64,000 nucleotides of DNA, from positions 10,418,001 to 10,482,000 of the forward strand of contig CM075992.1 in assembly GCA_038087875.1 (NCBI GenBank), in the 5' to 3' direction. A model generated the notes under the pieces. The model was not told the origin of the DNA and ran no database searches. It worked only from the letters and a program-made list of their open reading frames with translations. Of this stretch, positions 1-64,000 are shown piece by piece. Origin of the DNA: Malacoraja senta. Its lineage: Eukaryota. A program made the position numbers and the translations under genes. Numbering within the stretch: position 1 is the stretch's first letter; the number at the start of each line of letters is the position of its first letter.

Positions 1-2370
1 CCAGCAGAGTGCAGTCAGCAAGTTCAACCTCACAGCACTCCAAGCAGAGAGCAGGCAGCAAGTCTAACCTCACAGCACTCCAAGCAGAGTGGAGGCAGCA
101 AGTCCAACCTCACATCGCTCCAAGCATAGTGCAGGCAGCAAGTCCAAACCTACATCACCCCAAGCAGAATTCAGGCAGCACGTCCAACCTCACAGCGCTC
201 CAAGCAACTTGCAGGCGGCAAGTCCAACCTCACAGCACTTCAAGCAGAGTGCAGGCAGCAAGTCCAAACTCACAGCATTCGACGCTCAGTGCAGGCAGCA
301 AGTCCAACCTCACAGCAAGCAGATTGCAGGCAGCAAGTCCAACCTTACAGCACTCCAAGCAGAGTGGATGCAGCAAGTCGGACCTCACAGCACACCAAAT
401 AATGAGCAGGCAGCAAGTCCGAAGTCACATCAGTACAAGCAGAGTGCAGGCAGCAAGTCTTTGTGTTTTTTTTTCTTCTCTCTTTTTCTTCTCTCTCTTT
501 TCTTTCTTTACTTCATCTATCTTTTTAGTTCTATCTAGTTTAAAATAAAATAAAAAGGCAAAAGGTATTGGAGACAATGTAATAATAAATGTGATAATAT
601 TATCAATTTAAAAATGTAAGACTGTAATGGTGTTAATAGGTTATGTACTTATCTCCAATAAAAAATATTTTCAAAAAAAACAAAAAACCTCACAGCACTC
701 CAAGAAGAGTTCAGGCAGCAGGTCCAACCTCACAGCACTACAAGCAACGCGTAGGCAGCAAATTCAACCTCACAACTCTCTAAGCAGAGAGTGGGCAGCA
801 AGTCCAACCTCACAGCAATCCAAGCAGAATGCAGGCAGCAAGTCCAAACTCACAGCACACCAAGCAGAGTGCAGGCGGCAAGTCCAACCTCACAGCACTC
901 CAAGAAGAGTTCAGGCAGCAGGTCCAACCTCACAGCACTACAAGCAACGCGTAGGCAGCAAATCCAACCTCACAACTCTCCAAGCAGAGAGTGGGCAGCA
1001 AGTCCAACCTCACAGCACTCCAAGCAGAATGCAGGCAGCAAGTCCAACCTCACAGCACACCAAGCAGGCAGCAGGAAGCAAGACCGAAGTCACAGCAGTC
1101 GAAGCAGAGGGCAGGCAGCAAGTCAAACCTCACAGCACCCCAAGAAGAGGAAAGGCAGCAAGTCCAACCCCACAGCACTCCATGCAGTGTGCAGACAGCT
1201 AGTCCAACGTCACAGCACTCCAAGCAGAGCACAGGCAGTAAGTCGAACCTCACAGCACTCGAAGCAGATTGCGGGCAGCATGTCCAAACTCACATAAAAC
1301 AGAGTGCAGGGAGAATGTCCAACCTCACAGCACACCAAGCGTAACGCAGGCAGCAGGTTGAACCTCCAAGCACTCCAAGCAGAGAGCAGGCACAAGTCCA
1401 AAGTCACAGCAGTCCATGCAGAGTGCAGACAGCACGTCAAACCTCACAGCACTCCAAGGAGACTGCAGGTAGCAAGTCAAACCTCACGGCCAGGAGAGAT
1501 CAGGCAGCAGGTCCAAACTCACAGCACCAAGCAACGTGCAGGCAACAAATCCAAACTCACAGCTCTCCAATGAGAGAGTGGGCAGCAATTCGAACATCAC
1601 AGCACTCCAAACAGAGAGCAGGCAGCAGGCCCAACCTCACAGCACTACAAGCAAAGTGCATGCAGCAAATCCAACCTCACAGCACACCAAGCAGTGTGCA
1701 GGGTGCAAGTGCAACGTCACAGCCCTCCAAGCAGAGTGCAGGCAACAAGTCCAACCTTACAGCATTCCAAGCGGAGTGCAGGGAGCAGGTCCAACCTCAC
1801 AGCTCTCGAAGCTGAGTGCAGGCAGCAAGTCCAACCTCACAGCACTCCAAGCAGAGAGTAGGCAGCAAGCCCTGCCGCACAGCACTCCAAGAAGTGTGCA
1901 GGCAAATTCCTAACTCACAGCATTCCCAGCAGAGTGCAGGCAGCAAGTCGAACCTCAAAGCTCTCCAAGCAGATTGCAGGCAGCAGGTCGAACCTCACAG
2001 CACTCGAAGCAGAGTTCAGGCAGCACGTCCAACCTAACAGCACACCAAGCAGAGTGCAGGCAGCAAGTCCAACCTCACAGCACTCAAAGCAGAGTGCAGG
2101 CAGCAAGTCCAACCTCACAGCGCACCAACCAGAGTGCAGGCAATAAGTCCAACCTAACAGCAAACCAAGCAGAGTGCAGGCAGCAAGTTCAACCTCTCAA
2201 CACTCCAAGCCGAGTGCAGGTAGCAAGTCCAAACTAACAGCATTCCAAGCAGTTTGCAGGCAGCAAGTCCATCCTCACAGGAGAGTGCAGACAGCAAGTC
2301 CAACCTCACAGAACACCAAGCGGAGTGCACGCCAGCAAATCAAATTTCACAGCATCTCAAGCAGAGTGCA
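1..2370. repeat. 40-bp tandem satellite (consensus CAAGCAGAGTGCAGGCAGCAAGTCCAACCTCACAGCACTC), continues off the left edge
   Basis: The 40-nt period is directly visible (1-40, 41-80, ...) over about 50 diverged units. It is interrupted by an L1 3' fragment at 460-685. Confidence 0.97.
460..685 (+). mobile_element. Severely 5'-truncated L1 (3'UTR + poly-A) of the L1-A/B family inserted in the satellite
   Basis: Matches 18946-19190 (ctttacttcatctat...aaggcaaaaggtattggagacaatgtaata...acttatctccaataa) and ends in an A-tract. It splits a satellite unit at aagtc|aacct. Confidence 0.92.
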
Positions 2371-2852
2371 CACACACACAGTCACACACACACACACCAA
2401 CACCCACACACACAGACACTCACAGTCACGCACACACAGACACACTCAGACACACACAAACACACACATACACACACAGACACACGCACATATACATACA
2501 AACACATACAGGCACACACACTCATAAACACGTACACACTCTCACACAGACACTCATACACACAGACCGACACACTCACAAAAACACTCACTCACAGACA
2601 CAGACTCACACTTACAGACCGACACAGACAAACACACAGACAGACACACAGACAGACACAGACAGAAGCACAGACAGAAACACAGACAGAAACACACACA
2701 CACAGACAGACACACAGACACATGACACACAGACAGACACACACACAGACAGACTCACGCACAGACAGACACACGCACAGACTGACAGACACACGCACAG
2801 GCAGCCACATGCACAGGCAGTCGCACAGACAGACACACGCACAGACAGACGC

Positions 2853-2921
<69 letters not shown>

Positions 2922-2948
2922 GAGACAGACAGACAGACAGACAGGCAG

Positions 2949-2987
<39 letters not shown>

Positions 2988-3005
2988 CACACGCACACAC
3001 ACACA

Positions 3006-3051
<46 letters not shown>

Positions 3052-3120
3052 CACGCACACACACGCACACACACACATATACACTCAAGCAAATACACGC
3101 TCACACAGACACACGATACA
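2369..3120. repeat. Compound microsatellite (CA)n/(CAGA)n/(CACG)n
   Basis: Direct reading. Confidence 0.95.
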
Positions 3121-3329
3121 TATGGTAGTAAACTTTTTTTCAAACGGCTGAGCGCGGCAGCTCCACTTTGGGCCTTCCGCAGTCAGCAACACTTCCACAT
3201 TCAGCAAGAGCTATTCACTCAACGGAAATGACGCAATCAGCGTAACCAGTCCACTAAGCGGAAATCACGGAATAAGCGGGACTTTTGCAGAAAACACGGT
3301 CGGACCTAGTAAAGCGTTTATTCCTTCCA

Positions 3330-5940
3330 GGCACAGTTGCAATTGCCACACAGTTGCAATTGCCACACATTTGCAATAGCCACACAGTTGCAATAGCCAC
3401 ACATTTCAATAACCAAACATTTCAAAAGCCAAACATTTCAATAGGCACAGCTGCAAAAGGCACAGTTGGAAACAGCACAGTTGCAAAAGTCACAGTTGCA
3501 AAAGGCACAGTTGTAAAAGGCACAGTTTCAAAAAGCACAGTTGCAAAAGGCACAGTTGCAACAGGCACAGTTGCAAAAAGCACAGTTGCGAAATGCACAG
3601 TAGGAAAAGGCACAGTTGGAAATGGCATAGTTGCAAATGGCACTCATTTCAATAGCCACACGTTTCAATAGGCACACATTTCAATAGCCACACATTTCAA
3701 TAGCCACACATTACAATAGCTACACATTAAAATAGCCACACATTACAATAGTCACACATTACAATAACCACACATTACAATAGCCACGCATTACAATAGC
3801 CACACATTACAATAGCCACACAATTCATTAGCCACACAATTCAATAGCCACACAATCCAATAGCCACACGAATCCATAGTCACACGATTCTATAGCCACA
3901 CGATTCAATAGCCACACGATTCAATAGCCACACATTTCAATAACCACACATTCCAATAGTCACATATTCCAATAACCATACATTCCAATAGCCACGCATT
4001 CCAATAGTCACGCATTCCAATAGCCACGCATTCCAATAGCCACGCATTCCAATAGACACGCATTCCAATAGCCGCACATTTCAATAGGCACAGTTGCGAA
4101 ACGCACAGTTGCGAAAGGCACAGTTGCGAAAGGCACAGTTGCAAAAGGCACAGTTGCGAAAGGCACAGTTGCAAAAGGCACAGTTGCAAGTCAAGTCAAG
4201 TTTTATTCGTCACGTGCACATAAAGATTTATTTTTATTCGTGCACATAAGGTGAAGTGAAATGAATTTGCCAGCAAAGAACAATAAAAAAAAGCACACAC
4301 AATAAAAAATTAACACATACATCCACCACAGCATTCATGGTGGAAGGGACAACATTGGCCAGTCGTCCTCTATTTCCCCCCGTGGTCAGGACCATAACCC
4401 TCCGCAGTCGCCGCTGCGGGCATCCAGATGTGCTGCCAAGGTAATTCCAGGTAAGTCCTGAATCGGTGCCTTCCCACCGGAGACCGCGGCTTCACGATGG
4501 CGTAAGCAGCAGGCCGGCGGTCGAAGGTCTAAAGTCCCCGCCGCGCCGCAGCCAGAAGTACCGCAGACAGCAGAGCAGGCGGTCGGAGGTTCACTCCAGG
4601 GATCCCCGGCGAAGGATCCCGCTGCGGATGGTAAGTCCCCGCCGCGCCCGCGATTAGAAGTAGGCCGCGGGTCGGCGGTCGGAGCACTTCTCCTCCGGGG
4701 ACCCATCGAGGGATCCCAGGATCCGGATGCTATCCGCAAGCACCGCAGTCCGCGGCTTCTGGATGATGTAGGTCGCGGGCCGCGAGCTCTTCTCCTCCGT
4801 GGTTCCTACGCGGGATGCCAGGCTCCGGACGCCGCGCCAGCTGGAGCTCCACAGGCCGCGGCTTCAGTCTGCCGCGGGCCAGCGATCGGAGCGCCCCACT
4901 CCGGCGACTCCCGGCGAGGGCTCGCCCGCTCCACGCCGAAAGTGTGCTCGCTAAGCGCGCTGCTGAAGCCCCCGGCGCATCCCCGGGAAAGGCCGCACCG
5001 ATCCACTATGTTAGGCCACGAGGGAGGCGACATGGAAAAAGTAGCCTCTCCGTGGAGGAGACGACCGGAGCGGTTTCCCCCTTACCCCAATCCCCACACC
5101 ATCCCCCACAGAGGACATATAGCCACATAGCCACACATTCCCATACCCACACAATCCCACAGCCACACATTCCCATAGCCACACATTCCCATAGCCGCAC
5201 ATTCCCATAGCCACACATTCCCATAGCCACACATTCCAACAGCCACACATTCCAACAGCCACACATTCCAACAGCCACACATTCCTACAGCCACACATTC
5301 CAACAGCCCCACATTCAAACAGCCATGCATTCCAACAGCCACAGTTTCCAATAGCCACACATTTCAATTGGCATAGTTGCAAAAGGCACAGTTGCAAAAG
5401 GCACAATTTCAATAGCCACACATTTCAATAGCCACACATTTCAATAGCCACACATTTCAATAGCCACATAATTCAATAGCCACACAGTTCAATAGGCACA
5501 CAATTCAATAGCCATACAATTCAATAGCCACACAATTCAATAGCCACACAACTCAATAGCCACACAATTCAATAGCCGCACAATTCAATAGCCACACAAT
5601 TCAATAGCCACACAATTCAATAGCCACACAATTCAATAGCCACACAATCCAATAGCCACACAATTCAATAGCCACACAATTCAATAGCCACGCATTCCTA
5701 TTGCCACACATTCCAATAGCTACACATTCCAATAGCCATACATTCCAAGAGCCACACATTCCAATAGCCACACATTCCAATAGCCACAAATTGCAAAAGG
5801 CGCAGTTGCAAAAGGCACAGTTGCAAAAGGCACAGTTGCAAACGACACAGTTGCAAAAGGCACAGTTGCAAAATGCACAGTTGCAAAAGTCACATATCAA
5901 ATAGCCACACATTTCAAATTGCCGCACATTTCCAATAGCC
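3330..5940. repeat. Minisatellite array with alternating blocks of 15-bp (GCACAGTTGCAAAAG) and 16-bp (CCACACATTCCAATAG) units
   Basis: Periodicity is directly visible. Interrupted by an insertion at 4187-5115. Confidence 0.93.
4187..5115 (-). mobile_element. GC-rich non-autonomous retroelement (SINE-like), copy S1, (CTTGA)n tail
   Basis: On the minus strand it ends in gacgaataaaa(cttga)n. It shares hairpins and the GGCCTAACAT motif with S2, S4 and S5. Confidence 0.7.
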
Positions 5941-6110
5941 AAAAATGTAAGATGGCCAAAAATCACAGGAGTAAGTGGTTGCGTTTTTTTTTCTAAAATC
6001 AATATACAGCGCAAACAGGAAGTGGTCAAGTTTAAACTTTTAATTATATAGATAAAGTGTGACCCGTGGGCCCCGTTCCCCAACGCAACATTCCACCACT
6101 CACCCATCAA
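5941..6110 (-). mobile_element. Helitron-like termini: a 5' TC end at 6052 abutting a degenerate 3'-end segment
   Basis: ttatatagat at 6044-6053 resembles ttatgtatagat at 27773-27784. The segment gacccgtgggccccgttccccaacgcaacattccaccactcacc resembles 25355-25483. Confidence 0.45.
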
Positions 6111-6272
6111 CTCTCCTTTGCTTCCTCCCCACATCCCATTCCCCCGTCCTCCCTATACCCCCACCCCTCCTTCATTTCCTCGTCATAGCTATTCCAACCC
6201 CCCAACTTTCTCCATTCTCCCACACCCCCAGCACTCTCTGCACTCCTCAACATTCTCCCTCTCTCTCTCTCT

Positions 6273-6327
<55 letters not shown>

Positions 6328-6366
6328 CTCTCTCTCACTCTCTCTCTCTCGCTCTCTCTCTGTCAC

Positions 6367-7438
6367 TGTCAAGTCAAACTGTAATGAAAGGTATTACCTG
6401 CCTCCAAGATGAAGGGGGAGGAGTATTATGTATGTAATATAATTTGTGTTACCGGGCTCCAAGTTAAAGGGGGAGGAGTGTCAGGTATGGGATAATTAGG
6501 ATAAGTAATTGGTGTCTTGTGTTGTCTGGGGCAAGTACGCAGGAGCAAAAAAGACAAGGCGGCGTCCTGCAGTAAAGAAGCTTGTATGATTCCTCCCGTG
6601 TCCGAGCCTTTTATCAAGACTGTTCAAAGCATCCGAATACACAACAATTGACGACGAGGATAAAAGAACGAAGATAAGAACAAGGTCAGCAAAAGAATCG
6701 AACACAAAAGTTAAAAATACAAGTTGTATTTGGAAACAAGTGGAACAGCACCAAGCCAAATGGTATTGAATGTATCCAGGGCTGTGCAGCCAACAGCCAA
6801 GCCCAAGCAGCAGCCACAGACGTCGAGTGGGGGCCTAGTACCGTGAAGGCCACGGGCAGGTCCGGAAAAGCCACCGACAAGAGGCTGAGTCTTCAGCCCA
6901 ACTGGGAACAGTCAACCCGGTGGGGGGGAGAAGCAGAGAAAGCCCGGTCGGGAGCAGAGTCAGCCCGACCGTGAACAGAGAAGCGGATATAAGCCGAGTT
7001 CCGCCCGGGGCTTTAAAAAAGGGCACACAACACCGGAAGCGAGGAAAGGACGGACGTTGACTTGAGGCTAAAACTTGAACAGTATAATCTAAGAGACTGT
7101 CCTAAAAACTGCCGCGATCGCCAGCGAAGGCATTCAGGATTGATTATAACAGCACCCGATTGGCTGATTATCTATAGCACCCGTTTTCACCTGCTACAAG
7201 ACTAAACTGTTAAACACCTTAAGACCTACAACATCCAAATGCCTTCAAAGTAATGGCTGAAGCAATAAATCAAGTTAAACTGTCAATTGATTGCTGAATT
7301 AGTCAAAATAAAAGGAGAAAAAAAAATTAAAAAGGAGTGGTTTGGTCATTGAGTGAAATCCAGTTCATCATCTCGGGGTGGATGAATCAGATCCCTTTCA
7401 AGCGGGGAATCTGCACAAAAACATTAGAAGACTTGACA
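6367..7438 (+). repeat. 5' LTR (1072 bp)
   Basis: Direct repeat of 13663-14691 joined to 19211-19356. Confidence 0.95.
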
Positions 7439-7504
7439 GTGAAAAACTGCTGTGACCAGGAGATCTGGAAACATGGAAAAGAAACAGTTAAGTCAAGATA
7501 AATC

Positions 7505-10500
7505 ATGGCAGATGAAGTTACTCGAAAGTCAGCTGAGCAGCTGAGGTGGAGAGGACAACGGCAAAACCGGCATTCTCTCGTCTTATTAACAGCATCATTA
7601 GAAACCATAAAGAAATGTCTGAAGAGGAGCTCAGGAACAATTTCAACAAACTCATGCAAGAGGCCGAAAAAGTGATGGAAGCCAATGACGATGTGGAGGC
7701 TGGACTCATTGCCGAGCTGGAGGCGGAGCTGGACGCAGATGAGGAAGCTGTGTTAACTGAACAGCAAAAAGCCAACCTGGCAAAGACTGCAAAGGAGTGT
7801 GAGTCGAAACTAAAAGAGGTCAAAGGGCTCATCCAGGACACTCTATGGTCAAACTTTGGAAATTTTGAATTATCCATCTCACTACAGACAGCAGATGGTG
7901 CATGTGAATTTGCTGCTGCCACCGCACCATCAAATAGCAACCAAGAAGCATATGAATTCATGCTTAACCACCTGCAGAAACTGGTAGAGACTGCAAAGGA
8001 GACGTACAGTCGGTGCAAACGTTGGGTCCCACTGGATGAGCAAGACAGCTTCCAGAAACACCTAAGAACACTCGAGCTTCTCGTCCCCAAGCTGGTTTCC
8101 AGGAAGACTGACTTCATACAGGCAAGAATAAAGAAGGACGCTGAAGGATTAGCACAAGCGGCGAATGCTTTCAATTATCCTTCACCAGCCATCAGACTGA
8201 GACCCAAGGCCCTTCCTAAGTTTACTGGAAACAAGCGTGACGTTTATAGATGGAGGAAGGATTGGGAAGCACTGCAAAAGCAAGGTGAACCCACTGGATC
8301 AAATGAGGTGAAGAAGGTTCAATTGCTGGACAGTCTGGAGGACAAAATTACAAGAGACCTCCGCCTAACAAGTTATAACACTGCAGATGATATCTTTCAT
8401 GTCCTAGAGAACCGGTTTGGAAATCAAACAGCTATTGCTATTGAGATAGTGGAGGATCTTCAGAGAATTCCACCTGTCAGAGGACATCAGCCACGTAAAA
8501 TAGTGGAATTAATTCAAGCTGTGGAAAAGGCGCTTAAGGACATGATCGATCTCGGAGACACAGGCGCTATTAAAAATCCACTGATGACAAAATCAATTGA
8601 AACCAAGCCTCCAGAAACACTCAAAAAGGAATGGCTGGTTTATGTAGCTGACAAGAAGAATGCTGTGGCACCAGAGAAGCGGTTGGCCAGTCTCTTGTCA
8701 TTTCTCAAAGAGCAGGAGAGTAATACGAACAGCTCGAGCAACTGAGGGACGAGGAGCCGAGTAGAAAGGAAACTCGGACTGAACCAAGACATGCCAGAAC
8801 CAAGTCTACCAAGTCAGGAAAGGACCACACACGTTGTGTAGTCTGTGGTGACGTATAGCATAAAATAAAGCTGTACATCTGCAAGCAGTTTCGAGGGCTA
8901 AAGCTGACAGAGAAAAGAGCTGCAGTAAAGAAGTTGGGAGCATGCAAAAAGTGTCTTGAAGTTCATGATGATGGTTCATACTGCAAACCTGCATATCTGT
9001 GTAAAAATCATATCTGCAAGGATGAACAGATTCCTGAGCATCATTATTATCTGCGCCCCAATTATGAGATGAGAAAAAGCAGTGTGGATCAGAGAAGGAG
9101 TAAATTTGGTCCAGAGGAAGGTAAAGGCAAAAATAAATATACAGTGGACCAAGATTTTTTTTTTAGCAAACTTCCACCAGAGTTGGCAAAACAATACCGA
9201 GATGTGTTCTCCAACACTGCATCAAGAGCCTTCAACACTGCAAAGCAGCAGCCAAGCCTCCTAAAAGAAGGTGGACTGCAAGAGCACCCAGTGATTATGA
9301 TTATTCTGGAGGTCGTAGCAAATGCTGGACAAAAGATTGGGACATTAATTGACTTGGCTTCAGATACCATCTACATAACTCACAAGGCTGGGAGGAGACT
9401 GAACCTTAGGAGTGAAGACATCACGCTTATCTTCCATGGAGTTGTGGGGATGAAGGTCCACGTAGAGACGCGGCGCTACCTTCCAAAGATCCGAGTGAAG
9501 TCTCCCAAGGGCACACTCAAGTCGCACCAGTTAGTTTGTTATGGATTGGACAGCATTGCAGATGTTCACAAACATGTGACACCACAGCAGCTGCAAAAGT
9601 TCTTTCCAGATGTCCCACTTGATGAACTTGTGACAACAAAAGAGATACATTTGCTCATAAGCCATAGAGAAGGTCAGCTAGCGCCTCAGAGGATTAGAAC
9701 TGTTGGAGATCTAATTCTGTGGGATGGACCATTGGGAAAGACTGTTGGAGGTTGTCATCCTGAGCTGTTTGAGAAGCTTACCATGTCAGCCCACATGTCC
9801 AAAACACACTTCGCAAGATCAATGAGAGCAGCTGCTTTAAAGTATGAGGAGCTCACTGACGCAGTCCCTGAGGAACTTTCACCAAACGAACAGGTCGCCG
9901 TCAAAGTCCAGAAGTCACGTACATCAACCGCCAATCGGGACTTCTTGGATTGGTGGAAGGGGGATAGCATTGGAGCAGCATGCGAGCCAAAGTGCGGGTG
10001 TTGCCGCTGTGGAAACTGCCAACCAGGCGGAAAAGAAATGACTTGCTGAAGAGAGAGAGCTCGAAGTGGTAAAGGAAGGCCTCACCTACGTAACAGGAGA
10101 CCGTCACAGTAAAGACCCACATTGGCATGCTAGCTATCCTTGGCTGGAAGACCCAGCTTCTCTACCAAATAATAAAAGGACAGTGGAAGCCACATTTCTC
10201 AGCACGGAGAGGCAGCTATCCAGAGAACCTAAATGGAAAAGTGCCTACAGAACTCAGTTGCACGACATGGTGGACCGAAAGGCTGCAATCAAATTGTCCG
10301 AAGACATGATTGCAAACTGGGAGGGACCAGTGTGGTATGTGAGTCACCTTATTGCTCCAACCCCCCACTCTGTCACGACCCCAGTGAGACTATTGTGGAA
10401 CAGCAGCCAAAAGTGCAATGGTGTCAGCTTAAATGATTTGCTGATGAAAGGTCCAGATGTCCTCAACCAAATTCGCGCCGTCCTCCTCAGATTCAGAGGC

Positions 10501-13500
10501 GGAATCTATGCTGCTCTGGATGACATAAAGAAGCTGTATAACTCAGTCTGGTTGGAGGACCGTGAAGTACACTTACACAGATTCCTCTGGCGAGATTCCG
10601 AGGACGAGGAGCTGGGAGAGTATGCTATCACAAGAGTGAACATCGGAGACAAACCTGCGGGGTGCATTGCACAGTTGGCAATGCGTGAGACTGCTAATCT
10701 TCCTTCTTTTACCCACCTCAAGGATGAGCAGCAAGTACTCCAGAAAGACAGCTATGTTGACGACATCCTCACATCTCACAACAGCCTCGACCAGTTGAGA
10801 ATCATCGCAGCAAATGTGGAACGAATCCTGAAAGTTGGTGGGTTTGAGCTCAAGCCTTGGGTTCTGTCTGGCCAAAGTGGGAGGAAGGAGGACAGTAATA
10901 CTTTAAAGAAAAGCAAAACAAAAACCATGATCCTACCAAACCAAATGCACGATGATGATAACAAGGCACTTGGTCTGGGCTACATTGTTGAAGAGGACAT
11001 GCTCCGCGTTATGGTGGAAATCAATTTCTCCAAGAGAAAGGAAAAGATGCGGCTTGGTCAAGGCCTTCTACAAGAGCAAATCAAAACTCAGACGCCAAAT
11101 CCCCCAACAAGAAGAGACCTTCTCAGTCATGTAGCAGGGCTGTATGACCCCATCGGCACAGTGGCTCCTGTTAAGCAAAACGGAACGATTCTAGTACGCA
11201 GAGCTTTCCAAGAAGCAAAAGAGGGAAACTGTTCGGTCAGAGACACATGGGACATGGCACTCTCACATGGACTCAGCGAGGATGCAATTAAGCTCTTTGA
11301 AGAGTATGTACAACTTGGAAAAGTCAAGTTCGTCGGGGCACTGACTCCCTCTTGCTCCGCAACTGAACCCTTGGGAATCACCTTTTCTGACGGAAGTGAG
11401 CACACCTACCTGAGATGGTGATGTACCTGAGATGGGATTCAGACCATGGCCCAATTGTCAGACTTGTGGAATCCAAGGCCAAGTTAACTCCCTTGGACCA
11501 CAGAGGAGACGCTGTTAAAGCAGAGATGTGCGGAGCAGTGTTCGCCTCACGCTTGAGGAAGTATTTCGAGCTACACAGTCGATTTCAAGTGGAGAAGTGG
11601 TATCATCTTGTGGATAGCCAAACAATCCTTGGTGCAATACAGCGAGAAAGCTACGGATTCAGACATTCTCCGCCAATCGGATTGGATAGATTCCATCAAG
11701 CACCAACATTCAGGACTGGCGGTGGATTCCTGGCCCACAAAACATCGCTGATGTAATCACCAGAGGTGCCAGCCCTCAAGACCTTGATCAGTATTCGGAG
11801 TGGCAAAATGGACCGACGTTTCTGGTGTTGCCTGTGAGTGAGTGGCCAATAAAATCAGCTAAGGAACTGGCTGCCAATGCCAGAGAGGACATCGAAAAGT
11901 TACAGAAGAAAGCTTTTGTTGCAGCACCATCAAGAGCCAAAGTAGAGAAACAAGAAACGGAACCCACAAACCCAAAGAGACCACCTGCAGGGTCAGCTAT
12001 TCAGAACATTGTTGATTTCAAGCGGTTCAGCATTCTAACTAGACTGATCAAGACAGTCGCATGGGTTTGGAGAGCAGCGAAGAGGTATCTTGGCAAGGAA
12101 AAAGCCCTAAACGATCCACAGTGGGGGAGGCCATCTCTTTGACAGGAGTCAGTACAGTAAGAGAACGAGAAAATGCTCTAAAATACATTTTTGTGCTGCG
12201 CAATTGGGCACAACTTTCCAAGCACCACAACGGATCGACTGGTAGCCTATAAAGGCCAAGATTCTGGGCTGATGGTTTGTGGTGGCAGAGTGCAGAGATT
12301 TGAAGAGGATAACGTTGCTGTTCCCATCCTGCCCGTCGATGCCTGGGTGTCCATGCTGCTAGCCCGGGAGGCTCATAGGGAGAGTCATGACGGAGTGGCT
12401 GGGACCTTGCTTAAAATGAGAAGAAAGGCTTGGGTCATAAAAGGAAGGAGAATTGCTCAAAAAGTCGTTGATCACTGCATAATCTGCAAGAAAGCAAAGG
12501 CAAAGAAATGTCAACAAGTAATGAGTGATCTGCCGCCTGAAAGAATTGAACCTGCTGATCCTTTTGAGTTTACGACAGTAGACCTCTTTGGACCATACCA
12601 CGTACACGATAACGTGAAGAAGAGGGTAAAACTCAAAGTCTGGGGAGTTGTCTTCAGCTGTATGGCCAGCAGAGCCATCCACACAGAGTTAGTCAACACA
12701 TTATCAAGTGAAGGGTTTCTGATGGCTTATCAAAGATTCACAGCAATCCGTGGTCACCCCAAGAAGATCTGGTCAGATCCAGGCACCAATTTTATTGGCG
12801 CAAAACCAGTCTTAGAGGAGGAACTATATAGATTTTTGGACAACCTGGACAGAGCAGCTTTGGAGGAGAACGCAGCTAAAATTGGAACAGAGTGGATGTG
12901 GAAAATCCATCCTGCTGATTCTCCACACAGAAATGGCGCTGGGGAAGCCGCTGTGCGTGTTGTGAAGAGAGCGCTCCAAAGTTTTGGTAAATAATCGTCA
13001 CTCAGTTATAGTGAGTTTCAGACAGCTCTTTACATGGCAGCCAACCTGTCAAACGAACGTCCGATCGACGCCAGCATACAAAGCCGGGAAGACTGCGTTC
13101 AGTACATCACACCAAATACTCTTCTGCTTGGCCGAGCATCTCAGTGCGGAGACATCAAGACTTTTGACATTTCCAGCTACCCCTACAAAAGACTTAGAAC
13201 AATGCAGTATGAGGTGAACACGTTTTGGAAGAGATGGAGCCAACTCGCCTTCCTAACTTGTTTATAAGGAGCAAGTGGCACACCACTCAGAGAAATGTCA
13301 CCACCGGAGACATTGTCTGGTTAGGTGACCAAAATGCACTGAGGGGGCAATTCAAGCTGGGCAGAGTCGTCAGCTCCAATCCAGACCGCAAAGGCATCGT
13401 GAGAGACGTTAATGTACGGATCTTTCCAAGTTACTCCATTCCTCTGACAAGGGGTTTGAAAGGAAGGGCAAGGCATTCCACTCAGGGGAAGGAGAGGATC

Positions 13501-13617
13501 CAAGCCACGATTGCTCACAGGGATGTTAGGCTGCTGGTTGTCTTGATTCCAGTAGAAGAACAAGACAGCAAATGCATCAGACCAAGTTCAAACCTAGACT
13601 TCAAAGTTTGTCTTTAA
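7505..13617 (+). pseudogene. BEL/Pao gag-pol polyprotein, broken by stops and frameshifts
   Basis: Gag LPKFTG..Y.W motif, Cys/His knuckles (CKKCLEVHDDGSYC), protease LIDLASD, RT YVDD, Pao RNase H (YDPIG, FSDGS, DSQ), and integrase HHCC, DLFGP, SDPGTNF. Confidence 0.95.
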
Positions 13618-14691
13618 AGCGTTGATCTCCCAAGTGGTTCCATTGGAAGATCGAGTGGGAGGTGTCAAGTCAAACTGTAATGAAAGGTAATACCTGCCTC
13701 CAAGTTAAAGGGGGAGGAGTATTATGTATGTAATAAAATTGGTGTTACCGGGCTCCAAGTTAAAGGGGGAGGAGTGTTATGTATGGGATAATTAGGATAA
13801 GTAATTGGTGTCTTGTGATGTCTGGGGCAAGTACGCAGGAGCAAAAAGACAAGGCGGCGTCCTGCAGTAAAGAAGCTTGTATGATTCCTCCCGTGTCCGA
13901 GCCTTTATTCAAGACTGTTCAAAGCATCCGAATACACAACAATTGGCGACGAGGTTAAAAGAACGAAGATAAGAACAAGGCCAGCAAGAAGAATCGAAAA
14001 CAAAAGTTAAAAATACAAGTAGTATTTGGAAACAAGTGGAACAGCACCAAGCCAAATGGTTTTGAATTGGCGCCAAAAAGAAAAAAATGTAGGAACGGGA
14101 AGCAATAGCACAGGGAAGAGCTTGGAAATCAAGCAGGGGCAGTAAGGGTCACCAAGCACGGTGTCAGCTTACCTGGAATGTATCCAGGGCTGTGCAGCCC
14201 ACAGCCAAGCCCAAGCAGCAGTCACAGACGTCGGGTGGGGGCCTAGTACCGTAAAGGCCACGGACAGGTCCAGAAAAGCCACCGAAAAGAGGCTGAGTCT
14301 TGAGCCCAACTGGGAACAGTCAACCCGGTGGGGAGGAGAAAGCAGAGAAAGCCCGGTCGGGAGCAGAGTCAGCCCGACCGTGAACAGAGAAGCGGAGATA
14401 AGCCGAGTTCCGCCCGGGGCTTTGAAAAAGGGCACACAGCATCGGAAGCGAGGAAAGGGCAGAAGTTGACTTGCGGCTAAAAACCTGAACAGTATAATCT
14501 AAGAGACTGTCCTAAAAACTGCCGCGATCGCCAGCGAAGGCATTCAGGACTGATTATCTACAGCACCCGATTGGCAGCCAGTTATTCACCTGCTAAAATA
14601 CTAAACTGTTAAATACCTTAAGTCCTACAACATCCAAATGCCTTCAAAGTAATGGCTGAAGCAATAAGTCAAGTGAAACTGTCAATTAATT

Positions 14692-17600
14692 ACAAAGGCT
14701 ACGGAAGTCTTTAGAATTCTAGCCACGTTAGTGTGGCTACCACTAACTACACTAATTGTAGATGTAGTTCTTTTTCTTTCACCCTATACTAATCAACTCT
14801 ATCACTTTTTTCACTTTAAATATTTTTATAATTTAATGTTTGAATGGAAAAATAAGACTAATACAAGGAGATGTGTTCGGAAGAGCGACGTATATGATTT
14901 TAAATTCATCTATTCGAGGTTCGGGAGTAGGGTCAGGTTCTCTGTGTTGTACTTTCTGCTCGGCTATAGACCACCTTAGAAACAATATGCAAGATGTTAA
15001 TATGACAAGAGGGGGTCAGGGAATAACATTTTGTAGTTGGAATGTCAAGGGAATCAATGAACCAATTAAAAGAGGTAAAGTTTTGGCACATTTAAATTTA
15101 ATCAAAACAGATGTAATATTTCTTCAAGAAACACACCTTAAAAAGGAATCTCAACATAGACTTAAAGCTAAGTGGATCGCTGAAGCATATCATTCCTCCT
15201 TTTCCCACAAGTCCAGAGGAGTTGCAATATTAATTCGTAAAGGAATACCTTTTACGAACTCTTCAACAATAGTGGATATTGATGGTAGATATATTATACT
15301 AGTTGGAGAGTTAAATGGAGAACAAGTGATTCTTCTGAATGTATATGGGCCTAATTTCGATAACCCCATGTTTTTTAATAAAACATTTAATAAAATTCCA
15401 GAATTTACACAATATAAATTAATAATTGGAGGAGACTTCAATTGTACATTAGATTCATACTTAGATAGATCATCAAGGCAAAAAAAAGTAAAATCCCAAT
15501 CAAGTGTATTATTAAATTCATTTATTAATACCTCTAATATTAAGGATGTCTGGAGAATAGAAAACCCAACTGGACGAGAATATTCATTTTACTCACCAGT
15601 ACATAAAACATACTCAAGAATAGATTATTTTTTAGTTGACTCTACGTTTACCCCATTTATTTATAATTTAAAATACCATAACATTATAATCTCAGATCAC
15701 GCACCTGTAACATTCATGATTAAATTGAATGGAATGTCCGAGAAACAAGCATATTGGAGATTTAACCCACAAATTTTGAATGAAAGATCATGCCAGGAAT
15801 ATATTATTAAACAGATTCAAATATTTTTTGAGGTAAATGACAACCCTGACACACCTACTTCTCTTATGTGGGAAACGTTTAAAGCGTATGTTCGAGGTAC
15901 ATTAATTTCTGCTCAAGCATTTTATAATAAAGAGAACAGGATTAAGCAACAAACATTGGAAAGCGAAATCAAGCAACTAGATATAGAAAATGCGAGAATG
16001 CCATCTACTTTAAAACATAATAAAATTGTTGTATTGAAATATAAATTAAATAAAATGTATTCAGAACAAGTAATAAAACTTTATCAAAAAACCAAACAAT
16101 TACATTTTGAATTTGGAGACAAACCACAAAAACTATTTGCACGTCAGTTACGAAAAATGGAAGGGGAAAAAATAATTCATAAAATTAGAACAGAGACAGG
16201 AGAATTATTAAAAATGCCCAAGGACATAAATGATAGATTTCTCCAATACTATTATAACCTTTATTCAACTAAAACAGTAGCACAACCAGAAGGAATAGCA
16301 GATTTTTTACTAAAATGTAATTTAAAAGGTTTAGATTCAAACGATAGAGAATTATTAGAAAGGGAGATTACGATAAAGGATATTGAAGAGTCTATTGGTT
16401 CTTTAAAAAATGGTAAAGCAGTAGGACCAGATGGTTTAGGCTCCGAATTTTATAAAAAAATTTATGATTTGCTTTGCCCACGTTTACAAAGACTGTATGA
16501 ATATATCTATACTCAACAGAAACTTCCAGACACTTTAAATGAATCTATAATAACACTTATTCCTAAAGCTGATAAAGATCCGGAAGACCCGGGATCATAC
16601 AGAGCAATTGCACTTTTAAATACAGATCAGAAAATATTAACTAAAATACTAGCGCATAGATTAAGTACAGTGATGAATAAATTAATAAACCCTGACCAAA
16701 CAGGCTTTATTCAGAAACGGTATTCATATTATAATCTAAGAAGATTATTTAATATTATATATTCCAAGAGAATTATTAACGAAGATCTAGCAATAATCTC
16801 ACTTGACGCTGAAAAAGCATTTGATCAGGTGGAATGGTCTTATTTATTTTCGGTGATGGAAAATATGCAGCTAGGGAGAAATCTGTACATGGATAAAACT
16901 GTTATATACAAATCCCACGGCTAGAATACTTACAAACCAAAGGTTGTCATCTAAATTTAGCCTATCTAGAGGTTGTAGACAAGGATGCCCGTTATTTCCA
17001 TTATTATTTGCGCTTGCTATTGAGCCACTGGCAGAAAGAGTTAGGGGGCATCCGGAAATACATGGGTATAACACAAAGGACACGGTGAATAAAATTTCTC
17101 TATACGCAGATGATGTACTAATTTACGTTACAAAACCAGACATTAGTATTCCAAACTTATTAGAGCTAATAACCCAATTTGGTTCACTTTCAGGATACAG
17201 AATAAATTGGAATAAAAGTGAAATTATGCCAATAAGGGAACATAACAAACAGATAATACAACAATTTCCATTTAAAATAACAAATGAAAAATTTAAATAT
17301 CTAGGTATTTATATAACTAAGAGATATACATCATTATTTAAAGCAAATTTTCCCCCATTACTGAACAAACTACATAAGAATATTCAATACTGGAAAACAC
17401 TTCCTATCTCAATGGTTGGCAAAATTAAAGCTATAAAAATGATTTTTTTACCGCTGATTTTTTTTACCGCAAATATTTATACCTTTTTCAGACAATTCCG
17501 ATATATCTGACAAAAAACTTTTTTAAAAAACTGGACTCTATTGTTAATGATTTTATCTGGGATTATAAGAATCATAGGATAAACAAAAGACACTTGTGTA

Positions 17601-19193
17601 AATCAAAAATAAATGGAGGCTTGGTTTTACCCAACTTTTTGTTTTATTTCTGGGCTGTTAATATTAAAAATATGAATTTCTTGTTGGAAGAAATAGATCA
17701 TCAACCAGACTGGTTAAAAATGGAAAAGGAAGATTGTTTACCTTTTGATATCGGTTCGATATTATTTGCTACGTCTAAATTAAACAAAAAAATTTATAGG
17801 GAAAACCCTATAATATTTAGTGCTATACGAATTTGGAAACAATTAAAAAAGACATTAAAATTAGATAATTTATCACTTTTTCTTCCAATTGTGAATAACC
17901 CTTTGTTTAAGCCTTCATGGTTGGACGGGGTTTTTACACAATGGAAGAATTATGGAATTAAAAATATGGGACAACTTTATAAGGAAGGCACCTTTCTGAC
18001 ATTTCAGGAGTTGCAACAGACTTGTGGACTTCGAGGAAATGATTATTTCAGATATCTTCAACTTAGAGATTATGTAAAATCGAACTCTCAAAATTTTCGA
18101 TTTAGAAATTCAGAAATTCTTGATGAATGTTGGAACAAACATCCTAATACAGAACAATTAATATCTTATATATATAATATCTTATTAGACAGTGACATTC
18201 CTTCGACGGAATTACACAGACAAACATGGGAAAAAGAATTAAATCAAGTAATAACGAAAGATACTTGGGAAGAAAGTTTGCAACACATACATCAGTGCTC
18301 ACTAAACGCCAGACATTCTCTAATACAATTTAAAGTAATACATAGGTTACATTATTCAAAAACAAAACTACATAAAAATTTTCAACATATCTCACCTATA
18401 TGTGATAAATGTCAACATTTAGAAGCTACATTATCTCATATGTTTGCAAACTGTATAAAAATTAAAAAATTCTGGGTAAATATTTTCAGTATAATATCTA
18501 AAGTAACCGGCACACAATTGGACCCAGATCCAAAATTAATAATACTCGGAATATTAGAATTAAATCAAACATTTAGAACAACACAAAGAAACTTTATTGA
18601 TTATAGTTTAATAACAGGAAAAAAATTAATTCTAAAATTTTGGAAAGGCCCTACGGCCCCCACAATCAAAATGTGGATTATAGAAATGACGGAGACCTTA
18701 AACGTGGAAAGAATCAGATTTTCCCTGTTGGACAAACAGGAATTATTCGTAGGAACATGGTCTCCTTTTATTGATTACTTAAAGGGTCAGAATAGTTCAG
18801 CACAGGAACCTGACTAGCACTCGGGCTAAAGAATGGATGAAATGCTATACTCTGAAATGTACGAATATATCTCGAATGAAGTTTTTTATTTCAATAAATT
18901 TTTTCCATTCTTCTTTAGCTATTTTCTCTTTTTTTTTTTTTTTTATCTTTGTTTTTTAAAAAAAAAAATTAATTTTTATTTTTATCCTTCTTCTCTTTCT
19001 TTCTTTCTTTACTTCATCTATCTCTTTAGTTCTATCTAGTTTAAAAAAAAAAGGCAAAAGGTATTGGAGACAATGTAATAATAATTGATAATATTATCAA
19101 TTTAAAAATGTTAGACTGTAATGATGTAAATAAATTGTGTACTTATCTCCAATAATAAAAAAATATTAAAAAAAAAAAAAAAAAAAAAAAATA
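14692..19193 (+). mobile_element. L1-A: 5'-truncated L1 (end of spacer + ORF2 + 3'UTR + poly-A)
   Basis: 17-bp TSD GAAACTGTCAATTAATT (14675-14691 / 19194-19210) and poly-A at 19168-19191. Confidence 0.96.
14987..18817 (+). pseudogene. L1 ORF2 (APE endonuclease, RT, C-terminal Cys domain) with frameshifts
   Basis: SWNVKG, LQETH, GGDFN, SRIDY, ISDH; SLDAEKAFD, GCRQGCP, YADD, KYLG; CDKC...H...C. Confidence 0.96.
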
Positions 19194-19443
19194 GAAACTG
19201 TCAATTAATTGCTGAATCAGCAAAATAAAAGGAGAAAAAAATAATAAAAAATAAGTGGTTTGGTCATTGAGTGCAATCCAGTTCATCATCTCGCGGTGGA
19301 TGAATCAGATCCCTTTCTAGCGGGTAATCTGCACAAAAACATTAGAAGACTTGACAGTCACACTCTCTGTATCTCCCTCTATCTGTTTCTCACTCTCTGT
19401 CTCTCTCTCCTGTTTCTCTTTCCCAGTCTCTCTGTCCCTCTCT

Positions 19444-19621
19444 CAATAGACAATAGACAATAGGTGCAGGAGTATGCCATTCGTCCCCTCGAGCCAGCAC
19501 CGCCATTCACCGTGATCGTGGCTGATCATCCCCAATCAGTACCCCGTTCCTGCCTTCTCCTCATACTCCCTCATCCGTGCTCTTTAAGAACCCTATCTTG
19601 CTCGTAAGAACCTATCTAGCC
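19444..19621 (-). mobile_element. CR1-type LINE 3' end
   Basis: Reverse complement of 20395-20548, with a (CTATTGT)n tail. Confidence 0.8.
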
Positions 19622-19950
19622 CTCTCTCTCTCTGTCTGACTCTCTCTCTATCTGTCTCTTTATGTCTCTCTCTCTGTCTCTATCTCTTTCTGTCTCTCTC
19701 TCTCTCTATCTCTGTCTCTCTGTCTCTGTCTGTCTCTCTCTGTCTTTCCGTCTTTCTCTCTATATATCTGTCTCTTTGTCTCTTTGTATCTTTGTCTCTC
19801 TCTGTCTCTCTCTCTCGCTCCCTCTCTTTCTCTCTCTCTGTCTGTCTGTCTCCCTTTCTCTTTCTCTCTCTCTCTCTCTCTCCTCTCTCTATCTCTCCCT
19901 CTCACTCTCTTCGTCTCTCTCTCTGCCTCTCTCCCGTTGTCTCTCTCTCC

Positions 19951-20026
<76 letters not shown>

Positions 20027-20150
20027 GCCCATCTATCAATCTCTACGTCTGTCATCCCTTCGCCTCTGTATCTCCCTCTGTCTTTCTCTGTTTCTGGCTC
20101 TCTCTCTGTCCCTCTCTGTCTCTCTCTCTCTGTCTCCCCCTGTCTCTCTC

Positions 20151-20548
20151 TGCTGAGAGAATGGAGCAGCTGGGATTGTACACTTTGGAGTTTGGAAGGA
20201 TGAGGGGGTCTCATTGAAACATATAAGATTGTTCCCGATGTTGGGGGAGAACCAGGGGCCACAGTTTAAGAATACCGAGTAAACCATCTAGAACGGAGAC
20301 GAGGAAAAACCTTTCTCTCCCAGAGTGGTGAGTCTGTGAATTCTCTGCCTCAGAGGGCGGTGGAGGCAGGTTCTCTGGATGCTGTCAAGAGAGAGATAGA
20401 TAGGGCTCTTAAAAATAGCGGAGTCAGTGGGTATGGGGAGAAGGCAGTACTGATTGGGGATGATCAGCCATGATCGCATTGAATGGCGGTGCCTGCTCGA
20501 AGAGCCGAATTGCCTACTCCTGCACCTGTTGTATATTGCCTATTTTCT
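20151..20548 (+). mobile_element. CR1-type LINE 3' fragment
   Basis: Encodes ERMEQLGLYTLEFGRMRG, typical of the CR1 ORF2 C-terminus, followed by a CR1-like 3'UTR. Confidence 0.85.
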
Positions 20549-20660
20549 ATTATCTCTCTCTCTCTCTACCTCTCTTCCTCTCTGTCTCTCTATCTATGTT
20601 TGTCTGTCTCTCTCTCTGTCTCTCTCTGTCTATTTGTCTATCTCTCTATTTCTCTCTCTC

Positions 20661-21497
20661 CGGAAGTGGCGGCGCTGTCGAACAGCAGCGGCTCGCCTGC
20701 AGTCCGTCTGTTTTTACTTTTGTTGTTGTTTTCTTTTGGCCTGTATTAGTTAAACTTTAGTTTATTGGGTTGTGTATGTGTGGGGTGGGGGGGTGAAACT
20801 TGATTTTTGTCTCTTCCTTCGGGGGAATGCGACTTTTTCTTGTCGTATCCCCCTTCTCTGCCTCCGTCTGCGTCGATGCCTAATGGCGGAGCTGCCGGCC
20901 TCCAACTCCAACTGCAAGCGACCGACCTCGAGGCTCCGGAGGCAGAGCCAGGACTTACCAGCGCGGGGCTGGCCTGCTTCGGGGCTGCGGTGGCGTTCCG
21001 GCGGTGGCGACCGAGAACACTGGTGGCGACCTGAATCCGGAGGCTCGGCCACGGGCCTGGTGGACGACATCGTCGGGAGCTTGCAGGTCACAGGTGGGTG
21101 ACATGTTTTTCTGGAGCTCCCGCAACTACAGCTGCGTCCGCTAGACTGGAGGGTGGCAGCTTCGGCAGCTTCGGCCACCCCGGGCCGCGCAGTTTCAACC
21201 GGCCCGTCGCGGAGCACGGATTCGGCCGCGGGATTCACTTACCATCACCCGGCGGGGTCACAACATCAGTAGCCTGGATCGCTCAGGCAGAGGAAGAACA
21301 AAGCGGGAAGAGACAGAGGCTTTAAGACTTTTGCCTCCATCACAGTGAGGAGGTGCCTGGTGAACTCACTGTGGTGGATGTTAATTTGTGTTTATTGTGT
21401 GTTTTGTTATTTATATTATATGTATGACTGCAGGCTACGAAATTTCGTTCAGACCGAAAGGTCTGAATGGCAAATAAAGGAATCTCTAATCTCTAAT
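20661..21497 (+). mobile_element. GC-rich non-autonomous retroelement, copy S2, (CTCTAAT)n tail
   Basis: Head GGAAGTGGCGGCG...CGCCTGCAGTCC, then T-rich and G-rich spacers and hairpins. The 3' end has a stem-loop TTCAGACC-GAAA-GGTCTGAA, then AATAAA and a short tandem tail. Confidence 0.75.
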
Positions 21498-21605
21498 TTC
21501 TCTCTCTCTCTCTGTCTCTCCCTTTGTCTCTCTGTCTCTCTCTCGCTCTCTCTCCCTGTCACTCCCTTCTCTCTCTCTCTCTGTCACTCTCTTCACTCTC
21601 TCTCG

Positions 21606-21692
<87 letters not shown>

Positions 21693-22646
21693 TCCCTCTT
21701 TACCCAACCTCTCCCTCTCTCTCCATCTGCGTCTACTTTCTCGAGATCTGCCTTTGTCCCTCTCTGTCTTTGTGTGTGTCTCTCTGTCTCTCTGTCTCTC
21801 TATCAGTCACTCCATCTATCTTTCTCTCTGCCTGCCTCTCTGTCTCTCTATCTCTGTCTGTCTCTCTGTCTCTCTCGTACTCTCTATCCCTCTCTCTATC
21901 TATCTCTCTCTCTCTCACGATGGCTCCCTCTCGGTCTCTGACTCTTTGATCCTGTCTTTCTCTCTCTGTCCCTCTGACTCGGGGGGGGGGGGGGTGTTGA
22001 CGTTTTGTGTTTGTGTCTGTGTCCGCGCTCGCGCTTTTTTCGCGACAGACAGTTTTTTAATGTAATATGACGCGTTGCGATCATCTCCGCAACACACCCC
22101 ACAAGGAAAATTCTAGAATTGTTTTTGTAAATGAAACCATTCCCTTATTCCACTACCCGCACAATGAAATGGGGACACCCCCCATCCAACCCCCACAAGT
22201 AAAATATCTTTGCTTTTTAGTAAATGAATACTCTCCCCTATTCCAGCCCCCACAATGAAAAACATCCTCCCAGGAAATATTATAGTCTAAGTGAGAATTA
22301 CGATCCCAGATTTGCTGCTAAATGAGATTCCATTGTGATGTAATAGTGTTTGTATAAATGAGATCACATTGTGTCCTCATACCAACCAACTGGCTGTAAT
22401 TCTCACAACACCTGTCTCAAAGTGAGATTTGTAAAGCTAGAAATGTCAATAACTTGTAAAATATTACATCAATCTGAACAAAACTTGACACAAACCACCA
22501 GAGGACGATTATGTATAAAAAGGGTGCACACATTTTACCGCTATTATGTGCCGTTTTTGCGTAATTCCGGAATCACTCGAAAAAACACGCATGCAGGCGC
22601 ATACCCACGCACACACGTATAGAAACAAACAAGATGAGAATTTTTC

Positions 22647-22708
22647 AGATAGTTAGATAGATAGATAGATAGATGGATAGATAGATAGATAGGTAGATAG
22701 ATAGATAT

Positions 22709-22754
<46 letters not shown>

Positions 22755-23063
22755 GGATGGATGGATGGATGGATGGATGGATGGATGGATGGATGGATGG
22801 ATGGATGGATGGATGGATGGATGGATGGAAGGATGGATGGATGGATGGATTAACGGACGGACGGACGGACGGATGTATGGGTGGATGGATGTATGGATGG
22901 ATGGGTGGATGGATGGATGGATGGATGGATGGATGGATGGATGGATGGATGGATGGATGGATGGATGGATGGATGGATGGATGGATGGATGGACGGAAGG
23001 ACGGACGGACGGAAGGACGGACGGACGTACGAACAGACAGAGAGACGGGCGGACAGGCAGACA
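22647..23063. repeat. Compound microsatellite (GATA)n-(GGAT)n-(GGAC)n
   Basis: Direct reading. Confidence 0.96.
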
Positions 23064-23259
23064 GAAAATAATAGTTCTGAATCACAATTACGCAATATGG
23101 AGAAATGAACGGCGGCTTTTCAAACGGGGGTATATAGCCTGGTATTATGTGGTTTGCAGCGAAATAAGGGAGAATAAATCAGTAGGACACTCGTATAGAT
23201 ATATCCCCAAAATCTGATGGAATCTATCGCAAGTGCCTAGGAATGAAAAATGGGAGGAT

Positions 23260-23510
23260 TGGCCTCGTGTTGGCACAAGTTGTAGAGTGTTTCCTTTTTG
23301 CACGTGCACGCGACTGCTTGGGATTCCTCCAGGTGCTGCGGATTCATCCCACATCCCAAAGATGGGCATGATTGTGCATTAACTGGCCTGTGTAAATTGT
23401 TCCTAGTATGTAAGGGGACTGGATGAGAACGTGGCATACCAAAAACATATAGGGTGAACAGTTGATCGATAGACATCGGAGACCAGGTAGGCTGAAAGTT
23501 TTGTATGTAT
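23260..23510 (+). mobile_element. Degenerate V-SINE (HE1-like)
   Basis: GGGATTCCTCCAGGTGCTGCGGATTCATCCCACATCCCAAAGA resembles the V-domain consensus, followed by TGTAAATTG and a CR1-like tail. Confidence 0.7.
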
Positions 23511-25342
23511 GGAGTATCCCTAAAAACACGATGAACGTCAAAATATATAATATCTAGTTTTATCCTCTTATTCTGAACTGTCAGCTGTTCTACGTTTGAC
23601 CACTAAAGGCCAACAGGCGTAACATCAATGTGAGGAATTTGCTGATGGAATTGGGTATAACAGTTTTTATATTAACTTGGAAATGCGTGTGATGTTTAGA
23701 AGGATTCAGCCAGGTTTACTGCACATGGTATATTGTCTCAGAACACTCGCTCACGTTTTCTTTTAAGGAGGTTGCATAAAAATATTATTTTCAAAGCACC
23801 AGGCCGGAAATTAGAGGACACGAATCTCAGGAGAGAGGGGAGACCTAGAAGCATATTTGAATGGTAGATTTTAAATACAGGACAGGTTTCGCCTCTGTTT
23901 CCTGATGCATAGGTAATCAGGCAGATCTGGAAGAGATAATCGTCTCGATCTTGTGCCCTGTGTTATTGACTAATCCTGGCGATGAATATTATGACAGCAT
24001 CGTCAAAATGCAACACTTTTTCAGTGATAATGACATATTGAAAAACACGGACAACTGACTGAGTTTGAAGTTAGTACGTGGGGAGTATTGGAACAAGGAA
24101 TTAACATCACAGATTTTGCAATAAAACTCCGGAGAAAAGAGCATAAAACACGACTCACAGTCATTTAATTCCATTGCGTATACATGCTGCATTGACAGTT
24201 GTACTAATTCTCGCTTCTTCCCTTATGAACATTACTTCCTGAAGGCTACTTCAAAGAGAAGGCAGGAGAAGCGAAGCTCTGTTTGTACAATTATTATTTA
24301 TTCATACATCTTTCCACGCTGTTGTTCTTGAGTGTCAGTTGATTCCAGATCCCAAGTGAAGGTCAATTCCAGGAAGAAGGATTCACGTCATGTAGGCAAG
24401 TGGCAACATTCGGTCCAATACGAGCATTTTCCGATCTTCGTTGATTGTCCGCGGCAATTCTATAGACAGATGCCACCCTTCGATTTGCACCATGCTGTAC
24501 GACACAAAATACAAAACTGAATATTCAGTCGGGATATAATTTTATTTAAAAAATATATATCAAGGAAAAGCTCGGGTTGCTTGAAACAAAATATTTTGTG
24601 CATTGAGGATTATCATGCATCCTGGTGATGAATAGCTTCGTCCATACCCTGTTATTCGTTACGATTCGAACATAATGTAAAATCCAGTAATTGTGGCATA
24701 TTTGTAATTCTTGAAGGTCCAAATGAACAGGCGGCCGCCCTCAGCAATGTGCTGTTCCAGATTGATATATAGACACTGATATAAATTTAGCTACCGAAGG
24801 GAGATCATCGTTTGAAGATTTGCGTGTAAGTTCCTCTTAGCAACGGGTTGTCATGTTTCTGGATGAATGTCAGTCACTGAGACGTCATCCATTTATAATG
24901 AGTGGTAAACCTCTGCTGACATTTTTAGATATCCATGAGAGCTCGATTTCTGCACAGGGCTATAGAGAGTTCAGTGGACAGAGTGTAATGTCGGGAAATG
25001 TGAGATGTGAATAGCGTCGCGTATTGTTCCAAAGGACTGCAAAAAGATGGTACACAGGCGCCAGTAAACAGGCAGAAAGTCTTTAAAAATACGAATACAT
25101 AATAGCCTTTCGTAAGAAGGTCAGAGTTTGAAGGTTTCAAATATGGTTAACATACAACGGAACATTATATGTGCCTGGTCAGATTAATTATTGACAGATT
25201 CAGCAAAGGAGGAAATATTTTGAGAGCGCAATATTTGCACGGGATATCTCCGTTAGTTCGCTTTGTGCTCTCATGCCATGGTTTGAAAGGACAAATGGAA
25301 AAATGCAGTTTAATAAAATACACAGTCCTGTTTAATATATTA

Positions 25343-27783
25343 CAAGACTAAGTGGGACCGCTTGGGTCCTAGTCACACGGGTGGGCTGGTTCCCCAACGC
25401 AACCCGTTCCCCAACGGAACATCCCACCACTAACCCGTTCCCCCAATGCAACCGGTTCCCCCACGCAATATTCCACCACTCACCAATAGCCCCTAAATGT
25501 GCAGGCCTGGTTCATTTCCCCTCGTCCTACATGGGAGGAGGCGAGGGGAGGGAAGGGGGGGGGTGTTCCAAGGGGTGTACGGGATGGGTGGGGAGGGAAT
25601 GAGTGGGGGCGGAGGTATGTAGGAGGGGGTCGAGTGTGTTGAGGGGGTAAGAGTGGTGTGGGGGGTAGTTAGGGTGGGGTGGTGTAGGATGTGTGGGGGA
25701 CGGGGTTTGTGGGAAGGGGAGGGGTGTGTGGGTGGGGGGGTGGTGGGTAGTGGAGGGGAGTGGTGTGGGGGCGGGGGGGTTGCGGTGGACGGGGAGGGTG
25801 GTTGTAGGGTGTAGCGACCGATGTGGAGTCCGAGAGGGGGGGGGTCGGAGGGGAAGGGTTATCTGATCGGAGGGAGGGGTATGTGAGTGGCGGATGGGGG
25901 GTTGGGGGAGCGCGGGAATGCGGGGGTGTAGGGGGGATGGGGAGTGTGGGGAGGAGTGTGGGTGGAAGCAAAGTGTGGGAGGGAGGAGGGAGTGTGGGAG
26001 GGAGGGGGTTTGTGGGAGGGAAGGTGCTTGTAGGATGGAGGGGGTGTGGGGTGTGTGAGTGTGTGAGCAGGAGGGGTTGTGGAGGAAGGTGTGTGTGGGT
26101 GTGTGTGGTGTTGTGAGGGCAATTGGGGGTTGTGGTTGTGTGAGGTGTGTAGGGCGGTGTGTGTGGACGGAAGTGGTTGTGGGGAAGGTTTGTGGGGAGA
26201 AGGGCTGTGCGGGAGGGGGGAGGGTGTGTGGGCAGGGCGAGCGCTGTGTGGGCGGGGTATGTTTTGTGGGGGGCAGGGCTGTGTAGGTGAGGGGTGGCGG
26301 TGGTGTGTGGTAGCGGTGTGAGGGTGGGGTATGGTTGGAGAGGTGTTGGGGGAGCGGTGCGAGGGAGTAGGGTCCGGGAGGGGTGTGGGGGACGGGTGTG
26401 GTTGGAGAGGTGTAGATGTAATGGTGTGGTGTGAGGTGTGTGGTGGGAGGGGTGTGGAGGGAGTGGTGTGGCGGGCGAGGTGTGGCGGGGGGACATGGGG
26501 GACGGTGTATGGGAGTGTGGGGGAAGGGTTTTGGGGAGGGGTGTGGGGAGGTGTGTGGAGGTAGTGGTGTGGGGGAAGATTGTGGTAAAACGGCGGGATT
26601 GCGGGAGGAGGGTTGTGCAGGAGGGGGGTCAGCGAGCATTGTGGAGCCGGAGAGTGTGGTGTGTGGGTGGGGGGACGGGGAGGGTGTGGGGGGACGGGGA
26701 TGGGGTGTGCAGGCGGGGCGGCGGTGGTGTGGAGGCGGGGGGGAGTGTGCGCGAGGGAGTGGATTTGGGGAGAGAGCTCGGAGAAATAACGGGGGTTGCG
26801 GGGGGAGTATCAAGGGGGAGGGGGGCAGCAGCCAGCGAGGAGTGCCAGAGGCATAAGGGCTGGAGGACTCACATAGGGCGTTGTAAAGTAAAGTAAAGTA
26901 AATTTATTTATATGGCACTTTTCAATCAATTTCAATCAAAGAAGCCAAAGTGCTTTACAGAGAAAATTATCCATATAAATAATAAAAAGAGGTAGAAAAA
27001 AATGACACAACATACTACAAGAGATTCAACACGAACATCCCCCCACAGCAGAATCTACACTCTCCACTGTGAGGGAAGGCACTAAAATGTCCAGTCCTCC
27101 TCCTCCTCCTAGTCCACCCGAGGTCGGGGCCAGTTTGAGACCACCGCAGCCAGTCGCCGCAACGGCGGCCTGATGATTATAGGCCCACCCGCCGGGAAGC
27201 TGGAACACCGGCATCGGGTGGAAAAGTCCTCAGCGGCCTTGAAGTGTCTGGAGCGGCCGCTCCTTCCCCGGAGACTGCGACGCCCGTGGACTTCAGGCCG
27301 CGCCGGTTGGAGCTTCGACTCACGGAGATCCGACGATGTAGACTTACAATGGGCGATGTGAACTCACAGCGGACGCTGTGGACTAATAGCGGGCTGTTTG
27401 GACTCACAGCGGGCGATGTGGACTAATAGCGGGCTGTTCGGACTCACAGCGGGCGATGTGGACACACAGCTGGCGAAGTGCACTCACAGCGGGCTCTGGT
27501 CGCTGGACGTTATCCTACGCAGGTACTAGAGTCTCCTTTTGCCGTTAGGCGAAATCACCGTCACCGACTCCGCGCCCGACCGGGTTGGGCCGCATCCGGT
27601 CACTCCAAAAATAGTGAGCTGTTTGTTACATCCGCAGCCATGGAGAGCCTTCCTCAGCTCCAGTAAAGACGCGATTGCGAAGGAAGGGGCGGACCATCCC
27701 GCGGAGTGACAGGAAAAAAGACCAACCCATGCGAACCGCGCAAACCGGAAGATAACAAGATCAGTGTTTTAGTTATGTATAGA
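25343..27783 (-). mobile_element. Non-autonomous Helitron-like element with internal G-rich tract (25530-26830) and 20-bp minisatellite (27335-27500)
   Basis: On the minus strand it starts with TC after A and ends CTTG (degenerate CTAG) before T. There is a subterminal hairpin GGACC..GGTCC at 25355-25369 and no TSD. Confidence 0.6.
26883..27325 (-). mobile_element. 5'-truncated copy S3 of the S5 family, (TTTAC)n tail
   Basis: Near-colinear reverse complement of 61887-62265, with an L2-like tail TGTAAAGCACTTTGG...GAAAAGTG. Confidence 0.85.
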
Positions 27784-28337
27784 TATAAGATATATGCTTA
27801 TTTGTTCACTTGCATGTTTGGTCATATATTCCATTGTTTTGTCATCGACCAACTATTGTTGCTGTAGAGTATTCTGAATTCCATAAAATCTTTCACTTTC
27901 CACAATCTATTCGTCTTTATTTCAAAAAAACAAATGTTCCAGCGTCGTTTTTAATTTATCTTTGCTCACCTTCGACTACGGGCAGTGTGCATCGGGGAGA
28001 GTATGTGAGCCATGTTGCGAAACATTTTTTATATATTACATTACTCAATGGGAACTTGGTCGTTGCATGTTTGGTTCATTTGTCCATCCGCACTGAATGA
28101 ATGCAGAACACCTGACGTGGATCATGTCGCGCTTGGTACTACCGTGACCTACATGATTGGTTTTCTGATGCTCAGCAGAAAACCGAATATTGCCAGCACC
28201 TATTAGAAGCTAGCTGCAAAATATCACCAATCAAACCAAGATCACAAGGAGAGAACGGTATAAATACATTGTCTTCCGAAGGGTCCCCACCAGGACTTTC
28301 GATCATTAATTGCCTATATTTACCATGTGAATACATT

Positions 28338-28338
28338 C

Positions 28339-28405
<67 letters not shown>

Positions 28406-28439
28406 TGTGTGTGTGTTTGTGAATGTGGCTGCGTGTGTT

Positions 28440-28485
<46 letters not shown>

Positions 28486-28513
28486 TGTGTGTGTGTTTGT
28501 GAATGTGGCTGCT

Positions 28514-28577
<64 letters not shown>

Positions 28578-28650
28578 TGTGTGTGTGTGTGTGTGTGTGC
28601 GTGTGTGTCTGTGAAGCTGTGTTTATATGTGTTTGTGTGTGTGTTTGTGG
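28338..28650. repeat. (GT)n microsatellite
   Basis: Direct reading. Confidence 0.96.
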
Positions 28651-29616
28651 TTCCAGCTCTCTCAATGCATCACATTATATGTAGTTCATTAAAGGCTCTC
28701 TTCAGAGAAAATTGTCCAAATCTACTGAATCTCCCTTTGTAAATGAAAACACCTACCGCAAGTAGCAGTCTGGTAATCCTACTCTTCATTCGCTACCAAG
28801 CGTGCATATGTTTCCTGTAATGGGTAGACCAGGACTGCACATAATATCCCGAATACGCACTAATCAAATTCCAATGGATCTTCACCATGACGCCCTAAAT
28901 ATTATACGGTTCTATTAAGGGTCTCCTGCAGGCTTGGACTTGCCACCAGATCCTGACCCAGATCTGTCAAAGACCAGTCTGTGCACCAGTGTCCATAGGT
29001 TAAACAAAGTCACGCACTGTCGTCGTCCATATAACACCCTGGTGGGGAGAAGGAAAACGCCAAATGCAAACCTCAACTGCCTTGGGACTACTATCTTATT
29101 CAAGAAAGGTGAAGACTGGATCAGGTGGAATACGGGAAAGAGACCACCATTTGGCAGTCGAACGGGTAGTAGGGTGCACCCAGTAAAGCACATTGGAGCG
29201 TAATTAGGGTCACAATGTTCACGTAGTTGACATCCACTGCATTCTTTTTTTTTTTTGTTGAAAATATTTTTTATTGGAGATAAGTACACAACCTATTTAC
29301 ATCATTACAGTCTTACATTTTCAAATTGATAATATTGTCAATTATTATTACATTGTCTCCAATACCTTTTGCCTTTTTTTTTAAACTAAATAGAACTAAA
29401 GAGATAGATGAAGTAAAGAAAGAAAGAAAGAGAAGAAAAAAAAAAAAAAAAAAAAAAAAAATAATAAAAAAAAATAAATAAATAAATAAATAAAACCAAA
29501 AAAAGGAAAAAGATAGTTAAAGAAGAATGGAAAAATTTATTAAAATAAAAAACTTCATTCGAGATATATTCGTACATTTCTAAGTATAGCATTTCAACCA
29601 TTCTTTAGCCCGAGTG

Positions 29617-32600
29617 CTAGTCAGGTTCCTGTGCTGAACTGTTCTGACCCTTTAAGTAATCAATAAAAGGAGACCATGTTCCAACGAATAATTCCTGTTT
29701 GTCCAACAGGGAGAATCTGATTCTTTCCACGTTTAAGGTCTCCGTCATTTCTATAATCCACATTTTGATTGTGGGGGTCGTAGGGGCCTTTCCAAAATTT
29801 TAGAATTAATTTGTTTCCTGTTATTAAACTATAATCAATAAAGTTTCTTTGTGTTGTTATAAATTTTGATTTAATTCTAATATTCCAAGTATTATGAATT
29901 TTGGATCTGGGTCCAATTGTGTGCTGGTTATTTTAGATATTATACTGAAAATATTTACCCAGAATGTTTTAATTTTTATACAGTTTGCAAACATATGAGA
30001 TAAGGTAGCTTCTAAATGTTGACATTTATCACATATAGGTGAGATATGTTGAAAGATTTTATGTAGTTTTGTTTTTGAATAATGTAACCTATGTATTACT
30101 TTAAATTGTATTAGAGAATGTCTGGCGTTTAATGAACATTGATGTATGTGTTGCAAACTTTCTTCCCAAGTATCTTTCGTTATTATTTGATTTAATTCTT
30201 TTCCCCATGTTTGTCTGTGTAAGTCCGTCGATGGAATGTCACTGTCTAATAAGATATTATATATATAAGATATTAATTTTTCTGTATTAGGATGTTTGTT
30301 CCAACCTTCATCAAGAATTTCTGAATTTCTAATTCGAAAATTTTGAGTATTCGATTTTACATAATCTCTAAGTTGAAGATATCTGAAATAATCATTTCCT
30401 CGAAGTCCATAAGTCTGTTGCAACTCCTGAAATGTCAGAAAAGTGCCTTCCTTGTAAAGTTGTCCCATATTTTTAATTCCATAATTCTTCCATTGTGTAA
30501 AACCCCGTCCAACCATGAAGGCTTAAACAAAGGGTTATTCACAATTGGAAGAAAAAGTGATAAATTATCTAATTTTAATGTCTTTTTTAATTGTTTCCAA
30601 ATTCGTATAGCACTAAATATTATAGGGTTTTCCCTATAATTTTTTTTGTTTAATTTAGACGTTGCAAATAATATCGAACCGATATCAAAAGGTAAACAAT
30701 CTTCCTTTTCCATTTTTAACCAGTCTGGTTGATAATCTATTTCTTCCAACCAGAAATTCATATTTTTAATATTAACTGCCCAGAAATAAAACAAAAAGTT
30801 GGGTAAAACCAAGCCTCCATTTATTTTTGATTTACACAAATGTCTTCTGTTTATCCTATGATTCTTATAATCCCAGATAAAATCATTAACAATAGAGTCC
30901 AGTTTAAAAAAAAAGTTTTTTGCCAGATATATCGGAATTGTCTGAAAAAGGTATAATATTTGCGGTTGAAAAATCATTTTTATGGCATTAATTTTGCCAA
31001 CCATTGAGATAGGAAGTGTTTTCCAGTATTGAATATTCTTATGTAGTTTATTCAGTAATGGTGAAAAATTTGCTTTAAATAATGATGTATATATCTTAGT
31101 TACATAAATACCTAGATATTTAAATTTTTCCTTTACTATTTTAAATGGAAATTGTTGTATTATCTGTTTGTTATGTTCCCTTATTGGCATAATTTCAATT
31201 TTATTCCAATTTATTCTGTATCCTGAAAGTGAACCAAATTGGGTTATTAGCTTTAATAAGTTTGGAATACTAATTTCTGGTTTTGTAATGTAAATTAATA
31301 CATCATCTGCGTATAGAGAAATTTTATTCACTGTGTCCTTTGTGTTATACCCGTGTATTTCCGGATGCCCCCTGACTCTTTCTGCAAGTGGCTCAATAGC
31401 AAGCGCAAATAATAATGGAGATAACGGGCATCCTTGTCTACAACCTCTAGATAGGCTAAATTTAGATGACAACCTTTGGTTTGTAAATATTCTAGCCGTG
31501 GGATTTGTATATAACAGTTTTATCCATGTACAGAATTTCTCCCCTAGCTGCATATTTTCCATCACCGAAAATAAATAAGACCATTCGACCTGATCAAATG
31601 CTTTTTCAGCGTCAAGTGAGATTATTGCTAGATCTTCATTAATAATTCTCTTGGAATATATAATATTAAATAATCTTCTTAGATTATAATATGAGTACCG
31701 TTTCTGAATAAAGCCTGTTTGGTCAGGGTGTATTAATTTATTCATCACTGTACTTAATCTAAGCGCTAGTATTTTAGTTAATATTTTCTGATCTGTATTT
31801 AAAAGTGCAATTGCTCTATATGATCCCGGGTCTTCCGGATCTTTATCAGCTTTAGGAATAAGTGTTATTATAGATTCATTTAAAGTGTCTGGAAGTTTCT
31901 GTTGAGTATAGATATACTCATACAGTCTTTGTAAACGTGGGCAAAGCAAATCATAATTTTTTTTATAAAATTCGGAGCCTAAACCATCTGGTCCTACTGC
32001 TTTACCATTTTTTAAAGAGCCAATAGACTCCTCAATATCTTTTATCGTAATCTCCCTTTCTAATAATTCCCTATCGTTTGAATCTAAACCTTTTAAATTA
32101 CATTTTAGTAAAAAATCTGCTATTCCTTCTGATTGTCCTACGGTTTTAGTTGAATAAAGGTTATGATAGTATTGGAGAAATCTATCATTTATGTCCTTGG
32201 GCATTTTAAATAATTCTCCTGTCTCTGTTCTAATTTTATGAATTATTTTTTCCCCTTCCATTTTTCGTAAGTGACGTGCCAATAGTTTTTGTGGTTTGTC
32301 TCCAAATTCAAAATGTAATTGTTTGGTTTTTTGATAAAGTTTTATTACTTGTTCTGAATACATTTTATTTAATTTATATTTCAATACAGCAATTTTATTA
32401 TGTTTTAAGATAGATGGCATTCTCGCATTTTCTATATCTAGTTGCTTGATTTCACTTTCCAATGTTTGTTGCTTAATCCTGTTCCCTTTATTATAAAATG
32501 CTTGAGCAGAAATTAATGTACCTCGAACAAACGCTTTAAACGTTTCCCACATAAGAGAAGTAGGTGTGTCAGGGTTGTCATTTACCTCAAAAAATATTTG

Positions 32601-33431
32601 AATCTGTTTAATAATATATTCCTGGCATGATCTTTCGTTCAAAATTTGTGGGTTAAATCTCCAATATGCTTGTTTGTCAGACATTCCATTTAATTTAATC
32701 ATGAATGTTACAGGTGCGTGATCTGAGATTATAATGTTATGGTATTTTGAATTATAAATAAATGGGATAAACGTAGAGTCAACTAAAAAATAATCTATTC
32801 TTGAGTATGTTTTATGTACTGGTGAGTAAAATGAATATTCCCGTCCAGTTGGGTTTTCTATTCTCCAGACATCCTTAATATTAGTGGTATTAATAAATGA
32901 ATTTAGAAATACACTTGATTGAGATTTTACTTTTTTTTGCCTTGATGATCTATCTAAGTATGAATCTAATGTACAATTGAAGTCTCCTCCAATTATTAAT
33001 TTATATTGTGTAAATTCAGGAATTTTATTAAATGTTTTATTAAAAAACATGGGGTTATCAAAGTTAGGCCCATATACATTAAGAAGAATCACTTTTTCTC
33101 CATTTAACTCTCCAACTAATATAATATATCTACCATCAATATCCACTATTGTTGAAGAGTTCGTAAAAGGTATTCCTTTACGAATTAATATTGCAACTCC
33201 TCTGGACTTATGGGAAAAAGAGGAATGATATGATTCAGCGATCCACTTAGCTTTAAGTCTATGTTGAGATTCCTTTTTAAGGTGTGTTTCTTGGAGAAAT
33301 ATTATATCTGTTTTGATTAAATTTAGATGTGCCAAAACTTTACCTCTCTTAATTGGTTCATTGATTCCCTTGACATTCCAACTACAAAATGTTATTCCCT
33401 GACCCCCTCTTGTCATATTAACATCTTGCAT
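29617..33431 (-). pseudogene. L1-B ORF2, open for about 980 codons and then frameshifted
   Basis: Endonuclease and RT motifs are intact (YADD). Very similar to L1-A ORF2. Confidence 0.96.
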
Positions 33432-33735
33432 ATTGTTTCTAAGGTGGTCTATAACCGAGCAGAAGGTACAACACATAAAACCTGACCCTGCTTCCGAACT
33501 TCAGATAGATGAATTTAAAATCATATACATCGCTCTTCCGAACACATCTCCTTGTATTAGTCTTGTTTTTCCATTCAAACATTAAGTTATAAAAAAAATT
33601 TAAGTGAAAAAAGTGATAGAATTGATTAGTAAAGGGTGAAAGAAAAAGAACTACATCTACAATTAGTGTAGTTAATGATAGCCACACTAACGTGGCTAGA
33701 ATTCTAAAGACTTCCGTAGCCTTTGTAAGAAAAAA

Positions 33736-34231
33736 GGAGGGACGTCAAAGACGTAAGAACCTAAGAATTGTAGAGGTGAAAGAAGGAAGTGAGAGGGAAA
33801 TGGGCTCTCGGGACTTTGTGGCAGACCTATTACAAAAAGCCTTAAAATTGGATCACAAACCTTCACTCGGTCGAGCTCATAGAGCGCAGCGGCGTCGTAC
33901 ACAAGATGATGCCCATCCAAGACAAATTATCGTAAAGGTGCAACTGGATCATGAATTTGACGATATAATGAAGAAAATTGTTCGAGGCGGACAGCTCCTT
34001 TTTGAAGGTGTGAGATTCAGTATTTACCGAGATTATCCGGCAGAAGTCTTCAAAAAAAGAGCGCTGTTCATTGAGACAAAAAGAATACTGAAGAATGTAC
34101 CTGGTTTGAGATACGGCCTGCTTTATCCCGCAAGACTAAGAGTCACCTACAAGTCAAAGGAGCAATTTTTTACAGACCATGAAAAAGCACTGGAATATGC
34201 CAAAGAAATCGGTAACATGACCGTAGACTGA
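33736..34231 (+). pseudogene. L1-B ORF1 C-terminal half (RRM + CTD), inverted relative to ORF2
   Basis: EGRQRRKNLRI, RAHRA, PRQIIVK, IYRDY and LYPARLRV motifs of L1 ORF1p. Confidence 0.93.
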
Positions 34232-35883
34232 AGAATTTACATTACTCCTTAGGAGTCAAGGACTAACAGGACCGCCAGATCTAAAATGACCTTTAAAGTT
34301 CTTTTAAGAGCTTTAAGGACATTCGAAAACCGAAATGGACGGAGGACATTGGAGAAAACCGTGATCTTTGTATTTTTTTTTAAAACTTTTTTTTAACTAA
34401 TCATTATTATTATCTGTATATTCATATCTAACTATATATGTAACAACTAATACTTATTAAATATCCATATTACCACTAAAATTATTAACATTAACATTTC
34501 TCATAAAAATTTAATACTGTATATGATTGATAACAATGATTAATAATTAATAGTCTTCGATTAACGTAGAAATGAATTACATACTTATATTATATAGGAG
34601 GATATGCAAGAGGTAAATTAGCCTACGTCATAATAAAGCTTGACGGTTTTTCTCTTTATTTTTCAATTTAAAATTAAATTTATAGATTTAGCGAAGAAAT
34701 TAATATGATATGTAGAGAATAATAACGTTGTGAATTTTTGCTGTTCTTGAACTTTTCTGCAGGGATACGTGCTTATGTATGTATGCACATGGGTATATAT
34801 ACATATATATATGTATGTATATTGTGTGTGTGTATGTATGGGTATGTATATAAGTTTGTTACTCCCAAAGAAGTTATTTGAATGTTAGAAATAATCTTTC
34901 TTTTTCTTCGGGCACGGAGCTGGGAATTTTTTTTTCTTACATCCACTGCATTCTGACCTATCGCCCGCCGTCTTGCCACTGGATCCAGATAAGCCAGAAG
35001 GAGAGAGTGAGGCTGACGATTTGCGCAACTTTCCCTCACTTTAATCCAATTCAAGCGCAAGTAAACTTGGCGAGGCAAGATCATCACAGGAACATGTGCA
35101 TCAGAGAGGAGGCGCACCGCAGAGGCTCGGAGGAAATGCGCCGCGTGCAAGGCTCGAGTCACTTCAACTTCTACTGCGGCACCCACCTAACTGTATCCCG
35201 AGCCTTCCGGGCCCGGATCAGTCTCGCCTGTCACCTCCGGACCCACAAACAAAATCACTGAGGTCATGGACTACTTCGACTACGAAGGACGAACAAAAAA
35301 ACACACACATACACTCAATGCCCCTGGCATGAAGGCAAGCCAATTATACGACCTCTTTAACACACTATCTACCTATGCTGCCACCGTCAGTGAGCTACAA
35401 TCTTACACCACGAGATCCCTCTGCAAATCAATGCTGTTGAAGGTCTTGCCATTAACTGAATACTTTCTGCTTACCTTTTACCTCGCAAACGTTCCCTTTA
35501 CATTTCATCTCGCGTCCATCTCCTATTTGTCCGTCCACATTTACAGCTGGTCAATAACATGCTGTATTTTCTGGCTGTAGTCCACACTGTCTGCACTCCT
35601 CTAGTTTTGGTCTCGTGGGAAACCTTACTCAGCAGCCCATCTAAGTTTACTTCTAGGTAAATGTTTTTTTTCATTTATGTGTAAGTCACTTGTATCTGAC
35701 AAAATCGACAGGTTTGTTACAAAAGCATGTGTATAATAGTTATTTCCCTCAACTAACAGCTTTTCAGGTCCGCAAAAAGCTCAAACAAGCTGAAAACGCA
35801 TCGCGACGTGGAACAAACGCATGGGGATCGGTATGACATTTGCATACCCCTCCCTAATCGCGTACATTTCCTCTTTAAATTCC

Positions 35884-36061
35884 GTACGATACGATGCGAC
35901 AAAACGTTATTCATCCTCGGAGGGGTATTGGTCAGCCGACAGACACAACACACAAGGTATATATAAACTTGAAATTAAAACAAAATTAAAAAGTGAAAAC
36001 AACAAGAAAAAGACAAGCGACTTTTGGTTGGCTGCCGTTTGCACAGCGCCTTCACCGGAAG
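35884..36061 (-). mobile_element. Short non-autonomous retroelement, (TCGTA)n tail
   Basis: On the minus strand: head CTTCCGGTGAAGGCGC, a T-rich body, and tail GAGGATGAATAA followed by tcgtatcgtac. Confidence 0.5.
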
Positions 36062-38368
36062 AAATGAACAAACAAACACAAATAAACACAATTTATCTCC
36101 GAGGCAGAGAATTCTAAACTTGATTTCCCCCGATCCCCTGTACCGGGTCCCCCTTTGTTCTCCCACCGTCCCTCACAGCGGTCGCCACAGGCTGGGTCCC
36201 CGTTGTTCTTCACGGCGTTCCCCCACGCCGGGTCCTCCATTATTCTTAACGGGGGTCCCCGTACAACGGGTCCTTCTTGACTCCCCCCCCCCACCGCACG
36301 CTAACCGTCACACTACTGATGCTAAGAAATCGTTTGTACCTTGCCTCTTCCTTTGACCCGAAACATGCATTGTATTCTGTTCAGTGGTCCTACTGTCTCC
36401 TCAGGTACATTCTTATGTTTGTTAAAAATCGGTACACCGTGCCTTGAGAATTTGAACAAAACGCTAATTGCTGCAGGAACTCCGTGTTTCGGGCAGCATT
36501 CTGTTATCGGGAATGGACGGGCAACGTGAAGGATCAAGTCTCTTCTTCTCACTGATGGAGCAGCGACAGTACCTGGAAAGAAGATGTATGGGTGGGCCAA
36601 AGCACCACAAAAGACGTCGATACAGAAGTGGAATTTTGGCGTGTCATTTCGGTGGTAAAAAAGTCAAACGCGAGGGATGGAGAGGAGACAAATGGGAGTC
36701 TGTTGAGGAAGAAGACGAGGAGTGAAATTTAAAGTCGAAGAGTGGTACGATATTGGTGGATGTATACAGGAGGAGGAAAGAAGGGGAATCAAATTAAAGA
36801 ATGTTTGAGGTGAGATCCCGTCCATGTCCGCTTTATTGCCACAATTCCCCGTTAAGCAATTTTCCTGCTTTCTTTATTTCCCACCAAACCTTTGCCACGT
36901 CAGCTTATGAATGGGCCATAGATATGAGGTATACAATCAATGGGGTAAAGAAAGCAAGTTGCTTCAGTGCTCTCAGCTGCATATGACCTTTATGTAAAGC
37001 ACCATAGTCTCAAATAACACTCACACGTGGGAATTGGTCTGCAGCATCGTGAGTTGTCATTTCTCTATTCAAGCCTCCGGACATTCTGACAAACACAACC
37101 AACATCCCTCAAACATTCAACAATTTAATGCAGATCGAGAAGGGTGCAAGTTATGTTCAACCGTCCTCCAACGCCATCGATGAGCATTCTCGAGATATAA
37201 GTAAGCATAGGTATTAACTCACCACCGTAGTCGTGAAAGAACGTTGCGGACGGCTGGACTAGTAGCAATATTGCTAAGAGAACGACACGCAGCTTTCTCA
37301 TCTTTGCTTCCCGTTCAGGTTCAAGTAATACGACGAGATCCCTTATCTCATCGGATCAATTTTGTTCAATATATACCGCACGAGGTTGTGCCTGACGTTG
37401 CCGTGCGTGCTTTGATGACGTGCCGTTGCGGTCGATTTGTTCCAGGAGGCGCCCGTCGGTCTGACCATTCCTTATTGGCACCGGTCAGCCGCCAACATTA
37501 TTCCTCTAGCAGACAACAATTGGTCAACAATTAATTTATGCTGAAGGGTTCCATTCACAGATTAGCTCGTCACATCGACTCGAGTCGCTGAAAGAGCCCA
37601 CGTGTCAAATTTCCAGACACGGCTCCTTCCCCACGTCATTCCTGTCCACTTGAGTCTTACAATGTATCCAGGCTAATTAATCAGATCGTCAGCAAGTGTA
37701 TCAGGAACTCTTCTTAACTCATGCTGTGGTATATTAAACACAACCTAGTTTCAGATTCATCGCAGTTGCAATGTGTTTGTGCTCAAAGTTGTACATTTTT
37801 TTTATCAGAGTTTGCCCTCTTGTTTATTTCGCGCATTTGTCTCCAAATCTCAAATGTATTAATAGTTAGTTTCCACAAAAAACACAGCCAGCGTGCACAA
37901 AATGTGGCCATTTAGTTTACCATTTACAAGCCGACATTCACTTCCAACCACATTTATACTATTTACCAGCACTTTTGATAGATTGGCGCTTCCAGTACTC
38001 GTCTCAAGTGTGTTGCTTATGTCTGCCCCCATCACCCTTCGGACATTTCGTTACAGTTGCAAACCTTCTGCTTTCTCACATCCCTATGAATCTTTAATGC
38101 TATAATTTATGTTGAATTCTTCTTCAAAAGTGAAACGTTTCCTTACTTACCACACTGTCTCTGTTCATCATTTCTACCAAATCCCCCTTGGCCTCCACGG
38201 CTATGAACAAGAATTCAGCATTCCTAGATTCTAGCGAGTAGAACCGTATCGCAGTTGTGTTGGGCCCAAACACTATTAACATTTGCTAGGCAAGTTTTTC
38301 ATTCTGCGGTTAGCGGGTTCATCCGTTTTTCCTCATACCTATTTCCCTGCCAATTACAATTTGTCCAA

Positions 38369-38709
38369 ATGCTGCTCCAAGACAGATAATTGTGAAATTT
38401 CTTGATATTTCTTCAGTGGAATCTATACTGAAGAAGATTGTTCATGGTGAAAATTTGATATATCGTGGGGAAAAGATCCGATTTTTCCGAGATTATCCTC
38501 CAGAGATTGTCCAGAGAATGAACTTGTTTACACCGACAAGAAACATACTGACGGGTATTTTTAAAGTCAGATATGGAGTTGTTTTCCCAGCAAAAATGAA
38601 AATTACTTATAAGGGAATTGAGCGCTCATTTACGGACCCAGAAAAAGCATTTAAATATGCAGAAGATATCACGAGGAAAGCATCGGAAACATCGGAAGAA
38701 GACGACTAA
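38369..38709 (+). pseudogene. L1-C ORF1 C-terminal fragment
   Basis: PRQIIVKF, IRFFRDY, YGVVFPAKMKITY. Confidence 0.9.
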
Positions 38710-39660
38710 AGGAAAGAACAAGGAACTTTTTTAATTTTTAAGATGGAGCTGGAACTGGTGGATTTTTCAGACAGTTACTGAGCTTATCTGTCTGGAATGT
38801 GTATTTGAGAACATTGTTTAACCTTGAATGAAAAATTCATGTACAAGGAACAGGGACGAGATAATATTAATATCTAACTATTATATGCTAATTACAATTA
38901 ACGAACTAACTTTAACAAAACTAATGACTTGTGAGTGTGTGTAGTAAATATGAATAATCATGAATAAACCATTGCTTATAAATTGTAATTAACCAAAATG
39001 TCCATAACATTACTAACGTTTTTTTTTTCTTTCTTTTTGAGTGGGAACGCAACATAAATTTGGAAAAAATCCAGGAATGAGGTTAACCCCTCGGTACCTA
39101 CTTGTAGGGTAGCTGGTTAGATAAATTGTTACGGTACAAATACTTATAGAAATGAGAATAGGTTGTGGTTTATATTTGGATTTGGGGTTTAATTACATTA
39201 TTTATTTACTTTTTAATATTTTACCTTTGCGTATTTTTTTTTTTTTTTTTTTTTGGGGGGGCTTTTTACTAACGCAGTTTGATAAAGTTAAACAAGAATA
39301 AACAAGATATGAGACGGTTTGTTGTTTTTGTACGAGGTGTTAATAAGGGATTGGGGCTCAATGTAAAATAACATCAACGGAAGTCTACAATTCTTACGCC
39401 ACCTTAGGTGGCTATTTGTCTTTAAGGTACCTGCTTTTAGATACCTTAATTTCACTTTAAAAAAAAATACTATACAAATTTGTATTTACTTAGTTTGTGT
39501 TAAATTAATTGTAAATCACAACTTTTCTTGCTTTATCTAAGGCACTTTTGGAGAAGGAGATGTAATGTAAACTTTTAAAAATTGCAATGACCACCCAACG
39601 CCCAGAACACGGAGGTATTTGTTTGCACCATATGTTTCAAGAATATTACTTTGATATACA

Positions 39661-42600
39661 ATGCAAGACGATAGGCAAATAAAGAATGGAGGAATCACAT
39701 TCTGTAGTTGGAATATAAGGGGTGACACTGAACCAATAAAGAGGGGTAACATTTTTGCTCACCTAAAATCTTTGAAAAGCGACATAATTTACTTGCAAGA
39801 AACTCACATGAAACAGGAAACACAAATGAGATTAAAGGCGAAGTGGATAGGCCAAACATATTATTCGTCATTTACTTCTAAATCTAGAGGTACGGCTATT
39901 CTTATTCGAAAAGGTATACCGTTCAAATTAAAGAATACTATATCAGATAAAGAGGGAAGGTTTCGGGAGAAATTTATGCTACCCCAAAAACTATGGTAAA
40001 TATTTACGCTCCGAATTTTGATAACTCTCAATTCTTTGAGAAAATTATAGATATAATACTGGAGTTTAATTATCAAAATGTCATAATAGGAGGGGATTTC
40101 AACTGTGTTTTAGATCCATACTTAGACAAATCAGCAAAACAAAGAAGGAGTAATATAAAATCTAAGACTAGTGAATTTCTAAATACATATATAAAAAATA
40201 CTAACATAACAGATGTATGGAGATCTGCTAACCCAGCAGGAAGGGGATACTCGTTTTATTCTTCGGTACATAAAACATACTCAAGAATTGATTTTTTTTA
40301 GTGGATAGGAAATTAATGCCATATATAATTAACCCAACTTACCATATTAGTAGTATTTCTGATCACTCTCCATTGACTTTTTAAGTAAAATTTGAAGGAA
40401 TGCCGGGAAATAATTTTTTTTGGAGGTTTAATACATATATATTAAATGACTTACAGGGTTATCAATATTTGAAACAACAAATGATATCATTTTTTGAGAT
40501 AAATGATACACCAGGTACCTCACCTTCTTCAATATGGGAAACTTTTAAAGCATTTATTGGAGGAATTATAATTTCATATGAAATTTTTCAAAATAAGAAG
40601 AATAAAACAGAACAGATTCTGTTAGAACAAGAAATAAGACAGTTAGAGTTAGATAATGATAAAGATCCCACTATAGATAAACATAATAAGATAATACCAC
40701 TGAAATTTAAACTTAACCGAATTCTCTCAACAAGAGTAATAAGATTATTCCAAATTACAAAACAGGAACATTTTGAGTTTGGTGACAAACCACATAAGCT
40801 GTTCGCGTGTCAACTGAAAAAACAGGAAAAGGAAAATACTATAAATAAAATTAAATCCGAGAATGGTGAATTACTAACACTACCTAAAGATATCAATAAA
40901 AGATTTGCTCAATTTTATCAAAATTTATACACATCAAAAACCAAAACAGAAAATAGTAAAATTACAAACTTTTTAGATAAATGTAATCTACCAAAACTTG
41001 ACTTTTTGGAACAAGAAGAACTAGGAGCGCAAATTACAATCGAAGAAATAGGTGAAACAATAAAGTCGCTGAAAAATGGTAAGACACCGGGAACAGATGG
41101 TTTTAGTAATGAATTTTATAAAAAGTTTCATGAGATAACGACCCCCTGTCTATTTAATTTATATACTTACGTTTTTAAAGAAAATAAACTACCTGAAACG
41201 TTAGCAGAATCAACTATTACGCTTATTCCAAAGAAAGATAAAGATCTAGAGGAACCGGGCTCATATAGAGCTATATCACTTTTAAATACAGACCAGAAAA
41301 TTCTAGCAAAGACTTTAGCTAGAAGACTAAGCAAATATATTAGTAAATTGATAAACCCTGATTAAACGGGGTTTATACCTAAAAGATATTCATTTAATAA
41401 TTTGAGACGCCTGTTTAATATAATGTACTCACATAAAGTGGAGGAAGAAGACTTAGCAATTATTTCTTTGGACGCAGAGAAAGCATTTGATCAGGTAGAA
41501 TGGCAGTATTTATACAAAGTATTACAAAAATTTAATATGGGAGAGAATTTTATTGCATGGGTGAAATTATTATATGATAAACCGATGGCAAGAATATTAA
41601 CTAACAGCATGTTATCTCAAAATTTTCAATTATCAAGGGGTAATAGGCAGGGATGTGCTTTATCACCCCTGCTATTTGCCCTTATGATAGAACCTCTGGC
41701 TGAAAGTATAAGAAGCCATCCGAATATTCAGGGTTATAATACTAGGGACTCAAATAATAAAATTTCATTGTATGCAGCCGATATTTTGTTATATATAACA
41801 AATTCACAAACGAGCATACCAATGTATTAAATTTAATAGAGGAATTTGGATCCTTTTCTGGATATAGAATAAACTGGCACAAAAGTGAAATCATGACGTT
41901 AAAACCTCAAGAATCTACACACTTATTGAAATTCCCCTTTAAAATAGCAACAGAAAAATTCAAATATTTGGGTATTCAGATTACTAGAAAACATAAAGCT
42001 TTATGCAATGCCAATTTTATACCCTTAATAAATAAACTTAATATAATGATAACATTTTGGAAAACACTCCCTTTATCATTAATAGGCAGAATAAATGCTA
42101 TTAAAATGAGCTTCCTACCACAGTTATTATACCTATTTCAATCTATACCAGTATATGTACCAAAATATTTTTTTTCTAAACTGAACGCTAATATTACTAA
42201 TTTTGTTTGGGATTATAAATCACATAGAATTAAAAAAGAACACTTATGTAAACCAAAAGATGTCGGGGGACTTTCACTCCCAAATTTTTTGTATTACTAT
42301 TGGGCAATACATATCAAGAATATAATTCACTGGTTGTATAGTTCAACTCAACAGACAGAATGGATAAAAATGGAGAAAGAGGATTGTTATCCTTGTAATA
42401 TAGGAACAATCCTCTTCTCCCCGAAAAAAATGAACAATACAATATATAAGAAAAACCCAATTATACAAGATACAATAAGAATATGGAAACAAATAAAATT
42501 AGCCTTAAAATTAAGAAACCTATCATTGTTAACACCGATAGCGAATAATCCTTTATTTAAACCATCTATGATGGATAAAATATATAATGAATGGGAAAGT

Positions 42601-44460
42601 TTCGGAATTAAAAGGATCGGGGACATGTATGAAATGGGAGATTTATTATCATTTCAACAATTACAATTAAAATTTAAACTGAAAAACACTCATTATTTTA
42701 AATATTTTCTGATTTGTAATTTTTTGAAGACATACATACAGGGATATCAAAAAATAACTCCTGATTTACTAGAAGAAGTAATGAATATAAAAGCTGATAC
42801 ACAAAAATTAATATCATATTTATATAATAATAATAATAATAATAATGGATTTTATTTACGGGCGCCTTATACCGAGGTCTCAAGGACACCATACAGAGAT
42901 TTATAGAAACCATATAATCAGAATTTAAAAAAATAGGTTATAAAGACCAATACACAAATCAGGGACAGAATTCCTTCCAAAAACACAAAAAAAAGAAAAT
43001 CAGAAGCACAATTTGAGGAGAGAGCAGCGGCAATTTAACGCCAGCGTCCACTCTCCCCTCCGACCGCCATCTTGAACACAGACTAACAAATACAATTACA
43101 AACAATTACATACAAAAATCATCCCCCCACAATGATTTCCATTGTGGGGGAAGGCACAATGTCCAGTCCCCAGCCCCAGTTCACCCAAAAAAGTCAGGCC
43201 AAATGAAGCCCCCGCTATTGCCTCTACGGAGGCCCGATGATCCTGGCCGTTCTCGCCGGGCGATGTAGCCCCGGCGTCGGGAGAGTCCTCCAGCAGCTGG
43301 GCCACCTGGAACGGCCGCATCCCTCACCGGAGGCCGCAACTACGGCTGGAACGGCCGATTTCCCGCAGGCGTCCGCAGCACCTGAAGCCGACAAGGCCGC
43401 GCCGATTTGGAGCTCAAGGCTCCCGGTGTTGGAGTCGGCGCTGCCGCCCGCTCCACAGTCCCGCAGCCCGGAGGTGTTGAGCTCGGCGGTCCAGCTCACC
43501 GGAGCTCCAGCGCGTCCGTCCAGCGCGGCGACCCAGGCAAGGCATCGCCCGCTCCGCTGCACAGTAGCGCTCCAGCGCCGTGCCGCCACCGAAGCTGAGG
43601 GTGCTGTGCGGTTCCCGCCAGGAAACGCCGCTCCACGCCCGCTGGTAGGCCGCGAGGACGGGTCGAATGGGCAGCCGGAGAGAAGGCTGCCTCACCGACC
43701 AGGAAGTGGTTTCCCCTTGATCCCCCCACATTAAAGGCAAAATAAATAAAAACAAAGACTTAAAGAAAACTAAAAAAACGTGGTAAAAAAGTACAATTAA
43801 CGGACGGCTGCGGTTTTGCAGCCGTTCCTCAAGATGCAAAATATAGATTTACCTGTGACCGAGGTAATTAGAGAAGAGTGGGAACGGGAATTATTGATAA
43901 AAATGACGAAGGCTACACGGGGAAAGTATTTGACATACATTCACAAGTATTCGATTAACGCAAGACATAATCAAATCCAATTTAAAATTTTACATAGATT
44001 ATATTACTCAAAAACAAGATTAAATAAATTGTATCCAAATATATCGCCCATTTGCGATAAATGTTTAACCCAAGACGCAACTATAACACACTCTTTTGTT
44101 TCTTGTATAAAACTTCATGGATTTTGGAGTGATATTTTCGAAATATTTACAAAATTATTTAAGACAAAAATGGAACCCAATAATGAATTGATTATATTTG
44201 GGGTAATGGAAGACGGGAACAAATTGAGCTCATCTCAAAAGTCAATTTTTAATTATGGTTTAATAATAGCAAAAAAATTAATATTGAAATTTTGGAAAAA
44301 TACACCAATACCAACGCTCAAAATGTGGATTGCAAGTATGTTGGATACCGCACATCTTGAGGAAATGCGATTCCTCCTAATAGATAAATTTGACCAATTC
44401 ATAACGAGTTGGTCTCCATTTGTCGTCTTTTTGGAAACATATGGTGCAATACAGGTGTAA
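39661..44460 (+). pseudogene. L1-C ORF2, decayed and interrupted at 42826-43838
   Basis: SWNIRG, LQETH, GGDFN, SLDAEKAFD. RT YADD has mutated to YAAD, and there are many frameshifts. Confidence 0.94.
42826..43835 (-). mobile_element. Composite GC-rich non-autonomous retroelement S4, (ATT)n tail
   Basis: Body shares GGAGCGGGCGATGCCTTGCC with S5. It has an internal second head CAAGATGGCGG at about 43063-43073 and an L2-like tail AAGGCGCCCGTAAATAAAA. Confidence 0.8.
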
Positions 44461-45080
44461 AAGCTAATCCGTGAGTGCGGATGGTCAAGATTATAAATGA
44501 TCTCCTTACTTCTATTTTCTTTTCTTGTCTTCTCTTCTTTTATTCTCTTTCTTCTATTTTCTATGTCTCAACTTTCTTTTTTCACTCTTTATTTTTCTTT
44601 TTCACACACTATATATCTCACATTTTTCTATTTTTCATTATCTATCTTTTTTCTTTTTCTTCTTTATTACAAAAAATTTAAAAAATAAGAAGCTGTACAT
44701 AAAAGGTATTATGAAAATATGATTGTATACAATTGTACTTACTTCTAATAAAATTAAAATATTTAAAAAAAAAAACAATTTGTCCAACGGCATCGGGGCA
44801 ATCCTTGCCCTAACAACACAGCGAAATCTCCAAAGGTCTATCAGCCTTCTCTGCTACAAAGAAAACAAGTTGATGTTTTATTTGTCAAATAACAACAAAG
44901 TGTTGTACAGCCCAATGGAAAGCGTTCTAGTACACGGGAGTGTTGCATTCCTAATCTGGAGAATTCGGTCAGTGATGAACGTCAAATATTCACGACGTAG
45001 ACTTCGCTTTTCTTTACATGCAATGGAGAATTGAATGTGGACAGAGATATTAGTAACTGTGATCTTATGGATGGCATGTT

Positions 45081-46350
45081 CAGTGCCCTCCATAATGTCT
45101 GCGACAAAGTCCCATCATTTATTTATTTGCCTCTGTGCTCCACAATTTGAGTTTGTAATGGAAAAAAAATCACATATGGTTAAAGTGCGCAATTTCAGTT
45201 GTTATTAATGGCTATTTTTATACATTTTGGTTTCATCAAGTAGAAATTACACCTGTGTTTATACATTGTGCCCCCCATTTCAGGGCACCCTAATGTTTGG
45301 CACGCATGGTTTCCCAGGCGTTTTTAATTGTTCAGGTCTGAGCAACTTTTCTTTCCCCCAGTTTTTTCAATCTCCTTTGGAAACTTTTATTGATGTTTAT
45401 CAGCACGAGGCCCAAAGTTGTGCCATACAAGTCGAAGAAGCCATTCTGAGACTGAGAAAGAAGAATAAATCTGTTAGAGACATCAGCCAAACCTCACGCT
45501 TACCCAAATCAACTGTTTGGATCATCATTAAGAAGAAAGAGAGTACTGGTGAGCTTACTACTAGCAAAGGGACTGGCAGGCCAAGAAGACGCCCACAGCT
45601 GTTGACAGAAGAATACTCTCTATATTAAACAAGTATCCGCAAACACTTGTCCGACAGACCAGAAACAGTCTTCAGGAGCCAGGTGTGGATATTTCAATCA
45701 CAACTGTCCGCAGACTCCGTGAACAGCAATACAGAGGGTGCACTGCAAGAAGCAAACCACTGGTTAGCCGCAAAAATAGGATGGCCAGGTTACAGTTTGC
45801 CAACAAGTACTTAAAAGAGCAACAATTGTTTTGGGAAAAGATCTTGTGGACAGATGAGACGGAGATTAACTTATATCACAGCGATGGCAAGAGCAAACTA
45901 TAGAGGAGGGAAGGAACTATCCAAGACCCAAAGCACACCACATCGTATGTGAAACACGGTGGTGGGGATGTTATTGCCTGGGAATGTATAGCTGCTGAAG
46001 GTACTGGCTCACTTAACAACTGCTGATGGTAGTAGCATAATGAATTCTGAAGTGTATAGACACATCCTATCAAGTTAAAATAAATGCCTCGAAACACTTT
46101 GGCCGGCGCTTCATTCTACAGAAAGACAATGTTCCCAAACACAATTAAGCATGACTTTTATATGTTGAAGAGAAAACTGAAGGGTACTAGCCCCCAAAAT
46201 TAACATAGGTTAAGATGGCTGTTATACAGGCCTGGCAGAACATCACCAGAGTAGACTACCAGCAACTGGTGATGTCCATGAATCGCAGACTTCAAGCAGT
46301 CATTGCATACAAAGGCATGCAACAAAACTACCAACACGACTATTTTCATT
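45081..46350 (+). mobile_element. Decayed Tc1 transposon, right end not identified
   Basis: CAGTGCCC TIR start; paired-like HTH (LPKSTVW..IKK, GRPR), KPLVS, WTDET, VKHGGG and QKDN.PKH. Confidence 0.9.
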
Positions 46351-49300
46351 TTGTGGAAACAATTAATTTAGAGGGAAAAAAGGAAAAATGAAACGTTACA
46401 GACATCAAAGGTTTGCTTCAAGAAACGTTATTGGATATCTCATGGAGAGATTGCTGCAGACAATTTCTCACCAGTTCTCTGACTTCCAAGCAGAATTAGG
46501 CAACAGTTATAGTGCGAAGTAAATAACTTGTGTTTGCTTTTGTTCGATACTATTCTACAAAGACATTATCGCCACATATTTCATTATACCAGATGATTCA
46601 TTATTCATAACATACAGTTCGTTCATATTAATCTTATTCAACAACAGCTGATTAATACAAATCAAACACTAATCTTGATTTTATTCTATCTCATCTTTCA
46701 AGCGGCCCATGCCACAATCGCCATTCCGAGCCGATCATAAGCCTCCCATTTACTGCAATGTATTTACGCCACTAGCGGTAGGAGCCGCGGGTGGTCCACT
46801 GTAACCTCTCACAAATGTAAACAGGCTTGTATCTCCTCCCATTTCATGTTTACATTTACCATCCGTAATTCGTCACATTCCTGGACTGGAGGCATACGTC
46901 TAATCTTACTTTGCCGATTCCCACGAACTTCTTCTGCACCTGGTCAAGCGAGAGCTGCCAAATGTCATATCCAAAACACCCTTTCGTACCTGTTCAATTC
47001 CAATCAAAATAAAATACGAAAGTATATAATTTTTTCTTCCACAGTTCCCTTCTTGTTGATCTTTATGATCATCACTAACAGTTACTTACTATTTTTTTAA
47101 TCATTATAAACTTTTACGATTCTTGTGCTTCCTTCTCTTCGAAGGTTCCGTCTGAGTGATGCAGTTTACAACTGGTAGTATGTACCCAATCGGATGTTTC
47201 TTTTACTTTTCTGCTGTTCCTGTTGTTAGTCGCACCAAATATGGTCCTTTCCATCTAGAAGATAGATAATAGTAAGATTAAACGAGAACTTACCAGTTCG
47301 AAGTTTGATCTTTATTTCATGAGGAGTTACGATGAGGGACTACGTGAAGAACCCCGTACAGCTGCACGTGCCTCAATCTTCAAAGCAGCGGTGTGAAATC
47401 ACAGATAATATTGATTGAAGTATAATAGTAAGACGAGAGAAGACTAGAACTACCAGATGATATTTATGAGGGTTGGGAGCGGAGGGCACGTCGTCCCTCG
47501 TCGTACCTCCTCATAAAATAAAGATCAAACTTCAAACTGGCAAGTTCTCGTTTAATCTTACTATTTTACTTCGGAGTCACGTGGGTGCCTACGTGAAGAT
47601 TTCAAATTCCATGATTTCATGCCGCGAGAAACAAGTCTACACAACCACTACTGCTTCATTGACAAATGAGGGAAAACATTAATAATGCATACAGTCATGA
47701 CATAGATTTAAAACATGCTGATGCTGTTAAATGAAGTAATCATAATAGTCCCATCACTCATCAGGATGGAACCTATAAACAGAACGTAATATGAGATTGA
47801 GAAATACCCTGGTCTGGCAACGGGTTGTTATAAAATATTTGGAAATTCGTTCTTTTGACCATGCTTCAGCCGTTCAGATGTGGTCCAGCGAGACATAATT
47901 AACCGTTGCTGCTTCTGTTGTAGCAGCCCTGGTAGAGTGAGATCTGGAATCAGTATCTACTCCTGCATAACTCGTCTCCGTTTTATCACCTGGAAATGGT
48001 CTGAACTGATACGTTCTTATAACGTTTTTTGTAACTAACAATCATAGCTAGCTAAGAGCCTCGAAGGTGACCTTGACGTATTGTTGTATATGTGAGCCCT
48101 CACATAACTAAAGGTCCCTGGATATGCCTTGATCTATTTTGAGACCTGACACCCCTTCTGCTCTGCTTAAGTAAATTATAAACATAATTATAAACATAAA
48201 ATACTATACATATTATTTACAGATGTAATCATCCTGTCCCGCCGCAATTATGTAGCGACTGAACTGTTGCGCTAAACCAGAGCCACGAATATAACTACCT
48301 AATGAGATCCGGCAAAGCTAAGAATATAGCCAGAAACCCCCTGGTGAAAATAGTGTTAACACAATGTCAACCTCCCATACTGCATTGTACTTGTCCTGGG
48401 AACACTTGTGTTAAGGATATCCTTTACTAACTCGATATGCGGGGTGAACTCAACAAAGTGGACTCGTTTGCTGCAACAAATCTGATGGAAAGCCCCTTGG
48501 CACCGTTAATGACCCTATAACTCAACATTGTCAAAGACCATTAGAAATGAACTCCAAGAGCTCCGAAATCTGTACCGTTTTAAATGTAACATGAGCATTA
48601 AACAAACACTTCCCATCTCTTGAAGAAGCAAAATACTGATTTTTGGTACTATCCCAGCACTTTGAATACATACAAGAATAGGGGTGACAACCCAAGCCGT
48701 AGGCAGTCTATTGAGAATCTGCAGAATATAAATTGAATTTATCATGCAACGGCTGATTTCCCGAGCCACAGGCTGAACCGCAAGTTACGTTTAAAAGAAC
48801 CATATAAGGTTGCATTATTATTATTCCCGACAAATCGGGAATTAAACTGCATAGGACAATCCCACAGCTGGAACCAAAAGCGGGCTCTTGATGACTTAAT
48901 TTGAAGCTCCGACTGGTGAAGCAAAATAGAAGAAGACATAAAAGGCCATTGCTCCTGCTTGTAGCGAGTATGTATTTTTCACCACTGTTGTGCCACATAT
49001 TTTTGCAACCTGTGAATTAGCATGAAAACAACATATGTATGTTCAGTGTTGCATTGAATCAGAATTTCATAAATACGGTGTGGTCCAACACCCATTCTGT
49101 GTTGTCATTGATCTGTACTTTATCATACTCCAGTGGCAAATGAGATTATGTACCTATTACAGGATTCTTTTACTTGATTGCACCCATGTGACAATCATAT
49201 GCCACCATCATAGTGTATCAACATGAAGTTGCGCATGCAGATATGCATATTCGCTCAATCACGCTTTAACCCGTAAAATGGACGTAGGGTCTATAGATAG

Positions 49301-49751
49301 TTGATACCAAAAACTGCAGAGTTAATAACTCATGAAAATCTCCTTCACCTCCAACGGGAGATGACATTCGCAAATTCCCACCTTAAGCCATTAGCATCAT
49401 TTTGAAATATAATGACATATTTATTGATCAACTACTGGAGCAATGCTAACACTGTTTGTCCGTCATAGTGACTTTAGTAGCTTCAGCCGGTAATAGTAAA
49501 GGTGTGTTAACAATGACCTTCATGACTCTTTACAGGGTTCTCGCTTAACTTTTTTTCCCAGTTGCCGGCCGGGCAACATTGACAGCTTTGTAGGTTGCCA
49601 AATGACAGTTTAGGTGGTCATTTAAGACGGTTTGCATGACGTGTGCGATAATGTGCTCGGACGAAGTGCGTAGTTACCAGTCGGTATTATGCTCAATGAA
49701 GCATTCACATATTATGTTCAAGAAGGCATTGCAGATACTGGAAAATCGAAG

Positions 49752-49933
49752 GCAGACAAAACTGCTGGAGAAACTCAGCGGGTGCAGCAGCATTAATGGA
49801 GCGAAGGAAATAGGCAACGTTTCAGGCCAAAACTCATCAGTCTGAAGAAGGGTTTTGGCCCGAAAAGTTGCCTATTTCCTTCGCTCCATAGATGCTGCCG
49901 CATCCGCTGAGTTTCTCCAGCACTTGTGTCTAC
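49752..49933. repeat. About 180-bp palindrome of Penelope-like terminal sequence (single arms also at 50808-50905 and 51960-52033)
   Basis: The arms are reverse complements of each other, and each carries CTGANGA..GAAA. Confidence 0.75.
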
Positions 49934-50719
49934 ATTCACATAATATTTCTGCTTCAAATAACTCACAAACTAAACATATTCACCAATCAAGACATGATAT
50001 ATACCGCAATGACATGCAGCACAATTATAATACAATATCTCAACTCTTTTTACACATTGCAATTAATACAATTTCTATTAGTTGTTTCCACTTCCAAACA
50101 AAAATATGGTTGGATTATTCAGCATATGATCAACATGCGTCAATAAATCCTGGACCATGGTAACATATATGCTTAACCAAACACAGTACAGATTGATGCA
50201 AGCATGTTTTCTGTGAAGGACCGAAAATTACCATGACATGGCCATAGCATGGGTCGTTATTGCTATTGGCACAGAAACACTCTGGCTTCCCACATAATTT
50301 ATCCTTAACAAAATATACAGTTTGCAAGGAAATTTCTAAAGGCATTTTATGATATTAGCTTTTAAAACCGACTATACCCATCTGACACGTTAAGCATTAC
50401 ACTAACTGACAAGAGATGGCCAAAGGACATAACTGCAGCAAATGTTCTTTTGGTAATATATTTAAAGGTGTCAAAACAAATAATAAGATTGGGAATTAAA
50501 ACACATTTGATTACATTCCGTTATCACACATAATCAATGTTCGTTCTGAAGACCATAAAGCACAATAGGGCCAGGGTGTGCGTGAATCAGTGCGGGCTGG
50601 ATAGATGGCGGGTGGGGGGGGTTGAAAAGGCAATTTTTGCGGAATAGATGGATTGAGGCATGTGAATTAGTACGTGTTGGTTGGAGTATGTTAATTTGTG
50701 AGGGGAGAGCACGGGGGAT

Positions 50720-51350
50720 GTCAGTGGAGTTGAATGGGGGGATCAGTATGGGATGGATGGGGGGGGGTCAGTATAGGATGAATGGGGGTTCAGTACAGGA
50801 TGAATGCGTGTAGACACAAATGCTGGAGACATTCAGCGGTTGAGGCAGCATCTATGGAGCTAAGGAAATAGGCAACGTTTCGGATCGAGACCCTTCTTCA
50901 GACTGTTCCCCCCATTGTTTTTGAATGGGGGGGATCAGTACAGGATGGAGGGGGGGGAGTGTCAGCACAGGATGAATGGGGGGATCAGTACAGGATGAAT
51001 GGGGGGGGGTCAGGACAGTGTGGATCGGAGGGTCTATGCAGGATGAATGGGTGATCACTACAGGATGAATGAGGGGATCAGTACAGGATGAATGGGGTGT
51101 TCAGTAAAAGATGAATGGGGGAATCACTACAGTATGGATGGGGAGATTGGTGCAGGGTAAATGAAGGGTGGGTCAGTACGGGATGAATGGGAGGATCAGT
51201 GTAGGATGGATGGGGGAGGGTGGCAGCAGAATCAATGCGAGGTGGGTAGGGTGATGAATAGGTTGGGAGGGGGGGTAGATGGGGAGGGGTGCACAGGGGA
51301 TGTCAGTGAGGACTGAATAGAGGAGGGAATGAGGATCAGTGCGGGATGGA
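50720..51350. repeat. About 22-bp purine-rich minisatellite (GGGGGATCAGTACAGGATGAAT)
   Basis: Direct reading. Confidence 0.85.
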
Positions 51351-53016
51351 GAGGAGAGGTCCCAGGATGAGAGGGGTGGAGGGGGGGGGCGTACAAGAGA
51401 GAGAGATAGAGAGGGGGGGAGGGGCAGAGGAGGTGGGGTGGAAGGAAGGTCAGCGCTCCTCGGACAACATCGCCCCGCTGCCTTGGCCGTCCCTGTCCAA
51501 AGCCTAAGTGCCGCCGCCTCCTCTGACAGGAAGGTGCGGGGCCGAGCGGTGCAGCTCAAATATGCTATAGCTGTAGGATATTTGGTACAGCTGCTTCAGA
51601 CGGCGGAAGAAGACCTCCCTCTCCCTCCCTCCTCCCGGCCTCGGCGTGCGAGAGGGGGTGGTTTGAAAGCGCCGTTAGCGAAGTTGCAAGCAGCGGCCGT
51701 TATCAGTGCGATAGGAGCCGCTGATAGCAAATCCGCAAAAGGCGCTTTCAAAACAAACCCTCTCGCACGCCGAGTCCGGGAGGAGGGAGGGAGGGAGGGA
51801 GAGGGAGGCCTCCTTCCGCCGGGCGGAGTGCGGGAGGAGGAGGCGGTGGAGTCGCTGGCGCGGCCGCTGTTCGGGGCCCGTCATTCGCCCCGACCCTTCG
51901 TCACCACGCACCTAGTATCTTTGACCCGCAATCAAAGATACTAGAGGAATACAGCTGCCGACACAAAACGCCAGTTCCTATTCGCCGGAGATGCTGCCTG
52001 ACCCGCGGAGTTACTCCAGTTTTTTGCGTCTACCGGTATAAACCAGTATCTTGTTGCCAAGCCGGGCAAAATGTGTCCGCGTTTATGTTGCCCGGGGGCA
52101 CTTTCTCTGGTCAATGGCACCCGGGCATCCGCTAATTTCGAGCCCTGCTTTATAATTTGCCATTAAGCATGCTGTCAGTTCTCCCACTTGCACAGCTGCA
52201 TCACATATATTACATTGCCAATTAGTCTAATGAATAGAAAGCTGCTTTACAACCTCACGGCAGTTCCAGGTTTCTATTGACTCCAATCTGTTGCCCAGGG
52301 CGGAGTCACAGGCCAACTAATAGCCGAAGGCAAACCCCAATGACCAACTAGTCCATTTGATAACAACTTAATTTTAACTGGATAGAGGAGCCCAATTTCT
52401 CAAATATGGTTTGAGACTGAAAAAGTGGATTTTAGCAAAATACAACATCAAAATATCATCCAGTCAATACATAACAAGTGTTTTTTTAAACTCTGAGTAG
52501 TCCTCTTTGAATGATTTATTGTCATCATACTGTTATATTGGTTCATCATAGCAATGCCTCCAAATCTCCGATGCTCACTGTAAATGGAAACAGCCTATGA
52601 AATCAGTTGTTAATCAGCCATCTTTCATAATGAACAGGCCACTCCTGCCATCATTTCATGTCTGTCCTGAACGGCAACTCTGGCACGATTCCCGAGCCTG
52701 TCTTGCAAGACAAACCTGGCCACAATACTCAGCCTGTCCGATAATTCTTTTTTTTTTAATAATATTTTTATTAGAAGCAGGTACCTATCATATTGAAAAC
52801 ATTTCATGTATATCATTCCTACATTACTAATATTATCGATTGATATTAACTCTGCTTCTAGTATTTTTTTTATATATAGGTAACAAATAAGAGAATAACA
52901 GACAGGGAAGAAAAGGGATGATAAAGAAGAATGGAATAAATTACTAAAAGTACAACGTTGGAGATATATTCGTACATTTTAAAATATAACTTTTCATCTA
53001 ATCCTTTATTCGTGTT

Positions 53017-56000
53017 TCAGTCAGGTTCTCGTGCCGAACCAGTCTGTCCCTTCAAATAGTCAATAAATGGAGACAATGTTCTCATAAAAAGTTCTTGTTT
53101 GTCCATTAAGACAAGTCTAATTTTTTCCAAATGTAAGGTCTCCGACATTTCCATAATCCTCATTTTAATTGTGGGGGTTATAGGACATTTCCAAAATTTT
53201 ATTATTAATTTTTTCCAGCTATTATACTACAGTCGATGAAGTTTCTTTGAGTTGTTGTAAGTGTTATACTCTGTTCTAATATTCCTAGTAGTATTAATTT
53301 TAAATCAGGATCCAATTGAGTGTTGACAACTATAGATATTAATCTAAAAATGTCTGTCCAAAAGTTTTTGATTTTTTACAATTCGCGAATGTACGAGTTA
53401 GGTTAGCATCTAAATGTTGACATTCATCACAGATAGGGGAGATTTGTGGGGTGATTCTGTTTAGTTTTGTTTTCGAATAATGTAATCTATGTAGTACTTT
53501 AAATTCGATTAAAGAGTGTCTGGCATTTAATGAACATTCATGTATATGTTGTAAACTTTCATCCCAAGTATCTTTCGTTATTGCTTGGCTAAGTTCATTT
53601 CCCCATGTTTGCCTATATAAATCCGTCGATGGTATCTCATTATCTAATAGGATGTTATATATATGAGATATGAATTTTTCTGTATTAGGGTGTTTATTCA
53701 AACAATCATCAAGGATTTCAGGATCTCTAGTTCTAAAGCTTTGAGTGTTTGATTTAACATAATTTCTAAGTTGTAGATATCTGAAAAAATCGTTTGAATG
53801 GAGTCCATAAGTCTATTGTAGCTCCTGAAATGAAAGAAAGATGCCTTTCTTATAAAGTTGTCCCATCTTTTTAATTCCATAATTTTCCATTGTATGAAAC
53901 CTTTATCCAACCTAGAAGGTTTAAATGAAGGGTTATTCGCGATGGGAAGAAAGAGTGATAAATTATCCAATTTTAAGGTCTTTTTTAATTGTTTCCGAAT
54001 TCGCATACCACTGTATATTATAGGATTTTCCCTGTAAATTGTTTTATTCAATTTTGAGGTAGCAAACGGTATCGAACCAATTTCAAAGGGTAAACAATAT
54101 TCCTTTTCCATCTCTAACCAATCTGGCTGGTGGTCCATTTCTTCCAGCCAAAAATTCGTATTTTTAATATTAACTGCCCAAATATAAAACAAGCAATTAG
54201 GTAAAGCTAATCCTCCATTTATCTTTGATTTGCACAAATGTTTTTTGATTATCCTATGATTCTTATAATCCCAGATAAAATCACGGATGATGGAATCCAA
54301 CATTTTAAAGACGTTTTTGGGCAGATATATCGGCATTGATTGAAAGAGGTATAATATTTGCGGTAGAAAAATCATTTTTATGGCATTAATTTTACCAAAC
54401 ATTGAAATATGAAATGTTTCCAATACTGAATATTCTTATGTAGTTTATTCAGTAAAGGGGGGAAATTTAATTTAAATAATGAGGCATATGTCGTAGTGTC
54501 ATAAATTCCTAGATATTTAAATTTTTCATTAACTATTTTAAACGGGAATTGTTGTATTATGTGTAGATTATGTTCCGTTATTGGCATAATTTCACTTTTA
54601 TTCCAATTAATTCTGTATCCGGAAAGCAAACCAAATTGAGTTATTACATTTAATAAGTTTGGAATACTAATTTCTGGTTTTGTAATGTAAATTAATATAT
54701 CGTCTGCGTATAAAGAAATTGTGTTCACTGTGTCTTTAGTATTATACCCGTGTATTTCCGGATGGGTCCTAACTCTTTCAGCAAGTGGCTCAATAGCGAG
54801 TGCAAATATTATCGGAGATAGCGGGCATCCTTGCCTACAGCCTCTAGATAAATTACATTTAGTTGATAACATTTGATTTGTTAATATTCTAGCTGTTGGG
54901 TTAGTATATAAAAGTTTTACCCATGTACAGAACTTCTCATCCAATTGAAATTTTTCCATCACCGAAAATAAATAGGGCCATTCAACCTGATCAAATGATT
55001 TCTCAGCATCTATCGAGATTATTGCTAGGTCCACGTTAGTGATTCTCTTTGAGTATATTATATTAAATAATCGTCTCAAATTATAAGATGAATACCGTTT
55101 CGGGATAAAAACCTGTTTGGTCAGGATGTATTAATTTATTCATCACTGTACTTAATCTGTGTGCTAGGATTTTAGTTAATATTTTCTGATCGGTATTTAA
55201 AAGGGCAATTGCTCTGTATTAGCCTGGGTCTTCAGGATCCTTATCCGCTTTTGGTATGTGTTATTATAGATTCGTTTAAAGTTTCTGGCAGTTTCTGTTG
55301 AATGTAAGTGTACTCATACAGTGTATGTAGGCGTGGAGAGACCAAGTCATATATTTTTAAATAAAATACAGAACCTATACCATCTGCGCCGGCTGCTTTG
55401 CCGTTTTTTAAAGATCTAATAGACTCTTCAATATCTTTTACCGTAATTTCATCTTCTATTAATTCTCTGTCTTTTGAGTCTAAACCTTTTAGATTGCATT
55501 TTTGTAAGAATGCTACTATTCCTTCCGGCTGTTCTATAGTTTTAGCTGAGTAAAGATTTTGATAATATTGCAGAAATCTCTCATTTATATCCTTGGGCAG
55601 TATTAATAATTCTCCCGTGTCTGATCTAATTTTGTGGATTGTATTTTTCCCCCTCCATTTTCGAAGCTGACGAGCTATGAGTTTTTTTGGTTTGTCTCCG
55701 AATTCAAAATGTAATTGTTTAGTAGGCTGGTAGAGTTTTATTACTTGTTCTGAATATAGTTTATTTAATTTATATTTCAATACAGCAATTTTATTATGTT
55801 TTATCGTAGGTGGCGCAGCCGCATTTTCTATATCTAATTGCTTTATTTCCCTTTCCAGTATCTGTTGCTTAACCCGGTTCTCTTTATTATAAAATGCTTG
55901 CGAGGAAATTAATGCTCTTCGTACAAATGCTTTAAATGTTTCCCAAAGAAGGGAGGCAGGTGTTCCAGTGTGGTCATTAGTCTAAACAAATATATTAATC

Positions 56001-56831
56001 TGTTTAGTAAGATATTCCTGACATGCTTTTCATTTAAAATTTGGGGGTTAAGTCTCCAATGTGTTTGTTTCTCGGCCATTCCATTTAATTTAATCGTAAA
56101 TGTTAAAAGTGCATGGTCTGAAATTATAATATTATGATATTTCGAATTGTAGTTAAATGGGATGAGCATAGAGTCTGCTAAAAATAGTCTATTCTTGAGT
56201 AGGTTTTATTTACCGGTGAGTAAAATGAATATTCTCGTCCGGTTGGATTTTCGATTCTCCAGACATCCTTAATATTAGTGGTATTAATAAATGAGTTTAG
56301 AAATTCACTTGACTGAGATTTCACTTTTCTATGTCTTGATGATCTGTCTAAATAAAGATCTTGTGTACAATTTAAATCTCCTCCAATTATTAATTTGTAT
56401 TGTGTGAATTCTGGGATTGTATTGAATGTTTTCTTGAAAAACATGGGGCTATCAAAATTAGGTCCTTAAACATTAAGAAGAATAACTTTTTTTTGCATTT
56501 AGCTCTCCAACTAATACAATATATCTACCATCGTTGTCCGCTATAGTTGATGTACTGTATGTTTAAAAGGTATCCCTTTACGGATTAATATTGCGACTCC
56601 CCTGGATTGATCTGAGAATGAGGAATGATACGTTTCAGCAATCCATTTTGCTTTCAGTCTATGTTGTGATTCCATTGTAAGGTGGGTTTCTTGAAGGAAT
56701 ATTATGTCTGTCTTAAGTGATTTTAAATGTGCTAAAACGTTACCTCTCTTGATTGGTTCATTAATTCCCTTAACATTCCAACTACAAAAAGTTATTCCTT
56801 CACCCCCAAATGTCATATTAACGTCTTGCAT
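53017..56831 (-). pseudogene. L1-D ORF2, decayed
   Basis: Same endonuclease and RT motifs as L1-A/B, with multiple stops and frameshifts. Confidence 0.95.
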
Positions 56832-57859
56832 ATTATTTCTAGGGTGGTCTGTTAAAGAGCAGATGGTACAACACACAAAACCTGACCTTACACCCCAACA
56901 TCAGATAGATGAATTTTAAATCTCGTAAATCGTTCTTCTGTGTATATCTCCTTGAATTAAACTTATGATTCCATTCAAACTTAAAATTATAATAAAGTTT
57001 AAAATAAGAAAAGTAATAAAGTAGATGATTAGTAAAGTGCGAAAGAAAGAAAAAAAACTACATCTATACTTTGTGTAGTTACTGTTAGCCACACTATTTT
57101 GGCTAGCATTCTAAAGACTTCCGTACCTTTTGTCAAAAAAAAATACTAGCTCCGTGCCTTCCATTAAAAAAATGATTCAATAACACAATTTCTTGGGGAG
57201 TAAGAAAACATGTTTAAACCAAAGAATTTCATAATCCGTTAATAAGAAAAGTTATTATTCTCAAATTACCATATTAATCTCATATTTATGTATATATTTT
57301 TGTAATCTAAAAATAAAGAGGAAAACCCCAAACCTTATTAATAAATGGCCTAAATTAAATCTTACTGATAGACATATTTCATATAATCATATAATCATAT
57401 TTTAACTGTTTCTACATAAACCAATTAATGTTAGTTATTAATCGTTTGTAATAGTCATTAGTAATGATGGATGTTTATAAATGTTATAAATGTTAATAAT
57501 AATAGTGATATTTAATAATTATTAATAATTAACTACAATATTAAAATATAAATGTAATATATTAGTTATGTAATTAGTAATAATCAGTAATTAGTAACAA
57601 TTAACAATAATACTAAGGTATAATTGTAATGTATCAATTTCACTAGAAAGAAAATTGCTCCACTGTCCTTATCAATTTTCAGTAGTCCTTGAGAGTATAA
57701 CAACTTCCGGTGGCGCTATTGAGGCATAGAGACCAGCGCCTACTAGCTCCGTGCTGAGAAATTAGCTAAATCGGGGAGAAAATCGCGACCTACCTGTGGC
57801 GACTGCACCGGCTGCCTTCAACGAGAGTGTGACGTCATCAGGCACGCGACTCTAGCGGT

Positions 57860-59163
57860 ATGTCTAAGTCAAAAAAGACCGGTAAGTCCAGACCACCGTC
57901 AGAAGAGGTAGGCCCAACTGAAGCCTCCGGCTCAATTACAACGATGTCCCAGGAAGATGTATCAAAGAAACCAAAGCCAAAAAATTCGATTAAAAGTGTC
58001 TGGCATTTAATGAACATTCATGTATATGTTGTAAACTTTCATCCCAAGTATCTTTCGTTATTGCTTGGCTAAGTTCATTTCCCCATGTTTGCCTATATAA
58101 ATCCGTCGATGGTATCTCATTATCTAATAGGATGTTATATATATGAGATATGAATTTTTCTGTATTAGGGTGTTTATTCAAACAATCATCAAGGATTTCA
58201 GGATCTCTAGTTCTAAAGCTTTGAGTGTTTGATTTAACATAATTTCTAAGTTGTAGATTCAGAATTGGAAGATCTTCGAAGTTTTCTCTCCCTAGAAATT
58301 AAAAATATACAAGAGCAACTCAAAGATTTTAATGAAAAATTGAACCTTAAAGAGGAATTCAACTCTTTTAAAGAAGAATTTAAAGAAGAAATTACCAACA
58401 CTGTTCACGACATATTTGAAGCTTGGAAGCTGACTATGGAAGAAAGTTTCAATGATCAAATGGAAGAGGTAAATGTTAAAATAAATTCGATGGAAACCAG
58501 CTTTAATGATGTTGGACCCCATCAATCAGACATTGGAACAACAAACTACAGCAATAACCGAGCTAGATAAATTTGCTGCGACTAGTGCTGAAACTACAAA
58601 AACGACTCCTAATCGAGAATCAACGCTTATCAGAAATGCTGAGTAAATTAAATGAAAAATGCATTGATTTGGAGGGGCGCCAGAGACGCCAGAACTTAAA
58701 AATTGCAGGTGTCAAACAAGGAAGAGAGAGGGGTCGTGACCCCCGGGAATTTGCGGCAGACTTATTACAAAAAGCCTTAAAGCTGGATCAAAAGCCTTTA
58801 CTAGGTCGAGCACATAGAGCGCTGGGGCGCCGTCCACGGGATGATGCCCACCCAGGGCAATTGATAGTAAAGGTACAAGACGATCACGAACTGGATGACA
58901 TGATGAAGAAAATTGTCCGTAACAGAGAACTCACTTTTGCAGGAGAGAGGATCAGCATCTACCGAAATTATCCAGTGGAAGTCTTTAAGAAGAGAGCGCT
59001 GTTTACAGTAACACGAAGAATACTGAAGAACATACCAAATTTGAGATATGGCATGATGTATCCCGCAACATTAAGAGTCACCTACAATGAGACGGAGCAA
59101 CTCTTCACAGACCATGAAAAGCACGAATTCGCCAAGAAAATCGTGAAAGTGACCAGAGACTAA
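57860..59163 (+). pseudogene. L1-D ORF1 (coiled coil, RRM, CTD), interrupted at 57989-58255
   Basis: MSKSKK start, a coiled-coil-like heptad region, DLEGRQRRQNLKI, RAHRA, YPATLRV. Confidence 0.93.
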
Positions 59164-61440
59164 ACAATCCACATCATTCTACAGACGTCAACGAGCAGCG
59201 CGACCTCGTAGAGTACTTAAAGGAACTTTAAATTGTTATACTTAAGCCTGTCCGATAATTCTTACCTGTCCCAAAACAGTCTGGCCATAATTCTGAGCCT
59301 GACTCAAAAGATAATTCTTGCCACAATTCTGAACCTGCCTTCAAAAACAATTCTGCCCATATTTCCGAGCCTGTCTCGAAGGCAATCCTGGCTAAAATAC
59401 TGTGCCTGCCTCAACACAATTCTGGCCCAATTCCAACCTGCTTGGAATGCGAGTAATGTCCAGTTTTACATGGTTAAATGCCTCTGAGTAGATGACAATG
59501 TCTTAATCATTTGTGTATTGTACAACCAAGTTTAAATCTTACCAACTTGTAAGTTTCCTTAGTTGTAGAGTATAACTGGTAGAGTGCGTAGACCCTCTGG
59601 CCAACTTTCATGCTGCCTCCAGCTTCAGTGAACCGCTTACTAATGAAGTCGTAGGGTGCATTGTCACCGGAACTATGAAGCCTTGCTCATCGTTGGCCTT
59701 AATTGGTCCAACAGCTTGTGCTTCGTCCTCCAGGTTTTGCCTGTTGAATAGGTCTTACCTGAATAGAAGCTTCGGTGGCTGGCTAACGTTCTCTGATAGC
59801 GGTGTTCACTGCATTGTGTTGGGATGGCAACCTTGCTGCCAGGAATGGTACCTCTGACACGTGCCCTTTATCCCTTGGGGTATGCTCCACGGCTAAATCC
59901 TCAGACTCGGCGTCAGATTTACACTAACCCGACATGTTCTCCTCCTCCATAAGGGAGACATTAAGCAGCCCTGTTACAAGGCGCTGCTGGCGCGGCCTCT
60001 CCAATAGGCCCACCCTTCAGTGACAGATCAAAACTGCCCCGGTAAGCTCACCTCCTCCATTGAGGGAGACATTATGCAGCCCTTCTACAGGTGATGTTGC
60101 CATACATTAAGCAGCCCTATTACAAAGCGCTGCTGGCGCGGGCTCTCCCATAGGCCGGCACTGCCATAGATGCGGCATCCCCATTAAGCAGCCCTGTTAA
60201 AAGGCGCTGCTGACGCGGGCTCGCCCATATGCCCAACACTGCCGCAGACTCTCCCATATGCCCAACACTTCCGCAGACTCGGTATCCCCATAGAGCAGCC
60301 CTGTCCAAGGCGCTGCTGGCGCTCACCCAACTCCTGCTGTTGGAGTGTATCTAGATGGAGCCTCCTCTCCATTAGGGCTCTCTCTTGGCCAACCTGCCAA
60401 TTTATTCTTATTACCGGCCCCGGGCTGACCATTTTGGTCGGTTAACCCCATATCTTGGAGATCACTGCGGTCTGGGCACCGCATTGCTGCTGCATTTACC
60501 CCCGGGAATCCAAGTGTCTATCTGCATACGGGAGGAAAAACCTACCGCCACCAGGGCTGACCGTTCCGGTCCGTTTAACCCCTATCCTGGGGACCCCTGC
60601 GGTCTGGGAGCCGCATTACAGCTGGATTTCCCTTCCACGGGAACCCCTGCGTCTTTAAACATATCGGAGGGAAAACCCTCCCGACACCCGGTCTTCTGGC
60701 TGTCCCCTCCCCGGGAACCCCAGCATCTATATTCATATTGGAAGGAAACCCTCCAGGCACCCGGTCTGCTCGACGTCCCCACCCGTGAACCCCAGCATCT
60801 ATCTGCCAAATGAGGGAAACCCTCCCGGCATCCGGAGCGCCGGGAAGTCACTGATCACCTTGTCAGTGACTGAATTCACGAAAGCCGACATTCCACAGTT
60901 GCCCGCTTCAGCGGTCTGAACCGGGATTTCCTCACAGCCCACAGCTGGTTCCCTCGTGGGCCCTCGCGAAGCATGCGGCAGGAAAAACCCTGCAACAAGA
61001 GGTTCCTGCAAAGAAACAAAACAGGTAAGAAATACAACCTTACCTGAAGTTTAAACTTACACTCTGCTGGTCCAACCGGCCGCCTGCACCAATGTGTCTG
61101 ACGTAATGACGCACGTGCGGCTGTACGGGATTCATCACGTAGTGACTCACGTGACTCCGAAGTGAAATCCTTATTCTTTGCTCACACATAATCCTGATCT
61201 CCAGGTTTAAGTGGGTGCGTAATTCTTTCTCTCAGAGGGACCTGTCGAGCTTACCTTTCTCATAAACAACTATTTCTCACATGGCTTGAGCATATCTTAA
61301 GGATTTATCATCATTACTGATTAGAGCTACCTTCTTTCTCAGGGCACGCATCACTATGGCATGGCGTCTGGCCACAACAAATTATTCAGCTGGCATACTT
61401 TGCCTCAAGTAGCTTTTATCTCTCCATTTACTCTTTCTAC

Positions 61441-62265
61441 TGGAAGATGGCGGATGTGCAGGAGTGGGCGCCGTTTGTATGGCCGCCTGCCTGCAGTCCT
61501 CTAACTATTTTATTGTCTAAAACGGATTTTTTTGTCTATTCTTTCTATGTGGGGTATGGGGGGTGGGGGGGGGGGGTGTGGACTGTTTTAACCCCAGTCC
61601 TACCTGGTCGGAGATGCGGTTTTCCTCTAAATCGCGTCTCCGGTCTCCCCATGCGGCCTTCCATCGGTCTGGAGCGGCATTTCCTTCCGGGGACCACAGC
61701 TTCGGCGGCACAGCGCTGGGACACCAACAAGGAGCGGGCGATGCCTTGCCGGGTCGCCGCTCCGCAGTGCTGTGACCGCCGACCACCAACATCGAGCAGC
61801 CGCGGTCTGCGGTCTGCGGTCTGCGGTATGTGGCCTGCGGTTTGAGGGCATCCCGCCGCGGGCGGGTGGCGCTGGATCAAAAACACCGCGGAGTCGAAGC
61901 TCCAACCGGCGCGGCCTGAGGTCCACGGGCGTCGCTCATCGGCCTGACGTCCACGGGGCCTATACTCATCGGGCTGCCGTTGCGGCGACTGGCTGCTGTG
62001 GCCTCAAACTGGCCCTGACCTCGGGTGGATTAGGAGGAGGAGGAGGACTGGACATTTTAGTGCCTTCCATGACAGTGGAGAGTGGGGATTCTACTGTGGG
62101 GGGGGTGTTCGTGTTGAATCTCTTATAGTGTGTTGTGTCAATTTTTTTTGTACCTCTTTTTATTATTGTTATGGATAATTTTCTCTGTAAAGCACTTTGG
62201 CTTTTGATTGAAATCGATTGAAAAGTGCTATATAAATACATTTAATTTACTTTACTTTACTTTAC
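61441..62265 (+). mobile_element. GC-rich non-autonomous retroelement S5 (apparently full length), (TTTAC)n tail
   Basis: Head GGAAGATGGCGG and L2-like tail. Partial copies lie at 26883-27325 and 63810-64000. Confidence 0.85.
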
Positions 62266-63179
62266 AATCCCTGCAGGCTGTGTTTGAGTTAAAGCCTTCG
62301 TCAAGTTCTGAACTATTTTACTGGAGAAATTAGTTCCTCTGTCACTGATTATTCCCATTCGTATCCCTAATATAGGTATTATTTACTTTATTAAAATATT
62401 GACTACCGTCCTTGCATCATTCCTCCATGTGAGATGTGCTTCCACCTATCTAGAGAACATATCAACTATGACCAGAATTTGGTAAAAATCCTTTGTTGCT
62501 TACATATGTACAAAATCAATTTGCAAATTCTCAAAAGGCATTTCAGGTTGTGGTAGGTGATCAAATTTTGCAGGCGTCTTCCCTCTATCATTTTGTTAAC
62601 ACACCAGACATGTTATTTCAACGTTACCAATTACTGTATGACTGATATACCTGGTGCATATCATGGTTGGGACAATGCGTGTGCCATGCCCTTTCCATGT
62701 GAGCCTCTCCATGAGTTAGGCTCTTGAGGTAAACTACCCGATCATCAGGGTGGACACAAACATTGCGGTCTTGATTACACCCTGCTTTGCTCCAGGAATT
62801 ATTTTCCTTAAGTGATACTAGGCTCTGGGCATCATGTAACTGGGTTGCATCAATGCTACTCGGGGGCTTTCTTTGTGTTGCAGACTTAATTTTAACAGCT
62901 TGTAATTGCGGGGTTTGCCTCAGGGGCAATCCGTTTGGCTACATAATACGCCTATCAGTTTCACCTTGAAATACCAACATCCGTTGATATTTGAGCTTCG
63001 CATTAAATAACTGCAATTTGCCGTGGCAATTGAATAGCATCCAATAATTTAAGACCAGTTTATCAAGCAACATATGTTATTTCATGTGGATGTTATGAAT
63101 CCTCTATTTTTCCATAACTTCCCAAAGTCATGTACAACCCCAAACGCACAGCGAGAATCGGTTAGCACCTTTACCCTTT

Positions 63180-63809
63180 ATTTTACTTCGGAGTCACGGG
63201 AGTGACAACTTGAAGACTCCGCCAGCACGCATGCGCATCATATAGTCTATCGCATTGCGCACGACTGGCTGGGGGGTGGGGGAGGGGGAGTGGGGAGCGC
63301 TGCTCCACCAGCGGCCAAACCTGAAGGTAAGTTTTTAAACAGTTTTCCAGGGTACGTTTTGCAGGAATCTCTGTAAGCCTTACAGAGGTCCTGCTAAATT
63401 TCGTGGCGAAGTCCGGATGGGCCGCCGAAGACCCTTTATGGACCGAGGGGGAACCCCAGTCACGGACCACAGGGAATCCCGGTCACGGCCTCGGGGTATC
63501 CCGCCCACGGACCGCGGAACCCGCTACGGAGACCACGGAATGCAGGTAGCGGGCGGCGGTCGAATTCGCCTTTTCGAGTCGCTGGCGGTGGAGCCAGCGG
63601 CTTCAGACTGGTGCCGGTAGCACCCAGGCCACCCGCTTGAGGGTAAGCCACCATTTCACTCTACAGTTGCCGGCTACGGACCACGGGAGGTGGTGGCTGT
63701 CGGGGTCGCACGGTCAGCGACTTCGACTTGGACAGCCCAAAGGGGGCAATCAAACAGAGTCGGAGAGGTCCGGGCAGGACGTGAAAGGTGGTACCGGCCA
63801 GGAGGGTCT
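63180..63809 (+). mobile_element. Left end of a second DIRS-type element
   Basis: ATTTTACTTCGGAGTCACG matches the ICR half at 47563-47581 and the reverse complement of 61150-61168. Confidence 0.75.
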
Positions 63810-64000
63810 CCAGTCCTACCTGGTCGGAGATGCGGTTTTCCTCCAAATCGCGTCTCCGGTCTCCCCATACGGCCTTCCATCGGTCTGGAGCGGCATTTCC
63901 TTCCGGGGACCACAGCTTCGGCGGCACAGCGCTGGGACACCAACAAGGAGCGGGCGATGCCTTGCCGGGTCGCCGCTCCGCAGTGCTGTGACCGCCGACC
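63810..64000 (+). mobile_element. 5'-truncated copy S6 of S5, runs off the right edge
   Basis: Near-identical to 61594-61784. Confidence 0.9.

Follow-up and report, generated by a model that had tools for sequence, protein, structure and literature searches.

The literature cited here was available in part, and statements drawn from it refer to those parts. Ribosome shunting in pararetroviruses is defined by its layout, in which a short ORF is followed by a helix, a U/A-rich landing stretch, and a near-cognate start; the peptide and the sequence of the helix arms are immaterial, and codons other than AUG serve as starts where the ribosome lands (PMC5902531, PMC2241666). Weak starts are helped by a hairpin located ∼14 nt downstream (PMC5902531). 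Stop-start coupling has been described for SART1 and human L1 (PMC5972666). How L1 elements translate ORF2 when the spacer is hundreds of bases long has been raised as a question (PMC3894237, PMC5381506, PMC4072516), and long spacers persist although they lower mobility in HeLa assays. Neither a spacer ORF nor a UTR-spacer helix or shunt in L1 was found described in the literature searched, which holds few subscription papers, or in the available parts of PMC3894237, PMC5203782, PMC4072516, and PMC6501411; those of PMC7140322 contain nothing relevant.

Here, we analyzed L1 copies A to D in a window of 64,000 nt from Malacoraja senta (contig CM075992.1), together with related copies elsewhere in the genome. 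The ORF in the spacer of these elements is probably the last leg of a ribosome shunt, by which a looped-out ORF1 would be bypassed before reinitiation at ORF2.

The spacer frame upstream of ORF2

ORF2 of copy A matches the Pfam models Exo_endo_phos (PF03372) and RVT_1 (PF00078), both above cut-off, as expected of the L1 clade. Full copies further show the ORF1 (∼330 to 370 codons) and the 5′ end (GACTTCCGG) of this clade, the latter matching the 5′-end motif of fish/lizard type (PMC5381506, section 9). The Pfam model of the ORF1 C terminus had no matches in the genome and is uninformative. Copy A is truncated at ∼14690 and was inserted where the terminal repeat and leader of a Pao-type LTR element recur (13663 to 14691). 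That element lies in several pieces at 6367 to 14691 of the window and carries the domains DUF1759, Peptidase_A17, RVT_1, Integrase_H2C2, and DUF5641. Tandem-repeat arrays occupy positions 1 to 3120, 3328 to 5967, 19360 to 23071, and 28336 to 28653, and 278 nt of ORF2 in copy D (53501 to 53778) are duplicated at 57982 to 58258 (99.6%) inside its inverted 5′ part.

A sequence-only reading of the window had reported a stop-free 95-codon frame that ends just upstream of ORF2 in copy A, is open in copy B, carries a single slip in copy D, and is frameshifted in copy C. All of these observations were reproduced, coordinates included (Table 1), and the inverted piece of copy B reads MLEIIFLFLRARSWEFFFL from 34882. 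In family C, the corresponding region has 102 open codons, without ATG. The alternative frame, an N-terminal extension of ORF2 that had been described as stopped, indeed contains stops in most families.

Table 1. Window coordinates of the spacer ORF and associated features in L1 copies A to D
Feature	Copy	Position	Strand	Detail
Spacer ORF	A	14692..14979	+	95 codons from the truncated 5′ end, 92 from ACG
Candidate near-cognate start ACG	A	14701..14703	+	G at −3 and +4 (strong context); putative start
Outer helix, 3′ arm	A	14702..14709	+	Complement of nt 1-8 at the 5′ terminus of the element
Local 7-bp hairpin	A	14720..14739	+	16 nt downstream of ACG
Stop-start junction	A	14977..14989	+	TAG, 7 nt, ORF2 ATG (14987)
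Spacer ORF	B	33439..33735	−	Open
Inverted piece	B	34882..34934	+	MLEII ATG (34882), inner-helix 3′ arm (34911-34924), U run (putative landing stretch)
Inverted 5′ end	D	57703..57755	+	Outer arm, position of the three-codon ORF, inner-helix 5′ arm (57743-57755)
Spacer	D	56829..57157	−	Inner-helix 3′ arm (57157-57146), ACG (57124), TAG (56841-56839), ORF2 ATG (56831)
Spacer	C	39347..39663	+	Inner-helix 3′ arm (39347-39363), ACG (39377), TGA (39652-39654), ORF2 ATG (39661)

The frame is genuine, and most of the L1 families sampled from the genome have it ahead of ORF2. Loci were chosen by endonuclease patterns in genome order and grouped into 19 clusters; eight loci lacking an endonuclease anchor were dropped, and 11 truncated or duplicate loci plus two thirds of the young A loci were removed before alignment. 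The 19 family representatives were hand-picked once the clustering was known, and for c8 and c9 the ORF2 offset was corrected manually. In 16 of them, the frame is open from the shared position to the ORF2 start (73 to 96 codons). The stop likewise falls close to the ORF2 AUG (−17 to +14 nt) in 16 of the 19, at junctions of the types TAG-7-ATG, TGA-6-ATG, overlaps AUGNNUGA/AUGNNUAA, and, once, UAAUG. The three failing families (c16 to c18) are single old, broken copies, and a c18-like family is open in only 2 of 11 copies. One endonuclease pattern alone matches the genome 4815 times, which implies thousands of such junctions. No internal stop interrupts the frame in 149 of the 150 best protein matches, a figure biased by the ranking of matches by score.

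Majority sequences of families A, B, D, E, and C measure 276, 276, 282, 279, and 288 nt, respectively, from motif to stop and have no stop in the spacer frame versus 8 to 14 in each other frame. In dinucleotide shuffles, any frame was open by chance with a frequency of 0.003 to 0.004 for these families, 0.009 to 0.02 for c3, c4, and c9, 0.03 to 0.04 for c2 and c15, 0.09 for c8, and 0.24 for c6. When the observed substitutions were placed randomly, A stayed open in 7% of the trials with the A-D changes and in 1.5% with the A-E changes, and all indels among A, D, and E are of 3 or 6 nt. The start motif is missing in 14 of 60 unpicked copies; those keeping it are open in 15/24 and 6/22 cases, an equal length of ORF2 being open in 21/24 and 6/22. 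Contig C1162 of the genome (G000) holds a near-identical second copy of the window's L1s in the same order (L001, L032, and L062), which is probably an unplaced haplotype, so that the two sets are not independent. A metagenome scan with the endonuclease yielded one locus, L231, which is not informative (37% identity, short spacer). The spacers of A and C (L191, L205) contain, within their initial 240 nt, another stop-free frame, of 74 to 78 codons, which is absent in D.

It had also been claimed that the frame extends to an upstream ATG (MLEII). This ATG is present in the inverted piece of copy B, but of the 28 young A copies that retain the upstream part, just 4 have it in frame; it lies at +1 in 21 and at +2 in 3, since its phase varies with the length of the T run. 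Family D has a different ATG and family C none, so there is no shared in-frame AUG. Programmed frameshifting at the T run, with translation starting from the MLEII ATG, was considered and rejected, as each of the three phases is represented among the copies and the upstream sequence differs in D, E, and C. Inversion breakpoints of copy B (33735/34940), L186, and L187 map to the U run just 3′ of the inner helix described below, where copy A is truncated too; twin priming or pausing may be favored at this run.

Conservation of the frame and of its peptide

Stops and frameshifts have been purged from the spacer frame, and the peptide it encodes is not conserved. The earlier suggestion of a small membrane protein fell on the outcome set beforehand: dN/dS is ∼1, with no codon-position bias. 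Specifically, dN/dS of the spacer ORF is 1.05 (A-D), 1.16 (A-E), and 0.87 (D-E), with ORF2 at 0.08 to 0.10; elsewhere, it is 0.6 to 1.4 in c3, 1.1 in c4, 0.22 for A-B, and 0.24 to 0.29 in c2, with ORF2 at 0.03 to 0.20 in every row except one noisy two-copy row. Pooled substitutions show no periodicity over the codon positions (65/51/60; P = 0.42). Fixed changes (48 synonymous, 122 nonsynonymous) were indistinguishable from private, postinsertion ones (69 and 173; P = 1.0, pooled over nonoverlapping pairs), the ORF2 control giving a P of 3e-25. The synonymous changes of copy D that had been cited as a coding signal are not in excess. Families c3, c4, and C use different reading phases on aligned DNA, c3 and c4 being in phase over only 59% of the columns. 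The hydrophobic stretch is equally strong in other frames because the strand is U rich, and the apparent T..W motif (ATLVW / PT..W) is the hairpin stem, TEV being the pairing arm.

At the nucleotide level, A and D are 80% identical over the spacer-ORF stretch, compared with 71% for ORF1 and 56% for the 5′ spacer. The A-D dN of the spacer ORF (0.215) resembles that of ORF1 (0.19) with a depressed dS (0.205 versus 0.94 in ORF1), indicating that the stretch is constrained as nucleotide. By the same figures, amino acid constraint could hide under RNA constraint, and the spacer ORF might encode a small, fast-evolving, membrane-associated third L1 protein, a reading that the low omegas of A-B and c2 and a relative, P0001 (78%), sharing the MLNII..RARSWE start would favor. 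We nevertheless regard such a protein as distinctly unlikely: those omegas are not significant versus private mutations (P = 0.051 and 0.21), codon periodicity is absent, frames swap between families, no AUG is shared, the hydrophobicity is not specific to the frame, and no Pfam family is matched. P0001 was the one match among two candidates for peptide homologues elsewhere, such ORFs being rarely called. Family c2 (L142, L159, and L168), with the lowest spacer-ORF dN/dS and a C-x-x-C-H/R-H stretch, is the sole family in which a peptide role remains plausible.

Predicted pairing of the 5′ UTR with the spacer

The frame starts at a motif that is reverse complementary to the 5′ UTR of the same element, ∼1.9 kb upstream, a mirror relation first apparent in the inverted copy L186. 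Neither this pairing nor the three-codon ORF at the 5′ end was part of the sequence-only reading. Two nested helices are predicted. The inner one (11 to 20 bp) pairs UTR nt ∼40 to 58 with a spacer site 19 to 29 nt 5′ of the ACG and ∼330 nt upstream of ORF2, and the outer one pairs nt 1 to 8 with the bases covering the ACG. In 10 of 12 copies, cofolding of the UTR with its own spacer segment outperformed shuffled sequences (z, −3.5 to −11.9), the gain being −15 to −34 kcal/mol, and the paired window or an overlapping one ranked first of 74 to 161 windows in 9 of the 12. Families c8 (z, −0.3) and c6 (z, −2.0), represented by one old copy each, paired weakly. Global minimum free energy folds (2.3 kb) contain both helices in three of six elements, the exceptions being c2, c3, and c4. 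The predicted pairing is thus consistent with the stable long-range basal helix of a CaMV-type shunt.

Sequence variation points to the same structure. Across A, D, C, c4, and c9, column 12 (within columns 9 to 14) holds a compensatory G-C/T-A pair; a compensatory change from T-A to G-C also occurs within family C (L203), and G-U pairs are found in both helix arms. A covariation permutation returned a P of 2e-5 over nine rows, a value that overstates significance because the rows are related; the underlying pair table is without c2, c8, and c6 and has the c3 row misanchored. In family c2, a different 5′ end is accompanied by a matching, different spacer arm (16 bp). The motif contains CGGAAGT, which we take to be ETS-like, and it could be imagined as an inverted promoter copy (ETS plus GC-box-like) driving an antisense or subgenomic RNA, with the open frame as its leader. 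The 5′-end motif is a factor site according to PMC5381506 (section 9), but G-U-compatible and compensatory substitutions are characteristic of RNA, c2 alters both partners to non-ETS sequence, and a leader requires no open frame, all of which renders a promoter origin very improbable indeed.

The helix might instead serve reverse transcription or RNP assembly, the spacer ORF being reached after ORF1 by reinitiation and only throttling, or relaying to, ORF2. Human L1 does use termination-reinitiation (reviewed in PMC5972666), and copy B, L186, and L258 have inversion or deletion breakpoints close to the helix. Nonetheless, we find this role very unlikely, as the 5′ part of the spacer holds 12 to 13 AUGs over the 500 to 900 nt between ORF1 and the frame, which argues against scanning from ORF1, and the candidate start lies exactly at the helix exit in unrelated families. 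The predicted pairing gains support from L258, 1 of 30 unselected 5′ ends, in which the whole loop is missing and the breakpoints map 2 nt inside the helix base and 7 nt past it; this single event would be expected from a reverse transcriptase jump across the stem. Two targeted patterns (A/B and c3) for further loop deletions retrieved 0 and 0. Other rearranged copies are L146 and L137, internally deleted with the 5′ end joined to late ORF1 or spacer, and L246 and L248, with short deletions of the 5′ helix arm. In addition, a stretch of 241 nt within ORF1 of L191 (1187 to 1429), ending in AG, is skipped in contigs that two studies obtained from one related organism, a splice or deletion variant.

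The 5′ end also carries an ORF of 2 to 5 codons at nt 16 to 22 in 26 of 27 full 5′ ends (its start position reads ATT in copy D and ATG in L032). Genome-wide, 2565 of 2808 5′ ends have TRR at codon 4, and among the matches listed (100 of 2565) codon 4 is always a true stop, with codons 2 and 3 varied. Its stop lies 7 to 15 nt upstream of the inner helix, as in the shunt layout. Mammalian L1s lacking a long spacer have such an ORF too, inside a YY1 site (read by eye), which weakens its link to a shunt, so that brevity alone, sparing ORF1, may be what is required of it. Helix and frame could be real while the helix delivers cap-bound factors or forms part of an IRES, with the short ORF incidental (YY1/ETS) rather than the take-off site: the outer helix would bring the capped end beside the ACG, and IRES programs flagged most long spacers (PMC5381506). 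In these elements, however, the AUG and the codon-4 stop are kept with free middle codons, all three stops are used, and the contexts are not YY1 sites. Furthermore, the spacer stretch alone folds unremarkably (z, −0.75), and an Rfam search of L191 (740 to 3101) gave no IRES match at the gathering score, with subthreshold matches on simple repeats only and no known IRES fold. Cap delivery or an IRES is hence unlikely.

Proposed route to ORF2 and known systems

According to the shunt-and-relay reading, a cap-loaded 40S subunit would translate the 2- to 5-codon ORF (nt 16 to 28) and stop just before the helix, whose formation in vivo is suggested by complementarity and covariation. Some ribosomes would unwind the helix and proceed to ORF1, whereas others, by analogy with CaMV and RTBV, would shunt ∼1.9 kb to the U/A-rich stretch and start at the ACG or AUG, probably aided by the hairpin 16 to 20 nt downstream. 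Elongating ribosomes ignore AUGs and would therefore reach the ORF2 AUG despite the 2 to 6 AUGs of the last 250 to 290 nt past the landing site; after termination near that AUG, they may reinitiate at a low rate. As in a landing site, 18 to 29 nt of U/A-rich sequence precede an ACG, or an AUG in c3, with AAG in one sub-lineage of C. The earlier idea of an upstream ORF with its stop coupled to the ORF2 start fits as to coupling, but ribosomes probably do not enter at the MLEII ATG or by reinitiating downstream of ORF1. The calicivirus-type TURBS motif, UGGGA, is absent upstream of the junction in 9 of 10 families, a point against this route, in which reinitiation would follow an ORF of ∼90 codons. 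An AUG-free megabat spacer reduced retrotransposition (PMC4072516), which favors the shunt; a pig L1 with CMV in place of its 5′ UTR jumped weakly in HeLa cells (PMC6501411), a result that we count against the shunt.

The U run is followed by ACAAAG in A, B, and D, and could act as a splice acceptor joining an upstream exon to the frame. This acceptor is missing in C, c3, c4, and c15 to c18, and neither the 28 young A copies nor the 30 sampled 5′ ends include a spliced one, making splicing extremely improbable. Contigs from four runs of relatives cover the spacer ORF on L191; no joint at an AG after the U run appears among the matches listed, although contigs cannot show absence.

Shunt plus relay would, if true, explain how a long-spacer LINE-1 makes its key enzyme, predict ORF2 synthesis independent of ORF1 translation, and carry short-ORF shunting beyond viruses into LINEs, with an entire gene being jumped. 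The layout also suggests that constructs with foreign 5′ ends misjudge these elements.

Sequences of other vertebrates were read by eye from the supplement of PMC5381506 (spacers whole, other sequences to 400 letters). The first-AUG ORF has at most five codons in zebrafish (17/17), frog (11/12; the twelfth has 10), lizard clade 2 (3/3), and mammals (12/14, not mouse and rat), and mostly 7 to 11 in the spacer-less lizard clade 1. A clear UTR-spacer complement was seen in at least 7 of 17 zebrafish elements (1B, 7C, 10B, 13A, 13B, 13C, and 16B), 4 of 12 frog elements (11, 17, 18, and 29), and all 3 of lizard clade 2, where the outer helix follows the different 5′ end; in elephant and hyrax it spans 8 to 9 bp only. 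An open frame reaches and overlaps the ORF2 AUG in five of seven translated spacers, including lizard AC17 and AC18 and zebrafish 7C. The elephant frame has its AUG at 196 (∼88 codons) and that of hyrax at 169 (∼85 codons); the pig frame is open given one slip in an A run, and opossum has none. It is conceivable, if somewhat doubtful, that a shunt over ORF1 followed by a sequence-free relay ORF is ancestral to vertebrate L1s from cartilaginous fish to afrotherians, human and mouse having lost the spacer, with ORF1 as the relay and the three-codon ORF as a relic.

Among known systems, primate L1 ORF0 is likewise a short extra ORF in L1, but it is antisense, located in the 5′ UTR, and primate specific (PMC5203782). 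The vertebrate long-spacer L1s with a predicted IRES (Boissinot and Sookdeo 2016, PMC5381506) share the element class, the spacer, and the ORF2 question with those described here. In that work, however, spacers were folded alone, no shared structure was obtained, and a dicistrovirus-like IRES was proposed; a spacer ORF, a 5′ short ORF, or UTR pairing was not found described in its available part. Termination-reinitiation in SART1 (UAAUG, as in one family here), human L1, and caliciviruses (TURBS) also places a stop a few nucleotides from, or overlapping, the next AUG, but here the upstream ORF is a dedicated frame of ∼85 to 95 codons rather than ORF1, and a conserved TURBS is lacking. The closest likeness is with the shunt of CaMV and RTBV (also RTSV and prototype foamy virus), in which a 5′-proximal short ORF of free sequence ends just before a long-range helix and a U/A-rich landing stretch precedes a non-AUG or AUG start. 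The two differ in the gap between short ORF and helix (6 to 8 nt there, 7 to 15 nt in this L1), in the host, here a non-LTR retrotransposon, and in the loop, ∼480 nt there and ∼1.9 kb here, with the essential ORF1 and ∼700 nt of spacer. Finally, the L1 described here has a second predicted helix tying the capped end to the start site, and the ORF that would be reached is a neutral relay rather than the product.
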